Part shown: piece after piece, positions 1 through 64,000 of the stretch | Position numbering within the stretch: position 1 is the first letter of the stretch | Layout of the letters: every line of letters starts with the position of its first letter | DNA from: Bacteroidales bacterium | GTDB taxonomy: Bacteria; Bacteroidota; Bacteroidia; Bacteroidales; UBA3824 | Reading direction: 5' to 3' | Assembly: GCA_024401025.1 (NCBI GenBank) | Contig: JAKSLV010000004.1 | Coordinates: 23-64,022 of the forward strand | DNA: 64,000 nt | The notes under the pieces: model-generated | Told to the model about the DNA's origin: nothing | The model's database searches: none | The model's input: only the letters and a program-made list of their open reading frames with translations | Made by a program: the position numbers and the translations under genes

Positions 1-1924
1 GAATCTCATGAGTATGCTCGTCTATGAGCTTCAGGATTTTGTCGCGGTCCAGATCCGAGGCATCAAGCTTGAAGAAATCAATGCAGATATTAAGACTCTT
101 TAGCTTGTCGGTGAGGTTCTTGAAGAAAATATCCAACTGCTCGGCCGATTGCGAGTTCATCACGGTGATGTCCACAAGCTGCTCTATGGCCTGCTTTATC
201 TGCAAAGTTTTCTGAAGCTGGTCGGTGCACGATTCCGAAATCTCAGCCACCTTCTGGGCATTCTCCTGAATCCTGGGCGAAATATGCTCGATGAGCCTTG
301 CGCTGCGCTCCGTAATCTTGAGAGTCTCAGCCGACGAGTTGTTGATCTCCTGGCTGGCCTTCTGGCAACGCTCAGAGAGCTTGCGGATTTCCTCGGCCAC
401 CACGGCAAAGGTCTTGCCATGCTCGCCCGCGCGCGACGCCGCCACGGCAGCATTTACGGCAAGGATATCAGTCTTGTGGGTAATCTCGTTGATTATCTTG
501 GCCTTTTCGATAACATTCTGCATGCACGACAGCGCATTAACGCTGGCATCAGTAACAGTTTGAATATCATCAGAAATCTGCAACGAGTTGTCGCGGGTAA
601 CCAGCGCCTTGTCGGTATTGTCCTTGATGATGTCGGAGATATTCTCCACGCTCACCGAAATCTGCTCCACAGTGGCCGACTGGGTCTGCGCGCCATCCGA
701 AACCTTTGATATCGACGATGTAAGGCATACCGAATCCTCCGAAATGCCACGGGTGTAGTTTCTGATATTGCCCACGGCATCATAAACCTTGCCCTGCATC
801 TTCTTAAGGTTCTGCTTCAGCAAATCCATCTCGGTGTGGGTTTCCAGCCCGTCTATGGCTGTGGAATACAGATTGCCGTCGGCAAAATCGTCGGTAAACT
901 GGTTCACGGATTCCAGAGGCTCCGAAACCAGCCTCCTCGTAAGCCTGCGCGCCACCACAAACAAGGCTACGATAACGGCTATAGTAAGGAGCACCATCAT
1001 CAGCAGGATAAAATAATAATCCTTGTAGAACTGATACTTGGGTATCGCGATGGCCAGGGCAAGCTGCGACAATCCCGGAATCATGGCGTAATACACCATG
1101 ATGGGAGTCTTGGTCTCGTTGCTGAAAACCGACTCGCCCGTAAACTCCACATTGAAATGCGACTCCTCGAAACGCTTGAAACTATTGGTGAAAACGGTGT
1201 CGATGCCCGTGAAACCCATCTCCACAAACTTGTTGATGTGCATGGAAACTGGCTCCTTGGAGGGGCTGTACCACCTCACCATGCCGGTGCCCTCCACCAG
1301 CAGGCTGGATCCAGCCCCGTTAAGGTTCAGGGAAGAAAGGTTCCGGTCGAAATCTGCCGTGCCGAAATACACTGTAACAATACCAAGAAGCTGCCAGTAT
1401 TGATTGGCGCACACCAGCGACAGGCTGTAGCACTCCTCTCCCACCGCGTCCTCGTACTGGCAGTTGCCGAAACACATCCAGTTGTGGTTTTCCACAATCT
1501 CCTCGTAATAATGGCGGTGGATGGCGCTCTCGGCGTCCTTGCCATTAATGGAATTGTACGACACGCCGTTTGGCAACGTAAGGCGCACCATCTTGCTGGG
1601 GTTGCCGTGGTCCCTCATCACGTCCGATATCTTGGCGAAAGATTGGTCAATATCGTTGAAATCCACAATGTTGCGCAGCACGCAAAGGTCATCCATGTAC
1701 CTGTAAATGAAGAGGCTGGTGTTGGAAGCCTCTATCCTCAGGGTCTGCCTGATGCTGTCGGTGGTGTTGGTGTATATCCTGTCGAAAACTATCCAGTATA
1801 TCACAACATCCAGCACCAGTATCAGCCCTATCACGGTAATCATGAGCGACCTCAGCATCTGCCTGCTTATGGTAGTCTGGCCCTTTACGGACCATAAATC
1901 TGATATCTTCTGTCTTATATCCAT
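1..1924 (-). CDS. methyl-accepting chemotaxis protein with periplasmic Cache-like sensor (3' end runs off the window start)
   Basis: Absent from the ORF track because no stop lies in the window. Manual reverse-strand reading gives ATG at 1922-1924 (MDIRQKISDLW...) with the frame open down to position 2. Layout is TM helix, about 250-aa periplasmic region, second TM, then the MCP signalling hairpin INEITHKTDILAVNAAVAASRAGEHGKTFAVVAEEIRKL (rc of ~390-510). The + ORFs 149..709 and 836..1897 are antisense shadows. Confidence 0.85.
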   Translation of the reverse strand, partial: MDIRQKISDLWSVKGQTTISRQMLRSLMITVIGLILVLDVVIYWIVFDRIYTNTTDSIRQTLRIEASNTSLFIYRYMDDLCVLRNIVDFNDIDQSFAKISDVMRDHGNPSKMVRLTLPNGVSYNSINGKDAESAIHRHYYEEIVENHNWMCFGNCQYEDAVGEECYSLSLVCANQYWQLLGIVTVYFGTADFDRNLSSLNLNGAGSSLLVEGTGMVRWYSPSKEPVSMHINKFVEMGFTGIDTVFTNSFKRFEESHFNVEFTGESVFSNETKTPIMVYYAMIPGLSQLALAIAIPKYQFYKDYYFILLMMVLLTIAVIVALFVVARRLTRRLVSEPLESVNQFTDDFADGNLYSTAIDGLETHTEMDLLKQNLKKMQGKVYDAVGNIRNYTRGISEDSVCLTSSISKVSDGAQTQSATVEQISVSVENISDIIKDNTDKALVTRDNSLQISDDIQTVTDASVNALSCMQNVIEKAKIINEITHKTDILAVNAAVAASRAGEHGKTFAVVAEEIRKLSERCQKASQEINNSSAETLKITERSARLIEHISPRIQENAQKVAEISESCTDQLQKTLQIKQAIEQLVDITVMNSQSAEQLDIFFKNLTDKLKSLNICIDFFKLDASDLDRDKILKLIDEHTHEI

Positions 1925-1995
1925 AACAAAAAACGTTATTTCGGCAACAACATAAAATTACAGCACAAATATAATAAAAAATTTCATGGAAACAA

Positions 1996-4830
1996 TCATT
2001 TTACCACCAGCTTGCCTTCCCTGATTCCGTCGCCCTTGGCAGTGATGGTGATGGCGCCGGGCTTGCCGGAAGTCCTTACCACCAGCAGGGCCTTGCCTCC
2101 AAACAGGCTGCGCTGATACTGCGCCGCGGGTATGCTTACGCCCACGCATCCGGGGTCGGTGTTTGGCTCGTCCCACTCGTATGCCTTGCGGAATTTCTTG
2201 CCCACAAAAATCACCTCGTTGCGGCCCTCATGCAGTATTTTTCTATCGATCTGATACTGCTGTGGAGCGTCGCGGCTGATATCGCCGGCCACCTTAACGC
2301 CGTTCACGTAGATGCTCTGATTGTGCAGTATGCTCTTGGAATACAGAGTAAAAGCGGCCTCAGGGGCAAAATCGCTGATATCGAAATCGCACCTCACCAC
2401 CAGCAGCGAGTCGTGGTAATAGTTCCACCTCTCGCTGCGGTCGGTGTGCAGGGCCTTTCTCCAAGAGTCTGATGCTGCTGCATCCATCTCGGCCTTCCAG
2501 TTGTCCAGATTGGATACCGTAAGTTCCTGACGTGCTGATATCGGCAGCGCATAGCCCTGGGCATATTCGCGGTCGTTTTCCAGACACGATGGGTCGCCAT
2601 TGCCCACGCCCAGAATCTGTGCCGGACCCTGCACCGAGAACTTTATCTTACCTGCGGCATCAGGCACGGGCAAACCCTTGGCATCCAGGGCCTGAACCTG
2701 CACCAGCAGCACGTCCTCCGATTTCCGGGATACGGTGGTCTTGTTGGCCTGAAGCTGCACCTGGGCGGCCTGCCCCGATGTCCTGAGCTCCTCGCTGGCC
2801 TGCACCACGCCGTTCTTGTAGGCCTTCACCATTATTGTGCCGGGCTGATACTCCACCTTCCAGGCGCAGTGTCCGTATTTGGGCACGGGCTGCTTGCCCA
2901 TGGACTTCTTGTTGAGTATCAGCTCCAGCTCGTCGCAGTTGCTGTAGGCCCACACATCCACCATCTGGCCCTCATGTCCGGCGTGGTTCCAGTGTGGAAA
3001 CAGGTGAACCATAGGCTTTTGGCTGCGGTTGGCCAGTATGTAGTAGGCGGCGTCCTTGGGGAATCCGCACTGATCCAGGATTCCGAAATAGCTGCCGTTG
3101 GCCGGATACGAGAATGGCGTGCTCTCGCCCCTGTAGTCGAAACCGGTCCAGTAGAAAAGTCCGCTCATCCAGTCGCGGTCCATGCAGAAAGCGTAGCCGC
3201 GCTCTATGGAAGTGCCGCCGGCCCTGTCGAACTGAGGGATGTGGCATCTGGCGCTGTCGGCCCAGTAGATGCCCCTGGCTCCGCAGCCCGATGTCTCCTC
3301 GGTAAGCCATCCGGGCTGGCTGGCGTGTTTGGCATGGTAAGTATCTATATCGCACTGAGCCAGATAGTTGAAACCCATCAGCTCTATGCTCTCCGAGCTG
3401 CCGTATCCGCATCCGCCGCTTACGGCCACGGTATACATGCGTGTGCTGTCGATGGTTTTGGCGTAGGCCTGCATGGTTTTGGTGATGCGCTCGCCCAGGA
3501 TGTTGCTCTCTATGCGCCATTCCTCGTTGCCCACGCTCCAGGCTATTATCGAGGGGTGGTTGCGGTCGCGCTCTATCATGCGGCGCAGCTGCGATTTGTG
3601 GTAGTCGTTGATGCCCTCTAGACGCGTCTCCTCCAAAACCACCATTCCCAGAGAATCGCAAACATCAAGGAGGTCAACGTTTACGGGATTGTGACTGGTG
3701 CGTATGCCGTTGAAACCCCACGACTTAAGCATCTTTACGCGCTCTATCTGCAAAGGCTTGTTGATGGCGCAACCCACTCCGGCAAAATCCTGATGGATGT
3801 TTACGCCCACAATTTTCAGGTGCTTGCCGTTGATGAAGAAGCCCTTGTCGGATGTAAACTCCAAGGTCCTGAAACCGAACCTCACCTGCTTGCAATCCAC
3901 CTGCTCGGCATCAGAAACCACCTTCACCTCCAATGTGTACATGGCTGGAGCATCAGGCTGCCAAAGCTTTATACCGCTCACCTTCAGCTCCTTACAATAC
4001 TTGTGGCTGTCCATTGCCCTTATCTCGCGGGCTGATGCTTCGGTGCTTGCCACAGGCTTGCCCATGGCATCCTTTACGGTGAGCGACAGCCTTACGTCAT
4101 GGGCCTTGTAGTCGGCGTTGTCCACATCCACCCTTACGGCCACGTCGGCATTGCTGCCGTTGATGTTGGTGGTTACGAAAATTCCGTCTTTGGCCACATG
4201 CACTGGATCGGTCTTTATCAGCCATACATTGCGGTAAATGCCCGCGCCCTCGTAAAACCAGCCCTCCTCCAGCGACGCGTCGGCCTTCACGGTGATAACG
4301 TTGTCGGCGCCGTAGTTCAGATAGTCGGTGATATCGTATTGGAAATCAAGGTATCCGCTCTGCTCGCATCCAAGGTAGAAACCGTTTACCCAAACCTCGG
4401 AATTGCGGAATATGCCCTCGAAGAGCAGCGATATCTTCTTGCCGAGGTCTTTCTGCGGAATGTTGATTGTTTTGCGGTACCATCCCACCGAATATTCCGG
4501 GAAAGCCCAGCCCACGCACTTGTATCCGTGGCTGTGGCTGGCATCAGGGGAGAAAGGCAGCTCCACGGCCCAGTCGTGTGGAATATCCACTGAGCGCCAT
4601 GGACGGTCGTCGAAAGCCGGATTGGCCGGGCCGTCGCCGTAGCCGGTCTTGGTAAGATAGTTGAAATACTGGGTGCCCGCCATGAAATTGGCCTGCACCT
4701 GCTGAGCATGTCCGAAGGCAAACTTCCATCCGGAATTTATCAAATGCTCCTCCCTGTTCTGCGACTGCGCAGGAAACACCGTACACGCCGCCAATACAGC
4801 GAGCGCCGTTTTTATGATAAACTTTCTCAT
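1996..4830 (-). CDS. glycoside hydrolase family 2 beta-galactosidase-like enzyme, secreted
   Basis: Signal peptide MRKFIIKTALAVLAACTVFPAQS. GH2 motifs DIPHDWAVE, NGFYLG, GVNIHQDFAGVG, IRTSHNP, WSVGNEE. The ORF track starts at a TTG (4842); the first ATG, at 4830, is preferred. Confidence 0.85.
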   Translation of the reverse strand: MRKFIIKTALAVLAACTVFPAQSQNREEHLINSGWKFAFGHAQQVQANFMAGTQYFNYLTKTGYGDGPANPAFDDRPWRSVDIPHDWAVELPFSPDASHSHGYKCVGWAFPEYSVGWYRKTINIPQKDLGKKISLLFEGIFRNSEVWVNGFYLGCEQSGYLDFQYDITDYLNYGADNVITVKADASLEEGWFYEGAGIYRNVWLIKTDPVHVAKDGIFVTTNINGSNADVAVRVDVDNADYKAHDVRLSLTVKDAMGKPVASTEASAREIRAMDSHKYCKELKVSGIKLWQPDAPAMYTLEVKVVSDAEQVDCKQVRFGFRTLEFTSDKGFFINGKHLKIVGVNIHQDFAGVGCAINKPLQIERVKMLKSWGFNGIRTSHNPVNVDLLDVCDSLGMVVLEETRLEGINDYHKSQLRRMIERDRNHPSIIAWSVGNEEWRIESNILGERITKTMQAYAKTIDSTRMYTVAVSGGCGYGSSESIELMGFNYLAQCDIDTYHAKHASQPGWLTEETSGCGARGIYWADSARCHIPQFDRAGGTSIERGYAFCMDRDWMSGLFYWTGFDYRGESTPFSYPANGSYFGILDQCGFPKDAAYYILANRSQKPMVHLFPHWNHAGHEGQMVDVWAYSNCDELELILNKKSMGKQPVPKYGHCAWKVEYQPGTIMVKAYKNGVVQASEELRTSGQAAQVQLQANKTTVSRKSEDVLLVQVQALDAKGLPVPDAAGKIKFSVQGPAQILGVGNGDPSCLENDREYAQGYALPISARQELTVSNLDNWKAEMDAAASDSWRKALHTDRSERWNYYHDSLLVVRCDFDISDFAPEAAFTLYSKSILHNQSIYVNGVKVAGDISRDAPQQYQIDRKILHEGRNEVIFVGKKFRKAYEWDEPNTDPGCVGVSIPAAQYQRSLFGGKALLVVRTSGKPGAITITAKGDGIREGKLVVK

Positions 4831-4961
4831 ATATGATAGCAATATAATTTAACGTCAGTTCAACGAATTAAAGGTTTCGCACAGATAACACAGACCAATT
4901 TCATCGAACTCACGATGGTTTAGTATGGATAATCTTTTCAGTGACCAAAGATAAAAAAAAT

Positions 4962-5017
4962 TTCGCAAAAAAAAGAGCCGCCTCGAGATTTTGTGACCCC
5001 AAGGCAGCTCCTTTTTT
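4962..5017 (-). terminator. putative rho-independent terminator downstream of the acyltransferase gene
   Basis: Imperfect 8-bp GC stem (gagccgcc / ggcagctc, one mismatch) with a 20-nt loop. It is flanked by an A-run on the + strand, which is a T-run on the - strand. Confidence 0.4.
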
Positions 5018-5077
5018 GATATAATCATCAAAATAATCAACCTGTGCGGAACTTTTAATCCGCCGAACTCACGTTAA

Positions 5078-6223
5078 TTATTGCTGAATGTCCATTGCGT
5101 TGTAAACGGGATTTGCGTATATCTTCATGAGCATCTGCCTCTGGATATCCACATCACCCTGGAAACGCTTGCACTGCTCGTCGAAATATCCCAGAGCGGC
5201 AGCCTTGTCGGCATCAGTGTACATATTGGCAAAGCGTGTCTGGCCCGACAAAATATCGGCAGCCACGTAGTTGATGGGATACAGTGTGTATCCGGCGTAT
5301 ATCTTCTTGTCGATGAGTTTGGCTATCTCGTCGTACTGGGCGTTTTTGTTTGGCGCCTTTGGCATGTTGGCCAGATCGTCGTTGATGGGCTTGCCCACGT
5401 TTATGGTTACACGGCCCTTCTTCCATGCCATTCCCTCGCGCATGCCGGCCACATCGTCGCTCTTGCTCTTCTTGAACGACGAATCCACCATCTTGTTATA
5501 AGCCTCAGCCACCTTGTAGGTATCCACGGGATCGTACTCGTATGAGAATGTTACGGGTATGATGTTGAGGGGGATAAGGTTCTGCACCACATCGCCGCTC
5601 TCGCACATATTAAACATCTTCAGCACGCTGCCCTGGGTTTTGTCGTCGCCGTTTTTGGTGCGGCCCTCGCGCTGGGCTATCCAGATCGAAGTGTTGCGGT
5701 TGATGATGGTGTTGCGGATGTATTTGCTCTGTATCATGGAGCTTACCATAAGCTCTTTTACCGACAGATTGCGTTTCACCACAAAAGTCCTGTTTAGCTT
5801 CACCAGATCTGTAATCCAAGGGAATATCAGAAGATTGCTGCCTATGGCAATCTCCGAAGTCTCCTTGCCCATGAGCGCAAGATGGGTATTAAGGAAAGCC
5901 GAATCAAGGATTATGTCTCGGTGGTTCGACATAAGAATATAGCCCTTGCCCTCCTCGATGTTCTCCAAACCGTTGATGGTGACTCCGCATGTAGTCTTTT
6001 TCTCCAATCCGGTAACGAGGGTTACGATAAACTTGTGCTGAAACTCCTTTACGGTCTTGATGCCGCGGAGAGTCTGCTCTGTTACCTCGTATGGAACATT
6101 AGGGAAAAAATATTTGATGGTTTTCCTAAAACCCGGCTCAGCAAGAAGTCTCTCGATGGCGGCAGGCACCTCATTGTCCCTGTATGGACGTATATCCTCA
6201 AATTCGGTATCGTTAATTTCCAT
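5078..6223 (-). CDS. PlsC-family glycerolipid acyltransferase
   Basis: HX4D acyltransferase motif NHRDIILD. Sits next to gpsA. The ORF track begins at a TTG (6256); the first ATG (MEINDTEFEDIRPY) is at 6223. Confidence 0.7.
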   Translation of the reverse strand: MEINDTEFEDIRPYRDNEVPAAIERLLAEPGFRKTIKYFFPNVPYEVTEQTLRGIKTVKEFQHKFIVTLVTGLEKKTTCGVTINGLENIEEGKGYILMSNHRDIILDSAFLNTHLALMGKETSEIAIGSNLLIFPWITDLVKLNRTFVVKRNLSVKELMVSSMIQSKYIRNTIINRNTSIWIAQREGRTKNGDDKTQGSVLKMFNMCESGDVVQNLIPLNIIPVTFSYEYDPVDTYKVAEAYNKMVDSSFKKSKSDDVAGMREGMAWKKGRVTINVGKPINDDLANMPKAPNKNAQYDEIAKLIDKKIYAGYTLYPINYVAADILSGQTRFANMYTDADKAAALGYFDEQCKRFQGDVDIQRQMLMKIYANPVYNAMDIQQ

Positions 6224-6310
6224 ATTACTGTCTAAAAATTTCACAAATTTAATCAACCTTTGCGAGAAAAGCGAATAAAAGATAAAATTTTTAATCGGCG
6301 AACGTAAAAA

Positions 6311-7321
6311 TTATCTAATCTTATCGATCAGGAGCTTTATCTCGAATCCCACGGGGGCTCCGTTATGCAGGATGTTGTATACTGCGTTGCATATCGGAAG
6401 GTCGATATTGTACTTCAGGTTTACGTCGTGGATGCACTTGCTGGCGTAGAAACCCTCGGCCACCATCTTCATCTCCAGCAGGGCGCTCTGCAGCGAGTAT
6501 CCCTGACCCAGCATCATGCCCAATGTCCTGTTTCTGGAGAACTTGGAGTAGGCGGTCACCAGCAGGTCGCCAAGATATGCCGAGCTCTTGATATCGCGCG
6601 TGATGGGATGCACGGTATCCACAAAACGCTTCATCTCCCTGATGGCGTTGCTCATCAGCACCGCCAGGAAGTTGTCGCCGTAGCCCAGGCCTGCGCATAC
6701 GCCGGCTGCAATGGCAAACACATTCTTGAGCACTGCGGCATACTCGGTGCCGTAGATATCGTCGGTGATGGAGGTTTTCAGATACTTGCACTCCAGGCAG
6801 TTGGCTATCACCTCGGCGGTGTTGAGGTCCTTGCAGGCTATGGTAAGGTACGAGAGCCTCTGCAGGGCCACCTCCTCGGCGTGGCACGGGCCGGCCAGAA
6901 CACAGAAATTCTTCTCCAGGTTTACGTTGAAGTTGTCGCGGAAATAATCAGCCATGATGGTGTTTCGCTCGGGTATCATGCCCTTGATGGCCGATACCAC
7001 CACGTGGTTTTCCAGCGATTCGCCCGTATACTGGCTCATTGTGCTCTCTATAAAAGCCGATGGCACGGCAAATATCAGAGTATCAGAATTCTTTATCACC
7101 TCGTTGAGGTCATTGTAAAATTCTATCTTGCTAGTCTCCAATATCAGGGAGTTAAGATATTTCGGGTTTTGTCCGTATTTCATGGCATAGTCGATATGCT
7201 CCTTTTTGCGGAGATACCAGTTTACCTTGTTGCCATCCTTTACATTATTGGTAAGCAGGCTGATAATGGCCGTAGCCCAGCTTCCGCCACCAATAACTGC
7301 AATTCTATTTTGTCCAAACAT
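6311..7321 (-). CDS. gpsA: NAD(P)H-dependent glycerol-3-phosphate dehydrogenase
   Basis: N-terminal Rossmann motif IAVIGGGSWATAI. GpsA-like over its 336-aa length (GPCHAEEV, GLGYGDN). Confidence 0.9.
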   Translation of the reverse strand: MFGQNRIAVIGGGSWATAIISLLTNNVKDGNKVNWYLRKKEHIDYAMKYGQNPKYLNSLILETSKIEFYNDLNEVIKNSDTLIFAVPSAFIESTMSQYTGESLENHVVVSAIKGMIPERNTIMADYFRDNFNVNLEKNFCVLAGPCHAEEVALQRLSYLTIACKDLNTAEVIANCLECKYLKTSITDDIYGTEYAAVLKNVFAIAAGVCAGLGYGDNFLAVLMSNAIREMKRFVDTVHPITRDIKSSAYLGDLLVTAYSKFSRNRTLGMMLGQGYSLQSALLEMKMVAEGFYASKCIHDVNLKYNIDLPICNAVYNILHNGAPVGFEIKLLIDKIR

Positions 7322-7416
7322 TGCTAATTATTTTTGCTATTTTTTATAGTTGTGCGCAAAGTTAATAAAAGTTTCAATGTATAACAAAATTTTTTCCAAG
7401 TTTGTGAAAAAGCATG

Positions 7417-8280
7417 TTACACAATCCTGGCCACAGCATCAGCCACATTCTGAAGCAGCCATTTGGGTGTGGAGGTGGCTCCAGTGATGCCCAGCCTATC
7501 CACATCCACCAGCATGGCGGGGTCGATGTCCAACACGCTGGATACGTAATATGTTCTAGGGTTGGCCTTGCTGCATGTGGAAAATAGGTACTTGCCGTTG
7601 CTGCTGTTGGCCCCGGCCACAAACATTATGGCGTCGTGGTTGCGGGCGTATGCGCTCAGGTTCTGCTCCCTTAGGGCCACCGACCTGCACACCGTATCAA
7701 ATTTTCGCAACACGGCATCAGGGCTGGTGTCCCTGAGGCGGCTGGCTATCTTCTCGGCCAGGTTGTTGTATTTGTGGGAGTTCATCGTGGTTTGCGAGTA
7801 CAGCAGTATGCTCCTGTGGAAGTCTATCATTTCTATCTCGTCTTCGGCGGATACCACCACGGCGTTGCCGCTCACCTGCCCCACCAGGCCCACCACCTCG
7901 GCGTGGTCTTTCTTTCCGAAAATCACGGTCTGGGCGTCGGGATATTGCTGTGCGTTGGTCTGTATAAGTTTGTGCAGCCTCAGCACTATGGGGCAGGTGG
8001 CGTCTATTATGTACACATTGTTGCTTGCGGCGGTCTGATACGTGGACGGAGGCTCCCCATGCGCCCTCAGGAGCACGGTGGTGTTGCTGAGGGAGCAAAA
8101 CTCCTGATACGATATCGTCTTCATGCCCAGCTTTGCCAGGCGGCTGGTTTCCTCGTGGTTGTGCACTATCTCGCCCAGGCAATAAAGGCTTCCGCTGTTC
8201 TGGATCTCGTTCTCGGCCTTGTTGATGGCGTTGGTGACTCCGAAACAGAATCCGGCGTTGGTATCTATATCTACTGTCAT
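7417..8280 (-). CDS. ispH: 4-hydroxy-3-methylbut-2-enyl diphosphate reductase
   Basis: 287 aa with IspH/LytB motifs AGFCFGV, GEIVHN, IIDATCP. Confidence 0.9.
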   Translation of the reverse strand: MTVDIDTNAGFCFGVTNAINKAENEIQNSGSLYCLGEIVHNHEETSRLAKLGMKTISYQEFCSLSNTTVLLRAHGEPPSTYQTAASNNVYIIDATCPIVLRLHKLIQTNAQQYPDAQTVIFGKKDHAEVVGLVGQVSGNAVVVSAEDEIEMIDFHRSILLYSQTTMNSHKYNNLAEKIASRLRDTSPDAVLRKFDTVCRSVALREQNLSAYARNHDAIMFVAGANSSNGKYLFSTCSKANPRTYYVSSVLDIDPAMLVDVDRLGITGATSTPKWLLQNVADAVARIV

Positions 8281-8299
8281 ATCACTTCAAACACTTCAC

Positions 8300-8989
8300 T
8301 CACTTAATAAGTTTCTCTATCCAGCTAACAGCCAGCTGGAACTGCTGCTCTATTGTAAGGTCGGAATTATCGAGGAGAACAGCGTCGTCGGCCTGGCGGA
8401 GTGGCGATTCGGCCCTGGTGCTGTCGATGCGGTCGCGCTCGGTAAGGTTCTGGAGCACCTCCTGGAATGTAACCTGGGTGTTGCCCTTGGCCTGCATCTC
8501 GTCGTATCGGCGCTGAGCCCTCACCTCGGGCCTTGCGGTCACGAATATCTTGAGGTCGGCATCAGGGAACACCACTGTGCCTATGTCGCGGCCGTCCATT
8601 ATCACGGAGCACGATTTCGACATCTTGCGCTGGAGGGTCACCATCTCCTTACGCACAAACTTAAGGGCGGCTATCTTGCTTACGTTGGCTGATACCTGCA
8701 TGCCACGGATCTCCTTCTCCACGTTCTCGCCGTTCAGGATGGTGGTCATGGCGCCTGATTCGTCTTTCCCGAAACTGATGTCGACATCAGCAATGCGGGC
8801 CTCCAGTGCGGCCTGGTTGGGGTTGCCGTCGGCATCCACCATATTGTTGCGCATGGCGAAAAGCGTTACGGCGCGGTACATTGCGCCGGTATCTATGTAC
8901 ACAAATCCAAAATGCCTTGCCAGAGCCTTGGCCATGGTGCTTTTTCCGCACGACGAGTGTCCGTCTACTGCTATCTTTATGTTTTTCAT
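8300..8989 (-). CDS. cmk: cytidylate kinase
   Basis: P-loop [13 protein letters not shown] and [10 protein letters not shown]. The ORF track extends to 9286, but that extension overlaps the next gene. The internal ATG (residue 100 of the track ORF) at 8989 gives a normal 229-aa Cmk. Confidence 0.9.
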
Positions 8990-9027
8990 CTGTATCTCGT
9001 TGTTTTTGTTGATAATGTGCTTATTTG

Positions 9028-10803
9028 TTAGAAGTTGGGCATATTGTTGCCGCCGGCCTGCTGCACTATTTTCTGAAGCTTGCCGTTGGCGTATATGGCC
9101 TCGTAGGTAACCTTGCCGTAGCGGTCGTACTTCATCATCTTGCCGTCCAGCAGTCCGTTTTTGCCAAACTGCTTCTGAGTCTGCACGTTGCCGTTGGGGT
9201 AATACTCGGTCCAGGTGCCGAATGGGCGTCCGTCCTTGTAGTTTTCCTTTCGGGTGATCTTGCTGTCGGCCTGGCGGTAGGTCCATTCGCCGGTTTTCTT
9301 GTCCATGATGTACTGTCCGTCCACCACGGCCACTCCGGTCTCGTTGAATTGTGTGAACTTGCCGTTGTACTTGCCGTCCTTGTAGGTGTTTATCATGGTT
9401 TTCATGCCGGTCTCGTCATAATAGATTACGGGGCCGTCCTTCAGGTTTTTCTTGTAGGAGATCTCGTATCGGAGCACTCCGTTGGTAAACCATTCTTTCC
9501 ATATCGAATCCATCATTCCGTTGTGGAAGCATCCCTCCATCTCGGGGCGTCCGCTCTCGTGGAACCTCTTCCAGAAGCCCTCCTCCTTGTTGTCCTTGAA
9601 GTTTCCTGTGTAGAACACCTTTCCGTTCTGGAAGTATACGGTGTAGAGTCCGTTGCGGTCGCCGTTTTTGTACTGGCCCTTTTTCCATACCTCTCCCGTA
9701 TCGTAATACCATGTCCAGAGGCCTGTCATGCGGCCGTCCAGATAGTCGCCCTGGTTTCCTATCTTGCCGTCGTTCTGGTAATATACCCAGTGTCCGGTCT
9801 GGATGTCGGCGTCAAAATCGCCCTCCATGGCCTTCACGTAGTGGTTTTTCTGTCCGCGTGTGGTGGTGTCGAGCTGATACCACACCGCATGGCCCTGCTT
9901 GCGTCCGTTGCTGTAGTTTATCTCCGACTCCTTTTTGCCGTCGTCGAAGTATCCGGTGTGGAGGCCTTCCATTTTTCCATCCTGATACTGCCCCTCTTTC
10001 TTAAGCACGCCCTTGTAGTTGTATATCTTCCACATTCCGTGGCGCTTGGAGTCTTTCATGAATCCGCTGGTGCTCAATACACCGTTCTCGAACCAGAAAA
10101 GGTATTCGCCGTTTTCCACATTCTCCGACGATCGCTTGTTGCCGTTCTCGTAGAAGGTGTTTATAGATCCTGTGGGCTCGCCCTTCAGGTAGTTCATCAC
10201 AGTGGAAACGTTTCCGTTGCGCCAGTAGGTGTTCCAGGTGGAATCCTTTAGGCCGTCCTTGTATCGGCCCAGCTCCTTGATGTCGCGGTCGTTGCCGAAA
10301 TATGCCTTGTATAGTCCGTTTCCCTTGTCCACCATCTTGACGCCGCTGTTGTCCCAGGCCTCCATGAGTTTCACAGTGCCGTTGCTGCAGTCCTGCACCG
10401 ATATCAGCCTTGATACAATGCTGTATTCTTTCCAGATGGAGTCTTTCTGTCCGTTCTTGTACTGGCCCTCCACCCTCAGTGTGCCGTCGTCGAAATATTC
10501 CTTGTAGGGTCCTGATGTCTGGTTGTTTATCACGGTGCCCTCGTTCATGAGCGCTCCGTTCTCGTAGTAGTAGGCCACGCGTCCGTTCACCACTCCCATG
10601 TAGAAGTCCACCTCCTTGTATTTTTTTCCGTTCTTGTAGTAATATACCCATCGGCCGTTCTCATGGCCATCCTTGAGGTTGCCTTCCGAGTACAACTGAG
10701 TCTCGTTTTTGTCGTAATACGACTTGGAAACCCCATCCTGAGCCATGGCGCAGGCCGAAGCCGAGATGGCGGCCACCAGTAATGCTGTACGTAATTTTCT
10801 CAT
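9028..10803 (-). CDS. secreted MORN-variant (YwqK-like) repeat protein
   Basis: Signal peptide [22 protein letters not shown] followed by more than 20 tandem ~23-aa repeats of the G-x-W-x-x-Y-Y-x-N-G-x type. Confidence 0.75.
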
Positions 10804-10881
10804 AGTATCTACTTAGAAAAATTTTGTTGAGATTGATGCAAAGGTAAGTATTATTTTTATAAAAAGTGTCCCCATGCTGGA

Positions 10882-11784
10882 TTATTTTGCATCAATGCCG
10901 TCAAGATGCCTGTGCAGGAAATCCCAGAGGCTTGTGATGTAGGCTCTGGTGTGGGACGAATCCAGCGAGTGGAATCCGTGGCCGTAGCCCTCGAAAATCC
11001 TGATGTCGCTAATCTCAGGGCCAAGGCTGTCGCTGAGGGTGTACGATTGCCTGGAGCTTACCACGTCGTCGTCGGATCCGTGGAATATCATCACGGGTAT
11101 GTTGCGGTTGATATGGCAGATGGGCGAGTATATGCGGGCCAGCGAATCAAAAGCCTCAGCATCAGAAACATCCTGACCAAAGAAAATGCCTGACACCTTT
11201 GTCTTGGCCCAGCCGGGAAGTGTGTCGAGGGCTGATACCAGGTCTACGGGTCCGAAATCGTCCACCAGACATGCTATGCGCCCCGGGCCCGATACGGTGT
11301 CGCTGTATGCCGTCATCAATGCCAGCTGCGCCCCCGACGACGATCCCCAAACCACAATCTTGCGATTGCTGTGTGGGTTGTGGAAGATATCGCCGTGGCT
11401 TCTCACGTAATCGAGGGCGGCGCGGCAGTCGGCCAGGGAGTGCACGAGAGAGTGCCCATCTAGGTCCACAAGCCTGTATTCCACCGATACCACCACGCAT
11501 CCGCTGTCCACAAGAGATTCCACCACATGGTTGCGGTAGCGCTGACGTATCTTGTTGCGCGATCCGGCCACCCATGTGCCGCCGTGGAAGTATACAAACA
11601 GAGGAGCCTCAGCATCAGGGCCCTGATGCAGCGGACTGTATACATCCATCACAAGGCTCTCGCCATCGATGCATGCATATTCTATGGTCTCGAAATTGCA
11701 GTTGGAGGGCGGGCCGGGTATGCAGCCGGAGCACACGCCTATTATTAATAGAAGGGCTGGTATCAGAAACCTAAAGCTTGTCAT
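10882..11784 (-). CDS. alpha/beta hydrolase (esterase/lipase type), lipoprotein-like N-terminus
   Basis: HGGTWVAGS oxyanion motif, GSSSGAQLA nucleophile elbow (GxSxG), HGSDDDVV, GYGHGF. N-terminus LLLIIGVCSGC. Confidence 0.75.
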   Translation of the reverse strand: MTSFRFLIPALLLIIGVCSGCIPGPPSNCNFETIEYACIDGESLVMDVYSPLHQGPDAEAPLFVYFHGGTWVAGSRNKIRQRYRNHVVESLVDSGCVVVSVEYRLVDLDGHSLVHSLADCRAALDYVRSHGDIFHNPHSNRKIVVWGSSSGAQLALMTAYSDTVSGPGRIACLVDDFGPVDLVSALDTLPGWAKTKVSGIFFGQDVSDAEAFDSLARIYSPICHINRNIPVMIFHGSDDDVVSSRQSYTLSDSLGPEISDIRIFEGYGHGFHSLDSSHTRAYITSLWDFLHRHLDGIDAK

Positions 11785-12415
11785 TGAAGAAAATAACCAT
11801 TATCATTACCGAAATGCCGAACAGCATTATGGAAATGCCCATTATCTTATTGATCCACAGCAAAACGCGCGGACCTATCTTGCGGCGGAAGATGTTTACG
11901 ATGCTCACCAGGAGGGTCCACCAGAGGATGGCGCCTATGATAACGCCCAGCAGCTCCACGCATGTATCGGCAAAGCCGGGAGTATTTACCGATCCCGACG
12001 CCGTGAAGAGAGTACCGAAAACAATGATTGTGAGAGGGTTGGACACTGTGAGCGCAAAACTGGTGGCAAATCCCGAGAAGGGGTTTTTCTTGTTGCTCTG
12101 AGGCGATTTGGCCTGTTTCCACTGCTCCACGGGATTGGCCCTGAAAACCTTGAGGCCCAGGTATATCATAAGCAGGCCGCCCACTATGCCGAGCACCAGA
12201 CGGTTCTCGATAAGGAAATTGGAGATGTATGTAAGGCCGAAACCGGCTATTATGGCATAGACGAAATCGCCGAAGGCCGACCCCACGCCCATAAACCAGC
12301 CGTGGAAGAATCCGCGCTGGATGGTTTTCTGCATGCACAGAATGGCCACCGCTCCTACCGGGCTGGCGGCAAGCAAACCAATTATTACACCGCTATATAG
12401 GGTCTGAATATCCAA
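11771..12415 (-). CDS. LysE/RhtB-family amino-acid exporter
   Basis: 214 aa, about 6 hydrophobic helices, LysE-type N-terminus GLLAASPVGAVAIL. Appears to start at TTG (12413-12415). Overlaps the downstream hydrolase start by 14 nt. Confidence 0.7.
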   Translation of the reverse strand: MDIQTLYSGVIIGLLAASPVGAVAILCMQKTIQRGFFHGWFMGVGSAFGDFVYAIIAGFGLTYISNFLIENRLVLGIVGGLLMIYLGLKVFRANPVEQWKQAKSPQSNKKNPFSGFATSFALTVSNPLTIIVFGTLFTASGSVNTPGFADTCVELLGVIIGAILWWTLLVSIVNIFRRKIGPRVLLWINKIMGISIMLFGISVMIMVIFFNDKL

Positions 12416-12496
12416 TTTTGTTAAAGTTGCTAATTAATATTTGTGTGAAAAAACGGTGCAAATTTATAAATTAAGTCAGAGATTAAAAAATAAAAA

Positions 12497-12543
12497 ATGC
12501 AAAAAAATAAAGGCTGGCCGCCTTTTGCAAGCAACCAGCCTTT
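12497..12543 (-). terminator. rho-independent terminator after the gldJ-like gene
   Basis: Stem aaaggctgg / ccagccttt (12509-12517 / 12535-12543), followed on the - strand by a T-run. Confidence 0.55.
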
Positions 12544-12575
12544 ATCCATAATGATTATATCCTCATTTGCGAAGA

Positions 12576-14111
12576 TTATTTTTTCTTTCCAGAAACGCCT
12601 GAAGGGCTACCCACACGGATCATGGCGCAACGGAAACCGAGGTCGTCGGCGCAACGGTCCTGCTGGAGGTAACGTCTTGTGCCAGGCACCATCCAGTATA
12701 CGCGGTCTCTCCATCCACCGCCCTTGTATACGCGAACCATATCGTTTACGAGAGACGACATTGGGTTGTTCTCGGTGTTCTGGTTGTGGTACATACGCTC
12801 CGAACCTACATTGCCCTCATCCTCGTTGGTGAGCCACTTGTTCTCGTCGATAGAAGACTGGAGGTCACCATCCTTGTAGTTGATGTTGTCGGCGGTCTTG
12901 TAGTTGTTTCTGTTGGCAGACTCCTCGTCGGTCATGCGGCGGTACTCGAGACGTCCGGTGGTATCGTTGAGGATGTACTCGTTGGCATCGTCCTTTGCCA
13001 ATACCTCGAAGATGTTACCACGGAATGGGTTGAAGTCCTCGTTGTCGAGGTTGGTGTAGTTACGGTAAACATCAAGCACCCACTCGTTTACGTTGCCGGC
13101 CATACAGTAGAGACCGTAGTCGTTTGGCCAGTAGCTGTCAACAGGAGCTGTAGGAGCGGCGTTATCGTTCAGGTAGCCGGCCACACCCATGAGGTCGCCT
13201 CGGCCACGCTGCATGTTGGCGCGGAAGAGTCCTCGGTTGGCCTTCTCCTCGTTACGTACGTAGTGGCCGTTCCAAGGATAGAGTCTCTGGTTTACGATAC
13301 GCTCTGGCGAACCCTGAGAGTTGCCGATGAGCGCGAGAGCTGCGTACTCCCACTCGGCCTCGGTAGGCAGACGGTATGATGGCAGCATGATACCATCCTC
13401 CATCTTGGCAGGACGCGCGCCGTCTGGAGAAGATGGCGAAGGAATGTTGTGACGAACGGTACCGATGTACTTGCCGGCGATGTATGCGTCGGTATTGAAG
13501 TTGTTGGAACCCTTCTGATCGGGTTCGTAGTCCAGGATACCGTAGTCGATGAGGGCTTTCTCATTAACACGGTCGGTACGCCAGAGGCAGTACTCGTTGG
13601 CCTGCTCCCACGAAACGCCTACAGCAGGATAGTCGTTGTAGGCAGGGTGGCGGAAATAGAACAGCACGTATGGCTCGTTGTAAGCCAGACGTCTGCGCCA
13701 GCACAATGTATCGGGCAGTGCCTTGAAATACAGCTCGGGATACTCATCGAAGAACACCTTGTATACCCAGTTGAGGTATTCGCGGTAGTCCACGTTCGAT
13801 ATCTCGGTCTCGTCCATATAGAATGAAGATACAGTTACACGCTTTCTCATGGAGTTCCAGTCGTACATAATGTCCTGCTCCAAGCTACCCATTGTAAAAG
13901 TACCGCCTTCTATAAGCACCAAGCCAGGACCTGCGTCCTGCTCCACATATTCAGCTACCTCGAAACCGCCCATCTTGGGATCGTTGTAGCCCCATCCGGT
14001 TTTGCTGGATGCTCCGCTGCGCTGCTGTACCTTGGGGCCGCATGACGTCATCATCATCGATCCGCCTGCCAGCAAGCCTGCAAGCATCATTATCTTCAAA
14101 CTTACTTTCAT
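12576..14111 (-). CDS. gldJ: GldJ-like gliding/T9SS lipoprotein (SUMF1/FGE-fold, GldJ/PorK family)
   Basis: Lipoprotein signal MKVSLKIMMLAGLLAGGSMMMTSC. Motifs GGTFTMGS, FYMDETEISNVDYREYLNWV, ALPDTLCWRRRLAYNE, FRHPAYNDYPAVGVSW. The track start at 14132 is TTG; the ATG is at 14111. Immediately downstream of a PorP/SprF gene. Confidence 0.7.
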   Translation of the reverse strand: MKVSLKIMMLAGLLAGGSMMMTSCGPKVQQRSGASSKTGWGYNDPKMGGFEVAEYVEQDAGPGLVLIEGGTFTMGSLEQDIMYDWNSMRKRVTVSSFYMDETEISNVDYREYLNWVYKVFFDEYPELYFKALPDTLCWRRRLAYNEPYVLFYFRHPAYNDYPAVGVSWEQANEYCLWRTDRVNEKALIDYGILDYEPDQKGSNNFNTDAYIAGKYIGTVRHNIPSPSSPDGARPAKMEDGIMLPSYRLPTEAEWEYAALALIGNSQGSPERIVNQRLYPWNGHYVRNEEKANRGLFRANMQRGRGDLMGVAGYLNDNAAPTAPVDSYWPNDYGLYCMAGNVNEWVLDVYRNYTNLDNEDFNPFRGNIFEVLAKDDANEYILNDTTGRLEYRRMTDEESANRNNYKTADNINYKDGDLQSSIDENKWLTNEDEGNVGSERMYHNQNTENNPMSSLVNDMVRVYKGGGWRDRVYWMVPGTRRYLQQDRCADDLGFRCAMIRVGSPSGVSGKKK

Positions 14112-14190
14112 ATTGTATAGAGTTTTAAACAAATTTTCACAATTATAACTACAAACATTGCCTTATTATTGTCTAGGCCGCAATGTTTTT

Positions 14191-15117
14191 TCAATAATTT
14201 TTAATTTTGTATTTCAGGCAGGCCTCGGTGGCCCCGCCGGCCTGCCTCAGCACACTCTGAAGCTCGAAATCATGGCCCACGCCAAGCTCCAGTCTGCCAA
14301 ACGAATACCCCGCGTATGCCGACAGGGCCGCCGCCGTCATGTATTTGTTGATGGTGGTCCTTACGGCCAGCGATAGCATCAGCCTCAGGCCCTGATAATA
14401 CACTCCGGGCATCACTATATTATTATAAGGTGTGCGCGAGTATGTAACGCACGGCACCAGAAACTGTTTCTCGCGGTCGGGGTTGCCGTCTATCACAAAT
14501 TTGTGGTTCAGCATCAGGGAAAACCCCATTGCATCGCCCGTGCCGCCATCGATATCCAGCCTTGCCAGCCTCTGGAAACCCAGCCCCAGCAGCGTGCGCC
14601 TGGTGTATAGCACGGCTCCGGCGCTCAGGTACAGCTGGCTGTATCTTGTGGCTGATACTTTCTCTGATGCCGGCCCCACCTGCCCCGTGGCCCTGTCTAT
14701 CATGGAATAGTATACCAGATTCTGCTGGCTGAGGCCGCGTGATGTGTATCCGGCCTCGATGCCCATCGACAGCTTCAGGTTGTCGGCAAGCGACGCCTCG
14801 TAGGCATACACGGCCGAGAAACCCGTGCTTCCGTAGGCGCCTCCGCCCTGCATGTTGCCATAGGCGCGCGCGCCCATGCCGCTGCTGATGCCAGGCAGTT
14901 TTTGCTGATACTCAGCCATATAAATGCGGTATCCGCCATCTATGCCCGGCCACTGGCTGCGCACGGAGCATCCCAGCTCGCTGTAATCGCCCACCGACAC
15001 AAAGGCGGGGCTCAGCGACAGCTTGTCGAGAAAATACTGCGAGAAACTGTAGTCCTGCGCGGCCGCAAATGAGGCGCGCAGCACCAACAACAGCGATATG
15101 TAAATAAGTCTGCGCAT
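14191..15117 (-). CDS. T9SS membrane protein, PorP/SprF family
   Basis: Signal peptide, then AAQDYSFSQYFLDKLSLSPAF, which matches the PorP/SprF N-terminal signature. About 300 aa, beta-barrel-like, aromatic C-terminus. Confidence 0.75.
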   Translation of the reverse strand: MRRLIYISLLLVLRASFAAAQDYSFSQYFLDKLSLSPAFVSVGDYSELGCSVRSQWPGIDGGYRIYMAEYQQKLPGISSGMGARAYGNMQGGGAYGSTGFSAVYAYEASLADNLKLSMGIEAGYTSRGLSQQNLVYYSMIDRATGQVGPASEKVSATRYSQLYLSAGAVLYTRRTLLGLGFQRLARLDIDGGTGDAMGFSLMLNHKFVIDGNPDREKQFLVPCVTYSRTPYNNIVMPGVYYQGLRLMLSLAVRTTINKYMTAAALSAYAGYSFGRLELGVGHDFELQSVLRQAGGATEACLKYKIKNY

Positions 15118-15229
15118 GCCGTGGACGCCGTTTTAATATGGCAGCGCAAATTTATCAAAAAAAACTGAAAATTTTATTTCGATTTATGAAAAACAAAAAT
15201 TAATTTTACGATTTGAAACTTTAATCACA

Positions 15230-16390
15230 ATGAGACAATACATTATATCGATTCTCCTGGCCTTGCAGGGATTGTGCGCAATGGCGCAAGACGACTCTAT
15301 CGCCCTGAGGATCAGCATACTTACCTGTGCGCAGGGCGACCAGATATACTCGGCCTTCGGACACTCGGCCATAAGGGTGAGGTGTCCCGAAAGAGGCTTC
15401 GACAGAGTGTACAACTACGGCACATTCGACTACACCCAGCCGCTTTTTGCGCTGAAATTTGCCCGCGGCTACCTCGACTATGCCCTCACGGTGTACAATT
15501 TCAGGCTGTTCAGCTACGAGTATCTCCGCGGAAAAAGGCAGGTATCAGAGCAAGACCTAAACCTGTCGCCTAGGCAGGCGCAGGCAATGTTCGCATATCT
15601 GGAATGGAACGCACTGGAGGAAAACAGATACTACCGCTACAATTTCCTCTACGACAACTGCGCCACCAAGATACGCGACATCCTGAAGAAGGCTTGCGGC
15701 CCCGACATACAGTTTCCCGAAAGCAACTACGACTTCACCCTTAGGCAGTCGATAAACAGCAAGATCTCCAACATGCCGTGGCTGAGGATGGGCGTATCGC
15801 TGCTGATGGGTTTGCCCGTAGATAAAAAAGCAACATCAGAAACCGCCATGTTCATGCCCGACTACGTGAGCGAGACCCTGAGCCACACCACATTGCAGCT
15901 AAACGGCGGCAGCGTGCCTCTGGTGGGACAGACACGCGTAGTGATAGACTATCCGCCGGTGGAAACCGCCGACTGGCTTACATACGTATCGCCAAGCCTG
16001 ATACTCTGGCTGATACTGGCAGCATGGGCACCGATTACATACCTGGAGATAAAGAAAAAAAGATACAGCGCCTGGGCCGACGCCACGATGATGTGCCTTA
16101 CCGGATTTCTGGGAATAGTGGTGGCCATGGCGTGGTTCATGTCGGAACACACGGTGTGCGCCTACAACCTCAACATCCTGTGGCTGTGGCCCGTGCACAT
16201 AGTGGCGGCATGGAAAACCAAGAGCACTGCCAAATTCTGGACCACATACTACAAGGCCGCGGCCATAACATGCGGAATATTCGCCATAGCGGGTCCGCTG
16301 ATGCCGCAGCAATACGACGTGGCATTCTACCCGATGCTGCTGATAATGACAATGCGATTTGCAAGAATAGGCTTCTGCCGCATAAAGTAA
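15230..16390 (+). CDS. DUF4105/Lnb-family membrane protein (candidate Bacteroidota lipoprotein N-acyltransferase)
   Basis: Periplasmic N-domain ILTCAQGDQIYSAFGHSAIRV...YNYGTFDY followed by several TM helices. Confidence 0.6.
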   Translation: MRQYIISILLALQGLCAMAQDDSIALRISILTCAQGDQIYSAFGHSAIRVRCPERGFDRVYNYGTFDYTQPLFALKFARGYLDYALTVYNFRLFSYEYLRGKRQVSEQDLNLSPRQAQAMFAYLEWNALEENRYYRYNFLYDNCATKIRDILKKACGPDIQFPESNYDFTLRQSINSKISNMPWLRMGVSLLMGLPVDKKATSETAMFMPDYVSETLSHTTLQLNGGSVPLVGQTRVVIDYPPVETADWLTYVSPSLILWLILAAWAPITYLEIKKKRYSAWADATMMCLTGFLGIVVAMAWFMSEHTVCAYNLNILWLWPVHIVAAWKTKSTAKFWTTYYKAAAITCGIFAIAGPLMPQQYDVAFYPMLLIMTMRFARIGFCRIK

Positions 16391-16419
16391 CCACCCCAAA
16401 AAACAACAGACACCACACC

Positions 16420-18333
16420 ATGACACTACACAAAATACTAGGGAAACTGATATTGCCCGCCGCAATGCTGATGCCTATGGCCGCATCGGCACAGGACATG
16501 CTGACCGTAAACCCCGAGTTCAAGAAGGTATCGAGCTTCGAGTTCAACAACGAGTGGCACTACCTTACATCCGAGATGTTCCTCTTCAACGGCACAAAGT
16601 TTCAGCCCCTCGTAAACGACCTGTATGCCAACGTGCCCAAAAAGAGCAAGACATCTCTGCCCAGCCCAGAGAACATCCTGATAACCGCCAAGATAGACGG
16701 CACAGCTCTCGGAAACCTCAGCTATCCGATATTCAACTTCAACATCAGCACGGGAAGCAACGGACAGCTGATGACCTACACCATGGACAGCTACGAGGCC
16801 ATAAGGATAATGGACAACCTGCCGCTATCATCGCTAAGCAACGGCAAGATAGACTGCAACATAAACGTGGACCTTATCACCAAGGACAAGCCAAACAAGA
16901 TATACGAGTTTGTGGCATCGCAGCTTGGACAGATATCCAACTGGACCACCACGCCGCTTACCGCCGCCAAAACCCTGGTGGGCGAGCTGGGCAACCTTAT
17001 CACCACCAAGACAAACAACAAGGAATACAAGTTTAATTCCACCATACGACTCTACGAGGAGGAGGACTTCAGCAAGAGGGTGGCCTCCATAAGCGTGTAC
17101 TCCTTTATCCCATCCAGGATCCACCAGGCCGACATCGATTCTTCGGCAATAGCCAAATACCTGAACACCAACGACAACCCCAAGCTGGACAGATCGAGAC
17201 TGAACACGCTGATACGCTGCGACAAGTATCCCTTCATGGTGATAGTGAACTACAAATCTAAATACGTGTCGGAGCCCGTAATTGGCGACGAAACCACATC
17301 CGAGACCGTGGACGCACGACTCTCAAAGGTGAAGAAGGCATACGAATCGGGCCTGCTGAGCTCCGACATCTACACTCAGGAGCTTAAGCTGGTGGAATAC
17401 CTCTACGCTTTCGTTACCCTGAAATCTAGCATCAACAACTACCTGCTCAACTACAAAAACAAGATTACCGACGATTTCAGGATGCAGTACACCCAGATAT
17501 ACGACAACTATCTGCACCTGAGGGGAATACTGAACACCCGCAAGATAGAGTTTGCCAAGAGCGCAATCTTCATCAACGAGTTTCTATCCACCTACAACAC
17601 CATACTCACCAACGCCGAGATGTATCTGGATGGCGACAACAACCTGCGCAACCTGAAAAACATAGCCAAGCTCATGACCGATCCCGACGCTGACGCCGCC
17701 AAGTTCGACGCCGAGCGCAACGAGAAAAACCTGGCGATACTCCACTCGGTGGAATTCCCCACCGACCATCCCGAATTCAACAACGTGGCCGACCTCATGG
17801 CAAAAATCAGCAAGCTGGAAAACGAGCAATACAAGAACGTATTCAGCAAAAAAGTAGACAAGCTGAAGCTGATGCAGCCAAGCGCCGAGGCCACCACTTT
17901 CTGCGAGAGCCTGAAGAACGAGATGAACACCACATACTGCCGCAGCTGCCGCGAAAACGTTAATTCGGCCATCAACGACTACCTGCAGCGCCTCGACAGC
18001 GAGAACCTACGCAATGCACAAAAGAGGCTCAGCAACACGATATCACAGGCCAAAGACCAGATATTCAACATATTGCAGAAAGAGAAAATCATCCGGAAAC
18101 ATTTCGAGCAGGATTATGGCGACACACTGCCCGACGATGTGGAGTACATACATGAGGATTTCGAAAAACTCCAAAACAACCGCGAAAAACTTCAGTCTGT
18201 AATCAAAAAAGACTATTCGGACCAAAATACTACACAACTCAACCTAATATCAGACAATATTGAATACGAGGCGCAAGATTTGGCAAAAATTTTGGATAAT
18301 ATTTGCAAGAAAATGCCCGAACTTTGCGAATAA
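16420..18333 (+). CDS. hypothetical secreted protein, 637 aa, helical/coiled-coil C-terminal half
   Basis: Signal peptide MTLHKILGKLILPAAMLMPMAASAQ at internal ATG 16420 (residue 133 of track ORF 16024..18333; the upstream part overlaps the preceding gene). I recognise no family. Confidence 0.6.
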   Translation: MTLHKILGKLILPAAMLMPMAASAQDMLTVNPEFKKVSSFEFNNEWHYLTSEMFLFNGTKFQPLVNDLYANVPKKSKTSLPSPENILITAKIDGTALGNLSYPIFNFNISTGSNGQLMTYTMDSYEAIRIMDNLPLSSLSNGKIDCNINVDLITKDKPNKIYEFVASQLGQISNWTTTPLTAAKTLVGELGNLITTKTNNKEYKFNSTIRLYEEEDFSKRVASISVYSFIPSRIHQADIDSSAIAKYLNTNDNPKLDRSRLNTLIRCDKYPFMVIVNYKSKYVSEPVIGDETTSETVDARLSKVKKAYESGLLSSDIYTQELKLVEYLYAFVTLKSSINNYLLNYKNKITDDFRMQYTQIYDNYLHLRGILNTRKIEFAKSAIFINEFLSTYNTILTNAEMYLDGDNNLRNLKNIAKLMTDPDADAAKFDAERNEKNLAILHSVEFPTDHPEFNNVADLMAKISKLENEQYKNVFSKKVDKLKLMQPSAEATTFCESLKNEMNTTYCRSCRENVNSAINDYLQRLDSENLRNAQKRLSNTISQAKDQIFNILQKEKIIRKHFEQDYGDTLPDDVEYIHEDFEKLQNNREKLQSVIKKDYSDQNTTQLNLISDNIEYEAQDLAKILDNICKKMPELCE

Positions 18334-18399
18334 AATTGCATTGCTACATAATAAACAGCAAAGTTTGTCCGTTTTCAAATTTGTACAATACACCCTACT

Positions 18400-19428
18400 A
18401 TGAGAAAGGCATTTATATATATACAAATAATAGTGGCTCTGGTGATGCTGAACCTTGCAAAAGCAAAGGCTCAGATTATCCAGTTCTCGCAATTCTACGC
18501 TGCACCGCTATTCCTGGCGCCATCATACGCCGGAGAGTGTTTCGGCAGCAGAATATCGCTAAACTACCGCAACCAATGGCCCGAGGTAGGAATGTTCAAC
18601 ACCTACGCACTGGCCTACGACCAGAACCTCTACAAGATAAACAGCGGCGTGGGCATGATGGTGCTCCGCGACGACGCCGGTGATGGCGACCTGGCCCTCA
18701 CCACTGTGGATATCTGCTACTCATGGTGGACACACGTAAACCAGCAATGGATTTTCCGTCCCGGAATAGGCCTAAAGTACAATCAGAGAAGCATCAATTT
18801 CCAGGACCTCATCTTCGGCGACATGATCGACGAGATGGGTAACATCACAAAGCACACAATAGAAAACCCACCACTCACCCACAAGCCATTCCTTGATATG
18901 CAGGTATCAGGACTTATGTATTCCGACAAATACTGGGGAGGCATCTCGGTGGACCACCTGCTGAGACCAAAGGCTTCGCTCTACGACGACAACAACTACC
19001 ATGAGGATATGAAACTCACCATCTTCGGTGGTGCCAAGATTTATGTGGGCGGCGCTTCCACAAGCCGCGGACGCAAGGACAAGGACGATCTTCAGAGCGT
19101 TTCGTTCACACTCCTCTACGATTTCTCTAAGCTTTCCGACAACCTCTACCTCGGCGCCTACTGGCACAAGGACCCATTCACTCTCGGAGCATGGATAAAG
19201 GGTATTCCTGTGGCAATACGCAAGGATTCCTACAGCAACATCGACGCCATGGTGGTGATGCTCGGATACAAGATCTTCGATTTCCACGTGGGCTACAGCT
19301 ACGATTTCACCATCGGTCACCTCCTGAGCTCTACCGGAGGCAGCCACGAGATTTCTATTCAATACGAATTCATGCCAAAGGCAAAGGGAAAGAAACGCCA
19401 CAGCGTAATTGCCTGTCCAAGACTCTAA
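18400..19428 (+). CDS. T9SS membrane protein, PorP/SprF family (second copy)
   Basis: Signal peptide, then KAQIIQFSQFYAAPLFLAPSYAGE signature. 342 aa. Confidence 0.75.
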   Translation: MRKAFIYIQIIVALVMLNLAKAKAQIIQFSQFYAAPLFLAPSYAGECFGSRISLNYRNQWPEVGMFNTYALAYDQNLYKINSGVGMMVLRDDAGDGDLALTTVDICYSWWTHVNQQWIFRPGIGLKYNQRSINFQDLIFGDMIDEMGNITKHTIENPPLTHKPFLDMQVSGLMYSDKYWGGISVDHLLRPKASLYDDNNYHEDMKLTIFGGAKIYVGGASTSRGRKDKDDLQSVSFTLLYDFSKLSDNLYLGAYWHKDPFTLGAWIKGIPVAIRKDSYSNIDAMVVMLGYKIFDFHVGYSYDFTIGHLLSSTGGSHEISIQYEFMPKAKGKKRHSVIACPRL

Positions 19429-19449
19429 CAAAATTCCCTGCATAATATA

Positions 19450-19530
19450 AAAACAGCAAACCCTGTCAGAAGAAAAATCACTCTCCGCCAAATCGGGAAG
19501 CGAACTTTTTTCGACAGGGTTTGCTGTTTT
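19450..19530. terminator. 18-bp perfect inverted repeat between convergent genes (bidirectional terminator candidate)
   Basis: aaaacagcaaaccctgtc (19450-19467) pairs with gacagggtttgctgtttt (19513-19530). The loop is 45 nt. Confidence 0.55.
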
Positions 19531-19558
19531 ATGCAGTATCAGTATACAAATAAAAAAA

Positions 19559-20482
19559 TCAATTTACAACCGCCCTCCTTATAAGATAAGGCGCCAGAAT
19601 CTCCCGGAATGGCTTGGCCACATCGGCCTCCACGTAATCCATGCCGAACATTCCGCAGCGGCTCCTGAGCCTCTCGCAGAAATCGCCCGACATCTGCCTG
19701 TACACATCGCGGTATTCCATGGGATTAAGCGAAATCTGCTCGCCGGTCTCCAGGTCCACAAACCTGTGGGGACGGTTCTCGAAATCGAAATCGAGCTCGG
19801 TGCCGCGGTCCAGAACGTGGAAAAGCACCACATCGTGCTTGGCATGCCTCAAGTGCTGAAGCGCGGAGAAAAGCTCGTCGTCGCTGCATGAATCCATCAT
19901 ATCGCTGAATATAAGCACCATGCTGCGGCGGTGTATGCTCTCGGCCACCTGATGCAGGCAGTCGGCTATGGTGCCATCTTCGGGCTTTGGCTGGGTAGAA
20001 ACATCACGGCTGTGCTGGGCCAGATCGTCCAGCTTGCTGAAAAGCATCTTGGCGTGAGTGGCGCTCACCTTGGCATCAGAGGCAAAATCTATCTTGCGGT
20101 CAAAGAAAGTAAGCGACACGGCATCGCGCTGACTGCGCAGCAGATTGATGCATGCGGCGGCGCACACGCAGGCAAACTCCAGCTTGTTGAACCTGGCATC
20201 CTTGGGATAGCGCATGCTCTGCGATGTATCTATCAGGATATGGCAGCGGAGGTTGCTCTCGTCCTCGTAGCGTTTCACGAAAAGCTTCTCGCTGCGGGCA
20301 TATAGTTTCCAATCGATGTGACGGGTGCTCTCGCCCTTATTATAAAGGCGGTGCTCGTTGAACTCCGACGAGAAACCATGGAAGGGGCTCTTGTGGAGGC
20401 CGGTGATGAAACCTTCTGTAACATGGGCCGCCACAAACTCCAGATTGTTGAGGTCAGTAATCTCGGAAAGACGTGTAATCAT
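19559..20482 (-). CDS. DUF58 domain protein (vWA-like, MoxR-associated family)
   Basis: Classic DUF58 core HGFSSEFNEHRLYNKGESTRHIDWKLYARSEKLFVKRYEDE...LIDTSQSM. Confidence 0.8.
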   Translation of the reverse strand: MITRLSEITDLNNLEFVAAHVTEGFITGLHKSPFHGFSSEFNEHRLYNKGESTRHIDWKLYARSEKLFVKRYEDESNLRCHILIDTSQSMRYPKDARFNKLEFACVCAAACINLLRSQRDAVSLTFFDRKIDFASDAKVSATHAKMLFSKLDDLAQHSRDVSTQPKPEDGTIADCLHQVAESIHRRSMVLIFSDMMDSCSDDELFSALQHLRHAKHDVVLFHVLDRGTELDFDFENRPHRFVDLETGEQISLNPMEYRDVYRQMSGDFCERLRSRCGMFGMDYVEADVAKPFREILAPYLIRRAVVN

Positions 20483-20484
20483 CT

Positions 20485-21501
20485 CTACAAATCCATATTA
20501 TTAAGTACCGAGAGCAGGGCGTCGTATTCCACGGGCACCACTCCCACCCTCTCGCACACCAGACCTCCGGCCACGTTGGCCACCTCGGATGCCATAGTGA
20601 TATCCATGCCGGCGGCTATGCAGAGGCTTACGGTGGCAATAACAGTATCTCCGGCTCCCGACACGTCGGTAACCTCGCGTATCATGGATGGGAAACGCGA
20701 ATAGCTGTGGCCGTCGCTCAGGAAAATGCCGTGCTCCGATAGTGTTACAAAGCCATACTTATGTCCCAGAATGTCGCGGAGGCGTTTCTCGGCCTCGAAC
20801 AATCCGTCGAAATCGGTCTTGGCTATGCTGGCTCCCACGCCCTCGCACAGCTCCTTGAAGTTGGGCTTGAAAACATCCACATTCTTGTAATGCAGGAAGT
20901 TGCGTTTCTTGGGGTCCACCAGCACGGGGATGTTGCGACTGTGGGCCAGCTCCACCACCTTGCCTATAAGGAAAGGCGTTATCACACCCTTGTCGTAATC
21001 CTCGAAAACCAGGGCGCTGATGCTGCGGCTGTCGATAATATCCGCCACCCTATCAAGCAGCTGCTGCGACAGGCTGTCGGAAATAGGCGTAGCCACCTCC
21101 TCGTCCACACGCAGAAGGTGCTGGCCTCCGCTTATCACGCGGTGCTTTATGGTGGTAACCCTCTCGGATGATTTTATGATGCCCGATGTATCCAGGCCAT
21201 CGTCCTGCATCAGCTTCATGAAACTGTTGCCGTGCACATCATCGCCTATCACAGAGCAGAGTATGGGATTAGCCCTCAGCGATTTTATGTTGAGGGCCAC
21301 ATTGGCGGCGCCGCCCATGCGCTGCTCGCGCTTGGTGGTGTTTACAATGGGAATTGGCGCCTCGGGCGATATTCGTGTAACGCTTCCCCACAAGTAGGAG
21401 TCGATCATGATATCGCCTATCACTATCACGCTCAGGTCCTTGAACCTGGCGAATGTGTTGTCGAAATCCTGTGTCAAGGTGAGCCTAGTTAAGTGGAACA
21501 A
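20485..21501 (-). CDS. PfkB-family sugar kinase resembling RfaE/HldE domain I (heptose-7-phosphate kinase-like)
   Basis: N-terminus SVIVIGDIMIDSYLWGSVTRISPEAPIPIV, GGAANVA, C-terminal GAGDTVIA. Apparent TTG start. 17-nt overlap with the upstream regulator. Confidence 0.6.
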   Translation of the reverse strand: MFHLTRLTLTQDFDNTFARFKDLSVIVIGDIMIDSYLWGSVTRISPEAPIPIVNTTKREQRMGGAANVALNIKSLRANPILCSVIGDDVHGNSFMKLMQDDGLDTSGIIKSSERVTTIKHRVISGGQHLLRVDEEVATPISDSLSQQLLDRVADIIDSRSISALVFEDYDKGVITPFLIGKVVELAHSRNIPVLVDPKKRNFLHYKNVDVFKPNFKELCEGVGASIAKTDFDGLFEAEKRLRDILGHKYGFVTLSEHGIFLSDGHSYSRFPSMIREVTDVSGAGDTVIATVSLCIAAGMDITMASEVANVAGGLVCERVGVVPVEYDALLSVLNNMDL

Positions 21502-22657
21502 CGTAATTCTCGACGTCCTCGCGAGTGATGGTGTCGGGGCAGAAAATTATAAGGCGCTCCAGCACGTTGCGGAACTCGCGCACATTGCCGGTCCAGTTGT
21601 ATTCCTTAAGTTTCTCTATGGCGTCGTCGGTAATCACCTTCTTCTTCTGATTGTACTCGTTGTTTATCTGCTCGTTGAAGTAGTCGGCCAGCAGAGGGAT
21701 GTCGTCCTTGCGGTTGCGCAGCGATGGCACCTGTATAACGATAACGCTCAGGCGGTGGTAGAGGTCCTCGCGGAAACGTCCCGACTGGATCTCCTCCCTG
21801 AGGTTTTTGTTGGTGGCGGCTATCACGCGCACGTCGGTGGCAATCTCCTTGTCGGATCCCACGCGCGAAATCTTGTTTTCCTGAAGCACCCTCAAAACCT
21901 TGGCCTGAGCGGCAAGGCTCATGTCGCCAATCTCGTCGAGGAAGATTGTGCCGCCCTGGGCAGCCTCAAACTTGCCTTTCTGTGTCTTTACGGCCGATGT
22001 AAAAGAGCCCTTCTCATGGCCGAACAGCTCGCTCTCGATAAGCTCGGAAGGTATGGCGGCGCAGTTTACCTCCACGAATGGGCCGTTGGCCCTGGGGCTC
22101 TGCTCATGAAGATGGCGAGCCACCACCTCCTTGCCCGAACCGTTTTCTCCGAGTATCAGAACGCGGGCCTCGGTGGGGGCCACACGCTGTATCATCTCCT
22201 TTACGTGACGCATGGCAGGCGACTCGCCCACCATAGGATATTTGTTGGAATTGTTGCGCACCTTCTGCTTCAGCACCTTGTTTTCTGCAACAAGGGCTTT
22301 CTTCTCGGTGGCGTTTTTCACTATCACCAAAAGCTTGTTGAGGTCAAGAGGCTTCTCCAGATAATCGTAGGCGCCCTTTCTGATGGCGTCCACAGCGTTC
22401 TCGAGTGTGCCATGGCCAGATATCATCACCACCGAAGAATCTATGCCCATCTCCTTGATGCGCACCAAAACCTCGATGCCGTCCATCTGGGGCATCTTGA
22501 TATCACACAATATAATATCAAACTTATCTTTCTCCAGTATCTTGAGTCCCTCGATGCCGTCGGCGGCCAAAACCACCTCATGGCTCTCGTATTCAAGGAT
22601 ATCCTTGAGAGTATTGCGGATCGAGCGCTCATCGTCGATAATCAGTATTTTTGCCAT
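21485..22657 (-). CDS. sigma-54-dependent response regulator (REC + AAA+), no C-terminal HTH
   Basis: REC motifs ILIIDDE and [14 protein letters not shown]. Walker [28 protein letters not shown] (GAFTGA equivalent), Walker [29 protein letters not shown]. The protein ends about 27 aa after sensor II. Confidence 0.85.
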
Positions 22658-22776
22658 GGTTTGCTATATTAGAAAAATGTTTTTACAAAATTACAATAAT
22701 TATTATAACTATAACAAAAAAAATTAATAATTTTAGAAAATTTTTTTCGAGACATTACCAACAAAAGCAAACATTT

Positions 22777-23703
22777 ATGAGAAGAATATACGCCACGGGC
22801 GAAACAGTGTTTGATATAATGTTCCGCAACGGACGTCCCGAGGGGGGCAATCCCGGCGGATCGGTGCTCAACAGCGCGGTGTCGCTGGGGCGCCTGGGCC
22901 TAAGGCCCGTGTTCATGTCGGATTTCTGCAACGACATGATTGGCATGGAGATACGCCATTTCCTAGAGGAAAACGGTGTGGAGGCGCGTCAGGTGATTTC
23001 TGATACCGACATGCAGACATCAGTGGCCCTGGCCTTCCTGGACGAGAACTCCAACGCCAAATACGAGTTCTATAAGCAGAGGCCTCAGCAGCCCGACCTC
23101 GCACTTTTCTCGGCAGACTTCAGGCCCGACGACATTCTGCTGTTCGGCTCGTTCTACGGCATCATGCCCGAGATACGCGCAGGCATCAGCCACCTGATAC
23201 GGCAGGCCAGGCAAAACGGCGCAATAGTGGTGTACGACCCCAACTTCAGGCGTCCGCACCTGAAAGACCTGCCCCGCGTGAAAGGCTTCATAGAGGAAAA
23301 CATCAGCCTCAGCCACATAATAAAAGGCAGCGACGAGGATTTCGGCCTTATTTTCGGAGCTGATACCGCCGCCGAGGCATACGGGCGCGTAAGGGCCATA
23401 AACCCGGACGCCATGATGTTCTACACCAAGGGCAAGGACGGATGCGAGTATTTCCACAATGGCGAGAGCCGCAGCTGGAGCGTGCCCAAGATAGTGCCCA
23501 TAAGCACCATAGGCGCCGGCGACAACTTCAATGCCGGAATAGTGCACGGGCTGATACTAAACGAAATTATGGCAGCCGACCTCCTGGGCGGAGGCATCAG
23601 CTGCCATAAGATAGACGACATCGTGGACCACGCCGTACAGTACTCGCAGATGTGCTGCATGAGCCAGGAGAACTATATTAGTTGTCGATGTCGAAAGAGT
23701 TGA
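22777..23703 (+). CDS. PfkB-family carbohydrate kinase (fructokinase-like)
   Basis: GGNPGGSVLNSAVSLGRLG and GAGDNFNAG motifs. ATG at 22777 (residue 43 of the track ORF). Confidence 0.75.
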   Translation: MRRIYATGETVFDIMFRNGRPEGGNPGGSVLNSAVSLGRLGLRPVFMSDFCNDMIGMEIRHFLEENGVEARQVISDTDMQTSVALAFLDENSNAKYEFYKQRPQQPDLALFSADFRPDDILLFGSFYGIMPEIRAGISHLIRQARQNGAIVVYDPNFRRPHLKDLPRVKGFIEENISLSHIIKGSDEDFGLIFGADTAAEAYGRVRAINPDAMMFYTKGKDGCEYFHNGESRSWSVPKIVPISTIGAGDNFNAGIVHGLILNEIMAADLLGGGISCHKIDDIVDHAVQYSQMCCMSQENYISCRCRKS

Positions 23704-24259
23704 TGAATTTTCTTGCAGCCTTGTCGGAAATCTCCGAATTGGCCGAGATGGTGCCAAACTGGTAGTAGCGCTTGCCCACAAAGAAACTGCGCATCATGAT
23801 GTTGATGGTGTCGTTGAGGGTGCCGTTGAAAGAGAGGCCCTTGTTGCCGTTCAGGCGCTCCTCCTGTGTGGTGGCTACCGAGCTTCCGAAGTTCTTCATG
23901 AAGTTGTCGGCCTCGAGCTTAAGCTTGCTGTCGGTGTTGGAAGCTGTGATAACGCCTACAGGGTAGTCCTTGTAGATGGCCACATACATGGCGTTGTCTG
24001 ATACCTGGTCGATATACTGGTATACCTGCACAAGACCGGCGTTGTTTTTCTCCTCGGTGTATACAGGGCCCTGAGGGATGTTTACAAAGTTGATGGAGAA
24101 TTTTCCGTTCTCGGAGTGGAACGTCTTCTTCTCGCTGTTGTTGGAATTGCCGTCCTTATCGGTAACCGTGGTATGTGTGCGGTTTTGGTAAGTGGTTTCC
24201 ATACAAGAAGTTGCAAGCATAGAGGCAAACAACGAGGCTATAAGAACTAATTTTTTCAT
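23678..24259 (-). CDS. hypothetical lipoprotein
   Basis: Lipobox MKKLVLIASLFASMLATSC. 193 aa, no recognised domain. Its 3' end overlaps the convergent kinase gene by 26 nt. Confidence 0.55.
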   Translation of the reverse strand: MKKLVLIASLFASMLATSCMETTYQNRTHTTVTDKDGNSNNSEKKTFHSENGKFSINFVNIPQGPVYTEEKNNAGLVQVYQYIDQVSDNAMYVAIYKDYPVGVITASNTDSKLKLEADNFMKNFGSSVATTQEERLNGNKGLSFNGTLNDTINIMMRSFFVGKRYYQFGTISANSEISDKAARKFINSFDIDN

Positions 24260-24439
24260 ACTCTAACTAAATTTTATTGTTAAATTATTGGCAAATATAG
24301 AAAAAAATATCTTTACTTTGCATCTTGAATAAAAAAAACTAAATTCTTTTACTTAAATTCTTGTGGTATGGAATTTGTTTTGAGATAAAAAGGTAAAAAA
24401 AACAACAAACGCCAACCCAAGTAAAAAACATCATTAATT

Positions 24440-25045
24440 ATGAAAAAACTATCAAGCATATTGATAATGGCTCTTGTGATGATGATAATGAGCATTTCCG
24501 CAAGCGCCATAGGCATCGATCCCGAAAAGACCGACTCACAGTCGCAGTCGCCAATGGATGTATCCAAGAAAGAGCCAGAGCCTGATGTCTACTGGTTTTT
24601 CATCAGCATGCGCATCGATCCCAAGGGCAAGACCCTGGAGATCGTGAAGCCCGGCACCAAAATCACCATGGGCACCAAGAAGGGATTCAACAAGGCCGTA
24701 TGGTGGGGCATAGCACACCGACAGGTGGCCATAGGCCCATTCTACAGCGAGGCCGAGGCCCTAAACGCCAAAATCTACTACAAGAAATCCAAGGAGAAAA
24801 TCAACGAGCTGCCTCAGGCCACAGCACCCAGCACAATGAGCTGGTTCGAGGTCTCATTCAAGGAGCTGAAGCGTCTGCGCAGCTACGAGTATACCCACAG
24901 CCCCGCCGCCGTAAACGACGGATCGTCGGCAGAGTTTACTGATGCCCTGTTTGAGGGTCTCTCGTTCCAGCGCCTTTCAATAGGACCTTTCTGGGACCAC
25001 ATCCAGGCAGAGGAGGCCAAGAAAATCTACCGAATGAATGAGTAA
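24440..25045 (+). CDS. hypothetical secreted protein with two weak SPOR-like repeats
   Basis: Signal peptide. Internal repeats are ...VAIGPFYSEAEALNAKIYYKK and ...LSIGPFWDHIQAEEAKKIYRM. Confidence 0.45.
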   Translation: MKKLSSILIMALVMMIMSISASAIGIDPEKTDSQSQSPMDVSKKEPEPDVYWFFISMRIDPKGKTLEIVKPGTKITMGTKKGFNKAVWWGIAHRQVAIGPFYSEAEALNAKIYYKKSKEKINELPQATAPSTMSWFEVSFKELKRLRSYEYTHSPAAVNDGSSAEFTDALFEGLSFQRLSIGPFWDHIQAEEAKKIYRMNE

Positions 25046-25616
25046 GACAGGATTGTATTTCGGGTCGTTTAATCCCGTACACAATGGTCATCTGATGCTG
25101 GCCAACTATCTGGTGGAAAACTCGGAGCTGGATTGCCTGTGGTTTGTGATAAGTCCGCAAAACCCTTTCAAGGCCAAGGAATCGCTCCTGCCCGACTATC
25201 AGCGTCTGGAGATAATGCAGAGGGCCATCGACGGATACAGCAAGTTCAGGGCCTGCGACATAGAGTTTGGAATGCCCAAGCCGTCGTACACCATCGACAC
25301 GCTTACCTACCTGAAGGAGAAATATCCCACTCGCGAGTTTTTCCTGATAATGGGCACCGACAATCTGGAACGGCTCGACCGCTGGAAAAACTACGAGCAG
25401 ATAATCAGCCAGCACAATATAATAGTGTTTCCGAGAAACGGAAGCGACGGCGGCCCGCTAAAGGATCACCCCAAGGTACACATGGTGGATACTCCCATAA
25501 TAGAGGTTTCAAGCACCTTCATAAGGGAGAGCATCCGCAGCGGCAAGGATGTAAGATTCTTCATGCCGGAAAAGGCTTTTGAATACATCGACGAGATGAA
25601 TTTCTGGAAAAGATAA
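25038..25616 (+). CDS. nadD: nicotinate-nucleotide adenylyltransferase
   Basis: GSFNPVHNGHL motif, ISSTFIRE-like VSSTFIRESI, 192 aa. Confidence 0.9.
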   Translation: MSKTGLYFGSFNPVHNGHLMLANYLVENSELDCLWFVISPQNPFKAKESLLPDYQRLEIMQRAIDGYSKFRACDIEFGMPKPSYTIDTLTYLKEKYPTREFFLIMGTDNLERLDRWKNYEQIISQHNIIVFPRNGSDGGPLKDHPKVHMVDTPIIEVSSTFIRESIRSGKDVRFFMPEKAFEYIDEMNFWKR

Positions 25617-25660
25617 AAAAATGCCCTGAGGCTTCGTAACTGAAGCTTCAGGGCATTTTT
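25617..25660. terminator. bidirectional rho-independent terminator
   Basis: aaaaatgccctgaggcttc / gaagcttcagggcattttt: 19-bp stem with one mismatch, 6-nt loop, A-run and T-run flanks. Lies between convergent nadD and the ABC permease. Confidence 0.7.
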
Positions 25661-25681
25661 CGTAGAAATATTCATAAACCG

Positions 25682-27079
25682 CTATTCCCTCCTAAGCGCA
25701 TCCAGAGGATCTATCTTGGCGGCGCGGTTGGCCGGATAGATGGATGCCAGAATGCTTACGAGCACCGACAGCAGCACGGCTCCCAGCATCATCAGCCATG
25801 AATAATCGAAGAAATCTATGTTGCAGTCGATTATGCGCCCGATATGCGAGTTGGCCACCGAGCTGGCGGTCTGCGATGCCACAGTGCCGCACAGCACGCC
25901 TATAACGCCGCCCAAGAATCCTATTATGGCGGCCTCCAGATAGAAAATCATCCTTATCTGATGCTGGGTGGCTCCCAGCGATTTCATGATGCCGATTTCC
26001 TTCCTGCGCTCGTATATGGCCATTATCAGCGTGTTTACGATGCCCAGCACGGCCACCAGCAGCGCCACCGTGCCAATGGCGGCCAGTATCGAATCCAGAA
26101 TCATGAAAAGGCGCTCTATGTCGTCGAGCTTGTCGCCCACCGAGAAAACCTGGAAACCCATCTGCTCCAGCCTTATCTTCACGGCCTTCAGGTGCTTGTG
26201 TTCACGTACCCTGATGTGGGCGGTATTGTATTTTCCAAACTTGCCCGATGTGCCGTCCATGATGTCGAAGAGGTCCTGAAAATCTATCGAGGGAATATCG
26301 TGGATGGTTTCGGCAGGCAGGAAAAGTCCGCCGGCAAACATACCGGCCGTAAAAGAGTTGTTTTCCACCACGCCCACAATCTTCAGCTTTGTGGTCTGGT
26401 CTTTCACGGGCATTCCGCTGCTGCGGTGTCCCGTAAGCGATTCCAAAATCTTGTCGGTATCAAAAACTTTGGTAACAATCTCTATATCAGAGCCAAGCAG
26501 CTCGTCCAGGGGAATCTCGTCCATATTGTCGCCCACGGCAAAATTGGTGTTGTCGTCCTTTATGCGGATGTTCATCTGGGCCAGCAGGCTCTTGCTGATA
26601 ACCACCGACTGCTCCTCGTTGTCATCGAAAAAGCGTCCGCGCTTGATGGCGTTGAAAGGAGCAAAACCGCCCATCTCCACTGGCACGGCCTTCAGGTTTA
26701 CCCTCTCTGATGCTCCCATGAAACGCACGGAAGCCGGCTTCACCACCTCGGGAAACACCAGCGCCACCTCGGGCCATTCGGCTATCGCGTCAATGGTGGA
26801 ATCGTTAAGCGGCACCACCTTGCGCCCCATCACCTCCATGGCCGATCCGCGGCTGCCAAGTCCGTTGATGTCGATATCCCTGGCGCTCACCGTAAGGCCG
26901 GTGAAGATGTCGTTGGTCTCCAGCGACGACGAAACGTTTTCTGATATGCCCTTGCCAAACGAGAACATCGACGACAGCGCGCCTATGCCCACCGCCACAC
27001 CCAGTATCGTGAGTATGGTGCGCATAAGGTTTCGCCTAAGGTTGTTGCAGGCAAGCAATATTATGTCGGTAAGGTTCAT
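25682..27079 (-). CDS. ABC transporter permease, FtsX/MacB-LolE type
   Basis: N-terminal TM MRTILTILGVAVGIGAL, large periplasmic domain, C-terminal FtsX helices with ERRKEIGIMKSLGAT. ATG at 27079 (residue 108 of the track ORF) overlaps the ATPase stop (ATGA). Confidence 0.8.
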   Translation of the reverse strand: MNLTDIILLACNNLRRNLMRTILTILGVAVGIGALSSMFSFGKGISENVSSSLETNDIFTGLTVSARDIDINGLGSRGSAMEVMGRKVVPLNDSTIDAIAEWPEVALVFPEVVKPASVRFMGASERVNLKAVPVEMGGFAPFNAIKRGRFFDDNEEQSVVISKSLLAQMNIRIKDDNTNFAVGDNMDEIPLDELLGSDIEIVTKVFDTDKILESLTGHRSSGMPVKDQTTKLKIVGVVENNSFTAGMFAGGLFLPAETIHDIPSIDFQDLFDIMDGTSGKFGKYNTAHIRVREHKHLKAVKIRLEQMGFQVFSVGDKLDDIERLFMILDSILAAIGTVALLVAVLGIVNTLIMAIYERRKEIGIMKSLGATQHQIRMIFYLEAAIIGFLGGVIGVLCGTVASQTASSVANSHIGRIIDCNIDFFDYSWLMMLGAVLLSVLVSILASIYPANRAAKIDPLDALRRE

Positions 27080-27771
27080 TGGTTGGTGTTTTGTGAAATT
27101 TTGATAATCTCGCCGTCGGAGAGCAGCACGGTCTTGTGCGAAATCCTGTAGGCAGTCTCCTTGTCGTGCGTTACCATGATTATGGTGATCCTGTGCTTGG
27201 CGTTGAACATCTGCAGCAACTGTAGAATCTCGGCCGATGTGGCGGTGTCGAGGTTTCCGGTAGGCTCGTCGGCCAGAATTATCTTGGGCTTGTTGGCCAG
27301 GGCGCGGGCAATGGCCACACGCTGAGCCTCGCCGCCCGACAGCTCGCTGGGATAATGCATGGCCCTGTTGTAGAGGCCCATGTTGTAGAGCAGCTCGCAC
27401 GCGCGGGTGTCGCGCAGGCGACGGGGATAATTGCTGAATATCAGAGGCAGCTTAACATTGTCGATGGCCGTGCGCGACGGCACAAGATTAAACGACTGGA
27501 AAATCATACCCACGGTAAATTTCCTGTACTGCGATAGCTGGGCCTCATCCATCTCCAGGAGGTTTTGCCCATTGTAATACACACCGCCCTCGGCCGACGT
27601 ATCCATGCCGCCCAGGAGGTTGAGGAGGGTGCTCTTGCCCGATCCGCTCTTGCCCACTATGGACACAAACTCCCCCTCCTCCACATCGAAATTAATGTTG
27701 CGGAGGGCATATATCTTGTTGTCGCCTTTGCTGAAAGTCTTCGACAGACCGCTTACCTTTAATAGTGCCAA
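27076..27771 (-). CDS. ABC transporter ATP-binding protein (LolD/MacB-like)
   Basis: Walker [10 protein letters not shown], signature [15 protein letters not shown], Walker [16 protein letters not shown] start. Confidence 0.9.
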
Positions 27772-27867
27772 TTTTTTTTGCTAAAATTTTGGCTCAAAGG
27801 TAATAATTTTTTTAAATTTACACCCAGAAATTTTCAACTAACAAAAAAAATAATTTTACATTACAAA

Positions 27868-28746
27868 ATGCAATTCAAGGACTACTACAAAATACTGGAG
27901 GTGGAGCCCAACGCCACAGCAGAGCAGATAAAGAAATCCTACAGGCGTCTGGCCATGACATACCACCCCGACCGCAACCCCAACAATCCCGAGGCCGAGG
28001 AGAAATTCAAGGACATCAGCGAGGCCTACGAGGTGCTTCAGAATGCCGAGAAACGCAAGAAATTCGATATGATGCGCGACGGCAAAAACAACACCGGCGA
28101 ATTCTACGCCAAAAACACCCGCAAGACCGACACCAAGGACGACGACGATTTCGGATTCGACTACTTCAAGAAAAAGACCAGCCAGTACTCCGACTTCTTC
28201 AACAACTTCTTCAGGAAGAGCGACCTCTTCAAGGGCGACGATTTTACGGGCAGCATCAGCATATCCCTGAAAGAGGCATACTTCGGCAGCAACAGAATCC
28301 TGAACATACTCGACAAGAAACTAAGGATAACCATAAAGCCCGGCATCAAGGACGAGCAGCTGCTTAAGATTCCCGAGCAGGGATATCCCGGAATAGGCGG
28401 CGGCCGCAACGGCGACCTCTATGTAAGGGTAAAAGTGGAGAAAGACAACATCTTCACCCGCCGCGGCGACGAGCTGTTCACCGAGGTGTTTGTGGACATA
28501 TTCACCATACTGCTGGGCGGCGATGTGCTGATAGCCACGCTAAACGGCGATGTCAGGATCACCATCCCCAAGGGCATAGAATACGGCAAGCAGCTGCGTA
28601 TCAGAGGCAAGGGAATGCCGGTATACGGCACCGAGGGCATGTTTGGCGATCTGTTTGTAAAGATAAAGTATTATATGCCCAAAAACATGAGCCCAGAGCA
28701 GATAGACCTTATAAAGCAGGCTCAGGAGATTGGCAAAAAGAAATAA
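27868..28746 (+). CDS. J-domain co-chaperone, CbpA-like (no zinc finger)
   Basis: DYYKILEV...YHPDRN (HPD motif). DnaJ C-terminal beta-sandwich [12 protein letters not shown]. No Cys-rich domain. ATG at residue 31 of the track ORF. Confidence 0.8.
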
Positions 28747-28760
28747 AAAAACACCACAAG

Positions 28761-29363
28761 ATGAGAAAATTCATATTCCTGCTGATGCTGGCGATATGCG
28801 TTACATTCACCGGCAAGGCCTACGCGCAGTTCGAGGATTTCGAGGACGGCGGCCAGCACTCGGCAAACAACCGCAACGGAGGCGGCAACGGCGGAAACGG
28901 CCGCCTGATAGACCGCCTGAGATTTGGAGGCGATTTTGGTCTGGGATTCTCCAACAACGGATTTGCCATGAGCATAAATCCCAACGTGGGCTACCAGTTC
29001 AACCAATACGTAACCGCCGGCGTGATAGCCACTTGCGAATATTACCGCTACGGCGAGACATCATACCGCGCGGCGTATTCCAAGAGCAACTTTGGCGGCG
29101 GACTGTTTGCCGACATCTACCCGATAGATTTTCTGGTGCTGCATGCCGAGGCCCAGTACATCAACTATGACGACTACACAAGCTACAGCAGCTCTGACCG
29201 CCGCAGCGACATGCCAATCCTGATAGGCGGCGGCTATCACAGACGCCTCAGCGACCGTGCCGGCATCAACCTGATGTTTCTCTGGAACCTAAACGAGACC
29301 GACGGCCTCAGGTACAACACATCGTTCTCCAATCCCATAATTAGATTCAGCGTTATATTCTGA
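28761..29363 (+). CDS. hypothetical small outer-membrane beta-barrel protein
   Basis: Signal peptide ...GKAYAQ, Gly/Asn-rich linker, alternating amphipathic strands, C-terminal Phe (FSVIF). Confidence 0.5.
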   Translation: MRKFIFLLMLAICVTFTGKAYAQFEDFEDGGQHSANNRNGGGNGGNGRLIDRLRFGGDFGLGFSNNGFAMSINPNVGYQFNQYVTAGVIATCEYYRYGETSYRAAYSKSNFGGGLFADIYPIDFLVLHAEAQYINYDDYTSYSSSDRRSDMPILIGGGYHRRLSDRAGINLMFLWNLNETDGLRYNTSFSNPIIRFSVIF

Positions 29364-29947
29364 TGATGGAGATACTGGAATTCGTGATGCTGGCCATAGG
29401 ACTCTGTTTCGACACTCTGGCGGTTTCCATAGTGTCGGGTCCATTCATAAAGACACGCAAGGTGGCCGGATACAGCTATTTTGCGTTCATGATGGCCATA
29501 GTGCAGGCGGCGTTCATAGTGAGCGGCCTGTTTTCCGGCAAGGCGCTGGTGGAATACATATCCCAGTTCGACCACTGGGTGGCGTTTGCGCTGCTTACAT
29601 TCCTGGGCGTGAGGATGATACTCCAGAAAGAGGAGGAAAACGAAAGCCCTGATGCCGACCCCAATAAGAAACCCAGCGTGCTCAAGTTCGGTTTCCTGCT
29701 GATGTCGGGAGTGGCCACAAGCATCGACGCGCTGTTTGTGGGATTTGCGATGGGCCTGGGCATCAGCAGCAGCGACCTCATAACACTGCCGCTGATAGTA
29801 TTCCTGGTAACGGCGGCCACGGCGGTGATAGGCCTCACACTGGGCCACATGCTAAGCCGCTGGAGCAGCAAGTTCAACATCATAGGCGGCAGCATCCTGA
29901 TACTTATAGGACTCAGGATATTGATAACATCGCTGATGGAAGGATAA
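29363..29947 (+). CDS. mntP: manganese efflux pump MntP family
   Basis: Two DUF204 repeats (GLCFDTLAVS, SIDALFVGF), 6 TM, 194 aa. Confidence 0.8.
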   Translation: MMEILEFVMLAIGLCFDTLAVSIVSGPFIKTRKVAGYSYFAFMMAIVQAAFIVSGLFSGKALVEYISQFDHWVAFALLTFLGVRMILQKEEENESPDADPNKKPSVLKFGFLLMSGVATSIDALFVGFAMGLGISSSDLITLPLIVFLVTAATAVIGLTLGHMLSRWSSKFNIIGGSILILIGLRILITSLMEG

Positions 29948-29968
29948 TCCTACATACAACTACAAAAC

Positions 29969-30030
29969 ACAACAAACCCCGGAAAGCAGTCTCCAATGAA
30001 AAGGGAACTCACTTTCCGGGGTTTGCTGTT
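29969..30030. terminator. inverted repeat / bidirectional terminator between convergent genes
   Basis: caaaccccggaaag (29973-29986) pairs with ctttccggggtttg (30012-30025), plus an imperfect outer extension. The loop is 25 nt. Confidence 0.55.
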
Positions 30031-30050
30031 GTATAAATATAAGGTGTGTC

Positions 30051-32186
30051 CTATACTCGGCTCATCTTATCCTGGAGAGCCTCGTTGTCGCCCTTAAGCT
30101 CCAAAACCTTGGATTCAAGCTCGGCAATCTTCTCGTATTCGGCTGTAAAGTCTTTGGCTACAACGCAAATCTTCAGGAGCACGTTGTACTCGTCGCGGAT
30201 TGGGGTGAAAGTCTCGTTTAGCCAGAACACCTTGCCGTTGAAAGCGTATCTTGAAACGGCAGAATATATAAGGCCGTCGGCCAGACGCTTCATGCCGTCG
30301 TTGAAAGCCTTTATGTCGTCGTCCTGAGTCATGAACGAGCGCAGGTCGTGGTTTTCCAGCTCTATGAAAGGCATGTTGATGATCTGGAGCATGCGTGGAT
30401 TCATCAATGAGTACAATCCAAGAGCATCCAGCTCGTAATATCCTACCGAGTTGTTCACCACAAACTGGTTAGACATCAGCTCGTCCTTAAGCTTCTCGTT
30501 GCTCTCGTTCAGCTTCTGGATAACCGACTGATTGGTCTCGGCCTGGTTTTCGAAATCGTCGTGGAGTTTCTGATACCTTACACTCTCGCGCTTGTTGATA
30601 TCCTCCAGATTCTCAATCTTGGTCTTCAGGCTCTCGATAATCTTATGAACCTCGCTCTCCTGCTGTGCAAGACGCTCGGTTTTCTGGTTGGATTCCTCAA
30701 GGAGTCGCTGGGTGTTCATATTGATCTTCACGTTTGCTATGGTAGAGGCAATGGTCTCGCCTATCTTCTCGATAAACTCCACCTGATACTTCTCTATCAC
30801 CTGGAAAGATGCCAGCTCCACAATACCGTATGTCTCGCCGTTCACCTTTAGAGGCACAATCACAAGACATGTAGGATCGGCCTCGCCAAGACCCGAGCTA
30901 ATATGTACATATCCCTTTGGAATATCTGTCATGAATACGGTCTCGTTCTCGCGGAAACACTGTCCCACAAGGTTCTCGCCTATCTCGATGCGCTGTTTTA
31001 CGTACTTGAGGCGGTCGTATGCGTAGAAAGCGGTAAGCTCCAGATGTATGTCGTTCTCGTCGGAATCGTCAAGAATGTAGATACCACCCATGTTGGCGTC
31101 CAGATATCTTACCAGACGCTCGATAACCTTGTTGGAAAGCAGCTGCATATCGTCGCCGGCGTTGCGGAGCACCTCGTTGAACTCGGCAAGACCCTGAGCC
31201 TGCCAGTTGCGCTGCGAGTTCTCCTCCTTACGCTGCTCGGCTTCCTTGTCGGCCTTTATAAGGTTGTCGCGCATCACAAGCAGAGAGTTGGCCAGGATGT
31301 CGCGCTTGCTCTGTGGACGGAATTCCGATGCAAAATCACCCTCTCCGATCTTTATCGCAAACTGCGATGTTTCCTTAAGGTTGGATACCAGATTGTTCAA
31401 TGTGGACGAAATCTCGCCAATCTCGTCGTTGCCCTTTACATCTATCGCCGGAAGACCTCCGTCGGCCATATCCTTGATGCGGTCCTTAACATAGTTGAGC
31501 CGGCTGATGGAATGGTTCAACATCAGCATTATCACTATCACGAAGGCAATACAGCCCAGGATGATGTACACAAGCATTCTGTCGGAATCCTCGAAACCCT
31601 CCTGCATTGCCAGAATCTGCTGCTCCTCTTCCTGGGCTAGCGATTCTGTAAGCTTGGTGGCAAGCATCAGGGCATTCTTGTAGCACTGATATATGTCGCC
31701 ATCCACAATGCTGAACTTGCGGTACGAGAAACTGGTTACGTCCTTGAATCTGTCGATATTGTCGAGCTCCTCCAGGAAATCCTCCTGCATTGGCCTCAGG
31801 GTGTCCATGAGGTTGCAGAGGCTGAAGAGCAGGTCGTAGTTTTCCTTTTTCCATTTCTCCTTCTTGCACTTGTTGTATAGCACGTCCTGCACTCTCTTGT
31901 ACTCGGTATCCTTCAGCCAGCGGATCTGACCGCTGAGCTTGGTGTCGGTAGGGTCGCCCTTCAGGGCATAGAGAGTAAGAAGATACTGAGACTCAACAAT
32001 AATGTCCTTAAATTTCTCGGAGTATACCATCGAAGGGAATTCCTTCTCGATATTATCCGTAACATTGTCGCGGATAGCTTTCTGACTGCGGTCGAAACCC
32101 ATATACATCAGAAAAAACAGCACGCCCAAAAGCAAAAAGGCGAGCATCATCTTCAGTTTTAGCGAGAATCGGAAGTTGTATTTCAT
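30051..32186 (-). CDS. membrane sensor protein: TM - extracytoplasmic region - TM - HAMP - GAF - coiled coil - PAS-like, with no recognisable output domain
   Basis: HAMP: DRIKDMADGGLPAIDVKGNDEIGEISSTLNNLVSNL. GAF: LVRYLDANMGGIYILDD...VPLKVNGETYGIVELASF. C-terminal PAS-like: FNGKVFWLNETFTPIRDEYNVLLKICVVAKDFT. Confidence 0.7.
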   Translation of the reverse strand: MKYNFRFSLKLKMMLAFLLLGVLFFLMYMGFDRSQKAIRDNVTDNIEKEFPSMVYSEKFKDIIVESQYLLTLYALKGDPTDTKLSGQIRWLKDTEYKRVQDVLYNKCKKEKWKKENYDLLFSLCNLMDTLRPMQEDFLEELDNIDRFKDVTSFSYRKFSIVDGDIYQCYKNALMLATKLTESLAQEEEQQILAMQEGFEDSDRMLVYIILGCIAFVIVIMLMLNHSISRLNYVKDRIKDMADGGLPAIDVKGNDEIGEISSTLNNLVSNLKETSQFAIKIGEGDFASEFRPQSKRDILANSLLVMRDNLIKADKEAEQRKEENSQRNWQAQGLAEFNEVLRNAGDDMQLLSNKVIERLVRYLDANMGGIYILDDSDENDIHLELTAFYAYDRLKYVKQRIEIGENLVGQCFRENETVFMTDIPKGYVHISSGLGEADPTCLVIVPLKVNGETYGIVELASFQVIEKYQVEFIEKIGETIASTIANVKINMNTQRLLEESNQKTERLAQQESEVHKIIESLKTKIENLEDINKRESVRYQKLHDDFENQAETNQSVIQKLNESNEKLKDELMSNQFVVNNSVGYYELDALGLYSLMNPRMLQIINMPFIELENHDLRSFMTQDDDIKAFNDGMKRLADGLIYSAVSRYAFNGKVFWLNETFTPIRDEYNVLLKICVVAKDFTAEYEKIAELESKVLELKGDNEALQDKMSRV

Positions 32187-32307
32187 ACCGTATTTACATT
32201 AAATTCTTGACAATCAAACACTTTGCTCCGCCAACAAAAGTCCGCGGAAATTCTGCATAAAGTTAAGCAACAAATACGCCAAATGCAAATAAAAATTGAA
32301 AAATTTT

Positions 32308-33315
32308 TCAATGCATCAGTTTAAAAACCAGCTCCTGCAACAGAGCGCCGGCATCTGTGGATGCGTTGCCCACGCCCTTGCTCCTAAGGTCGTATTCCCT
32401 CAGCAGCGATATGGCCTGCATACATTTGGGCAGCGTAATCCTTCTGGACGCCTCGTCATAATCGCGCAGGAAATACGGCGAGCATCCCATGGCCGAGGCC
32501 TTGGTGCTGGCGTCGGAGCTCTTGTATTGCCAGTATATCAGCATCTTGGAATAGAAACCGTAGAGCGATGTAATGGTAAGCACCAGCGGATTGTCTTTCT
32601 GATTCTTGGCAAAATGGTCCACTATGCGCGCGGCCTTGGCCACATCGCCCCGGCAGATCACGTTTTGCAGCTCAAAGTTGTTGTAGTCCTTGGAGATGCC
32701 GATGTTTTTCTCTATGGCCTCGGGCGTTATGGGCGCGCCCTTGGGCAGGGTTATGGCCAGCTTGTCCAGCTCGTTGGAAATCTTGCTGAGGTCGGTGCCC
32801 AGATACTCGGTAAGCAGCCTTGTGGCGCGGGGATCGCACTGCAGGCCCATCTGCTTGGCATACTGCTCTATCCATCCGGGAATCTTGTTCTCGTACAGCT
32901 TGGTGGATGTAAACAGCACGCCGGATTTCTCTATCTGCGATGCCAGTTTCTTGCGCTTGTCCAGAGTCTTGTACTTGTGGGCCAGCACCAGTATGGTGGA
33001 TTTCTGAGGCTTCTGCACATAGTACACCAGGTCCTCGATCTTCTTGAGTTCCTGGGCCTCCTTTACAATAACCACCTGATACTGCGCCATTGCCGGAAAC
33101 CTCCTGGCCAGCGAGTCCAGGTTTCTGATGTCGAGGTCCTTGCCATATACCACCGTCTGGTTGAAAACCTTCTGGTCGTCGGTAAGCACGTTGTTTTCTA
33201 TGTAGCTGGTAATCTTGTCGATATAGAAAGGCTCGTCGCCCTGCAGCAGGTATACGCTGGCGTATTTTCCCGCCTTGAGGTCGGCCATTATCGAATCATA
33301 AGTAGGGGCTGCCAT
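32308..33315 (-). CDS. holA: DNA polymerase III subunit delta
   Basis: YLLQGDEPFYIDK N-terminus. 335 aa, HolA-like. Confidence 0.8.
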   Translation of the reverse strand: MAAPTYDSIMADLKAGKYASVYLLQGDEPFYIDKITSYIENNVLTDDQKVFNQTVVYGKDLDIRNLDSLARRFPAMAQYQVVIVKEAQELKKIEDLVYYVQKPQKSTILVLAHKYKTLDKRKKLASQIEKSGVLFTSTKLYENKIPGWIEQYAKQMGLQCDPRATRLLTEYLGTDLSKISNELDKLAITLPKGAPITPEAIEKNIGISKDYNNFELQNVICRGDVAKAARIVDHFAKNQKDNPLVLTITSLYGFYSKMLIYWQYKSSDASTKASAMGCSPYFLRDYDEASRRITLPKCMQAISLLREYDLRSKGVGNASTDAGALLQELVFKLMH

Positions 33316-33352
33316 TGGTAAAGTGGAAAGCTTAGAGTTTAAAGTTTAAAGT

Positions 33353-34135
33353 TTAATCCTCCTCATCAAACCTCAGGTGCTTGATGCTGCGGCAGTTGTT
33401 CTTTATCTCGTTCAGCGAGCAGATGCCCATCTCCAGATGGTCCTGCACATAGTTTTTGGTGACGCTGGAATCGCTCTCGCGTGTCTTCACCCCTGATGCC
33501 ACCATGGGCTGATCGCTCACCAGCAGCATGGCTCCGCAGGGTATGCGGTTGTGGAATGCCACGGTAAAGAGCGTGGCGGTCTCCATGTCGACAGCCATAG
33601 TGCGTATCTTCCTCAGGTAGTTCTTGAAATCCTCGTCCCACTCCCACACCCGGCGGTTGGTGGTGTACACGGTGCCGGTCCAGTAGTCGTGTCCGGCATC
33701 TCGCGCGGCGGTGGATGCGGCCCTCAGCAGGCTGAAGGCAGGCAGCGCAGGCACCTCGGCCGGCATATACTCGTTGGATGTGCCCTCGCCGCGTATGGCG
33801 GCTATGGGGATAATGATGTCGCCCAGCTTGTTCACCTTCTTAAGGCCGCCGCACTTGCCCAGGAAGAGCACAGCCTCAGGCTCTATGGCCATCAGGAGGT
33901 CCATGATGGTGGCGGCGTTGGGGCTGCCCATGCCGAAGTTTATCAGCGTGATGCCCCCGGCCGATACGCTGGGCATGGATTTGTCCAGACCCATTATGGG
34001 CGCGTCGTATTTTTTGGCAAACAGCTCCAGATAGTTCTGGAAATTGGTGAGCAATATATATTTGTCGAACTGGTGGAGCTCCCTTCCGGTGTAGCGTGGC
34101 AGCCAGTTGTTTACGATTTCTTCCTTGGTTTTCAT
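33353..34135 (-). CDS. AMP nucleosidase-like (PNP_UDP_1 fold, short form)
   Basis: INFGMGSPNAATIMDLL, FLGKCGGL, AVDMETATL. Aligns by eye with the catalytic C-domain of E. coli Amn. Confidence 0.7.
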   Translation of the reverse strand: MKTKEEIVNNWLPRYTGRELHQFDKYILLTNFQNYLELFAKKYDAPIMGLDKSMPSVSAGGITLINFGMGSPNAATIMDLLMAIEPEAVLFLGKCGGLKKVNKLGDIIIPIAAIRGEGTSNEYMPAEVPALPAFSLLRAASTAARDAGHDYWTGTVYTTNRRVWEWDEDFKNYLRKIRTMAVDMETATLFTVAFHNRIPCGAMLLVSDQPMVASGVKTRESDSSVTKNYVQDHLEMGICSLNEIKNNCRSIKHLRFDEED

Positions 34136-34259
34136 TGCGGTAATGGTTTTATTTGTTACTTTTGCAGCGGGCTGATGCTGCTCATAGAGGCAGTATCAGC
34201 CCCAAAAATAATAAAAAAAAACATACAGCCTAATACTACAGGCAAAAAAAATATCGCAG

Positions 34260-34742
34260 ATGGAGAAACTTAACCTGCCCGACTTCCAGCTAAGCATCAG
34301 GCAAGACGGCACCCACACCTACATATTCGACATCATAAGGAAGAAATACCTTGTGCTTACTCCGGAGGAATGGGTGAGGCAGAATTTTGTGCACTACCTG
34401 GCCGAGTGTCTGGGGTATCCGCCATCGCTGATGATGACAGAGAACGGCATGAAGCTCTACAACACCCAGAAACGCAGCGACATAGTAATCTACAGCCGCA
34501 ACGCCAAGCCGCTGTGCGTGGTGGAATGCAAGGCCACCGACATCAGGATATCGCAGGAGACCTTCAACCAGGTGGCCAGATACAACATCAACTTCAGGGC
34601 CCCGGTGATAATGGTTACCAACGGCATCAGCCACTACAGCGCACGCTACCACATTGCCGAAAACCGCTACGAGTTTCTGCATGAGATACCCACATACCAA
34701 CAGATACTAGAATACGATGAAAACGATACAACAGATAAATAA
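34260..34742 (+). CDS. HsdR N-terminal (PD-(D/E)xK nuclease-like) domain protein
   Basis: EEWVRQNFVHYL...RSDIVIYSRNAKPLCVVECKA core. 160 aa. Confidence 0.7.
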   Translation: MEKLNLPDFQLSIRQDGTHTYIFDIIRKKYLVLTPEEWVRQNFVHYLAECLGYPPSLMMTENGMKLYNTQKRSDIVIYSRNAKPLCVVECKATDIRISQETFNQVARYNINFRAPVIMVTNGISHYSARYHIAENRYEFLHEIPTYQQILEYDENDTTDK

Positions 34743-36654
34743 CGAGCTCATGAAGCTGATGCCGCTGATAGAGGCCGAGCGCAAGGCCGAGATCGACGAG
34801 TATGCCGAGAAGGTGAACACCCAGCCCCTGTCGGAGCAGAGGAAGATGGGCTTCTGCCGCTATCCCCTAAGGGTGAGCAACCAGCTCTTCAACCGTGGCG
34901 AGCACCTCATGATTGTGCTTCAGCAGGAGGGCGGCCCCGACGACCTGCCCAAAAACACGGGCCTCTTCAAGTCCGGACAGACCATAAAGCTGTTCCAGAA
35001 AGACGGCGACCCCGAGGAGTGCGCCACCGGTGTAATCAACAACAGCGACAAGGACCAGCTTACCGTAACCCTGAACACCGACTGCATGAAAGACTGGATG
35101 CTGGGACGCGGGCTGTGCGCCCAGCTGGTGTTCGACCCCTCCACCTACCGCGAGATGGAGAAGGCCGTAAGCCGCATGGCCGAAACCACCGACCCCGACA
35201 TGATAAAGCTGAAGCTGGCACTATACGGCGGAGCCGCGCCCGAGTTTGTGGAAGACACACCTTTTATAAGTGACACCCGGCTAAACGCCAGCCAGAACGA
35301 GGCCCTGAGGCTGATAAACTCGGCTCAGGACGTGGCGGTGGTGCACGGACCTCCCGGCACGGGCAAAACCACAACCCTGGTAAGGGCCATAATAATGACC
35401 CTGAGAACCGAGAAACGAGTGCTGGTGTGCGCCCCGTCGAACGCCGCCGCCGACCTCATAACCGAGAAACTGGCCAACCTGTACATAAACGTGGTGCGCA
35501 TAGGACAGCCCGCCAGGATAGACGACGTGGTGCTATCCAACACCCTGGACTACAAGATAGCCGCCCACCCCAACTACAAGGACATCAAGAAGATGCGCCG
35601 CAAGGCCGACGAGTATCACCGCATGGCCGGCAAGTACAAGCGAAACTACACCGACAAGGAACGCCGCGAGAAACAGGAATACTACCGCGAGGCCAAGGCC
35701 CTGAGCGAGGAGGCCGACAATCTGGCCTACTACATCAGCAACGACATCGTAAGCAACGCCCAGGTGATAACATGCACCCTGGTGGGATCCACCTACAGGG
35801 AGATAAGCGACCTGATGTTCCGCACCGTATTCATCGACGAGGCGGCGCAGGCCCTGGAGCCGGCGTGCCTGATACCGATACTTAAGGGCGCAAGGGTGGT
35901 GTTTGCCGGCGACCACTGCCAGCTGCCGCCCACCGTGAAAACGCGCGAGGCCATCAGCGGCGGCCTCAGGAACACCCTGTTCGAGAAGGTGATAGCCAGG
36001 CCGGGTGTATCAGTGATGCTGAGCGAGCAATACAGGATGAACGAGATGATAATGCAGTTCAGCAACCAGCAGTTCTACAACTCGCAGCTTACGGCCAACG
36101 CGGCATGCGCCAAGGCCACCATCTTCGGCGGCGACAATGCCATGGAGTTCATCGACCTGGCCGGAATGGGTTTCAGCGAGAAAACCGAGCCCAAAACCAT
36201 GAGCACCTACAACGACGAGGAGGCCGAGATTCTGGTGCAGTATCTGAAAAGCTATCTGGAGATTGTGGAAGACCAGGGCAAGATGCACACGATATCAGGA
36301 ATAGGAATAATATCGCCATACAAGGCCCAGGCCGACACCATAGCCCGGCGCATGAAAAAATGCGGCATGCCCGACTACGTGAGGGCGCTTACGACGATAG
36401 ACACCGCCGACTCGTTCCAAGGCCGCGAGAAAGACATCATCGTAATCTCCATGACCCGGTGCAACCAGAAGGGCGAGATAGGATTCCTGAACGACCACCG
36501 GCGCATGAACGTGGCCATGACCCGTGCCAAGCGCAAGCTGATAATCTTCGGCGACAGCGCCACGATATCGCACTCCAAGTTTTATGAGGATTTCGTGAAG
36601 TTTTGCGAATACAACAACTGCTACAAATCGGCGTTCGAGATTATAGAATATTAG
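34717..36654 (+). CDS. SF1 helicase, DNA2/Upf1/IGHMBP2-like AAA domain protein
   Basis: Walker A GPPGTGKTTT, DEAAQ, GDHCQLPP, NVAMTRAKRKL. The ATG at 34717 overlaps the upstream gene by 26 nt. An alternative ATG lies at 34750. Confidence 0.85.
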   Translation: MKTIQQINNELMKLMPLIEAERKAEIDEYAEKVNTQPLSEQRKMGFCRYPLRVSNQLFNRGEHLMIVLQQEGGPDDLPKNTGLFKSGQTIKLFQKDGDPEECATGVINNSDKDQLTVTLNTDCMKDWMLGRGLCAQLVFDPSTYREMEKAVSRMAETTDPDMIKLKLALYGGAAPEFVEDTPFISDTRLNASQNEALRLINSAQDVAVVHGPPGTGKTTTLVRAIIMTLRTEKRVLVCAPSNAAADLITEKLANLYINVVRIGQPARIDDVVLSNTLDYKIAAHPNYKDIKKMRRKADEYHRMAGKYKRNYTDKERREKQEYYREAKALSEEADNLAYYISNDIVSNAQVITCTLVGSTYREISDLMFRTVFIDEAAQALEPACLIPILKGARVVFAGDHCQLPPTVKTREAISGGLRNTLFEKVIARPGVSVMLSEQYRMNEMIMQFSNQQFYNSQLTANAACAKATIFGGDNAMEFIDLAGMGFSEKTEPKTMSTYNDEEAEILVQYLKSYLEIVEDQGKMHTISGIGIISPYKAQADTIARRMKKCGMPDYVRALTTIDTADSFQGREKDIIVISMTRCNQKGEIGFLNDHRRMNVAMTRAKRKLIIFGDSATISHSKFYEDFVKFCEYNNCYKSAFEIIEY

Positions 36655-36750
36655 GCAGCAGGAGTTTCCACGCAAAATCTATCAGTTTCAACATTAATCT
36701 GTCTAAAAAAAAAATTCCACCTATGGTGTGATTTTGTCAGATATTAATGC

Positions 36751-36758
36751 TATCTTTG
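36751..36758 (+). promoter_or_regulatory. candidate Bacteroidota -7 promoter box (TAnnTTTG)
   Basis: tatctttg matches TAnnTTTG, with a TTTG about 14 nt upstream. Lies about 150 nt before the zincin lipoprotein ATG. Confidence 0.3.
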
Positions 36759-36828
36759 CCATGCCATAAACAGGGTTGCCTGAGGCTTATCGCACCGCTG
36801 ATACAGGCATAATCCATGGCATGGCAAA
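36755..36828 (+). promoter_or_regulatory. 13-bp perfect inverted repeat in the leader of the zincin lipoprotein gene
   Basis: tttgccatgccat (36755-36767) pairs with atggcatggcaaa (36816-36828). The spacer is 48 nt. Confidence 0.35.
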
Positions 36829-36904
36829 ATCCTTTATAAATTATTATATACCAGGATTATACAATCAACTTGAATCAAAAAAAAACGGTGCTGAATCATA
36901 CATT

Positions 36905-38158
36905 ATGAAAAAAATCCTTACTTACGGATTGCTTGGACTTTTTGCAGTCATAAGCGGATGCTCGGGCTCTGGATCCGGCACATCTACCCAAAACTCTCCC
37001 AAGATTATCGACATGACTAAGACCAAGGGAAATGTCACCATGAAGAGAGTGTCCAAAAGATCCATTTCTAATGCCGACCTCAGGGAATTTACCCAAGGCG
37101 ACGAATCAGCTGACAATTTCGGCCAGGGAAACGACACACGAAACATAGGCTCGTGCAAGAAACTGGAAGGCAACATCTGTGTAATAAAACTCTTCATAGA
37201 GATTGCCGGCAGCCGCTGGACCACCGAAGACATCACCGCATACAACAACCGTATCCAGAAGGCCGAGAACTGGATTGTAAACCAGGCAAAACGCTTCAAC
37301 AAGGATGTACAATTCACCAACGTACAGCTCTACCAGAACAACCCATACAAGCTTGACGGAATGCCATCCGAGGAAGAATGGGAATACACAATGGTGGATA
37401 TCCTGAAAAACTCAGGCTACGACCATCCCAAAGACCTGGTGGCAAAGTGCAAGCAGCAGGGTTTCGACGGATGCCTGCTCATGATGATAAACAGCGGCGC
37501 AGGAAGGTCATGGTGCATGAACGTATCCAAATCGTACCTGAACGAGATGGAGATGACCTCTCCGCTTGAGTTCGTGAACCTCCACCGCCTGGACGACGGC
37601 GACATGAAGATGGAGCGCAGCGGAACCATAGCCCACGAGATTCTCCACACATTCGGTGCATGGGATATGTACGATGTTACCGACCAGGAAAACTCGCAAC
37701 TGGCCCAAGCCCTCAACAAGAACTTCCCAAATTCCATAATGCGCGATTCATACATGGACCTCAACCAGCTGGAGATCGACTGGGTGAACCAGTACATCGT
37801 GGGACTCACCGACGAGTACGATCCTGAGATTGCGCAGTGGGAACAGACCCGCGAGAACGGTACCGAGACCATGGACTACGACGACGAGTACATGGAGTAC
37901 GACGACTACGACTACTACAGCGAGGACGAGTACTACGACTACGACTACGACGACTGGGGCGACGGCTACAACGAGGACGACTATTACGACGACGACGAAT
38001 ACTACGACGACGATGACTATTACGACGATGATGACGACGACTATTACGACGACGACGAGTATTACGACGATGATGAATACTACGACGATGACGACGACTA
38101 TTACGACGACGGAAACAGCTGCAATAGCCGCAGCCGCCGCGGCGGACACCGCCGATAG
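36905..38158 (+). CDS. lipoprotein with zincin (HExxH) metalloprotease motif and extreme Asp/Tyr-rich C-terminal tail
   Basis: Lipobox MKKILTYGLLGLFAVISGC at ATG 36905 (residue 44 of the track ORF). HEILHTFGAWDMYD. The last ~95 aa are D/Y/E low complexity and end SRSRRGGHRR. Confidence 0.65.
   Translation: MKKILTYGLLGLFAVISGCSGSGSGTSTQNSPKIIDMTKTKGNVTMKRVSKRSISNADLREFTQGDESADNFGQGNDTRNIGSCKKLEGNICVIKLFIEIAGSRWTTEDITAYNNRIQKAENWIVNQAKRFNKDVQFTNVQLYQNNPYKLDGMPSEEEWEYTMVDILKNSGYDHPKDLVAKCKQQGFDGCLLMMINSGAGRSWCMNVSKSYLNEMEMTSPLEFVNLHRLDDGDMKMERSGTIAHEILHTFGAWDMYDVTDQENSQLAQALNKNFPNSIMRDSYMDLNQLEIDWVNQYIVGLTDEYDPEIAQWEQTRENGTETMDYDDEYMEYDDYDYYSEDEYYDYDYDDWGDGYNEDDYYDDDEYYDDDDYYDDDDDDYYDDDEYYDDDEYYDDDDDYYDDGNSCNSRSRRGGHRR
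37871..38110 (+). repeat. coding low-complexity repeat (GAC/TAC-rich) encoding the 80-aa Asp/Tyr/Glu tail
   Basis: MDYDDEYMEYDDYDYYSEDEYYDYDYDDWGDGYNEDDYYDDDEYYDDDDYYDDDDDDYYDDDEYYDDDEYYDDDDDYYDD. By hand count this is about 40 D, 25 Y and 8 E out of 80. Confidence 0.9.
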
Positions 38159-38228
38159 ATACCTGCTAGCCAACAAAATACAATATACTTGATAATTGAT
38201 TTATAAACCATAACTAACAACCCAGAAT

Positions 38229-40223
38229 ATGAAAAACAAATTCTTAATTTCAGCATTGGGTATGGCCATGTGGGCAGGCAGCTCCATGGCGCAGATAAAT
38301 ACCTATGATGCGTTTCCTGTTCCGGAGGGTTTCAAGGCAATATCCGCCAACATCTCTGGCAATGGCCAGCTTGCCATTGTGGGAGTTCAGGACAAGAGCG
38401 GTACTGTAAAATACCTCCAGTTTCAGAAAACCGGCAGCCAGTTTTCACCATCCACGGCGGCCAACCCTCTCAACGACCTTATCGGCCAGAGCATCGTGCC
38501 GATGAATCCATCGCAGAGCAACGACGGCAGCGTGATCTATTTTGCTGCCGACAATGGCGGCAACACCGACCTCTACATGATAGAGAAGGTAAACGGCAAG
38601 TGGGGCAAGCAGAAGTCGCTGGGCGACAGCATCAACACATCGGGCAACGAGCAGTATCCGGCCATATCGCCCGACGGCAACACAATATACTTCACCAGGA
38701 TAAACCAGGGTGCTGCCGACCCCAGATGCGGAACACTGTACATAAGCAACCACAAGGCCGACGGATCGTGGAGCACCGCCAAGGATGCTCCAGAGCCTGT
38801 TACCCTGGGCTGCGAGGCCGCTCCATACGTTTGCCCCGACGGCAAAACCATCTACTTCTCGTCGATAAGAGAGGGCGGCAAGGGCGGTTTCGATGTGTAT
38901 TACACCAAGCGTGCTGATGCCAAGTCGTGGGTAATTCCTATTCCGATAGACACACTAAACACCAAGGAGAACGAGATGTCGCCAACATACGACTACGCCT
39001 CCAAGCAGATGTATCTCGTAAGCCGCAATCAGAAGAAGAGCGACGCCGCCAACAAGGCCGACATCGCCAGCGGTTTCCAGCATGAGCCTGTAACCAGATT
39101 CTTCGGCAAAACCACCGACAAGGCCACCAAGAAGCCTCTGGGCACCAGCATAGAGGTAAAGGACGCCTTCAGCTCGATGGTGTTGGCCACCTACAAGAGC
39201 GACGACATCACTGGTCAGTACGATTTCTTCCACAATGGCAACACATCGATCTTCATCGACTACAGCCATCCCGGATACTCGCACGCCATAGTGGAGACCG
39301 TGCCCAACAAGCAGGAGAACAAGACCGACTATCAGCTGTTCGACAAGGTGGACCTCCAGCTTAATGTGTTTGACTCCGAGATGTTTGAGGCCCTGAGCTC
39401 CAACATCGACATCAAAGCCGACGGCAAGCCCGAGAACGTGAAGATGGACGAGTTTAGCAAGGGCCGCTACAAGATGACCCTCGCCATCGGCAAGAACTAC
39501 GATTTCAACGTAAGCAAGGACCTCTACAACGACTACAAGTTCAACCTGAACCTGTCGCAGGTGGTAATCTTCGATTCGTTTGAGCGCGACGCCGAGCTTG
39601 TTTCCAACAAGAGCAAGGTGGATTTCATTGTTGAGGGTCTCGAGTCAGGCATGACAGCCGACATCGACATCGTGGACCTCTCTACAGCCACCAAGTATTC
39701 CACCACCATCACCACCGACGGCGAGGGCAAGGCATCCATAAGCCTGCGCAAGAACGACAAGTATCAGTTCACCATCATAAAGAAGGGCTACTCGATGTTC
39801 CAGAAAACCGAGGTGGTAAACACTCCAGAGCACACCGTAAGGGCATCCATAACCAAGCTTCAGGAAAACGTGAAGATAGAGATTCCAAACGTGAACTTTG
39901 CCACAGCAAGCGCAGTATTGGATCCATCGTCTTACGAATCGCTCAACTCTGTGGTATCGCTCCTGAAGATGAACTCCGACATCAAGATAGAGCTGTCGGC
40001 CCACACCGACAACGTGGGACAGAAGGCCTACAACCTGAAGCTCTCCGACCAGAGAGCAGCATCAGTGGCCGCATACCTTATAAACAAGGGTATCGGCAAG
40101 AGCAGAATCGTATCCAAGGGATACGGCATGGACGTGCCTATTGCTGACAACAAGACCGAGGAGGGCCGCGCCAAAAACCGCCGCGTGGAGCTGAAAATTT
40201 TAGGAACTGTAACCAACCACTAA
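38229..40223 (+). CDS. PorE-like outer-membrane protein: TolB-type beta-propeller + carboxypeptidase-regulatory-like domain + OmpA_C peptidoglycan-binding domain
   Basis: PD40 repeats (YPAISPDGNTIYFT, APYVCPDGKTIYFSS). CRD-like FGKTTDKATKKPLGTSIEVKD. OmpA_C NVNFATASAVL...LSAHTDNVG...NLKLSDQRAASVAAYL...NRRVELKIL. Confidence 0.7.
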   Translation: MKNKFLISALGMAMWAGSSMAQINTYDAFPVPEGFKAISANISGNGQLAIVGVQDKSGTVKYLQFQKTGSQFSPSTAANPLNDLIGQSIVPMNPSQSNDGSVIYFAADNGGNTDLYMIEKVNGKWGKQKSLGDSINTSGNEQYPAISPDGNTIYFTRINQGAADPRCGTLYISNHKADGSWSTAKDAPEPVTLGCEAAPYVCPDGKTIYFSSIREGGKGGFDVYYTKRADAKSWVIPIPIDTLNTKENEMSPTYDYASKQMYLVSRNQKKSDAANKADIASGFQHEPVTRFFGKTTDKATKKPLGTSIEVKDAFSSMVLATYKSDDITGQYDFFHNGNTSIFIDYSHPGYSHAIVETVPNKQENKTDYQLFDKVDLQLNVFDSEMFEALSSNIDIKADGKPENVKMDEFSKGRYKMTLAIGKNYDFNVSKDLYNDYKFNLNLSQVVIFDSFERDAELVSNKSKVDFIVEGLESGMTADIDIVDLSTATKYSTTITTDGEGKASISLRKNDKYQFTIIKKGYSMFQKTEVVNTPEHTVRASITKLQENVKIEIPNVNFATASAVLDPSSYESLNSVVSLLKMNSDIKIELSAHTDNVGQKAYNLKLSDQRAASVAAYLINKGIGKSRIVSKGYGMDVPIADNKTEEGRAKNRRVELKILGTVTNH

Positions 40224-40236
40224 AATCAATACCGAC

Positions 40237-42429
40237 ATGAAGAAGATTTTATTACTTTTATTGGCCGGCGCAGTTTGCTCCAGCTCTCTTGCGCAGCGTC
40301 AGGTAAAATACAAAGACATATACGCCAAGATCGGCAAGGAGCCTGCCGAGCACTCGCTCCTGAAGCTGAACGAGTATCAGAAGATAGCTCCAGAGTTTGC
40401 CAACACATACGTGCAGACCGGCCTGATACAGTGGAGCTGGCTTCAGAACGAGGACCCATACCTCAACTACGAGTATGTGCAGACCCTGATATACAACGCC
40501 AAGCTGTATCTGGGCATGGCCATCAACAAGATCCAGAAGGACGACAAGGAGGTGAAGAAAAACAAGGCTTTCTACACCAACCTGGGCCTGGGCACCAATG
40601 CCGACGAGCTTAAGCAGGAGGAGGTTTTGGCCGAGCTCAACAGACTGCTGAGCGTGGTGAAGGAATACGAGGAGAATGTCACCAAGATAATCTCCAACTT
40701 CAACAAGACCATCGAGAAGTACAACGAGTGCATAAGCATCTACAACGGCATCGTGGGCCGTCAGAGCAACTACAAGCACCTGCTGCTTACAAGCAGCAAG
40801 GACCTCCGCGACGAGATGGAGATGCTCTCGCAGAAGTACGACAGCGCCAATGTTTACTTCAAGCAGTTTAAGAGCGCGCAAAACGCCTACAGGAAGTACA
40901 AGCTGGCCAACTACAACCAGCAGACCAAGACCACTCCCATCGTTACCTACCGTCTGGAGGGCCTTACTTCCAGCAACTTCATAAATCCCGAGATTCCTAT
41001 CTGGGACTATCAGAAATGGGTAAAGGAGGCTTTTGCCGAGATGGATGGCAACATCGCCATGCTTAAGAAGGGCACCGACAAGGAGATAAAGAACCTCCGC
41101 TACAGAATCGACAAGCTTCAGAAATCCAAGGCCGAGACCGACAGCATCCAGGAGATTGTGGCTCCCAACAAGCTGGTGAACCTGGTGGAGAAATACGACT
41201 ACGAGTCGCTCCTATCGGCCAGCCTTAAGTACGAGGCAGCCCTGGCCAACCTGAAGATAGCCTCCATGAGATCGGCCAACAATGTGGAGAATGCCGAATC
41301 GTTCAGCGAGGACTACTTCCAGAAGGCCAACTTCTACTACGACCTCTACCTCATGAGCCAGGAGGCCAAGAACACTCTGGCAGTGCAGGCTGCTCGCATC
41401 ACCGACAACAACCTGAACATGCATGAGGAAATCATCAACAGCCTCTACGGCGGCAAGAGCCAGATGCAGAACGGATACAAGGAGAAGCAGGCATCAGAGA
41501 TCGACAACATCATGGAGAAAAACCTGATGAACTTTAAGCTCTACACCATAAACGCCCTCTACCCCGACAATCTGGTGATAGAAAACGGCGGCGCCAGCAT
41601 CAACGCCCGCCCATACAGCGGATCGTTCGACCAGGCTTCCGACGGCTCGTACATCACCCTTAGCACCGTGAAGGACAATTCGGGCAACAGATACATCTGC
41701 GGCTACAAGAAAACCGGCGCCAACGCAGCCAACGGTTTCATAGCCAAGGTGGACACCGAGAACAATCTGATATGGCTGAAGGACATAAACGCAGCACAGG
41801 GCGGCATCAACAAGGTGGTTCAGATACTGCCATCCAACTCGTCTGACTTTGTGGCCGTGGCCGTAAACATAAACCAGGGCGCATGCAAGACCGTGGCCAT
41901 GAAGATGAACACCCAGGGCGCTCAGACCGCCAAGGCCGAGATGAAGTCGACCCTCCACCCAACCATGGGCTGCTACAACGAGATAGAGGACAAGGTGAGC
42001 ATAGCCTTCAAGGGCATGAGCGGCAACGAGAGCACATCCAGCAACGACGACGCCTCTGTGGAATCGGCCATTTTCGGTCAGGCTGATGCTTACACCAGCC
42101 CATCGTTCAAGCTTAAGGGCACCATCGCCGACATCGTGCCAGCCGGCAACGGCTACATGGTGATCTGCAACTACACCGACATCAACGCCGGCGGCAAGAG
42201 CCTGCAATCCGCATCCAACGTGGCCGCAGTACGTGTGGATGGCCAGAACATCAAGGCTGATGCTCTGGAGGCCGGCAAGGACGCCAAGGCATTCCGTGCA
42301 TTCCAGGTAAACGCCGAAACCATCAGCGTGATAGGTGCTTACGACAAGATAGACGCAGAGATATCGGCCAGTCAGAAGCCTGCCTTCATGACAATTTCGG
42401 CCGATGGCAAGTTTACTTACCACAACTAA
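40237..42429 (+). CDS. hypothetical secreted protein, 730 aa (helical N-terminal half, beta-rich C-terminal half)
   Basis: Signal peptide MKKILLLLLAGAVCSSSLAQ. Starts 13 nt after the PorE-like gene. I recognise no family. Confidence 0.6.
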   Translation: MKKILLLLLAGAVCSSSLAQRQVKYKDIYAKIGKEPAEHSLLKLNEYQKIAPEFANTYVQTGLIQWSWLQNEDPYLNYEYVQTLIYNAKLYLGMAINKIQKDDKEVKKNKAFYTNLGLGTNADELKQEEVLAELNRLLSVVKEYEENVTKIISNFNKTIEKYNECISIYNGIVGRQSNYKHLLLTSSKDLRDEMEMLSQKYDSANVYFKQFKSAQNAYRKYKLANYNQQTKTTPIVTYRLEGLTSSNFINPEIPIWDYQKWVKEAFAEMDGNIAMLKKGTDKEIKNLRYRIDKLQKSKAETDSIQEIVAPNKLVNLVEKYDYESLLSASLKYEAALANLKIASMRSANNVENAESFSEDYFQKANFYYDLYLMSQEAKNTLAVQAARITDNNLNMHEEIINSLYGGKSQMQNGYKEKQASEIDNIMEKNLMNFKLYTINALYPDNLVIENGGASINARPYSGSFDQASDGSYITLSTVKDNSGNRYICGYKKTGANAANGFIAKVDTENNLIWLKDINAAQGGINKVVQILPSNSSDFVAVAVNINQGACKTVAMKMNTQGAQTAKAEMKSTLHPTMGCYNEIEDKVSIAFKGMSGNESTSSNDDASVESAIFGQADAYTSPSFKLKGTIADIVPAGNGYMVICNYTDINAGGKSLQSASNVAAVRVDGQNIKADALEAGKDAKAFRAFQVNAETISVIGAYDKIDAEISASQKPAFMTISADGKFTYHN

Positions 42430-42476
42430 CATCACCCCTCCGCAATGGATGACTGATTGCGGACAAAAGTAGAAGA

Positions 42477-42519
42477 AAAACGCCATTCCAGCCAATTGCA
42501 GGCGGGGATGGCGTTTTTT
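42477..42519 (+). terminator. rho-independent terminator
   Basis: cgccattcc / gggatggcg stem (one G-U pair) followed by TTTTTT. A second 7-bp hairpin, ccgcaat/attgcgg, lies at 42440-42462. Confidence 0.65.
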
Positions 42520-42557
42520 GCGTGAAGCTTCATAAAAAAATAATGTAAAATATTATG

Positions 42558-42565
42558 TATTTTTG
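42558..42565 (+). promoter_or_regulatory. candidate -7 promoter box (TAnnTTTG)
   Basis: tatttttg, 69 nt upstream of the sensor-phosphatase ATG, in an AT-rich spacer. Confidence 0.35.
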
Positions 42566-42633
42566 GAATAAATGGTGTTTTTTTTGCAATAAAATTATTA
42601 ATTTTACCACTTGAAAGAAAACATCAGGATATT

Positions 42634-45600
42634 ATGAAACATATACGCATATTACTGATTATCATTATATTGGCATTAGGCTGCGACACATTTGCCCAGC
42701 TTAACAGGGCAGGTACGCCCTATATGAGACGGCTGAAAGTGACAGAGCAGGGCGGCAACAAGCAAACCATGGACGTGGCTGCCGACAAAAATGGAGTAAT
42801 GTATTTTGCCAACACCAGCGGCGGAGTACTGATATATGACGGCACAAACTGGAACTCGGTAAAGCACTCATGGTCGATACACTCGCTATGCATCGATGAT
42901 GAGACCAACAACGTATACGTGGGTGCCGACAATGATTTCGGCGTGCTGAAAACCAATGCCAACTACCAATACGAGGTGCTCTCATACAAGGACAAAATCG
43001 ACGAGCAGTATCAGAACATCGACAGAATATTCAACATACTATGCTCCAAGAAGGAGGGCACGGTGTTCCAGTGCACCAAGTACATCTTTGCAATAAAGAA
43101 CGACAGCATAAAAGTAATATCCGACCCCACCAGCATAAACGCCGGATTCAACAGCATATACAAGTGCGGCGAGAGGATTTTTGCCGTGCACGAAACCAAT
43201 GGAATAAAGGAGGTGGTGGATGGCGAGCTCAAAAACCTTCCAGAGCTGGCTGAAACTGGCAGCAAGATAAAATACATCGGACAAAACGACAACGGCGCAA
43301 TCATAATAATAAACCTAAACAAGGGCATCATGGAATTCGCCAACAACGAGCTGAGCTTTATCGACAGCCCGTTCAACGAGTATATCAGAAAATACTCCAG
43401 CAACATCGAGCGAATCCTGCGTACACACGACGGCAACTTTGTATTTGCCATACGCTCTGTGGGTCTGGTGATTACCGATTGCAACTTCAACATAATAAAA
43501 GAGATGCGCCTGCAGGGCATCAACTCCATCAATCGACTCTACGAGGACCACAACCACCTTCTGTGGATATGCTCCAACGAGGACGTGGTGCTGATAGACC
43601 TGTTCTCGCCATATTCCACCTATTACTACAACGAGACCGGAATACACGGCAGCCTAAAGTCGATACTCAGATACGGCAAAAACATCTATCTGGGTGCTGA
43701 TGCCGTATATCAGACCGACAGCATAGAGAATGCAACATTCAAGGAGCTAAAGAGCAACAAAGGCTACACCGCCATGTGGAGCCTCGACACCATAAACGGC
43801 AGAATATTCGGCGGATCCAACAAGGGACTCTTCACCATAGACTCGCTGAACAATTTCATCAACATAGACGCCGTAGACAAAGACAGGAACGTATTCAAGT
43901 TCAAGATTCCTAATGACAACCCCAACGTGCTGATAGGCATCGGATTGTATGGAATCTCAACATATCAGAAAACCGGCGACAAATGGAATTATAAAGTGGG
44001 CGCCGATGTAGGCCCCGACAATTTCCAGAAAAAATCGCGCTACATAGAGGCCGATGACGACGGATACTACTGGGTATCGCACAAGGACTACGGATTGTAC
44101 CGCCTGAAACTGAACGCCACTTACGACACCGTACTGAGCGCCGAGTTTTTCGACCAAAGCAAGGGCCTGCCTTCTGATGCCGACAACTACGTGTTCAGGG
44201 CCGACAAGGGCATAGTGTTTGCCACCACCGATGGCATATACAAATACGACCGAGAGTCGGGCATGATGGTGGAGGACATCAGGATGAACACCATCTTCGG
44301 CGGCAAGAAGAGATTCGACCTCATATACTACGACCAGAACGGAAGCATCTGGGTGAAACATGTAGTAAAAAAGGCCAAGAGCAACGACAACGAGTGGTAT
44401 CTTGAGCAATACATACTTACAAGCGACAGCACCGCCGAGTGCATTTCCAACCAGTACAATGTATTCAAGGACAACATATACGCATTTGGCTCGGTTGGCG
44501 ATGGCAAATACGTGATTGGAAGCGGCGACAGGTTCACACTCTACAACAGCAACATATCCAAGGATTTCTTTGCCCCATACAAGGCCATAATCCGCAAGAT
44601 GGAAAACATCGGAACCGACTCGCTAATATACGGCGGCAACTACACCGACTCGGAAAGCCTGAATATAGAGCTGCCGTTTGCAATGTCGTATTCGTCGCGA
44701 AGCATAAGAATAACATTCGCATCAGCCTTCTACGAATACCCTGAGGCTTGCAAGTTCAACACATATCTGGAGAATGCCGACGAGGACTGGACCGGATACC
44801 GCGGCGAGAACTTCAAGGAATACGTAAACCTGTGGCCGGGCACCTACACCATGCACGTGAAGGCCCGCAACATATACGGCGTGGAGAGCGAGGAGGCCAC
44901 CCTCACATTCAAGATACTGCCACCGTGGTATCTCACCAAGCTGGCCATAGTGATATACGTAATCCTGTTTGGATTGCTGATATGGCTTATAATAGTAATG
45001 TACACACAGAAGCTTATCCGCGACAAGCAGAATCTTGAGAAGATAGTGGAGGAGCGCACAGCCGAGATACGCAAGCAGAGCCAGCTGATCATGGAGCAGA
45101 ACAAGTCGATAACCGACTCCATCAACTACGCCAAGCACATACAGAGGGCCATGCTGCCGCTCGACGAGAAGATAGCAGCCGTGTTGCCAAACCACTTTAT
45201 ACTGTTCCGACCCAAGGACATAGTATCAGGCGACTATTACTGGTTTGCCGAAACCGACAAGTACATACTGATAACCGCCGCCGACTGCACAGGCCACGGC
45301 GTTCCGGGCGCTTTCATGAGCATGATAGGTTCGCAGATACTCACCGAGATTGTGGGAGAGGGAATCACATCGCCCGACCTGATACTCACCAACCAGAACC
45401 GCCGCATCAGGAAAGCCCTGAAGCAGGACACCACCGAAAACCACGACGGCATGGACATGGCACTCTGCACCATCAACAAGGAGACTCACGTGGTGGAGTT
45501 TGCCGGTGCCAAAAACCAGCTGGTGGTGATAAAGAACGGCGAGCTTACCGAATACAAGGCCGACAAGCAGGGTATCGGAGGCACACAGCTCTACGGCGAC

Positions 45601-45861
45601 GACTTCCAGTACAAGAAGACCTCCATAGAACCCGACGGCAACACTTGGTTCTACATGTTCTCCGACGGATACAAGGACCAGTTTGGAGGCCCCGACAACA
45701 GCAAGTTCCTCATAAAGAGACTGCGACAGCTGCTGCTCGATATCCACGAGAAGAGCCCCGAGGAGCAGCGCAAGATCCTGGACGACACCATCCAAGACTG
45801 GATAGACAAAGGCAAGGGCGAACAAACCGACGACATAATACTGATGGGATTTAAGCTGTAA
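42634..45861 (+). CDS. periplasmic beta-propeller/Y_Y_Y sensor fused to a cytoplasmic PP2C (SpoIIE-type) phosphatase
   Basis: Signal/TM, two-component-regulator propeller-like repeats, Y_Y_Y LENADEDWTGYRGENFKEYVNLWPGTYTMHVKARN, TM LAIVIYVILFGLLIWLIIVMY, coiled coil. PP2C motifs INYAKHIQRAMLP, SGDYYWF, ADCTGHGVPGAFMS, FSDGYKDQFGG, DDIILMGFKL. Confidence 0.8.
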   Translation: MKHIRILLIIIILALGCDTFAQLNRAGTPYMRRLKVTEQGGNKQTMDVAADKNGVMYFANTSGGVLIYDGTNWNSVKHSWSIHSLCIDDETNNVYVGADNDFGVLKTNANYQYEVLSYKDKIDEQYQNIDRIFNILCSKKEGTVFQCTKYIFAIKNDSIKVISDPTSINAGFNSIYKCGERIFAVHETNGIKEVVDGELKNLPELAETGSKIKYIGQNDNGAIIIINLNKGIMEFANNELSFIDSPFNEYIRKYSSNIERILRTHDGNFVFAIRSVGLVITDCNFNIIKEMRLQGINSINRLYEDHNHLLWICSNEDVVLIDLFSPYSTYYYNETGIHGSLKSILRYGKNIYLGADAVYQTDSIENATFKELKSNKGYTAMWSLDTINGRIFGGSNKGLFTIDSLNNFINIDAVDKDRNVFKFKIPNDNPNVLIGIGLYGISTYQKTGDKWNYKVGADVGPDNFQKKSRYIEADDDGYYWVSHKDYGLYRLKLNATYDTVLSAEFFDQSKGLPSDADNYVFRADKGIVFATTDGIYKYDRESGMMVEDIRMNTIFGGKKRFDLIYYDQNGSIWVKHVVKKAKSNDNEWYLEQYILTSDSTAECISNQYNVFKDNIYAFGSVGDGKYVIGSGDRFTLYNSNISKDFFAPYKAIIRKMENIGTDSLIYGGNYTDSESLNIELPFAMSYSSRSIRITFASAFYEYPEACKFNTYLENADEDWTGYRGENFKEYVNLWPGTYTMHVKARNIYGVESEEATLTFKILPPWYLTKLAIVIYVILFGLLIWLIIVMYTQKLIRDKQNLEKIVEERTAEIRKQSQLIMEQNKSITDSINYAKHIQRAMLPLDEKIAAVLPNHFILFRPKDIVSGDYYWFAETDKYILITAADCTGHGVPGAFMSMIGSQILTEIVGEGITSPDLILTNQNRRIRKALKQDTTENHDGMDMALCTINKETHVVEFAGAKNQLVVIKNGELTEYKADKQGIGGTQLYGDDFQYKKTSIEPDGNTWFYMFSDGYKDQFGGPDNSKFLIKRLRQLLLDIHEKSPEEQRKILDDTIQDWIDKGKGEQTDDIILMGFKL

Positions 45862-45865
45862 GAAA

Positions 45866-46026
45866 GTAGTTAGTAGATAGTAGTTAGTAGTTAGTAGAAA
45901 CTACATTGTAGATAGTACATTGTAGATTGACACTAACTACTAACAACCAACTACTAACTACTAACTACTAACTACTAACTACTAACTACTAACTACTAAA
46001 CACTAACCACTAACTACTAACTACAA
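45866..46026. repeat. heptanucleotide tandem repeat array in inverted blocks (TTAGTAG x ~4.5 / CTACTAA x ~13)
   Basis: TTAGTAG units lie at 45870-45897. The central direct repeat is ctacattgtagat / gtacattgtagat. CTACTAA-type units lie at 45931-46026, with 7 perfect contiguous copies at 45951-45999. The array abuts the ATG at 46027. Confidence 0.9.
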
Positions 46027-47340
46027 ATGAAAAAGAAACTAGACGAGGCACAGGAATTTGCCAACGACTTGATAGATTTTGTATCGTACAGTCCAAGCAC
46101 ATTCCACGTAGTAAGAAATATAAAGGCGGCCCTGCTTAGAAAGGGCTTCAGAGAACTGCTGCTTCAGGACAGCTGGCAGATAGAGAAGGAAGGCAAATAT
46201 TTTGTTTCCCAGAACGACACCACACTGGTGGCCTTCGTAGTGGGAATGGGTGCTCCCGAGAAAGACGGTTTCCGCGTGATAGCCGCCCACACCGACTCGC
46301 CCACCATCAAGATAAAACCCAATCCCGAGATTGTGGTTAACAACGGCTACATAAAGCTGAACACCGAGGTGTACGGCGGAGCCATACTAAACACATGGAT
46401 GGACCGTCCGCTCTCCATAGCCGGACGCGTGGTGCTAAAAACCAAGGACCCTTTCCACCCCGAGGTGCGACAGCTTAACATAAAGCGTCCCCTGATGCAG
46501 ATCCCGAATCTGGCCATCCACTTCAACCGCGCCGTAAACGACGGAGTAAAGATAAATCCTCAGAAAGAGCTTACCCCGCTGCTGGCATGCATAAAATCAC
46601 CGCTTGAAAACCAGAACTATCTGGCCGAGATAATAGCGCAGGAGCTCAACGTATCGCCCGACGCCATCCTGGATTTCGACCTATCGCTCTACGATACCGA
46701 GAAGGGATGCCTGATAGGCGCCAACAACGAGTTTATATCCAGCACCAAGCTCGACAACCTATCGATGATACACGCCGGAATGGAAGGCCTGTTCACCAGC
46801 CCAAACATCAACGCCACACAGGTGATGGTATGTTTCGACAACGAGGAGGTGGGCAGCCGCACACGTCAGGGAGCGGCATCGCCATTCCTGAAAAACGTGC
46901 TGGAGCGTATCATCATAAAGCTGAACGGCGACAAGGAGGAATACATGAGAGCCATATACAACTCGTTCATGATATCCGCCGACCCCGCCCACGGACTCCA
47001 TCCCAACTATGCCGAGATGAGCTGCCCCACCAACCACCCTATAATAAACAAGGGCCCGGTTTTGAAATACAACGCCGACCAGCGCTACTGCACCGACGCC
47101 GAGAGCGCCGCCATATTCGCACAGCTGGCAGCGGCCGCCAACTCGCCGCTTCAGAAATTCACCAACAGGAGCGACCTGGCGGGCGGATCCACTCTCGGAA
47201 GCATCAGCACCAGCCAGACCGACTTCAAATGCGTGGACGTGGGCACACCGATACTGGCCATGCACTCCATAAGGGAAATGTGCGGAGTATACGACCACTA
47301 CAACATGAAAAACATTTTCAGCACGTTTTTCAGCATCTAA
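46027..47340 (+). CDS. M18-family aminopeptidase
   Basis: AAHTDSPTIKIKP, FDNEEVGS, 437 aa. Confidence 0.85.
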   Translation: MKKKLDEAQEFANDLIDFVSYSPSTFHVVRNIKAALLRKGFRELLLQDSWQIEKEGKYFVSQNDTTLVAFVVGMGAPEKDGFRVIAAHTDSPTIKIKPNPEIVVNNGYIKLNTEVYGGAILNTWMDRPLSIAGRVVLKTKDPFHPEVRQLNIKRPLMQIPNLAIHFNRAVNDGVKINPQKELTPLLACIKSPLENQNYLAEIIAQELNVSPDAILDFDLSLYDTEKGCLIGANNEFISSTKLDNLSMIHAGMEGLFTSPNINATQVMVCFDNEEVGSRTRQGAASPFLKNVLERIIIKLNGDKEEYMRAIYNSFMISADPAHGLHPNYAEMSCPTNHPIINKGPVLKYNADQRYCTDAESAAIFAQLAAAANSPLQKFTNRSDLAGGSTLGSISTSQTDFKCVDVGTPILAMHSIREMCGVYDHYNMKNIFSTFFSI

Positions 47341-47434
47341 GACACAATTCCCAAAAAAAACGCATAAAAAATTTGCGCATATACAAAATTATGCATAAAT
47401 TGCGCTGTGTAAAAATACGAAACAGAAAATCATC

Positions 47435-48499
47435 ATGGAAATCAAGAATCATAGAGTAGTGGGCGTGGATTTTGTGGAGGCTGCGGCATACACCAAGACC
47501 GGCACAATCACCCCAGACGCAATCATCATCCATTACACGGCAGGCAACAGCGGAGCCGCCACAGTACGACTCTTTGCAGCCAAAACAGCCCAGGTATCAG
47601 CCCACTTCGTAGTGCACGAGGACGGCAAGATTACCCAGATGGTGGATATGAACAAGAAGGCATGGCACGCCGGAAAATCCAGCTACAACGGACGCTCCGG
47701 ATACAACAGCCTTTCCATCGGCATCGAGATATCCAACCCCGGATACCTCCAGAAAATCGACGGCAAATACTACACATGGTGGGAGGCCAAGAAAACATCC
47801 GGCCGCATAGCCACACCAGAGAGCATGGTATACACCGGCAAGCACCGCAATGCCGTTACCAAGATGACATACTGGCAGAAATACACCGACGCCCAGCTTA
47901 AGGCTGTAAAGGAGCTGTGCCAGGCCATCTGCAAGGCATACAACATCATAGAGATACTTGGACACGAGGAAATCCTGCCAGGTCAGAAGTGCGACCCGGG
48001 TCCAGCATTCCCTCTCGACGCCATGAGAAACGAGCTGCTGGCCAAGAGCGGCAAGGTAAACCTCAACGAGCTGTTTGCCAACGCTGTAAGCCAGTCGGCA
48101 GCATCGTCGCTCGTGATAGGCAAAACCACTGTTAAGCTCAACTTCCGTCAGGCGCCAAAAACCACCGCGCCACTCAAGAGCAACCCAATGGCCGCCGGCA
48201 CATACATCTACATCATCGGCGAGGACAGCACCAAGGAATGGTACAACATCCTCCACGAGATCACCGGCTGGATCGACAAGCAGTACATCACTCAGGATAC
48301 ATCGGATTCCGACTACGACGGCATCCTTAATTCCGACAACGCCATGATATACAGCGACGAGAAGAAAACCCGCCGCATGGTTTCGGACCTGAAGACAGGC
48401 ACCAAATTCAACCTTCTGGAGCAGCAGGAAAACATGTTCCGCATCAAGGCTGTAGTAGAAGGCTGGGCTTGCGCCAAGTACATCAAGAAAGAAAGTTAG
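47435..48499 (+). CDS. N-acetylmuramoyl-L-alanine amidase (Amidase_2/AmpD fold) with two C-terminal SH3b-like domains
   Basis: IIIHYTAG, AWHAGKSSYNG, GHEEILPGQKCDPGPAFP. Two ~65-aa repeats (VKLNFRQAP...WYNILHE...GWI and ...FNLLEQQENMFRIK...GWA). Confidence 0.8.
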   Translation: MEIKNHRVVGVDFVEAAAYTKTGTITPDAIIIHYTAGNSGAATVRLFAAKTAQVSAHFVVHEDGKITQMVDMNKKAWHAGKSSYNGRSGYNSLSIGIEISNPGYLQKIDGKYYTWWEAKKTSGRIATPESMVYTGKHRNAVTKMTYWQKYTDAQLKAVKELCQAICKAYNIIEILGHEEILPGQKCDPGPAFPLDAMRNELLAKSGKVNLNELFANAVSQSAASSLVIGKTTVKLNFRQAPKTTAPLKSNPMAAGTYIYIIGEDSTKEWYNILHEITGWIDKQYITQDTSDSDYDGILNSDNAMIYSDEKKTRRMVSDLKTGTKFNLLEQQENMFRIKAVVEGWACAKYIKKES

Positions 48500-48525
48500 T
48501 GTGTTAATAATTTATATCGAAAGGG

Positions 48526-48560
48526 AAAGCGGCGGCTCTGGATTTTCGGGCCGCCGCTTT
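48526..48560. terminator. bidirectional terminator hairpin
   Basis: aaagcggcggc / gccgccgcttt with a 13-nt loop. The right arm abuts the stop of the convergent gene. Confidence 0.65.
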
Positions 48561-49093
48561 TATTCTTTAATCACAATATCCATCAAAACATCGTGCGGCT
48601 CTGATGGAACCTGGTCCAGATACTGGAAACCGAAACATACGCCCATCCTTACGGCATTCCTAAGCCGGGGCAGCAGGCGGTCATAATAACCCTTGCCGCG
48701 GCCAAGCCGGTGGTTTTGGGCATCAAATCCCATCCCGGGAATTATGGCCAGACGTATGTCATCATAATCCGCAAACAGCTCACCTGTAGGCTCTTGAATA
48801 CCAAACGCACCCTCAGCCATGGCATCAGGCCTGTAGATGCGCAGCTCCAGATCGTCGCCCACCACCACGGGCAGCAGCACCTTTTTCCCAAGCTGATACG
48901 CCTCATCTATCAGCGGCCTTACATCCACCTCGTCGGGCAGGGGATGGTATAGCAGCAGAGTATCAGCCCCCTGATACCTGCCATCATGGCTGATGCTGCC
49001 ACATATAGCGGCCGACATGGCTGCAAGCTCCCCGGGCTGATGCTGCTTTTTCATGTTCCGCACATAGCTGCGGAGCTCGTTCTTCCCCATCAT
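48560..49093 (-). CDS. 5-formyltetrahydrofolate cyclo-ligase
   Basis: IIPGMGFDAQNHRLGRGKGYYDRLL motif, 177 aa. Confidence 0.85.
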   Translation of the reverse strand: MMGKNELRSYVRNMKKQHQPGELAAMSAAICGSISHDGRYQGADTLLLYHPLPDEVDVRPLIDEAYQLGKKVLLPVVVGDDLELRIYRPDAMAEGAFGIQEPTGELFADYDDIRLAIIPGMGFDAQNHRLGRGKGYYDRLLPRLRNAVRMGVCFGFQYLDQVPSEPHDVLMDIVIKE

Positions 49094-49347
49094 GGCACCA
49101 GCGTGTTGATGCCAATCTCGTAGATATCAGCATTAAGTTTCTCGCAAACCTCGAAAGCCTCGTCCATGAGCCTGTCGAACAACTCGCACTCCTCTGGAGG
49201 AAATACAGGATTCTGGGTATCAGCATCCAGATAATTAGCAAACACCATATCGGGCTGCAGAGGGATGTTGCGCTCCCTTACCAGATACTTGAAAAACGCC
49301 TTTACGTCCTTTACCGACGTGATATGTGATTGTGCAGTGTAACTCAT
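49090..49347 (-). CDS. hypothetical 85-aa protein, translationally coupled to the cyclo-ligase (ATGA overlap)
   Basis: ATG start and a 4-nt overlap with the downstream gene. Codon usage resembles its neighbours. No recognised family. Confidence 0.45.
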   Translation of the reverse strand: MSYTAQSHITSVKDVKAFFKYLVRERNIPLQPDMVFANYLDADTQNPVFPPEECELFDRLMDEAFEVCEKLNADIYEIGINTLVP

Positions 49348-49423
49348 CTATGTATATTTATAATTTTTGCCAAAGTTATAAATATTTTTTCACCAAAAAG
49401 TCAGATTTGTCAAAAATTATCCT

Positions 49424-49431
49424 TATTTTTG
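49424..49431 (+). promoter_or_regulatory. candidate -7 promoter box (TAnnTTTG) for ffh
   Basis: tatttttg, 38 nt upstream of the ffh ATG. A TTTG lies at 49406-49409. Confidence 0.35.
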
Positions 49432-49468
49432 CAACATTGTAATAACCATATCCAAATAGATAGAAAAA

Positions 49469-50803
49469 ATGTTTGAAAGTTTATCCGAGAAACTCGAACA
49501 GTCGTTCAAAAAAATCAAGGGCGACGGCAAACTTACCGAAATCAACGTCGTAGAGGCATTGAAGGAAGTACGCAGAGCATTGCTCGACGCCGACGTCAAC
49601 TACAATATAGTAAAGGAATTCACCAACAAGGTGAAAGAGAAAGCCCTCGGTACCGAGGTGGTAGGCGAGCTGAAGCCAAACCAGCTGATGATAAAGCTTG
49701 TACACGACGAGCTTATCACCCTCATGGGTACCAGCGAGACCGAGGTAAACCTTAAGGCCAATCCAGCCATCATCCTCATAGCCGGTCTCCAGGGTTCTGG
49801 TAAGACCACATTCACCGGCAAGTTTGCCAACTTCATCAAGAAAAACAAGGCCAAGAAGCCATTGCTGGTGGCTGGCGACGTATACCGTCCTGCCGCTATC
49901 GACCAGCTGAAGGTGTTGGCCGAGCAAATCCAGGTGCCAGTATACACCGAGGAGGGCAACAAGAACCCAGTAGCCATAGCCAAGGCCGCCATCAAGCAGG
50001 CCAAGGAAAACGGCAACGACGTGGTAATCATCGATACAGCTGGACGTCCGGCCGCAGACGAGGAGATGATGCACGAGATCTCGAACATCACGAACGAGAC
50101 CAATCCTACCGAGATCCTCTTCGTTGTGGACTCAATGACAGGTCAGGACGCCGTAAACACAGCCAAGGCCTTCAACGACCGCCTCAACTTCGACGGCGTG
50201 GTGCTCACAAAGCTCGATGGTGATACACGTGGAGGAGCAGCACTCTCTATCCGCTACGTTGTCGACAAGCCTATCAAGTTTGTGTCGACAGGTGAGAAAC
50301 TCGACGCTCTCGACATATTCTATCCTGCCCGTATGGCCGACCGTATCCTCGGCATGGGTGATATCGTATCTCTGGCAGAGCGACTCCAGGCCCAGTACGA
50401 CGAGGAGGAGGCCAAGAAACTCCAGAAGAAGATCCTGAAAGACCAGTTCAACTTCAACGACTTCCTGGCTCAGATACAGCAGATAAAGAAGATGGGTAAC
50501 CTGAAGGACCTGGCATCAATGATACCTGGCGTGGGCAAGGCCATCAAAAACCTCGACATCAGCGACGACGCATTCAAGGAGATAGAGGCCATCATCATGA
50601 GTATGACCCCATACGAGCGCGAGCATCCCGAGATAATCAACGGAAGCCGCCGACGCAGAATTGCCGACGGATCGGGCAGCAACGTATCAGTGGTGAACCG
50701 ACTCCTGAAACAGTTTGAGGAAACACGCAAGCTCATGAAGATGATGAGCGGCGGCGGCGCACGTCGCCTCGCCAGCATGATGGGCAATATGAGAAGAAGA
50801 TAA
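49469..50803 (+). CDS. ffh: signal recognition particle protein
   Basis: GLQGSGKTT, DTAGR, TKLDGDTRGGAALS, Met-rich M-domain. Confidence 0.95.
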   Translation: MFESLSEKLEQSFKKIKGDGKLTEINVVEALKEVRRALLDADVNYNIVKEFTNKVKEKALGTEVVGELKPNQLMIKLVHDELITLMGTSETEVNLKANPAIILIAGLQGSGKTTFTGKFANFIKKNKAKKPLLVAGDVYRPAAIDQLKVLAEQIQVPVYTEEGNKNPVAIAKAAIKQAKENGNDVVIIDTAGRPAADEEMMHEISNITNETNPTEILFVVDSMTGQDAVNTAKAFNDRLNFDGVVLTKLDGDTRGGAALSIRYVVDKPIKFVSTGEKLDALDIFYPARMADRILGMGDIVSLAERLQAQYDEEEAKKLQKKILKDQFNFNDFLAQIQQIKKMGNLKDLASMIPGVGKAIKNLDISDDAFKEIEAIIMSMTPYEREHPEIINGSRRRRIADGSGSNVSVVNRLLKQFEETRKLMKMMSGGGARRLASMMGNMRRR

Positions 50804-50808
50804 TTCCA

Positions 50809-50918
50809 TTTTTGATTTTTGATTTTAAATTTTTGATTTGCGTTAAATGATGCGCATATTCCGAATCACAAATTCGTAAAAACAGACCAATTAAAAATTT
50901 AAAATCAAAAATCAGAAA
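50809..50918. repeat. AT-rich 22-bp perfect inverted repeat (about 26 bp with extensions) between ffh and folD
   Basis: tgatttttgattttaaattttt (50813-50834) pairs with aaaaatttaaaatcaaaaatca (50893-50914). The spacer is 58 nt. Each arm contains reiterated TTTTGAT / ATCAAAA units. Confidence 0.8.
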
Positions 50919-50955
50919 ATGCAGGTAATCAAAAATTAAAAATCGAAAATCAAAA

Positions 50956-51828
50956 ATGCAGTTAATCGACGGAAAGAAAACCTCGGCAGAAATCAAACAG
51001 GAGATTGCCGACGAGGTAAAGAATATGGTGGCAGCCGGCAAGAAGGCTCCACTTCTGGCCGCTGTATTGGTGGGCCACGATGGCGGCAGCGAGACATACG
51101 TTGCCCACAAGGTAAAATCATGCGAGGAGGTAGGTTTTGGATCTCGCCTCATCCGTTTCGAGGACGACATCACCGAGGAGCAGCTCCTGAAGACTGTTGA
51201 CGAGCTCAACAACGATCCCGAGGTGGACGGCTTTATCGTGCAGCTTCCATTGCCAAAGCACATCAACGAGCAGAAAATCATCGAGGCCATCAACCCCGAG
51301 AAGGATGTTGACGGTTTCCACCCAACCAACCTCGGCAAGCTTGTGGCCGGTCTCGACACTTTCGTATCAGCCACTCCAATGGGCATCGTTGACCTCATCA
51401 AGAGATACAAGATAGAGACAGCAGGCAAGCACTGCGTAATCATAGGCCGCAGCAACATCGTGGGCCGTCCTCTCAGCATCCTGATGAGCCAGAAGGGCAT
51501 CGACGCCACAGTAACAGTATGCCACTCACGCACCGAGAACCTCAAGGAAATCTGCAAGAGCGCCGATATCATCGTGGCAGCTCTCGGACGTCCGGGCTTC
51601 GTAACCGCCGATATGGTGAAGGAAGGCGCAGCCATCATCGACGTGGGCACCACACGCGTAAAGAGCGATCAGACCAAGTCGGGCTGGAAACTAAAGGGCG
51701 ACGTGGATTTCGACAACGTGGCTCCTCTCTGCTCATACATCACTCCAGTGCCAGGCGGCGTAGGTCCTATGACAATATGCTCGCTCATGAAAAACACTCT
51801 TAAGGCTGGCAAGCAGCGCAAGAAGTAA
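50956..51828 (+). CDS. folD: bifunctional methylene-THF dehydrogenase / methenyl-THF cyclohydrolase
   Basis: [30 protein letters not shown]. Confidence 0.95.
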
Positions 51829-51864
51829 TGGCAGAAGCGTCAGTAAGATAAAAAAATAAAACAA

Positions 51865-51903
51865 GAAAGCCGCTTGGTGAGCATCCACTCCCAAGCGGCT
51901 TTC
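51865..51903. terminator. bidirectional terminator hairpin
   Basis: gaaagccgcttgg / ccaagcggctttc: 13-bp stem, 13-nt loop, between convergent genes. Confidence 0.65.
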
Positions 51904-51927
51904 ATATTTCTTCATATTGCCCTGAGG

Positions 51928-52446
51928 CTACCTCTCCGGATATCGGGCATGCTTTCCCAGAGAATCTTTCTTTATGATATACTCGTCCTTTACAAACTGG
52001 CGCATCTCATTCTTGCGGTGCTCAATGATGGAATTCACCGACGACTGCATATTTTCGAGCTGAATCTTTGTCTTGCTGATACCCTGCTCCATGCGGCGGC
52101 GAATCTCGTTGAGGTCGGCATTCTCGCCCTTAAGCTCCATCAGCACCATCTCCATCTCTATGGTGTTGTTTTTAAGCGTGGCTAGCTCCAGCATCAATTC
52201 TTGAAGTTTCTTCTCCAGATTGCTGTTGGCAATGCCCTGCAAATAATAGTTCTGATGCGACTTTTCGAGAAGTTTCTCGTATTCGGCAATCATCTTGTTG
52301 TGCTGATACCTGTAATAAAACGCGAAGCCCGTGGCCAGCAACAGCAGCAGCACTATTGCCACAATGGCTATGGCCGCCCACACCCTGGCGCGGCGGCTCA
52401 TCTTCTTGTAATACTCGTCGATATTTTCCGAAAACCTGTAAAACAT
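51928..52446 (-). CDS. hypothetical single-pass membrane protein with coiled-coil
   Basis: MSRRARVWAAIAIVAIVLLLLLATGFAFYY TM, then a heptad-rich region. The track start (52476) is TTG. ATGs lie at 52446 and 52401. Abuts the dipeptidase stop. Confidence 0.5.
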   Translation of the reverse strand: MFYRFSENIDEYYKKMSRRARVWAAIAIVAIVLLLLLATGFAFYYRYQHNKMIAEYEKLLEKSHQNYYLQGIANSNLEKKLQELMLELATLKNNTIEMEMVLMELKGENADLNEIRRRMEQGISKTKIQLENMQSSVNSIIEHRKNEMRQFVKDEYIIKKDSLGKHARYPER

Positions 52447-52476
52447 ATCAATAAATGTATATTTGATGAAAAACAA

Positions 52477-53613
52477 TTAAAGATCCAGATATTCCTTTGG
52501 GATAAAGTTGCTAAGCTGGAAACTGCGCGCCGTAGTGTGCGAGAAATGCCACCATTCCGACGTAATGGCCTTGAAATGGAACTTGGTGATATTGTCGCTG
52601 AGGAGCTTGCGGTTTTTCTGAGCCTGTGCCGATATCGTGGTGCATGAAGGGTAAGCCTCAGGACCAAAAAAATCGAAATCGGTGCCCATGTCCAGATCGT
52701 TGCCATCGGCATCCACCAGAGTGATGTCGGCAGCCCCTCCCCTGTTGTGGATGCTTCCAGTGTTGGGATTTGCCACAAACCTGGCATCAGGCACTATCTC
52801 CCACATCTTGTACTGCACATCCCTGGGGCGGTAGGTGTCGAAAACCTTTATCCTGAAACCCATATCGGCGAAATGGCGCGCCGCATCCAGAAAATCCCTG
52901 GCCGCCACATACCTCATCCAGGCAATGGGCTCGGGATACAGCCTTGCGTGCGCAAAATTGTTGTCGGTATTGTAGCGGATGTCGAACAGCAGCAAGTGGC
53001 TGAAATTCTTCAGGTTTATGAAATCCATCTCCAGACCGTCGTAATACATGTCGACCCCCAGGCCCGGCACCGTAATCTGCTGACCATTGAGGTAGAAACT
53101 GGCATCGCGGCCCTCCATCAGCGAGTCGGACGCCTCCGATACGTGCAGCTTGCGCTTAAGGTTCTCATCCTCGTAGAGGTGTCCGCGGACCCACTCGTTG
53201 CTGCCCTTGGTAATGTAGACATCGCCTTGCGCCGAAATCCTTATGGAGAAACTGGCGCTTGGCGTTACGTAGCGCACTGTGCGGTTCAGCAGCGATCCGT
53301 CCATCTTGCCGGCATACAGGCGCTGAAAATCTGCGCTGAAGGCAGTGTCGCCTTTTGCCTGTGGCTGAGGCGGCTCTATCTCTATAACGTATGGCACGGT
53401 GTCGCGGTAAAACTCATGACGCACAGCAGGACCGTTTACCGGCGTGTGGATGTTCACATGTATGTGAGTATCAACATTCTGATACAAGGCCTCCTGATGC
53501 GGGGCCACAGTGTCGGCGGGCTGCTGCGCCTGGGCGGAATCCACGCTGGGAGAGCCGGAGCACGACCACAGCCACAATGCAACCATGGAAAACAAAGAAG
53601 CAAAAGCTTTCAT
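52477..53613 (-). CDS. M15-family D-alanyl-D-alanine dipeptidase (VanX/DdpX-like) with an extra ~170-aa N-terminal domain, lipoprotein-like
   Basis: SIHNRGGAADITL and EWWHF zinc/catalytic motifs, DIRYNTDNNF, VFDTYRP. N-terminus MKAFASLFSMVALWLWSCSG. Confidence 0.75.
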   Translation of the reverse strand: MKAFASLFSMVALWLWSCSGSPSVDSAQAQQPADTVAPHQEALYQNVDTHIHVNIHTPVNGPAVRHEFYRDTVPYVIEIEPPQPQAKGDTAFSADFQRLYAGKMDGSLLNRTVRYVTPSASFSIRISAQGDVYITKGSNEWVRGHLYEDENLKRKLHVSEASDSLMEGRDASFYLNGQQITVPGLGVDMYYDGLEMDFINLKNFSHLLLFDIRYNTDNNFAHARLYPEPIAWMRYVAARDFLDAARHFADMGFRIKVFDTYRPRDVQYKMWEIVPDARFVANPNTGSIHNRGGAADITLVDADGNDLDMGTDFDFFGPEAYPSCTTISAQAQKNRKLLSDNITKFHFKAITSEWWHFSHTTARSFQLSNFIPKEYLDL

Positions 53614-53620
53614 CTATACC

Positions 53621-53664
53621 CAAAAAAACACAAGCCCTGGCGGTTTTGTCCACCGCAGGGCTTG
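53621..53664 (-). terminator. rho-independent terminator between pspA-like gene and the dipeptidase
   Basis: caagccctg(g)cgg / ccgcagggcttg: 12-bp stem with one bulge, followed on the - strand by a T-run (rc of caaaaaaaca). Confidence 0.6.
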
Positions 53665-53710
53665 CCAAATAATCATTATATAATCAAAAAAAATCCTCAG
53701 AGTTATTTTT

Positions 53711-54577
53711 TTACTCCATAGGAGCCTGATCGGCCTGCTGCATAGGTCTGTCGGCCTGCTGCTCAGCCTCTACGGTCTGCTTGTCGGCCATCTGCTGCTT
53801 AAGAAGGTCCAGGTCAGAAACCGAGCTTGCGCTAATGGCCTTGGCCTCCTCCACCTGCGATGCAATAGCCTTGGTCTCGCTCATCTTTGCCTTAAGGGCA
53901 GCAAGATCGCTGCTGGCCTCCACGCTACCGCCCAGAGCCTGCAAAGCGCTGTCGATGTCGCGGTCGGCGCCCTGAGTCTGCTCTGCAATCTCGAGATAAG
54001 AATCAGCGAGAGCCTCCTGCTGGTCTACCTTCTCCTTCATGCGCTCCAGCATAGAGATGGTGTCGGTAGAATCTATGCCAGCCAACTGCTTGTTTACATT
54101 GGCAGTGGCCTCGCTCACCTTTGCGCGGGCCTTGAGCATCTTGGCCTCGTTTTTCCACTTGTCGATCTGAGCCTTGAGAGATTTCACCGAGCCTTCCAGC
54201 TTCTCAACAGCAGCCTGATACTTCTCATAGTTTTTCTGAAGCATTGGAAGCTCCTGGTTTTTCTGGCTCTTCTTCTCAAGACACTGAGTAGCCATCCTGT
54301 CGGCCTCGTCCTGGCTCATCTTGCCCATCTCTGCAGCCTTAAGGAATGTCATGGCCTTGTTCTCGTAGTCAACAGCCTCCTGACGAGCCTTGTCGAGCTC
54401 TCTCTTGGCAGTTATGCTGCTGGCCTTTACGCTAGCCAGCGCCTTGATACTCTTATCGAGGTCCTGCTCCAAATCCCTGATACCCTGATCGGCCATCTTG
54501 ATTGGATCCTCGAGGCTTTCCATGGCGCTATTGGCCTCCGACTTGCCCCAAGTGAATAGTCTTGAAAAAAATCCCAT
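53711..54577 (-). CDS. pspA: PspA/IM30-family membrane-stress protein
   Basis: MGFFSRLFTWGKSEANSAMESLEDPIKMADQGIRDLEQDL N-terminus, then a long coiled coil. 288 aa with an acidic Gln/Ala-rich tail. Confidence 0.85.
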   Translation of the reverse strand: MGFFSRLFTWGKSEANSAMESLEDPIKMADQGIRDLEQDLDKSIKALASVKASSITAKRELDKARQEAVDYENKAMTFLKAAEMGKMSQDEADRMATQCLEKKSQKNQELPMLQKNYEKYQAAVEKLEGSVKSLKAQIDKWKNEAKMLKARAKVSEATANVNKQLAGIDSTDTISMLERMKEKVDQQEALADSYLEIAEQTQGADRDIDSALQALGGSVEASSDLAALKAKMSETKAIASQVEEAKAISASSVSDLDLLKQQMADKQTVEAEQQADRPMQQADQAPME

Positions 54578-54596
54578 ATCGTTTGTGTTTTTTTAT

Positions 54597-54604
54597 TATT
54601 TTTG
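54597..54604 (+). promoter_or_regulatory. candidate -7 promoter box (TAnnTTTG) for the XRE regulator
   Basis: tatttttg, 45 nt upstream of ATG 54649, in the 71-nt divergent spacer shared with pspA. Confidence 0.3.
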
Positions 54605-54648
54605 CGTGGTCAAATATAGGGTTAATTTTTTATTAAATCAAATTTTTT

Positions 54649-55248
54649 ATGTCTTTTTTTGGTCAGAATATAAGATTTTTGCGCAACAGGGCTCAGCTTA
54701 GCCAGACGGCCTTTGCCGAGATATTCAACCTGAAGCGCGCAGCCGTGGGCGCCTACGAGGAAGAGCGGGCAGAGCCCAAGGTGGAGGTTTTCGTGCAGAT
54801 AGCGCGTCATTTCGGCATTCCGGTGGAGGATCTCATCTGCCGAAACCTCCAGAAGGAGGAGTGCGCCCCTCAGGCCGGCATCAGCGGCATCAGGCTGGTA
54901 AGGCAGGGCCGCATGGCCGAATTTGCGCAGAGCCAGATGCGCGGCGATGCCTTTGCCGGATACGAGTATCTGCACATTCCCGTGGCCGAGAGCGGTCTGC
55001 TGGCGCTGGAATATCAGGGCAGCATCCTGATAGTGCGCCCACAGGATGGCAGCGGAGAACAGAGCGCCAACACCCTGATACTCGGCCTGGGCGGCATAGA
55101 GCTGGCCGCAGCATCAGCCATTGGCCAAGGCATCAGGCAATACGAGGTATTATATATAATAAAGCGTTTTGATGCGCAGGACCGCACTGAGGCCATGCTG
55201 GGCGCCATAGCGCGAAAGCTGGACGCCATGCAGCGGCCATCTATTTAA
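54649..55248 (+). CDS. XRE-family helix-turn-helix transcriptional regulator
   Basis: IRFLRNRAQLSQTAFAEIFNLKRAAVGAYEEERAEPKVEVFVQIARHFGIPVEDL HTH_3. The ~120-aa C-terminal domain is unassigned. Confidence 0.75.
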   Translation: MSFFGQNIRFLRNRAQLSQTAFAEIFNLKRAAVGAYEEERAEPKVEVFVQIARHFGIPVEDLICRNLQKEECAPQAGISGIRLVRQGRMAEFAQSQMRGDAFAGYEYLHIPVAESGLLALEYQGSILIVRPQDGSGEQSANTLILGLGGIELAAASAIGQGIRQYEVLYIIKRFDAQDRTEAMLGAIARKLDAMQRPSI

Positions 55249-56239
55249 CGTAGAGGAGGTTGCATCCGCGGGTGTCGCTGTTGTCGAAACGGCCAAGAAC
55301 CTTGAATGTACCATCCAAGTACTTGATGCCCAGGTCCTTGGTTTCCACAAAGGCGCAGGAATATATGTTGGCCAGGTCCACCACGTTGATGCCGCCCGTA
55401 ACGCCGGGAGCCACGTAGCGCAGCGGATCGGTGGTGTCGCGTATCAGGATGCGCATTGTGGAGGTTTCGCGGTATAGGCCCAGCCCGTCGCTGTAGGCCT
55501 GCGACAGCAGCTCGGTCATTCCGTATTCGGAGTGTATGCGGCTCACGCCCAGGCCATTGCAGAGAATCTGGTGGACCTCGTCGCGCACCAGCTCCTTGCG
55601 ACGGCCTTTCATTCCGCCAGTCTCCATTATTATCACGCGGTTGCCGTATTTTTGCTGATGCTTCTCGGCAAAATCCAGCAGCGCAAACGTTACGCCTATC
55701 AGCAGTATTTTTTTGGCTGATGCTTCCATTAGATGGTCGATCCTGCGGCTCATGGCCTCAAAATCATACAGATAGAATCCGTCGGTGCCGTTGCCTGATG
55801 CTTCCATGAATTTCTCCACCATGGTAACTAGCGAGCTTCCGGTGCGCTCCAGATACGCCGGCAGCAGGGCCAGCACATGGTATTGCCTGATGCTTCCGTA
55901 AAACTGTTCGAACCCCTCCAGCAGCGATCTGTAGTAAATATCGGGGTCCTTCACGTAGTGGCGGCTGGTGTTGGCGCCGGTGGTGCCGCTGGATGTAAAA
56001 GTGAGGGCCTCATCGAAACAGGTGGTCTTTACGGTAAAATTCTTGAAAAACTCCACCGGCATGAAGGGAATCTGCTCCACAGAGCCCACCCCTGCCCTAT
56101 CCACGCCCAGGAAATCCACGTAGCGGCGGTACACATCATTATTATCATACTGATACTGAAACAATTGCACAGCCACCTCGTTGAAATCGCCGCAGGTGGC
56201 AATCTCGAAAATGCGTTTCTCGAAAAATTTTCCGTCCAT
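55241..56239 (-). CDS. LuxE-like acyl-protein synthetase / adenylate-forming acyltransferase family protein
   Basis: FTSSGTTG AMP-binding-type motif, METGGMKGRR, YGMTE. 332 aa. Confidence 0.6.
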   Translation of the reverse strand: MDGKFFEKRIFEIATCGDFNEVAVQLFQYQYDNNDVYRRYVDFLGVDRAGVGSVEQIPFMPVEFFKNFTVKTTCFDEALTFTSSGTTGANTSRHYVKDPDIYYRSLLEGFEQFYGSIRQYHVLALLPAYLERTGSSLVTMVEKFMEASGNGTDGFYLYDFEAMSRRIDHLMEASAKKILLIGVTFALLDFAEKHQQKYGNRVIIMETGGMKGRRKELVRDEVHQILCNGLGVSRIHSEYGMTELLSQAYSDGLGLYRETSTMRILIRDTTDPLRYVAPGVTGGINVVDLANIYSCAFVETKDLGIKYLDGTFKVLGRFDNSDTRGCNLLYVK

Positions 56240-56547
56240 TTTTTTTTAGAAAAAAATTATGTTTTTTACGTGAGTTCTACGAATTGTTTTTAATAATCGT
56301 GCCAGAATCCGGGCGCAAAGGTAGTCTTTTATCCTGAAAAAAACAGCAAAAAATGGGTCAAAATGTCCATTATTGTCATTTTGTCAGCATTAAAAATTAT
56401 AAAATATGCCATAATGACATATTTTAGCATCAAAAACGGCTGTTTTTGGCCTTGGCATCAAGATTGATAGTATCAGGGTGCAGGCCGGCAGCAATGCGGC
56501 ACGCAAGAAAATAATCATAAATGTCCAACAAATAAAAATTTACAAAA

Positions 56548-57000
56548 ATGAGAAACTACAGCTTATTCAACGGCCTCTTCAACGCAGACCACTCACGCAT
56601 GTGCGACGTTCCACTGGTAAACATCGCCGAGACAGAAAACGGATTCACCATCGAGATGGCGGCTCCCGGATACAGCAAGAGCGATTTCGATGTAAGCATC
56701 GACAAGAACGTGCTTACCGTATCGGTAGACAAGGAGTCAGGCAAGGCAGCCACCACCACCGAGGCCGAGCCTGTATCAGCAGAGGCAGCAGCTTCAGCCC
56801 CAGCATCAGCAGCAGCCTCAGCCCCAGCCAAGCGCACATACCGCAGGGAGTTCAGATTCGGCAGCTTCAGCCGCTCGTTTACCCTGCCCGACGGCATCGA
56901 CAGCGAGAAGATTGACGGCGAGTACCTGAACGGCATACTCACCATCAACATCCCCAAGGCCGAGGCCAAAATCACCAAGACTTCGGTAAGCATCCGCTAG
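56548..57000 (+). CDS. Hsp20/alpha-crystallin small heat-shock protein
   Basis: VNIAETENGFTIEMAAPGYSKSDFDVSIDKNVLTVS...REFRFGSFSRSFTLP...GILTINIPK. Carries a ~30-aa Ala/Ser/Thr/Pro-rich loop insertion. Confidence 0.9.
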   Translation: MRNYSLFNGLFNADHSRMCDVPLVNIAETENGFTIEMAAPGYSKSDFDVSIDKNVLTVSVDKESGKAATTTEAEPVSAEAAASAPASAAASAPAKRTYRREFRFGSFSRSFTLPDGIDSEKIDGEYLNGILTINIPKAEAKITKTSVSIR

Positions 57001-57032
57001 AAGCCAACAAAAACACCATAATTTTGCACCAG

Positions 57033-57070
57033 GCGCAGCTCCGCAAAAACGCGGGCTGCGCTTTTTTTTT
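57033..57070 (+). terminator. rho-independent terminator after hsp20
   Basis: gcgcagc...gctgcgc stem followed by a 9-nt T-run. Confidence 0.7.
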
Positions 57071-57148
57071 GCGATATTAGCAGACGCATTATTGGTATCT
57101 AAAAAATATTTCTTTATCTTTGTGCTAACATATATTACAACCATCATC

Positions 57149-57997
57149 ATGAGAAAAACCATAATAGCCATAATATCAGCACTGATAATCACAGCATTGC
57201 AGGCCCGGGCCCAGGACAGCACAGCCCTCTGGAGGGCCGAGAACCAGATAGCCCAGGCGCTGGAGAAATGCGCCAACACCGGCGACGACGCCCGGAAGAC
57301 CGCATACGCCGCCGAAGCCGCCAACCTGATGGAAGACGCCCTGAAGACCCAGCTGGCCTTCGGCTACGAGTTTCCGCTGCTGAAATCGGTATCCAAGCTA
57401 AGGAGCGACGACGGCCTGGTGAGGGTGATTACCTTTGGAGTAGGCATCAGCGGTGGCAGATACATATACCACGGTTTCGTGATGTACCAGAGCGAGGACC
57501 TCGACGACATCGTGGTGACCCGCCTGAAGACCGCGCGCCGCCCCGAGAACGACCCCGAAAACGCCAACATGCAGTCCGACAACTGGTATGGCGCAATATA
57601 CTACGAGATATCGCAGTTCGGCAAAAAGAGCCAGCCCGTGTATGCCCTGTGCGGATGGGACGGCCACGACCAATACACAAACCGCAAGGTGGTGGAGCAG
57701 CTTACCTTCGACGACGAGGGCACACCCGTGCTCGGCGGCCTGTTCCAGAGCGAGAAGGGCAACGGCCTAAGCAGGCTGATATTCGAGTTTAACGAGAGGG
57801 CGATGATGACCCTGAAATACATAGGCAAGCAGAAGCTGATAGTGGGCGACCATCTGGACACACCCGCCACTCTGCCCCAGCACAAGGGCAAGCCAAGATT
57901 CATGGGTCCCGACGGCAGCTACGACGGTTTCTACTACAAGGACGGACGCTGGCACTACGTGGCCGACGTGGACATCACCAACCAGGCCAGGCCCTGA
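57149..57997 (+). CDS. hypothetical secreted protein
   Basis: Signal peptide MRKTIIAIISALIITALQARAQ at ATG 57149 (residue 20 of the track ORF). No recognised domain. Confidence 0.55.
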   Translation: MRKTIIAIISALIITALQARAQDSTALWRAENQIAQALEKCANTGDDARKTAYAAEAANLMEDALKTQLAFGYEFPLLKSVSKLRSDDGLVRVITFGVGISGGRYIYHGFVMYQSEDLDDIVVTRLKTARRPENDPENANMQSDNWYGAIYYEISQFGKKSQPVYALCGWDGHDQYTNRKVVEQLTFDDEGTPVLGGLFQSEKGNGLSRLIFEFNERAMMTLKYIGKQKLIVGDHLDTPATLPQHKGKPRFMGPDGSYDGFYYKDGRWHYVADVDITNQARP

Positions 57998-58091
57998 TGA
58001 AAAAAAATCTGAAAAAATCGGCAAAAAATAATAAAAATATAAGCAATTATTATTACTTTCGCAAATCATAACCAAGAAACCGACATTATCT

Positions 58092-58508
58092 ATGAAAAGA
58101 CTGTACGGCATAATAAGCATAGCGATGATCTGCATGGCCGCATGGATTACCTCATGCGGGCCCGTAAAAGACTGCGACGAGGTGGGGCAGAATTTCTACC
58201 AGAGCCTAAGGGAGGGCGACATAAACAAGGCCATCCAGTATCTGGACCACGAGGCGCTAAACCAGACTCCAGAGGATATATGGAGGCAGGGCCTGCTGCA
58301 AAAATCCAACAACCTGGGCATGATACTGAACATAGAGCGAAACGATTTTGAATCGGAGACCAGGGACAACGTTACCCGGGTAACCATCAAATACAAGATA
58401 CATTACTCGAAAGCCACGATGTTTGAGAGGCTGGAATTTGTGGAGCGCGATTCCAAATACAGGATCACATTCTACAAGTTTGACGAGGACTCCACAATGG
58501 TAAACTAA
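58092..58508 (+). CDS. hypothetical lipoprotein (small NTF2-like fold suspected)
   Basis: Lipobox IAMICMAAWITSC. 138 aa. Ends 4 nt before the recX start. Confidence 0.5.
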   Translation: MKRLYGIISIAMICMAAWITSCGPVKDCDEVGQNFYQSLREGDINKAIQYLDHEALNQTPEDIWRQGLLQKSNNLGMILNIERNDFESETRDNVTRVTIKYKIHYSKATMFERLEFVERDSKYRITFYKFDEDSTMVN

Positions 58509-58512
58509 CACT

Positions 58513-58998
58513 ATGACAGAGGAAACCGCTAAAACACTAAGCAAACTGATGGTACTATGCTCGCGCGCGGAGAAATGCGAGAGCGAGGCATACAAATACA
58601 TGACAACCAGGGGCGCCACCAACGAGGAAGCCTTCGAGGCTGTGGAATATCTTACGGCAAACCAATACGTGGACAACGAGAGATATGCCAGAAGCTACGT
58701 GGCCGACAAGGCCAGATTCAACAAATGGGGCAAGGACAAGATTGTGATGCAGCTGAGGATAAAACAGATACCTGACTCGGTGATAAACGGGGCCATTGAG
58801 GAAATTTTTGACCCCGAACTGGAAAAAAACACAATTTCGACCGAACTGGCAAAAAAATTGCGGGGACTAAAAGACGACGAGCCCCGCGCCAAGGCATGGG
58901 AGAAGCTGATGCGTTTTGCCGCCGGACGCGGATACCCGGCCGCCACATGCGGCCCAATAATTACAAAGATGTTGAACGACAGGCAAAACAACAACTAG
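58513..58998 (+). CDS. recX: RecX-family regulatory protein
   Basis: Three-helix repeat pattern: LMVLCSRAEKCESEAYKYM, YLTANQYVDNERYARSYVADKARFNKWGKDKIVMQLRIKQI. 161 aa. Confidence 0.65.
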   Translation: MTEETAKTLSKLMVLCSRAEKCESEAYKYMTTRGATNEEAFEAVEYLTANQYVDNERYARSYVADKARFNKWGKDKIVMQLRIKQIPDSVINGAIEEIFDPELEKNTISTELAKKLRGLKDDEPRAKAWEKLMRFAAGRGYPAATCGPIITKMLNDRQNNN

Positions 58999-59003
58999 CA
59001 ACC

Positions 59004-59723
59004 ATGGACAACAACTACAGCGCGGCCAGGCAAGCCGCCGGACAGGACGACATCGACAGCGCGATACTTAGCGCCGTGGTGGCCGCCGAGGAGCGTCAGA
59101 GAACGCTGCTGGCCCAGGAGCTGCACGACGGAATGGGTGCCACGCTGTCGAGCGTGAACATATACCTGAACCTGATACTATCGGGCGGCGTGGAGGTGGA
59201 GGAGATTTTCAGGACGGTGCGCCTGGCCAAAGACCTTGTGGGACAGGCCATAGAAAACGTAAAGGAGATAGCCAACAACCTTCACCCGGTGATACTGAGC
59301 AGGTTTGGCCTGGTGGCCACCATAGCCAACATGATAGAGACACTGGAGCAGCAGAGGATAGTGAAATTTGATTTTGCGCATCAGGGCTACTCCGACATCA
59401 GCAACAAGGACCTGGAGCTTACACTCTACAGGATAGTGAACGAGCTGATGACCAACACGCTGAAATACGCCGAGGCCAAGAGCGCGACCATAAGCCTGCA
59501 ACGCGGCATCAGCAACATAAGGCTGATGTACAGCGACAACGGCAAGGGTTTCGACCCCAGCCTGGCGGGCAAAAACCCCGGAAGCATGGGAATGGGCCTG
59601 GGCAACATACAGGCCAGGGCCAAGAGCTACGGCGGAAGCTGCGATCTGTGGTCGCAGCCGGGAAAGGGCATGAGAGTGGAGATAGACATACCATACAGCG
59701 AGCCCGGCCAAATCCCGGAATAA
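59004..59723 (+). CDS. soluble sensor-less histidine kinase, HisKA_3 (NarX/LiaS) type
   Basis: H-box LAQELHDGMGATLS, N-box IVNELMTNTLKYA, DNGKGF, GMGLGNI. Only ~35 aa precede the H-box, with no TM. ATG at residue 37 of the track ORF, 5 nt after recX. Confidence 0.8.
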   Translation: MDNNYSAARQAAGQDDIDSAILSAVVAAEERQRTLLAQELHDGMGATLSSVNIYLNLILSGGVEVEEIFRTVRLAKDLVGQAIENVKEIANNLHPVILSRFGLVATIANMIETLEQQRIVKFDFAHQGYSDISNKDLELTLYRIVNELMTNTLKYAEAKSATISLQRGISNIRLMYSDNGKGFDPSLAGKNPGSMGMGLGNIQARAKSYGGSCDLWSQPGKGMRVEIDIPYSEPGQIPE

Positions 59724-59767
59724 AAAAACAACGACATTAATAGATCTATTAAAAAACATATTGACAC

Positions 59768-60544
59768 ATGAAAGTAATACTGGTAGATGACAAGTTGGTT
59801 TACAGAAACGCCATCAAGACCCTCTTGCAGAAACTTGGCGAGGTGGAAATCATTGCCGAAGCCAGCAACGGAAAGGAATTCCTGAAGCTGCTGGACACAT
59901 GCGACCCCGACCTGGTGTTCATAGACATAGAGATGCCAGAGATGAATGGAATTGAGGCCACAAGAGAGGCCCTCAAGATAAATCCATCGCTGGTGATAAT
60001 AGGCCTGTCGATGTACGACAACAAGAAGTATGTAAACGACCTTATAGATGCCGGCGCACGCGGATACCTCCTGAAACTAAGCGACAACTCACAGATTTTC
60101 AGAGAAATACTAAAGAATCCAAGGGCCGAGGTATTCTTCAGCAAGGAGATATCTCCCGACAACGGCATGGAGGACAACTCCAAGAAAACCATCCTGATAG
60201 CCGACGACTTCGAGAACACAAGGTTTGTGATAGAGTTTACCCTTAAGCAGGCCGGATACGAGGTGCTGAAGGCCACCGACGGACAGGACGCCCTGAAGTA
60301 TTTCGACGGCAGAAAGATCGACCTTCTGGTAACCGACCTAAACATGCCGCGCAAAAACGGACTGGAGCTGGCCGAAACCGTGAAATCGATGCCCGAATAC
60401 AGGAGCATCCCCATCCTGCTGCTGACCACCGAGATAAACGAGGAGAAGAAGCAGAAATCCAAGCAGATAGGCATCACCGGATGGATACAGAAACCTTTCG
60501 TTATCGATAAGTTCCTGATGTTCATCAAGAAGGCGCTTCAGTAA
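59768..60544 (+). CDS. dual-receiver response regulator (NarL-type REC + CheY-type REC), no output domain
   Basis: REC1: ILVDD, LVFIDIEMPEMNG, GLSMY, GYLLK. REC2: ILIADD, LLVTDLNMPRKNG, LLLTTE, GWIQKPF. 258 aa in total. Confidence 0.85.
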   Translation: MKVILVDDKLVYRNAIKTLLQKLGEVEIIAEASNGKEFLKLLDTCDPDLVFIDIEMPEMNGIEATREALKINPSLVIIGLSMYDNKKYVNDLIDAGARGYLLKLSDNSQIFREILKNPRAEVFFSKEISPDNGMEDNSKKTILIADDFENTRFVIEFTLKQAGYEVLKATDGQDALKYFDGRKIDLLVTDLNMPRKNGLELAETVKSMPEYRSIPILLLTTEINEEKKQKSKQIGITGWIQKPFVIDKFLMFIKKALQ

Positions 60545-60590
60545 TAGAAAAAAAAGAAAGAACAGAAAAACCCATTCTCCCAAAGAGGCC

Positions 60591-62726
60591 ATGCTAGAAC
60601 AGTTTAAACAAAAATACCTGGACGAGGTAAACGACCTGCTGAACGACCTGGAGGGCGCGATGCTGGAGCTGGAGAAAAATCCATCCAGCCAGGAGGTTGT
60701 AAACGAGGTGTTCAGGGTTATGCATACGATAAAGGGCACCAGCGGAATGTACGATTTCAAGACCGTGGAAAAGATAACCCACGATGTGGAGAGCATCTAC
60801 GGCAAAATCCGCGACAACCACCTCTCGGTATCGAAGGAGGTGAGCGCCCTTACGCTAGAATGCATAGACCTGCTGCGCAAGCTGCTCAACCAGCCCGACG
60901 ACAACGACGACGAGCAGGTGAACGATTTTCTTGCCCAGCTGGCACTGCTTGGCGGACAGGAGCCGGCACAATCCGCCGGCAACGGGGAGGAGGATGGCGG
61001 AGGTTTCCTTGCCGACGAGGCCGACAAGCCCGGGCTGAAGGAGGCCACATATTACGTGCTGTTTGCCCCTGAGGCCGACATCACCGGACGCGGCGTAAAC
61101 ATAAAGGGAATACTGGCCGACATCAAGAACATAGGCACCGGAATCACCATGACCAGATCGTGGCCGGAGCAGCAGGCCGACAACGGCAAGTTCTACATGT
61201 ATTGGGAGGCCATTTTCAGCACGTCGAAAGCCAAGGCCGAGCTGGACGAGATTTTCATCTTTGTGCCCGACGAGGTGGAGATCACCAAGCTGTCGGACAG
61301 CAACCTGTTCATGAACGAGGATTTTGTGGCACAGGTAACGATGTATCAGAGCATAGAGGAGCAGATAGACGTAAACGAGCTAAAGGCCCTGGCCATGATG
61401 GTGGCGCCACAGGCGGAAACGGCAGCACCGGCCCCGGCATCAGAGACAAAGGAGCCTGGCCCTGATACCGCCGCCAAGGGCACGGACGCGCCACAGCAGC
61501 ATCAGGCCGAGCCACACAAAACAGACGACAAGATTTCCGGCGAGGAGAAGATCATAGCCAAAAACATAGAGGCCAGCGACACCAAGGCATCCAGCATAAA
61601 GGTGGATTCCGACAAGCTGGACGAGCTGATGAACCTGGTATCGGAGCTGGTGACCACCAAGGCCGAGCTGCTGCTGATGGCCGAGAAATACGACATACCC
61701 GAGCTTTCCACCATCTGCGAGAAGGTGGACAAGCTTAGCAACAAGTTCAAGGACAACGCCCTGAGCATACGCCTGGTGCCCATAGAGAGCATGATGCTGA
61801 GATTCCAGCGCCTGGTGCGCGACCTTAGCAAGGAGCTGGGCAAGAAGATAGAATTTGTGACCGACGGCACCGACACCGAGCTTGACAAGACCATAATAGA
61901 CAACCTGGCCGTGCCGCTGATGCACATAATAAGGAACAGCATAGACCACGGCATAGAGCCCGTGGAGCGCAGGCGCGAGCTTAAGAAGCCCGACCACGGC
62001 ACAATAAAATTCACCGCATTCTATTCGGGAAGCAATGTATTCATACAGGTGCAGGACGACGGCGCCGGCATGAGGCCCGACTATCTGAGGCGCAAGGCCA
62101 TAGAGAAGGGGTTCATAAAGCCGGGCGACAACCCTACCGACCGTCAGCTCTACGACCTGGTGTTTCTGCCCGGATTCTCCACAGCGCAGAAGATTACCGG
62201 AATATCGGGCCGCGGCGTGGGCATGGACGTGGTGAAACAGAACATCATAAAGCTGAGGGGCGAGATAGAGATGGACAGCGAGATAGACCTCGGCACCATC
62301 ACCACCATAAAGCTTCCGCTTACACTAAGCATAGTGGACGCGCTGCTGGTATCCGTAGGCAACACATTATTGCTGATACCCGTGGCCATAATAGACAGCT
62401 GCACGCAGATAACCCGCAACATACTGAAAGACAGCAAGGGACGTTTCATCTACGAGAACGAGCCCACCCCCATCATAGACCTTAGGAAGGAGCTGGAGAT
62501 AAGCGGCGAGATACCCGAGGAGGAGAACGTGGTGTTGGTGAAATACAAGGACGGACGCGTGGGCCTGATAGTGGACAGGATTGTGGGTGAGCATCAGGCC
62601 GTGCTGAAATCGCTTGGAAAGTATTTCGCCAACCAGGAATACATAAGCGGCGGCAGCATACTGGGCGACGGCAGCATAGCCCTGGTACTGGATACAAACA
62701 AACTGATAAAACAACTGGAGAAATAA
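60591..62726 (+). CDS. cheA: chemotaxis histidine kinase CheA
   Basis: Hpt VFRVMHTIKGTSGMY. Dimerisation SIKVDSDKLDELMNLVSELV. N-box LMHIIRNSIDHGIE, G1 VQDDGAGM, G2 GISGRGVGMDVV. C-terminal CheW-like P5. No fused receiver. Confidence 0.9.
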   Translation: MLEQFKQKYLDEVNDLLNDLEGAMLELEKNPSSQEVVNEVFRVMHTIKGTSGMYDFKTVEKITHDVESIYGKIRDNHLSVSKEVSALTLECIDLLRKLLNQPDDNDDEQVNDFLAQLALLGGQEPAQSAGNGEEDGGGFLADEADKPGLKEATYYVLFAPEADITGRGVNIKGILADIKNIGTGITMTRSWPEQQADNGKFYMYWEAIFSTSKAKAELDEIFIFVPDEVEITKLSDSNLFMNEDFVAQVTMYQSIEEQIDVNELKALAMMVAPQAETAAPAPASETKEPGPDTAAKGTDAPQQHQAEPHKTDDKISGEEKIIAKNIEASDTKASSIKVDSDKLDELMNLVSELVTTKAELLLMAEKYDIPELSTICEKVDKLSNKFKDNALSIRLVPIESMMLRFQRLVRDLSKELGKKIEFVTDGTDTELDKTIIDNLAVPLMHIIRNSIDHGIEPVERRRELKKPDHGTIKFTAFYSGSNVFIQVQDDGAGMRPDYLRRKAIEKGFIKPGDNPTDRQLYDLVFLPGFSTAQKITGISGRGVGMDVVKQNIIKLRGEIEMDSEIDLGTITTIKLPLTLSIVDALLVSVGNTLLLIPVAIIDSCTQITRNILKDSKGRFIYENEPTPIIDLRKELEISGEIPEEENVVLVKYKDGRVGLIVDRIVGEHQAVLKSLGKYFANQEYISGGSILGDGSIALVLDTNKLIKQLEK

Positions 62727-62727
62727 T

Positions 62728-63213
62728 ATGGCAAACTACAGCGGAGCCACACCATATTTGTCGTTTTGGCTAAACGACGAGCTATTCGCCTACAAGGTGG
62801 AGGACGTGATAGAGGTACTGGAAATGCAGAAGATAACCGTGGTGCCCAAATCGCAGCCCTACATAATGGGAGTGATAAACTTCCGCGGCGAGATACTGCC
62901 TGTGATAGACGTAAGGCAGAAATGCGGACTGGACGCGGGCAAGGTTTTCGACCCCGTGGACAGCGTGATTGTGGTGCTGGAGGTCTGCAAGGACGATCCC
63001 GACTACAGGATTACCGTGGGATCGATAGTGGAAAGGGTGAGCGACGTGGTGCAGGTGAAGCCCATCGACATAAAACCCGTGCCGGAGTTCGACACCAAGA
63101 TAAACGCCGAGTATACCGAGGGCATTTTCAGCCACGGCGACAGGTTTATCACCATACTTGACACCACCAAGATTTTCTCGCTAGGTTACACATCATCAAA
63201 CAACACAAAATGA
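62728..63213 (+). CDS. cheW: chemotaxis coupling protein CheW
   Basis: YLSFWLNDELFAY...VPKSQPYIMGVINFRGEILPVIDV. 161 aa, starts 1 nt after the cheA stop. Confidence 0.9.
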   Translation: MANYSGATPYLSFWLNDELFAYKVEDVIEVLEMQKITVVPKSQPYIMGVINFRGEILPVIDVRQKCGLDAGKVFDPVDSVIVVLEVCKDDPDYRITVGSIVERVSDVVQVKPIDIKPVPEFDTKINAEYTEGIFSHGDRFITILDTTKIFSLGYTSSNNTK

Positions 63214-64000
63214 AACTAGGAAACGCATTAAACATCAAGATGTTAAGCCACAAATCCATCTTGGGCAAATACCTGAAGATAACGATGTTTGTGGTTGCCA
63301 CAACGATAGTATCGGTTTTCATGGGCATTTTCTATTTCCATGTGAAGGGCCTCATGGAACAGAACGGTCTGGACAGGCTGGAGCAGATGTCGAGCGCCAC
63401 GGGCGGAATGACAACTTCGATAATAACCAACTGCGTGGGCCTGAACACCACACTTGCTGATGCTTTTGCCCTAAGCAAGAGCGATTCGATGCACATAAGC
63501 TACTCGCGCGACAATATAAAGAACCTGGTGAAGATGGGTCTCAACAAATTGCCGTCGGTGGCTTTGCAGGGCGTGTACTGGGAGAAGAACGCTTTTGACG
63601 GCCGCGACGACAGCAATGCCGACCATCCCGACTACGCCAATTACAATGGCAGGATGTGCTATTTCTACGCCAGAAACTCGGAGGGCAATGCGCCCGGCGA
63701 GATGGTGGCCGACCATGGCTACGAGTTCGACACCGAGCTCTACAACGAGCTTAAGAAGCGCAAGGAGCCTGTGGTGTTTGCGCCTCAGGAGATGGTGATA
63801 AACAACAAGAAATCAACGGTTTTGCCCGTGATGGTGCCCATAATGGACCGCGGCAGCGTTTACGGATGCGTGTTCTCGCTGCTGAGGCTGGATTTCGCAT
63901 TCGGCATCTGCAAGAGCATCCGCGACAGCGTGAAGGCCGAGGCCAACATCGCGATAGTGGACAGCGACCTAAACATAATAACTTGCACGCAGAACCCCAC
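63210..64000 (+). CDS. probable methyl-accepting chemotaxis protein, N-terminal TM + Cache-like sensor (runs off window end)
   Basis: Absent from the ORF track (no stop in the window). ATG 63210 overlaps the cheW stop (ATGA) and the frame is open to 64000. TM LKITMFVVATTIVSVFMGIFYF. Cache-like EPVVFAPQEMVINNKKSTVLPVMVPIMDRGSVYGCVFSLLRLDF. The MCP call is by context, because the signalling domain is off-window. Confidence 0.6.
   Translation, partial: MKLGNALNIKMLSHKSILGKYLKITMFVVATTIVSVFMGIFYFHVKGLMEQNGLDRLEQMSSATGGMTTSIITNCVGLNTTLADAFALSKSDSMHISYSRDNIKNLVKMGLNKLPSVALQGVYWEKNAFDGRDDSNADHPDYANYNGRMCYFYARNSEGNAPGEMVADHGYEFDTELYNELKKRKEPVVFAPQEMVINNKKSTVLPVMVPIMDRGSVYGCVFSLLRLDFAFGICKSIRDSVKAEANIAIVDSDLNIITCTQNP

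Follow-up and report, generated by a model that had tools for sequence, protein, structure and literature searches.

A conserved, length-variable aspartate/tyrosine tail on a predicted metzincin lipoprotein of a Bacteroidales bacterium

One gene in a 64-kb stretch of DNA (the window) from an uncultured gut member of the Bacteroidales encodes a lipoprotein that ends in a dense run of aspartate and tyrosine residues, which raises the questions of whether this tail is a real part of the protein, whether it is kept by selection, and what it could contribute to the enzyme that carries it. Disordered tails of such extreme composition are, to our knowledge, uncommon among the envelope proteins of bacteria, and for hardly any of them has a role been established.

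The lipoprotein and its catalytic domain

The organisation of the gene and its surroundings is given in Table 1. An identical 417-aa product was independently called in the NCBI assembly GCA_024500545.1 and in a Logan contig, and metatranscriptome contigs were exact matches to this gene and to its neighbour. A preliminary description of this DNA had predicted a lipoprotein with a zincin domain. Inspection confirmed a lipobox of the pattern [LVI][ASTVI][GAS]C (MKKILTYGLLGLFAVISG/C here, and ALSG/C in both orthologues described below), and the motif HEILHTFGAWD, its conservation in the family and the predicted fold place the domain more precisely as an Asp-variant metzincin. The whole protein has a pI of 4.1 and the catalytic domain a net charge of -16. 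The -7 box pattern found 5′ of the gene occurs 40 times in the window against 28 expected, only a slight excess, and the next intergenic box on the + strand is at 42558.

Table 1 Features of the tailed metzincin gene and adjacent genes (window positions)
Feature	Position	Strand	Basis or remark
Candidate Bacteroidota-type -7 promoter box, TATCTTTG	36751..36758	+	5′ of gene; suggestive only
CDS, 417-aa predicted lipoprotein metzincin with D/Y tail, complete including stop	36905..38158	+	Translation begins MKKILTYGLLGLFAVISGC
Signal peptide and lipobox (..AVISG/C19)	36905..36961	+	Read from sequence; orthologues have ALSGC
Low-complexity linker, residues 20-80, after the lipid-modified Cys	36962..37144	+	Starts CSGSGSGTST; pLDDT ~30 (first model)
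Catalytic domain, residues 81-322	37145..37870	+	Uncharacterised metzincin family
Zinc-binding motif HEILHTFGAWD (H244, E245, H248, G251, D254)	37634..37666	+	Conservation in family
Met279, candidate Met-turn methionine	37739..37741	+	Family conservation
Tail, proximal half, sequence-conserved, starts MDYDDEYMEYDDYDYYSEDEYYDYDYDDWGDGYNEDDYYDD	37871..37999	+	Three-species alignment without gaps
Tail, distal half, length-variable D/Y(E) repeat (units YYDDDE, YYDDDD, YYDDDDDD)	38000..38110	+	Indels, TRF
Terminal Cys/Arg-rich motif GNSCNSRSRRGGHRR, 15 residues, net +5	38111..38155	+	Homologous ends in orthologues
Downstream gene, secreted PD40 beta-propeller + CarboxypepD_reg + OmpA_C; PorE-like architecture, not PorE	38229..40223	+	
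Third gene of apparent unit, 730-aa secreted protein, no family match	40237..42429	+	Syntenic in the 87% relative (L001)

The catalytic domain matches the extended metzincin zinc motif, HExxHxxGxx(H/D), as defined in PMC3890501, and belongs to a large family of 1,649 representatives (approximately 1,650 clusters at 50% identity) in which the signature HExxHxxGAxDxY...M is almost invariant. H244, E245, H248, G251 and D254 are each kept in 98-99 of 101 family members, and 100 of the 101 have a Met at position 279, 25 residues past D254 and preceded by I or V. Sequence searches of Pfam, NCBIfam and the PDB with the catalytic domain gave no match at threshold. Reprolysin_5 (Pfam, M12B) scored 14.1 bits, below its cutoff of 27; Reprolysin_3/4/5 are the only Pfam models touched by the family, with a Reprolysin_5-type contact in 6 of 101 members (E <= 0.01), and profile searches of PDB sequences (A1, A2) recovered no metallopeptidase chain, snapalysin 1kuh included. 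An AF2 model of the domain built from a 101-row alignment (pLDDT 92.7) replaced a poor earlier version from a 4-row alignment (pLDDT 55). Its best Foldseek matches were profragilysin-3/BFT, adamalysin II, ADAM8 and ADAMTS-5 (7poq, E 3.6e-5; also 2aig, 4dd8 and 6yjm; TM ~0.44), and the top 50 PDB fold matches were fragilysin, adamalysin, ADAM and ADAMTS structures (probability 0.9-1.0, TM ~0.4-0.46). On the basis of this model, the domain, a putative zinc-dependent peptidase, is confidently predicted to have a metzincin fold, with fragilysin and the adamalysins as its nearest structural relatives.

The ~190-residue N-terminal prodomain with an Asp-switch linker that characterises fragilysin is absent, and a disordered linker of ~60 residues is found instead; within the family the segment between signal peptide and domain spans 10-60 residues, usually 10-40. 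A scan of JGI metagenome contigs for close relatives returned a single distant homologue, which has no tail. This family of ~1,650 clusters is without a Pfam model, and deserves to be modelled and named irrespective of the role of the tail.

Composition, conservation and length of the tail

Residues 323-402 (37871..38110) consist of 40 D, 25 Y, 8 E, 2 M, 2 G, 1 S, 1 W and 1 N (net charge -48), a recount in exact agreement with the approximately 40 D, 25 Y and 8 E in 80 residues first reported. With D and Y drawn at the frequencies seen in the catalytic domain, the probability of at least 40 D in 80 residues is 4e-24 and that of at least 25 Y is 1e-15, and the Shannon entropy of the tail is 1.86 bits versus 4.20 for the catalytic domain. 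The DNA had been described as an imperfect GAC/TAC micro-repeat with poly-Val/Ile and poly-Thr in other frames, as was indeed found: TRF identified an imperfect triplet repeat (period 3, 71 copies, 68% matches; also period 18, 11.7 copies), and the list of open reading frames includes a poly-Thr frame at 37830..38192 (+) and a poly-Val/Ile frame at 37748..38176 (-), both of which are other-frame shadows of the repeat.

No Ca2+-binding family (EF-hand, TSP3/dockerin DxDxDG, RTX) was found in the tail by a Pfam/NCBIfam scan at E <= 0.1, and RHS/teneurin YD repeats gave no Pfam match at the same threshold; by inspection, the nearest Ca2+-motif-like string, DYDYDDWGDGYNEDD, misfits both EF-hand and DxDxDG spacing. 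Literature matches for Asp/Tyr-rich segments were confined to dysprosium metallurgy and teneurin YD repeats. These Pfam, NCBIfam and literature negatives agree with the earlier statement that the tail is without a known-domain match, and it is regarded as a genuine case of an intrinsically disordered polyanion that matches no described domain. A protein-database search with the tail alone (1,588 word candidates, of which none passed, the known orthologue included) was uninformative through the HMMER composition correction. The tail lies within one tryptic peptide of ~91 residues that has no K or R, so that missing tail peptides in trypsin proteomics would be uninformative.

Orthologues were searched for the tail and its length, and homologous in-frame tails of differing length were found in relatives at 87% identity (L001) and 76% identity (P0001/L032). 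The proximal block of 43 residues aligns without gaps across the three species, and all versions share a related end, G-x-(S)-C-N...R, that is retained in every strain variant (YGNCNNRGRGGYY in the 87% orthologue and four copies of GG[SN]CNGG(G)R in the 76% orthologue); one Cys flanked by small residues is conserved at the end of the tail, multiplied four-fold in the latter. The fractions of D+E and Y in the three species are 0.51/0.26, 0.50/0.27 and 0.25/0.22. Gly and Asn replace half of the acidity in the 76% orthologue, indicating that a strongly polyanionic character is not strictly required. Comparison across the three species shows that the composition (acidic, ~22-27% Tyr) is kept while length and exact sequence turn over.

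That the tail could be an artefact of assembly or repeat collapse, or conceal a frameshift with the true stop 5′ of the repeat, is extremely improbable: short-read assemblies often break in the repeat (the X3 and X4 contigs end within it) and unrelated GAY-rich contigs cross-map to it (depth spike at 37992-38065), but an independent 9.8-kb contig (run X1/L034, depth 14.6) is identical across the tail, a second full-length contig crosses the repeat with an in-frame insertion of 30 nt, and the frame is open to a homologous end in three species and several strains. Taken together, the independent contigs and the orthologues show the tail to be real and conserved.

In-frame indels in the distal tail distinguish samples (+30, +27, -12 and possibly +81 nt) as well as species, and all length differences observed in assembled contigs, which also include -102 and +3 nt, are multiples of three. 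The repeat had been suggested to be a contingency locus whose length varies by slippage. In a phase-variable locus of this kind, slippage would switch the gene or its downstream operon on and off. Although the tract is polymorphic in length between samples and species, its indels appear to resize the tail and not to turn the gene on or off, as frame and terminal motif are kept in every case, and a frameshift at this 3′ position would spare the catalytic domain; a phase-variable switch is therefore highly unlikely.

Localisation, selection and possible roles of the tail

Bacteroides lipoproteins are exported to the surface by a lipoprotein export signal (LES) following Cys+1, CS(D/E)2-3 or K-(D/E)2 (PMC6222051), a rule derived from Bacteroides and Capnocytophaga that may not transfer to this organism. 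Acidic residues directly after Cys+1 are absent from all three proteins (CSGSGSGTSTQ in the window, CSGSGSGTDSP in L001 and CSGSTTPPQGK in P0001). With the export signal missing, this predicted outer-membrane lipoprotein is probably turned towards the periplasm, which weakens the earlier idea of a cell-surface tether and any other surface or host-directed role. The C-terminus is of low complexity and has no Pfam or NCBIfam match to the beta-sandwich C-terminal domain (CTD) of the type IX secretion system (T9SS). C-terminal sorting signals (LPXTG, GlyGly-CTERM, T9SS CTD) were rejected for want of a hydrophobic segment and of a family match; a match to the SVAGG GlyGly-CTERM model (E 0.022) falls on the zinc-motif region, not on the tail.

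The zincin gene is followed after 70 nt, with no terminator-like hairpin, by the PD40-OmpA gene, and had been described as the first gene of an operon with a PorE-like protein. This arrangement is seen in the window and in the 87% relative; a different gene lies downstream of the 76% orthologue (L032), and no conserved neighbourhood was found over the family past L001. The neighbour shares the PD40 beta-propeller, CarboxypepD_reg and OmpA_C domains with PorE of the T9SS, and its OmpA_C domain matches that of PorE (6top, 1.3e-16), but it scored 174.3 bits against a cutoff of 600 for NCBIfam NF052230 (CHU_0125, 186 versus 620) and no TPR region was detected in it. Other T9SS-type genes are present in the window (two PorP/SprF), and a scan of 34-43 kb found no Rfam RNA family.

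We tentatively read the tail as a selected, cation-binding, disordered leash or regulator on a periplasm-facing lipoprotein. Its origin would lie in an N-[A/G]-C triplet repeat, made of GAC, TAC and the codons one step away from them, which in-frame slippage or unequal recombination would keep resizing. A polyanion of such charge density would, on physical grounds, be expected to condense divalent cations (Ca2+, Mg2+, Zn2+), and when loaded could form an electrostatically stiff leash that keeps the terminal Cys/Arg motif off the acidic catalytic domain and anionic membrane surfaces, thereby positioning or regulating the peptidase in the envelope. In a sister clade, an extra C-terminal domain is connected to the catalytic domain through a Glu-rich linker, which places an acidic segment at the same point as the tail. 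Against the leash, ~1,650 family clusters do without a tail, so that neither catalysis nor folding depends on it; dN/dS of the proximal half reaches 0.7-0.9 relative to the 76% orthologue, no canonical Ca2+ motif was detected, and the operon neighbours are neither basic (pI 6.2 and 6.6) nor conserved beside the 76% orthologue. The idea that the tail folds back by charge attraction onto a basic catalytic domain or operon partner was rejected, given the charge of the domain and these pI values. If the tail does regulate the enzyme or bind metal, it would be a natural example of triplet-repeat slippage tuning an enzyme appendage.

The most interesting rival to the leash is a C-terminal autoinhibitory pro-segment, in which the tail would fold back so that the zinc is capped by an Asp carboxylate or the terminal Cys thiolate while a neighbouring Tyr occupies the S1′ pocket. 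The peptidase would then be latent until cleavage or displacement of the tail, as might follow from Ca2+ loading. Cys-switches are known from adamalysins/ADAMs and MMPs. The closest structural relatives employ such devices, as in profragilysin-3, where latency depends on Asp194 of a linker running backwards through the cleft (PMC9514063). The family has no N-terminal prodomain, its domain starting 10-60 residues past the signal peptide; a Cys between small residues is present at every tail end, with selection to read through to it, and many redundant D-Y units would tolerate changes of length. However, nearly all family members have neither tail nor prodomain, so that latency through the tail is not a family trait, an acidic catalytic domain disfavours the docking of a -48 chain, and known metzincin pro-segments are N-terminal. 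Autoinhibition is accordingly considered possible but unlikely. The fuller version, a new metzincin latency device in the form of a C-terminal, low-complexity, length-plastic, multi-copy Asp/Cys switch, in which the zinc could be capped by the terminal Cys or by any one of dozens of redundant Asp-Tyr units and which would be released by divalent-cation loading, with Ca2+/Mg2+ gating and a threshold tuned by slippage, is somewhat less likely again; if an Asp/Cys-switch were true, it would represent a new zymogen architecture in a well-studied protease clan. A disulfide between the tail Cys and the clade-specific Cys84 was rejected, as Cys84 is found in 8 of 101 family members, tailless ones included, and the strain variants do not agree in Cys parity.

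As improbable as this multi-copy switch is a tail that is a functionless by-product, a tolerated (GAC)n-type expansion at the 3′ end whose composition would follow from mutation and slippage and not from selection. All tail codons are GAC/TAC or one-step neighbours (GGC, AAC, AGC, TGC, CGC), and the recurrent TAT-TAC pairs belong to the repeat unit itself, meaning that some of the synonymous variety has been copied and not accumulated. Length changes quickly between strains, in-frame indels follow automatically from a 3-nt unit, the related clusters lack a tail, and dN/dS of the proximal half approaches 1 relative to L032 (0.7-0.9, from few sites, ~15 synonymous). What argues against a by-product is the absence of nonsense mutations. 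The window tail offers 64 single-nucleotide routes to a stop codon (54-79 per tail among species), and none had been taken on the path between the window and L001, versus 4.8-9.5 expected at the catalytic domain's dS (P <= 0.009); with the L032 paths included, P lies between 2e-6 and 9e-3 for dS of 0.45-0.66, the lower values belonging to the L032 paths. The homologous terminal motif in all species and strains and the gap-free proximal block, whose dN/dS relative to L001 is 0.05 (also from few sites), point the same way, as does a Tyr content that stays at 22-27% even though, of the codons available, those for Tyr carry the greatest risk. The reading frame and terminal motif of the tail therefore bear measurable signs of maintenance by selection, as judged from these substitution patterns.

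A module on the surface or on outer membrane vesicles (OMVs) could use the polyanion to bind cationic ligands of host or dietary origin (antimicrobial peptides, or particles of calcium phosphate or oxalate) and so feed or anchor the protease. The composition resembles that of Asp-rich mineral-binding and cation-binding proteins, and the source runs are gut, faeces and horse metagenomes, placing the organism in animal guts. OMV-enriched Bacteroides lipoproteins are acidic with a mean pI of 4.86 (PMC6222051), compared with 4.1 here. Set against this, neither the export signal (in any of the three orthologues) nor a T9SS CTD is present, and a surface module is considered improbable.

Still less probable is a tail that serves as a substrate for Tyr modification, by O-sulfation, by phosphorylation, or by an oxidative dityrosine linkage that would tie it into a matrix, as has been proposed for Tyr-rich spore-coat proteins. 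Acidic flanks are the classical context of tyrosine sulfation, and all 25 tail Tyr are within two residues of a D or E. The Tyr-rich proteins CotC and CotU form assemblies of high mass, and spore coats contain dityrosine links (PMC7944565). On the other side, genes for a sulfotransferase, a tyrosine kinase, a peroxidase or a radical-SAM enzyme were found neither in the window (52 ORFs in 64 kb) nor beside the orthologues, which, as weak negative evidence, counts against the modification proposed at the outset; the lineage is strictly anaerobic, making peroxide-driven cross-linking unlikely, and at 76% identity the surrounding genes are no longer conserved. Formylglycine (FGE) modification of the tail Cys was rejected, the motif being CNSRSR/CNGGGR and not CxPxR; the sole FGE-sulfatase-domain gene of the window is 24 kb away, beside PorP/SprF.

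Comparison with known systems

Fragilysin (BFT) and the adamalysin/ADAM/reprolysin proteins (MEROPS M10C/M12B) share with the present domain the fold, the HExxHxxGxx[H/D] motif and a conserved downstream Met. They differ in having His as the third zinc ligand where Asp is found here, in their prodomain, disintegrin or Cys-rich domains, none of which is present here, and in the absence of a D/Y low-complexity tail; Pfam and PDB sequence matches between them are sub-threshold and TM-scores modest. In the Asp- and Cys-switch pro-segments of metzincin zymogens, an Asp (D194 of profragilysin) or a Cys on a flexible stretch caps the zinc, and the tail has 40 Asp and one conserved Cys, but known switches are N-terminal and sequence-specific, whereas the candidate here is C-terminal, of low complexity and variable in length. 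Snapalysin (M7) and other HEXXHXXGXXD zincins have Asp as third ligand, identical to the motif here (PMC3890501). Only this extended motif and a later conserved Met are shared with snapalysin, a minimal Streptomyces enzyme of ~130 residues whose Met lies ~10 residues past the Asp, versus 25 here, and there is no sequence match to 1kuh.

Analogues of the tail itself come from unrelated proteins. The period of 18 found by TRF and the in-frame length variation are reminiscent of the SD repeats of staphylococcal Clf/Sdr proteins, an acidic low-complexity tract with an imperfect repeat of 18-nt period and in-frame variation in length between strains. SD repeats form a stalk between a ligand-binding domain and a wall anchor, whereas the present protein is anchored at its N-terminus and its tract runs out freely at the C-terminus, with Tyr in place of Ser and in a Gram-negative host. 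The calsequestrin tail and Aspein/Asprich-type proteins are Asp-dense disordered chains that bind divalent cations by charge; they are alike by description, but are eukaryotic, have no regular Tyr pairs, and none is carried on a peptidase. By composition, the nearest characterised bacterial proteins are CotC and CotU of Bacillus subtilis, which are dominated by Tyr, Asp and Lys and are described as tyrosine-rich in PMC7944565. No homology is expected: they are Lys-rich and not polyanionic, and each is a small protein on its own in the spore coat of a Firmicute.

Composition and anatomy of the Asp/Tyr-rich tail

The analysis shows a genuine tail, kept by selection and plastic in length: a polyanion of disordered appearance whose Cys/Arg end is conserved, carried on a lipoprotein of a new metzincin family. 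Recounting of residues 323-402 (37871..38110) reproduced the preliminary description exactly, with 40 Asp, 25 Tyr and 8 Glu; the remaining residues are 2 Met, 2 Gly, 1 Ser, 1 Trp and 1 Asn. This segment carries a net charge of -48, and the 417-aa protein ends in GNSCNSRSRRGGHRR. Shannon entropy was 1.86 bits for the tail relative to 4.20 for the catalytic domain, and binomial tail probabilities, using the catalytic domain's own frequencies as the baseline, were 4e-24 for the D count and 1e-15 for the Y count. Triplets repeat imperfectly in the tail DNA, for which TRF gives periods of 3 and 18 and whose GC content (0.50) is in line with that of the gene and of the window; the poly-Val/Ile and poly-Thr readings of the other frames were both located as ORFs. 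The tail had no family match in Pfam or NCBIfam, and no description of an Asp/Tyr low-complexity domain was found in targeted literature searches, in agreement with the original statement that no characterised bacterial domain of this composition was known to its author. Assignment as an RHS/YD repeat, T9SS CTD, sorting signal or canonical Ca2+-binding motif was rejected, each being without Pfam/NCBIfam support.

Alignment of three species (the window, the relative's locus L001, and P0001, the orthologue encoded at L032) divided the tail into three parts. The distal part of P0001 consists mostly of GYDDYGDGYDDY-type units in place of the D/Y(E) repeat. The terminal Cys/Arg motif, present in every species and strain variant, reads YGNCNNRGRGG in L001 and GG[SN]CNGG(G)R, in four copies, in P0001. 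Every codon in the tail fits the pattern N-[A/G]-C (GAC, TAC, GGC, AAC, AGC, TGC, CGC), by which the entire appendage looks to be derived from one cryptic triplet repeat. At the tail's position the sister clade (Paludibacteraceae MAGs, 33% identity) has an acidic linker of variable length that is rich in Glu, Tyr and Cys, and beyond it an additional C-terminal domain of ~110 residues; these proteins apparently have no signal peptide, and an in-frame stop lies just upstream of the start in L002 and L026.

Features of the zincin gene, its tail and related or nearby genes (window coordinates unless a locus is named)
Feature	Location	Strand	Details
Lipoprotein ORF with tail	36905..38158	+	417 aa; N-terminus MKKILTYGLLGLFAVISGC
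-7 box, Bacteroidota type	36751-36758		upstream of zincin gene
Poly-Thr ORF	37830..38192	+	frame shadow of tail repeat
Poly-Val/Ile ORF	37748..38176	-	frame shadow of tail repeat
Tail part (a), proximal block			~43 residues, MDYDDEYMEYDDYDYYSEDEYYDYDYDDWGDGYNEDDYYDD; gap-free alignment
Tail part (b), distal D/Y(E) repeat			in-frame indels between species
Tail part (c), terminal Cys/Arg motif			window version GNSCNSRSRRGG
Sister-clade gene (P0002, P0004 cluster)	L002 7986-9260		
Sister-clade gene (P0002, P0004 cluster)	L026 7950-9242		
FGE-sulfatase-domain protein	12576-14111	-	GldJ/PorK-like
PorP/SprF gene	14191-15117	-	
769-aa ORF	16024-18333	+	no Pfam hit; flanked by T9SS/gliding-type genes
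PorP/SprF gene	18400-19428	+	

Length variation and selection

Among gut metagenome contigs, a 9,815-nt contig from X1 (depth 14.6) was identical to the window over the entire zincin gene, and a 3.4 kb contig from X2 that spans the gene differed by 26 substitutions and by +30 nt. Tail length shifted by +27 nt in X4 and -12 nt in X9, and X6 possibly contains an 81-nt duplication in the tail, a comparison that rests on assembled contigs rather than raw reads. Homologous in-frame tails are present in L001 (a species-level relative, 87% identity in the catalytic domain) and in the more distant P0001/L032 (76%), strain variants of which differ by -34 and +1 residues, confirming that orthologues carry the tail and that its length varies. 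Some short-read assemblies break inside the tail repeat. Fragments from a metatranscriptome run match the catalytic region and the downstream gene exactly but do not cover the tail. Many unrelated short GAY-rich contigs from gut metagenome assemblies cross-map to window 37992-38065, and the 10- to 60-fold rise in depth there can be attributed to these and does not imply collapse. These samples are rich in poly-Asp/Glu-coding sequence of other origin.

The dN/dS of tail block (a) was 0.05 relative to L001 (0.083 for the catalytic domain) and 0.7-0.9 relative to L032, both weak measures with ~15 synonymous sites throughout. A stop-codon test was stronger: in the window tail 64 different single-nucleotide changes would create a stop, chiefly TAC/TAT to TAA/TAG, and at the catalytic domain's dS a neutral tail would be expected to acquire 4.8-9.5 nonsense hits along the window-L001 path, with 0 observed. 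More hits are expected along the L032 paths, again with 0 observed (P from 2e-6 to 9e-3, by assumed transition bias), and the tails share homologous ends. Tyr forms 22-27% of the tail in all three species, despite having the codons most at risk of becoming stops.

Catalytic family, membrane anchoring and gene neighbourhood

The zincin gave only a sub-threshold Pfam match to Reprolysin_5 (14 bits vs 27) and no meaningful match in NCBIfam. A word-indexed protein search returned three relatives only; an exhaustive profile search returned 1,649 cluster representatives (50% identity) at E <= 1e-3 and 129 at E <= 1e-30, mostly of 240-290 aa with the domain reaching the C-terminus. In a 101-sequence alignment, H244, E245, H248, G251, A252, D254, Y256 and M279 were each conserved in 97-100 sequences. 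Together they make up the extended HEXXHXXGXXD motif, in which the third zinc ligand is Asp, and a conserved Met further on, a combination described for snapalysin-type enzymes (PMC3890501). The best PDB matches of the confident model built from this alignment (pLDDT 92.7, pTM 0.92) were profragilysin-3/BFT, adamalysin II, ADAM8, ADAMTS-5 and snake-venom metalloproteinases (E down to 3.6e-5, TM ~0.44). Family members touched only the Reprolysin_3/4/5 models of Pfam, and profile searches revealed no sequence-level relative with a solved structure. Sequence and fold place the domain in the metzincin clan; membership of M12B (Pfam cutoff not reached), M7 (no sequence similarity) and fragilysin (no prodomain) was rejected. 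On the motif, the fold matches of the model and the lack of a library assignment, the catalytic domain belongs to an undescribed family of metzincins, its predicted fold nearest fragilysin and the adamalysins, and with the lipobox conserved in orthologues the initial call of a lipoprotein zincin is upheld. This large family (window 37145-37870; P0005-P0152) occurs in MAGs of Bacteroidales, Clostridia/Oscillospiraceae, Spirochaetes, Myxococcota and Cytophagales. Its signature is GSAxxLxG...HExLHxFGAWDLY...IM, and the family has no Pfam, NCBIfam or PDB sequence match.

The lipidated Cys of the zincin (CSGSGSG...) is not followed by the acidic export signal CS(D/E)2-3, which marks surface-exposed, OMV-sorted Bacteroides lipoproteins (PMC6222051); by this rule, established in other genera, the protein would face the periplasm.

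Since a -7 box precedes the zincin gene, the 70-nt gap to its neighbour has neither a -7 box nor a terminator-like hairpin, and the next intergenic -7 box lies at 42558, the zincin, the 664-aa PD40/CarboxypepD_reg/OmpA_C protein and a 730-aa protein could form one transcription unit. The proposed operon is therefore possible, with the three-gene order retained in L001, but the PorE-like label of its second member is weakened: the neighbour scores far under the PorE and CHU_0125 cutoffs. Its OmpA_C domain is of the typical peptidoglycan-binding type. The zincin's neighbours are not basic. The order is also absent in L032, where an unrelated lipoprotein-like ORF follows a 460-nt repeat-rich spacer, and none of 30 more distant family loci has the window's neighbours. 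In that spacer, 3' of the 76% orthologue, a unit of 55-60 nt (AAAAAAAGCACATTTTTTCATTTTTCTGGC.GGGGA.AG.GC.AGAA; L032 ~1375-1830) recurs ~7 times in tandem-like fashion. The secreted 730-aa protein (40237-42429) is 82% identical in L001 and had no Pfam, NCBIfam or PDB-sequence match. Adjoining downstream, and syntenic in L001, is a gene for a large sensor protein (42634-45861) in which a Reg_prop/Y_Y_Y propeller of the two-component regulator type is joined to a C-terminal SpoIIE/PP2C phosphatase domain. Directly upstream (34260-36654), ORFs for an HSDR_N_2-domain protein (160 aa; 327 aa in L001) and an SF1 helicase (AAA_11/AAA_12, SMUBP-2-like 1B domain) overlap by 26 nt. Elsewhere, this Bacteroidales window contains T9SS- or gliding-type genes (12576-19428) and a chemotaxis-like signalling cluster (58896-63213; HisKA_3 kinase, double-receiver response regulator, CheA with Hpt, H-kinase_dim, HATPase_c and CheW domains, and CheW).

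Proposed roles and comparison with known systems

At ~0.6 negative charges per residue the tail would have to condense divalent cations, and its place would match that of the sister clade's acidic linker. On this charge density and positional match we tentatively favour a cation-loaded, electrostatically extended leash, which may present the terminal motif and position or regulate the enzyme in the envelope. The most interesting rival, a C-terminal Asp/Cys-switch autoinhibitor, is motivated by the aspartate-switch of profragilysin (PMC9514063), the closest structural relative, but is somewhat unlikely given that ~1,650 family clusters are tailless and the catalytic domain is acidic. A functionless repeat expansion is unlikely in view of the stop-codon test and the conserved terminal end. 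In-frame indels are not in themselves a sign of selection, because slippage of a 3-nt unit automatically yields multiples of three. Surface or mineral binding is improbable with the export signal missing, which also disfavours the surface tether suggested in the preliminary description. Its suggestion of a Tyr modification substrate is very unlikely, as the 64-kb window encodes no sulfotransferase, tyrosine kinase, radical-SAM enzyme or peroxidase as a candidate enzyme, and that of a contingency locus subject to phase variation is highly improbable with the indels in frame. An artefact, frameshift or earlier true stop is scarcely credible, the frame of the tail being kept in independent contigs and three species.

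The tail is limited to a few uncultured gut Bacteroidales; its composition together with the evidence for selection is unusual and testable. We rate the catalytic family as new within the known metzincin clan, and the tail as a new example of a kind already known, the acidic disordered appendage of a secreted enzyme. The tail's likeness to the SD-repeat stalks of staphylococcal adhesins, acidic Ca2+-binding tails, Tyr-rich CotC/CotU coat proteins and metzincin switch pro-segments is one of functional analogy only.

What the first reader, a model, noticed from the sequence alone, without database searches (positions are those of the whole stretch)
59004..64000. Che-type chemosensory cluster in a T9SS/gliding-type Bacteroidota context: possible Frz-like control module
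Five tightly spaced same-strand genes encode a HisKA_3 kinase, a REC-REC protein, CheA (Hpt-dimerisation-HATPase-P5), CheW and a Cache-type MCP. The cheA/cheW gap is 1 nt and cheW/MCP overlap by ATGA.

A second Cache MCP sits at 1-1924, so more than one receptor probably feeds the system. The same 64 kb carries a gldJ-like gene, two PorP/SprF genes and a PorE-like gene. It has no flagellar gene.

The only candidate output is a stand-alone dual-receiver protein. That is the architecture of FrzZ, the output of the Myxococcus Frz pathway that controls gliding reversals.

To my knowledge, no Che pathway has been functionally tied to Bacteroidota gliding or T9SS, and the model glider Flavobacterium johnsoniae is generally described as lacking che genes. 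This would therefore be an undescribed regulatory system. CheR and CheB are not seen but could lie just past 64000.
Basis: partly seen in the sequence, partly recalled or inferred. Interest (0 to 1): 0.8.

Follow-up and report, generated by a model that had tools for sequence, protein, structure and literature searches.

The report
Streamlined Che pathway with hybrid dual-receiver output
An uncultured, non-flagellated gut/rumen-type Bacteroidales bacterium carries a real but stripped-down chemotaxis-like signalling operon whose output protein fuses a NarL-type receiver to the pathway's own CheY; nothing found here ties it to gliding, and what it controls is unknown.

Summary
The five genes are present exactly as described: a HisKA_3 kinase core, REC-REC, CheA, CheW and an MCP. 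A second MCP lies at 1-1924 on the minus strand.

An identical contig extends past 64000. The MCP is 676 aa and ends at a terminator, followed by an unrelated ATPase gene. There is no cheR or cheB downstream.

Relatives show the origin. Many Bacteroidota carry a complete cluster, STAS-CheY-CheA-CheW-MCP-CheR-kinase-CheD-CheB. This gene order matches the proteobacterial "ancestral F7" systems, whose function is unknown.

The window holds a reduced derivative:
- STAS, CheR and CheB are absent from the cluster.
- The MCP has lost its C-terminal pentapeptide.
- CheY (REC2, 50% identical to the cluster CheYs) is fused behind a NarL-type receiver (REC1), the natural partner of the adjacent HisKA_3 kinase.

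REC-REC is therefore not FrzZ-like in origin, and every Frz feature I tested fails.

No T9SS or gliding homologue appears in 408 kb around 22 related Che loci. The recurrent neighbours are RecX, a GAF-PAS protein and PP2C phosphatases.

Verdict: a real, conserved, uncharacterised Che variant. Control of gliding is possible but unsupported.

The parts
59004..59723 (+). Sensor-less HisKA_3 histidine kinase core (DHp + catalytic domain, 239 aa, no TM segment). It is the shortened form of the REC-PAS-HisKA_3 kinase of relatives.
   Evidence: Pfam HisKA_3 and HATPase_c. H-box LHDG, N-box, G1 DNGKGFD and G2 GMGLGN all intact when aligned with full-length relatives. No TM segment. A 238-aa form is shared by the 84% relative L086; 494-787 aa REC-PAS forms occur in L082, L084, L087, L088, L089.
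59768..60544 (+). REC-REC output protein. REC1 (aa 1-128) is a NarL-type receiver with the NarL-family post-alpha5 linker. A floppy linker spans aa 129-136. REC2 (aa ~138-258) is the CheY orthologue.
   Evidence: Two Response_reg domains. REC2 is 50-52% identical over its full length to the 121-aa CheYs upstream of CheA in L002/L004/L006/L010/L016. REC1 is 38-40% identical to REC-GerE regulators and 48-52% to database NarL/FixJ regulators. D53, K103, D190, K242 are invariant in 79 homologues. AF2: two REC folds, pTM 0.55. It is the most conserved protein of the operon.
60591..62726 (+). CheA: Hpt (aa 5-95, H45), a ferredoxin-like domain at the P2 position (aa 148-245), an Ala/Pro/Thr-rich linker, dimerisation domain (334-393), HATPase (441-578) and CheW-like P5 (584-709). 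No receiver domain.
   Evidence: Pfam. H45 invariant in 14 relatives. PDB hits to E. coli and T. maritima CheA. Middle domain: AF2 and Foldseek.
62728..63213 (+). CheW coupling protein (161 aa).
   Evidence: Pfam CheW, 96.6 bits. 1-nt gap after cheA.
63210..64000 (+). MCP2, the N-terminal 263 aa of a 676-aa transmembrane chemoreceptor. It has 2 TM segments, a ~280-aa periplasmic domain, HAMP and a 34H-type signalling domain, with no C-terminal pentapeptide. It continues 1241 nt beyond the window.
   Evidence: Full gene read on identical contig L001. MCPsignal and weak HAMP. TM segments. Two symmetric 7-residue gaps relative to Tsr. Terminator after the stop codon.
1..1924 (-). MCP1, a second transmembrane chemoreceptor (641 aa visible, C-terminus off the window) with its own TAnnTTTG motif upstream. 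Same 34H-type signalling domain; probably feeds the same CheA.
   Evidence: MCPsignal 82 bits; TM segments; 30-32% identity to MCP2 over the cytoplasmic part; alignment; TATATTTG at 1966-1973, minus strand.
58513..58998 (+). RecX-like gene, 5 nt upstream of the kinase gene. It is conserved at this position in all six gut/rumen-clade loci and is probably co-transcribed. No functional link is shown.
   Evidence: Pfam RecX_HTH2 in the precomputed gene tables. tblastn.
58092..58508 (+). Small predicted lipoprotein (138 aa), 4 nt upstream of recX. It precedes RecX-kinase-REC-REC-CheA-CheW in all six clade loci. Function unknown.
   Evidence: ORF and sequence. 130-142 aa gene with no Pfam hit at the same position in L082, L084, L086, L087, L088, L089. 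Identities 27-82%.
30051..32186 (-). TM-HAMP-GAF-PAS protein (711 aa). It is a homologue of the GAF/PAS protein that closes the complete Che clusters of other Bacteroidota. Possible dispersed member of the system.
   Evidence: Pfam HAMP, GAF_2, PAS_9. 29-39% identity over 300-520 aa to the cluster-linked proteins in L002, L004, L005, L010, L016, L022, L090.
42634..45861 (+). Reg_prop/Y_Y_Y sensor fused to a SpoIIE-type PP2C phosphatase (1075 aa). Possible associated output element, by recurrent neighbourhood only.
   Evidence: Pfam SpoIIE, Y_Y_Y. NCBIfam SiaA-like, 194 bits. 40% identical over the PP2C domain to the TPR-SpoIIE gene that directly follows cheW in L089. Homologues lie 5 kb from cheW in L082 and L087.

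Best explanation
The cluster is a working, streamlined chemosensory phosphorelay. It descends from a complete Che cluster that is widespread in Bacteroidota and that mirrors the 'ancestral F7' clusters of proteobacteria.

Proposed mechanism:
1. Two transmembrane 34H-type receptors bind periplasmic ligands. These are MCP2 in the operon and MCP1 at 1-1924.
2. Through CheW, the receptors set the autophosphorylation rate of CheA at H45.
3. CheA phosphorylates D190 of REC2, the CheY half of the REC-REC protein.
4. The adjacent sensor-less HisKA_3 kinase phosphorylates or dephosphorylates D53 of REC1, the NarL-type half.
5. REC-REC is thus a small diffusible integrator. It combines chemoreceptor input with the state of a two-component kinase and acts by protein-protein contact, since it has no DNA-binding or enzymatic domain.
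6. Methylation-based adaptation has been reduced or lost.

I judge the downstream target most likely to be a non-flagellar regulatory process inherited from the ancestral system. Candidates are the recurrently linked PP2C phosphatase/partner-switching proteins, or the kinase itself. A motility motor seems less likely.

Shown: gene content, domain identity, the origin of each receiver, conservation, and the absence of adaptation genes from the cluster.
Inferred: who phosphorylates which receiver, and the target.
For: Gene content and extension:
- Domains and spacing are as described.
- The operon ends at a terminator with no cheR/cheB.

Family and relatives:
- About 111 CheA clusters (at 90% identity) are 47-100% identical to the window CheA; the named ones are all Bacteroidales MAGs. 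Six sampled relatives (CheA 47-84% identical) keep RecX-kinase-REC-REC-...-CheA-CheW.
- Relatives at 36-45% CheA identity carry STAS-CheY-CheA-CheW-MCP-CheR-HATPase-CheD-CheB-GAF/PAS.
- That order matches the stage-1 F7 order reported in PMC7184735.

Origin of the two receivers:
- REC2 is 50-52% identical to those CheYs. Its best PDB hit is V. cholerae CheY4 (4HNR/4H60, 89 bits, against ~60 for E. coli CheY).
- REC1 is 38-40% identical to REC-GerE regulators that sit beside REC-PAS-HisKA_3 kinases next to the Che cluster in L002 and L035. It is 48-52% identical to database NarL/FixJ regulators and keeps the NarL-type linker.
- L091 carries the kinase, a NarL regulator, REC-REC and CheA side by side.

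Functional integrity:
- Both phospho-acceptor Asp/Lys pairs are invariant in 79 homologues.
- The kinase motifs are intact.
- REC-REC is the most conserved protein of the operon, at 95/92/78/76/64% against CheA at 84/70/60/55/49%.

Reduced adaptation:
- MCPs of complete clusters end in an xYExF pentapeptide. The window MCP2 and its close orthologues lack it, and two of five methylation-type pairs are eroded.

Neighbourhood:
- PP2C phosphatase, GAF-PAS and RecX genes recur near the cluster. T9SS genes do not.
Against: - No phosphotransfer experiment exists. CheA could phosphorylate both receivers, as FrzE does with FrzZ.
- The kinase could act only as a phosphatase.
- CheR, CheB or CheD may be encoded elsewhere in the genome. 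One clade member (L088) keeps CheD and a pentapeptide-like MCP end, and three of five methylation-type pairs survive in MCP2.
- The proposed non-motility target rests only on neighbourhood and on analogy with F7 systems whose function is itself unknown.
- STAS is absent from the window.
- The PP2C gene is 13 kb away in the window.
- Receptors with large periplasmic domains and a free CheY-type output are the classic signature of taxis. The genome has a GldJ-like gene, which according to PMC12239597 is missing from non-motile T9SS bacteria.
- The formal class (MiST HMMs) was not assigned. The receptors are 34H, as in F8, not 36H as in F7.
Confidence: 0.5

Rival explanations
1. One reading: the pathway steers T9SS-driven gliding, or T9SS activity. 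Phosphorylated REC-REC would bind a cytoplasmic part of the motor (GldL/PorL) or a polarity factor and change the direction or frequency of adhesin movement. This would be a functional analogue of Frz/FrzZ.
For: - Bacteroidia have no flagella, so gliding is the only known motility a taxis-type pathway could serve (my own knowledge).
- The window carries a GldJ-like gene and two PorP/SprF genes.
- GldJ is reported to be missing from non-motile T9SS bacteria, and what controls T9SS direction is described as unknown (PMC12239597).
- A receiver protein, PorX, binds the cytoplasmic domain of PorL (PMC5005315).
- Complete versions of the cluster occur in Alkaliflexus imshenetskii and Flexithrix dorotheae, which I recall are described as gliders.
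- The output is a stand-alone receiver protein with two domains on a flexible linker.
- The receptors are transmembrane with large periplasmic domains.
Against: - No T9SS/gliding homologue lies within 408 kb around 22 related Bacteroidota Che loci, nor in the Pfam gene tables of L082-L092.
- In the window, the nearest T9SS-type gene (the OmpA/PorE-like gene) is about 19 kb from the cluster, and the GldJ-like gene about 45 kb.
- REC1 is NarL-type, not CheY-type.
- CheA lacks the FrzE receiver. The receptors are not FrzCD-like. No CheR/CheB is in the cluster.
- The closest CheY with a solved structure does not bind FliM and has no known motility role.
- From memory, the best-studied gliders (F. 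johnsoniae, Cytophaga) glide and respond to chemicals without che genes. I could not verify this because the paper is not held.
- The clade comes from uncultured MAGs for which gliding has never been observed.
Confidence: 0.17
2. The Che module is an input device for the HisKA_3 two-component system. REC-REC would be a phosphate sink or allosteric modulator of the kinase, in the way DivK modulates DivJ/PleC. The true output would be transcription through a NarL-type regulator encoded elsewhere in the genome.
For: - In relatives the kinase itself carries an N-terminal receiver plus PAS domains. A REC-GerE regulator sits next to it in L002, L004, L014, L035 and L091.
- REC1 derives from that regulator family.
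- The kinase-REC-REC-CheA order is conserved across the clade.
Against: - No REC-GerE regulator occurs in the window or within 10 kb in the six gut-clade loci.
- The window kinase has lost the receiver and PAS domains that would receive such input.
- REC-REC is far more conserved than the kinase core. That suggests additional partners beyond the kinase.
Confidence: 0.2
3. The cluster is a decaying remnant of the complete Bacteroidota Che system and no longer signals.
For: - STAS, CheR and CheB are absent from the cluster (CheD too in the window).
- The kinase's sensor domains are lost.
- The MCP pentapeptide is lost, and two methylation-type pairs are eroded.
Against: - All five ORFs are intact, and all catalytic and phospho-acceptor residues are conserved.
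- The same reduced architecture persists across lineages down to 47% CheA identity and in more than 100 sequence clusters.
- REC-REC is 92-95% identical between lineages whose CheA is 70-84% identical.
Confidence: 0.03

Closest known systems
'Ancestral' F7 chemosensory systems of gamma-proteobacteria (stage 1; V. cholerae cluster III with CheY4, P. aeruginosa Che2), as described in PMC7184735, PMC7534058 and PMC3774744
   Same: - The complete Bacteroidota relatives of this cluster have the same gene order: anti-sigma antagonist (STAS)-cheY-cheA-cheW(-cheW)-MCP-cheR-cheD-cheB. A serine phosphatase recurs nearby.
- REC2's best solved homologue is V. cholerae CheY4.
- The MCP signalling domain aligns best with the 36H receptor Tsr.
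- The biological output is unknown in both.
   Different: - The window version lacks STAS, CheR, CheD and CheB in the cluster.
- Its receptors are transmembrane and 34H (one heptad shorter per arm, the class reported for F8), not soluble Aer2-type 36H.
- CheY is fused to a NarL-type receiver, and a HisKA_3 kinase is part of the operon.
- The complete Bacteroidota clusters carry an extra ~300-aa HATPase protein between CheR and CheD.
- The host has no flagellar F6 system alongside, as far as can be seen.
Frz pathway of Myxococcus xanthus (FrzCD, FrzA/B, FrzE, FrzF, FrzG, FrzZ)
   Same: - It is a Che-type pathway in a non-flagellated gliding-type lineage.
- Its output is a stand-alone protein made of two receiver domains joined by a flexible linker (FrzZ role from PMC3441718).
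   Different: - REC1 is NarL-type and is paired with its own HisKA_3 kinase.
- CheA has no C-terminal receiver.
- The receptors are transmembrane.
- There is no CheR/CheB in the cluster.
- No MglA/MglB/RomR context is seen.
- The two gliding machineries are unrelated.
NarL/LuxR-type two-component systems with HisKA_3 kinases (NarX-NarL, VraS-VraR, DesK-DesR)
   Same: - The kinase has a HisKA_3 DHp and a HATPase_c domain with all motifs.
- REC1 matches VraR and NarL over receiver plus linker (residues 1-140), and REC-GerE regulators at 38-52%.
   Different: - The GerE helix-turn-helix is replaced by a CheY domain.
- The kinase has no sensor or membrane domain in this genome.
- The pair is embedded in a Che operon.
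PorX/PorY regulation of the T9SS in Porphyromonas gingivalis
   Same: - It is a receiver-containing protein in a T9SS-bearing Bacteroidales.
- PorX binds the cytoplasmic domain of PorL, which sets a precedent for a receiver protein touching the T9SS motor (PMC5005315).
   Different: - PorX is REC + PglZ (518 aa) and is phosphorylated by the classical kinase PorY. It has no CheA, CheW or MCP.
- REC-REC has no PglZ domain.

Membership tests
Chemosensory (Che) pathway, core signalling unit | CheA with Hpt, dimerisation, HATPase and CheW-like domains and a phospho-accepting His | tested here: met
   Pfam hits to all four domains. H45 invariant in 14 relatives. 301 bits to E. coli CheA and 293 to T. 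maritima CheA.
Chemosensory (Che) pathway, core signalling unit | CheW and at least one MCP with a signalling hairpin domain | tested here: met
   CheW 96.6 bits. MCPsignal 106 bits (MCP2) and 82 bits (MCP1). The hairpin motif aligns with Tsr.
Chemosensory (Che) pathway, core signalling unit | CheY-type receiver as phosphoryl acceptor | tested here: met
   REC2 is 50-52% identical over its full length to the CheYs encoded next to CheA in related clusters. The Asp/Thr/Lys set is present, and D190/K242 are invariant. Phosphotransfer itself was not tested.
Chemosensory (Che) pathway, adaptation module | CheR methyltransferase and CheB methylesterase (and/or CheD), and receptors with a docking pentapeptide | tested here: not met
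   None in the 64-kb window (tblastn) or in the 0.7 kb read downstream of MCP2. None within 10 kb in L082, L084, L086, L087; L088 keeps only CheD. MCP2 lacks the xYExF end that complete-cluster MCPs carry. Presence elsewhere in the genome could not be tested.
Frz pathway | CheA fused to a C-terminal receiver (FrzE) | tested here: not met
   No Response_reg hit in the 711-aa CheA.
Frz pathway | Cytoplasmic receptor (FrzCD type) | tested here: not met
   MCP1 and MCP2 each have two hydrophobic segments flanking a 230-280 aa external region.
Frz pathway | Dual-receiver output whose two domains are both CheY-like targets of the CheA (FrzZ) | tested here: inconclusive
   The two-receiver architecture is present. 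However, REC1 is NarL-type by sequence and linker. No FrzZ sequence was available for direct alignment, and phosphotransfer was not tested.
Frz pathway | CheA falls in the FrzE clade; MglA/MglB/RomR polarity module present | not tested
   No FrzE, MglA, MglB or RomR sequences were at hand, and the whole genome was not available.
Ancestral F7 (stage 1) / F8-like chemosensory class | Gene order STAS-cheY-cheA-cheW-MCP-cheR-cheD-cheB | tested here: not met
   Met in the distant Bacteroidota relatives L002, L004, L010, L016, L090. Not met in the window itself, which keeps only cheY (fused)-cheA-cheW-MCP.
Ancestral F7 (stage 1) / F8-like chemosensory class | Receptor heptad class (36H for F7, 34H for F8 according to PMC7184735) | tested here: inconclusive
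   All 13 family MCPs show two symmetric 7-residue gaps relative to Tsr, which indicates 34H. This fits F8 rather than F7. The assignment was made by alignment only, not with the published class HMMs.
Ancestral F7 (stage 1) / F8-like chemosensory class | Class assignment of CheA/CheW/CheB/CheR by MiST class HMMs or CheABR phylogeny | not testable with these tools
NarL/HisKA_3 two-component system | HisKA_3 kinase paired with a REC + GerE (LuxR-type HTH) regulator | tested here: not met
   Kinase part met. The partner receiver is NarL-type, but its HTH is replaced by REC2. There is no GerE gene in the window.
PorXY-type T9SS regulator | Receiver fused to a PglZ domain | tested here: not met
   Only Response_reg domains are found in REC-REC.

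The most novel reading that the evidence does not exclude
REC-REC is the missing cytoplasmic switch protein of the rotary T9SS/gliding motor in Che-bearing Bacteroidota. Chemoreceptor input (REC2) and kinase input (REC1) would jointly set its binding to GldL/PorL, giving these bacteria true receptor-based chemotaxis during gliding or chemically gated secretion. It would be the first link between a Che pathway and the T9SS.
Probability: 0.15. Interest if true: 0.85.

Novelty: new variant of a known kind. Interest (0 to 1): 0.5.

Why it matters
Che pathways are almost always studied in flagellated bacteria. This one is a conserved Che family in a phylum without flagella, and it includes abundant uncultured gut/rumen-type Bacteroidales. 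What it controls is unknown.

The window variant shows an unusual wiring. The pathway's CheY is welded to the receiver of a NarL-type regulator, and that regulator's HisKA_3 kinase is kept in the operon. One small protein can therefore integrate a chemoreceptor array and a two-component kinase.

Two open questions would be addressed by working out its target:
- What the 'ancestral F7-type' Che systems do.
- Whether anything cytoplasmic controls the T9SS/gliding motor. A 2025 paper (PMC12239597) still describes the mechanisms controlling T9SS rotational direction as elusive.

Cultivable carriers of the complete system, such as Alkaliflexus imshenetskii and Flexithrix dorotheae, make the question testable.

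Tried and rejected
1. Extension beyond 64000 for cheR/cheB. Done through an identical Logan contig. None found: a terminator, then an ATPase gene.
2. GTDB genome scan with a CheA alignment. 
3. Cache assignment of the MCP sensor domains. Pfam found nothing at E<=0.01. I left it unresolved rather than spend a structure job on it.
4. P2 identity of the CheA middle domain. AF2 gives a confident ferredoxin-like fold, but Foldseek finds no CheA P2 and only weak PII/S6-like matches (TM about 0.3-0.5). 'P2' was therefore rejected as a label.
5. A fixed REC1-REC2 interface. AF2 gives pTM 0.55 and a disordered linker, so there is no evidence for a rigid arrangement.
6. Genomic linkage to T9SS/gliding. 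tblastn of the window's GldJ, PorP/SprF, OmpA/PorE-like and the 16-kb ORF against 22 Che loci gave no hits.
7. Direct alignment with FrzZ. No FrzZ sequence or solved structure was reachable, so I compared architecture and domain origin instead.
8. Literature. Seven full-text searches found no functional study of Che in Bacteroidota. Wuichet & Zhulin 2010 and McBride et al. 2009 are not held, and my guessed id for McBride & Zhu 2013 was not found. The statement that F. johnsoniae lacks che genes therefore rests on memory.
9. Promoter scan. No Bacteroidetes-type TAnnTTTG motif lies on the + strand between 57437 and 64000, and no + strand terminator-like site lies in 56-64 kb. This is compatible with one long transcript starting near 57.0-57.1 kb, but it is weak evidence.

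Full report
**1. The observation**

The + strand from 59004 to the window end carries five tightly packed ORFs.
- Pfam assigns HisKA_3 + HATPase_c to 59004-59723 (239 aa).
- It assigns two Response_reg domains to 59768-60544 (258 aa).
- It assigns Hpt, H-kinase_dim, HATPase_c and CheW to 60591-62726 (711 aa), and CheW to 62728-63213.
- The last ORF, from 63210, runs off the window.
- The cheA stop and the cheW start are 1 nt apart, and cheW/MCP overlap by ATGA.
- A second MCP occupies 1-1924 on the minus strand, with its C-terminus off the window.

The context genes are also there.
- A GldJ-like lipoprotein lies at 12576-14132 (TIGR03524, 442 bits, cutoff 458; GldK only 225).
- Two PorP/SprF genes lie at 14191-15117 and 18400-19428.
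- A PD40/CarboxypepD_reg/OmpA protein lies at 38229-40223. It resembles PorE only below threshold.

Scans of about 45 window ORFs found no flagellar family.

Two details do not hold.
- Pfam sees no Cache domain in either MCP.
- The hoped-for cheR/cheB beyond 64000 do not exist.

**2. Beyond the window**

The CheA protein is also encoded on an 11.2-kb contig from a public sequencing run (L001). That contig is identical to the window over 9229 nt. It shows the following:
- MCP2 is 676 aa.
- A GC-rich hairpin with a T-run follows its stop codon.
- The next gene, 218 nt on, is an unrelated P-loop ATPase.

The operon therefore ends with the MCP. tblastn with CheR, CheB, CheD and STAS proteins from relatives finds none of them anywhere in the 64 kb.

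**3. Who carries it**

- CheA has more than 100 relatives at 45-86% identity. All the named ones are 'MAG: Bacteroidales bacterium'.
- REC-REC has more than 110 full-length homologues (255-267 aa, 33-92% identity) from Bacteroidales and Bacteroidota MAGs.
- Together with the T9SS genes, this places the contig in Bacteroidota, order Bacteroidales.
- I could not place it more finely.

**4. The family and its evolution**

*Distant relatives carry a complete cluster.* These have 36-45% CheA identity and include a Rikenella-like MAG, Agaribacillus, a Paludibacter MAG, Alkaliflexus imshenetskii, Ohtaekwangia and others.
- Their gene order is (divergent ~590-aa coiled-coil protein)-STAS-CheY(121 aa)-CheA-CheW-MCP(s)-CheR-~300-aa HATPase protein-CheD-CheB-GAF/PAS protein.
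- In several of them, a REC-PAS-HisKA_3 kinase and a NarL-type REC-GerE regulator sit just upstream (L002, L004, L014), or divergently on the opposite strand (L035).

*Closer relatives carry the window's form.*
- Six sampled relatives (CheA 47-84% identical) have [small lipoprotein]-RecX-[REC-PAS-HisKA_3 kinase]-REC-REC-(MCP)-CheA-CheW-(MCP).
- Intermediates exist. L088 keeps CheD and an MCP ending in DDFEEF. L089 has a TPR-SpoIIE phosphatase directly after cheW. L091 has the kinase, a NarL regulator, a single REC, REC-REC and CheA in a row.
- The 239-aa kinase of the window is shared with the 84% relative (238 aa, L086). The 70% relative has the 622-aa form.
- The shortened kinase is therefore a fixed state of a subclade, not a fresh lesion, and all its catalytic motifs are intact.

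**5. What REC-REC is**

- REC2 (aa ~138-258) is 50-52% identical over its full length to the 121-aa CheYs of the complete clusters.
- REC1 (aa 1-128) is only 25-29% identical to those CheYs. It is 38-40% identical to the receivers of the REC-GerE regulators next to the HisKA_3 kinases, and 48-52% identical to database NarL/FixJ regulators.
- REC1 matches VraR and NarL in the PDB over residues 1-140.
- It keeps the family's post-alpha5 linker (...NPRAEVFFSKEIS), up to the point where the HTH would start.
- The protein is therefore a NarL-type regulator whose DNA-binding domain has been replaced by the pathway's CheY.
- D53/K103 and D190/K242 are invariant in 79 homologues.
- AlphaFold gives two confident receiver folds joined by a disordered linker (residues 129-136). 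With pTM 0.55, there is no fixed interface.
- REC-REC is the most conserved protein of the operon. Its identity to five relatives is 95/92/78/76/64%, against 84/70/60/55/49% for CheA and 71/55/46/44/36% for the kinase core. This is what one expects of a hub protein with several partners.

**6. Receptors and adaptation**

- Aligned with E. coli Tsr, all 13 MCPs of the family show two symmetric 7-residue gaps. They are therefore one heptad shorter per arm than 36H, which is the 34H type.
- MCPs of complete clusters end in an xYExF pentapeptide (NYERF, NYEQF, DYEKF, EYENF, NYEKF), analogous to the CheR/CheB-docking NWETF of E. coli. That analogy is from my own knowledge.
- MCP2 and its orthologues in L086 and L084 lack the pentapeptide.
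- Two of the five methylation-type Glx pairs in MCP2 are eroded (EQ, EQ, ED, EE, ES).
- Together with the missing genes, this points to reduced or lost methylation adaptation. The rest of the genome could not be checked.

**7. Closest known systems**

*Ancestral F7 systems.*
- Ortega et al. (PMC7184735) describe the oldest 'stage 1' F7 clusters of gamma-proteobacteria as anti-sigma antagonist-cheY-cheA-two cheW-aer2-cheR-cheD-cheB-mcpA-anti-sigma antagonist-serine phosphatase. They call its function still unknown. They note that F8 systems use 34H receptors.
- The complete Bacteroidota clusters have this same order.
- REC2's best solved homologue is 4HNR/4H60 (89 bits, against ~60 for E. coli CheY). 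This is V. cholerae CheY4 of cluster III, which does not bind FliM (PMC3774744).
- V. cholerae cluster III is classed as F7 and its role is unclear (PMC7534058).
- I therefore file the family as F7/F8-like by gene order, CheY similarity and receptor length. Formal class HMMs were not available.

*Frz.* Against Frz, every feature I could test fails or is equivocal.
- There is no receiver on CheA.
- The receptors are transmembrane.
- There is no CheR/CheB in the cluster.
- Only one of the two receivers is CheY-like.

**8. Link to gliding**

*For the link.*
- The phylum has no flagella (my own knowledge).
- The genome has a GldJ-like gene. GldJ is reported absent from non-motile T9SS bacteria, and control of T9SS direction is described as an open problem (PMC12239597).
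- A receiver protein, PorX, binds PorL (PMC5005315).
- Complete clusters occur in species I recall as gliders.

*Against the link.*
- The window's GldJ, PorP/SprF, OmpA/PorE-like and 16-kb ORF proteins have no homologue in 408 kb around 22 related Che loci.
- None of the precomputed Pfam tables for nine loci lists a T9SS family.
- The recurrent neighbours are instead RecX with a small lipoprotein, a HAMP-GAF-PAS protein and PP2C phosphatases. The GAF-PAS homologue in the window is at 30051-32186 and is 34% identical over 395 aa. The window's PP2C gene at 42634-45861 is 40% identical to the one that follows cheW in L089.

I found no functional study of a Che system in Bacteroidota, only annotation remarks.

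**9. Mechanism proposed**

- MCP1 and MCP2 sense periplasmic ligands and, through CheW, control CheA.
- CheA~P (H45) passes phosphate to D190 of REC2.
- The sensor-less HisKA_3 kinase sets the state of D53 in REC1.
- The doubly controlled REC-REC acts on a protein target.

The parts, their origins and their conservation are shown. The phosphotransfer routes and the target are inferred.

I put 0.5 on this integrator model with a non-motility output of the ancestral F7 kind. The alternatives are:
- 0.2 on REC-REC acting mainly back on the HisKA_3 system.
- 0.17 on control of gliding or T9SS.
- 0.03 on a relic.

**10. Verdict**

- The Frz-like interpretation is an analogy of form only.
- The system is a new variant of a known kind: a reduced F7/F8-like Che pathway with a NarL-receiver/CheY fusion output and an embedded HisKA_3 kinase.
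- It is widespread in uncultured Bacteroidales and functionally uncharacterised.
- Interest is moderate (0.5). It would be high if the output turned out to be the T9SS/gliding motor.

Noticed in passing
window 61032-61325 (+), CheA residues 148-245: There is a conserved ~95-aa domain between Hpt and the dimerisation domain. AF2 gives pLDDT 94 and a beta-alpha-beta-beta-alpha-beta ferredoxin-like fold. It has no Pfam hit and no match to CheA P2 structures; the best Foldseek hits are PII-like SbtB and ribosomal S6 (TM about 0.3-0.5). A profile search finds 891 representatives (50% clusters). The full-length ones are mostly 590-860 aa with the domain at ~130-260, so it appears to be a CheA-specific auxiliary domain that the 2023 survey of CheA architectures does not describe.
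   Followed up: partly
window 58092-58998 (+): A 138-aa predicted lipoprotein and a RecX-like gene sit 4-5 nt apart, directly upstream of the kinase gene. They keep this position in all six clade loci, even where the other flanking genes differ. No + strand TAnnTTTG motif lies between 57437 and 64000, so they may share a transcript with the Che genes.
   Followed up: partly
window 12576-15117 (-) and 16024-19428 (+): A PorP/SprF gene lies directly upstream of the GldJ-like gene, reminiscent of porP-porK. An ORF of up to 769 aa with no family hit (its true start may be later) is followed by the second PorP/SprF gene. This may be a T9SS cargo/PorP pair.
   Followed up: no
window 21485-22657 (-): A sigma-54-type response regulator (REC + Sigma54_activat + AAA lid, 390 aa) with no recognisable DNA-binding domain.
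   Followed up: no
L092 4859-14463 (GCA_054003615.1): A distant REC-REC homologue (38% identity) sits inside a complete cluster: CheR-three ~375-aa MCPs that are too short for a periplasmic domain-CheD-REC-REC-CheA-CheW-CheB. No HisKA_3 kinase is nearby, and its REC1 acidic pocket looks degenerate. This arrangement is more Frz-like than the window.
   Followed up: partly
L089 3714-14029: A TPR-SpoIIE (PP2C) phosphatase gene directly follows cheW. A SiaC-family gene lies on the opposite strand upstream of the lipoprotein-RecX pair. The window's Y_Y_Y-SpoIIE protein scores as SiaA-like. This hints at a partner-switching output.
   Followed up: partly
L010 13945-14844; L002 19988-20893; L090 13535-14422: Complete Bacteroidota Che clusters carry a conserved ~300-aa HATPase_c protein between CheR and CheD. 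This gene is not in the published F7 gene order.
   Followed up: no
L002, L004, L010, L016 MCP C-termini; L001 10400-10469: MCPs of complete clusters end in an xYExF pentapeptide after a long low-complexity tether. The pentapeptide is absent from the window's MCP2 and from its orthologues in L086 and L084.
   Followed up: yes
L001 10688-11188; L086 14778-19182: The DNA downstream of the MCP is variable between close relatives. There is a P-loop ATPase gene in the window's lineage, and a restriction-modification set (RE_LlaJI-like, AAA_5, DNA methylase) in the 84% relative.
   Followed up: no
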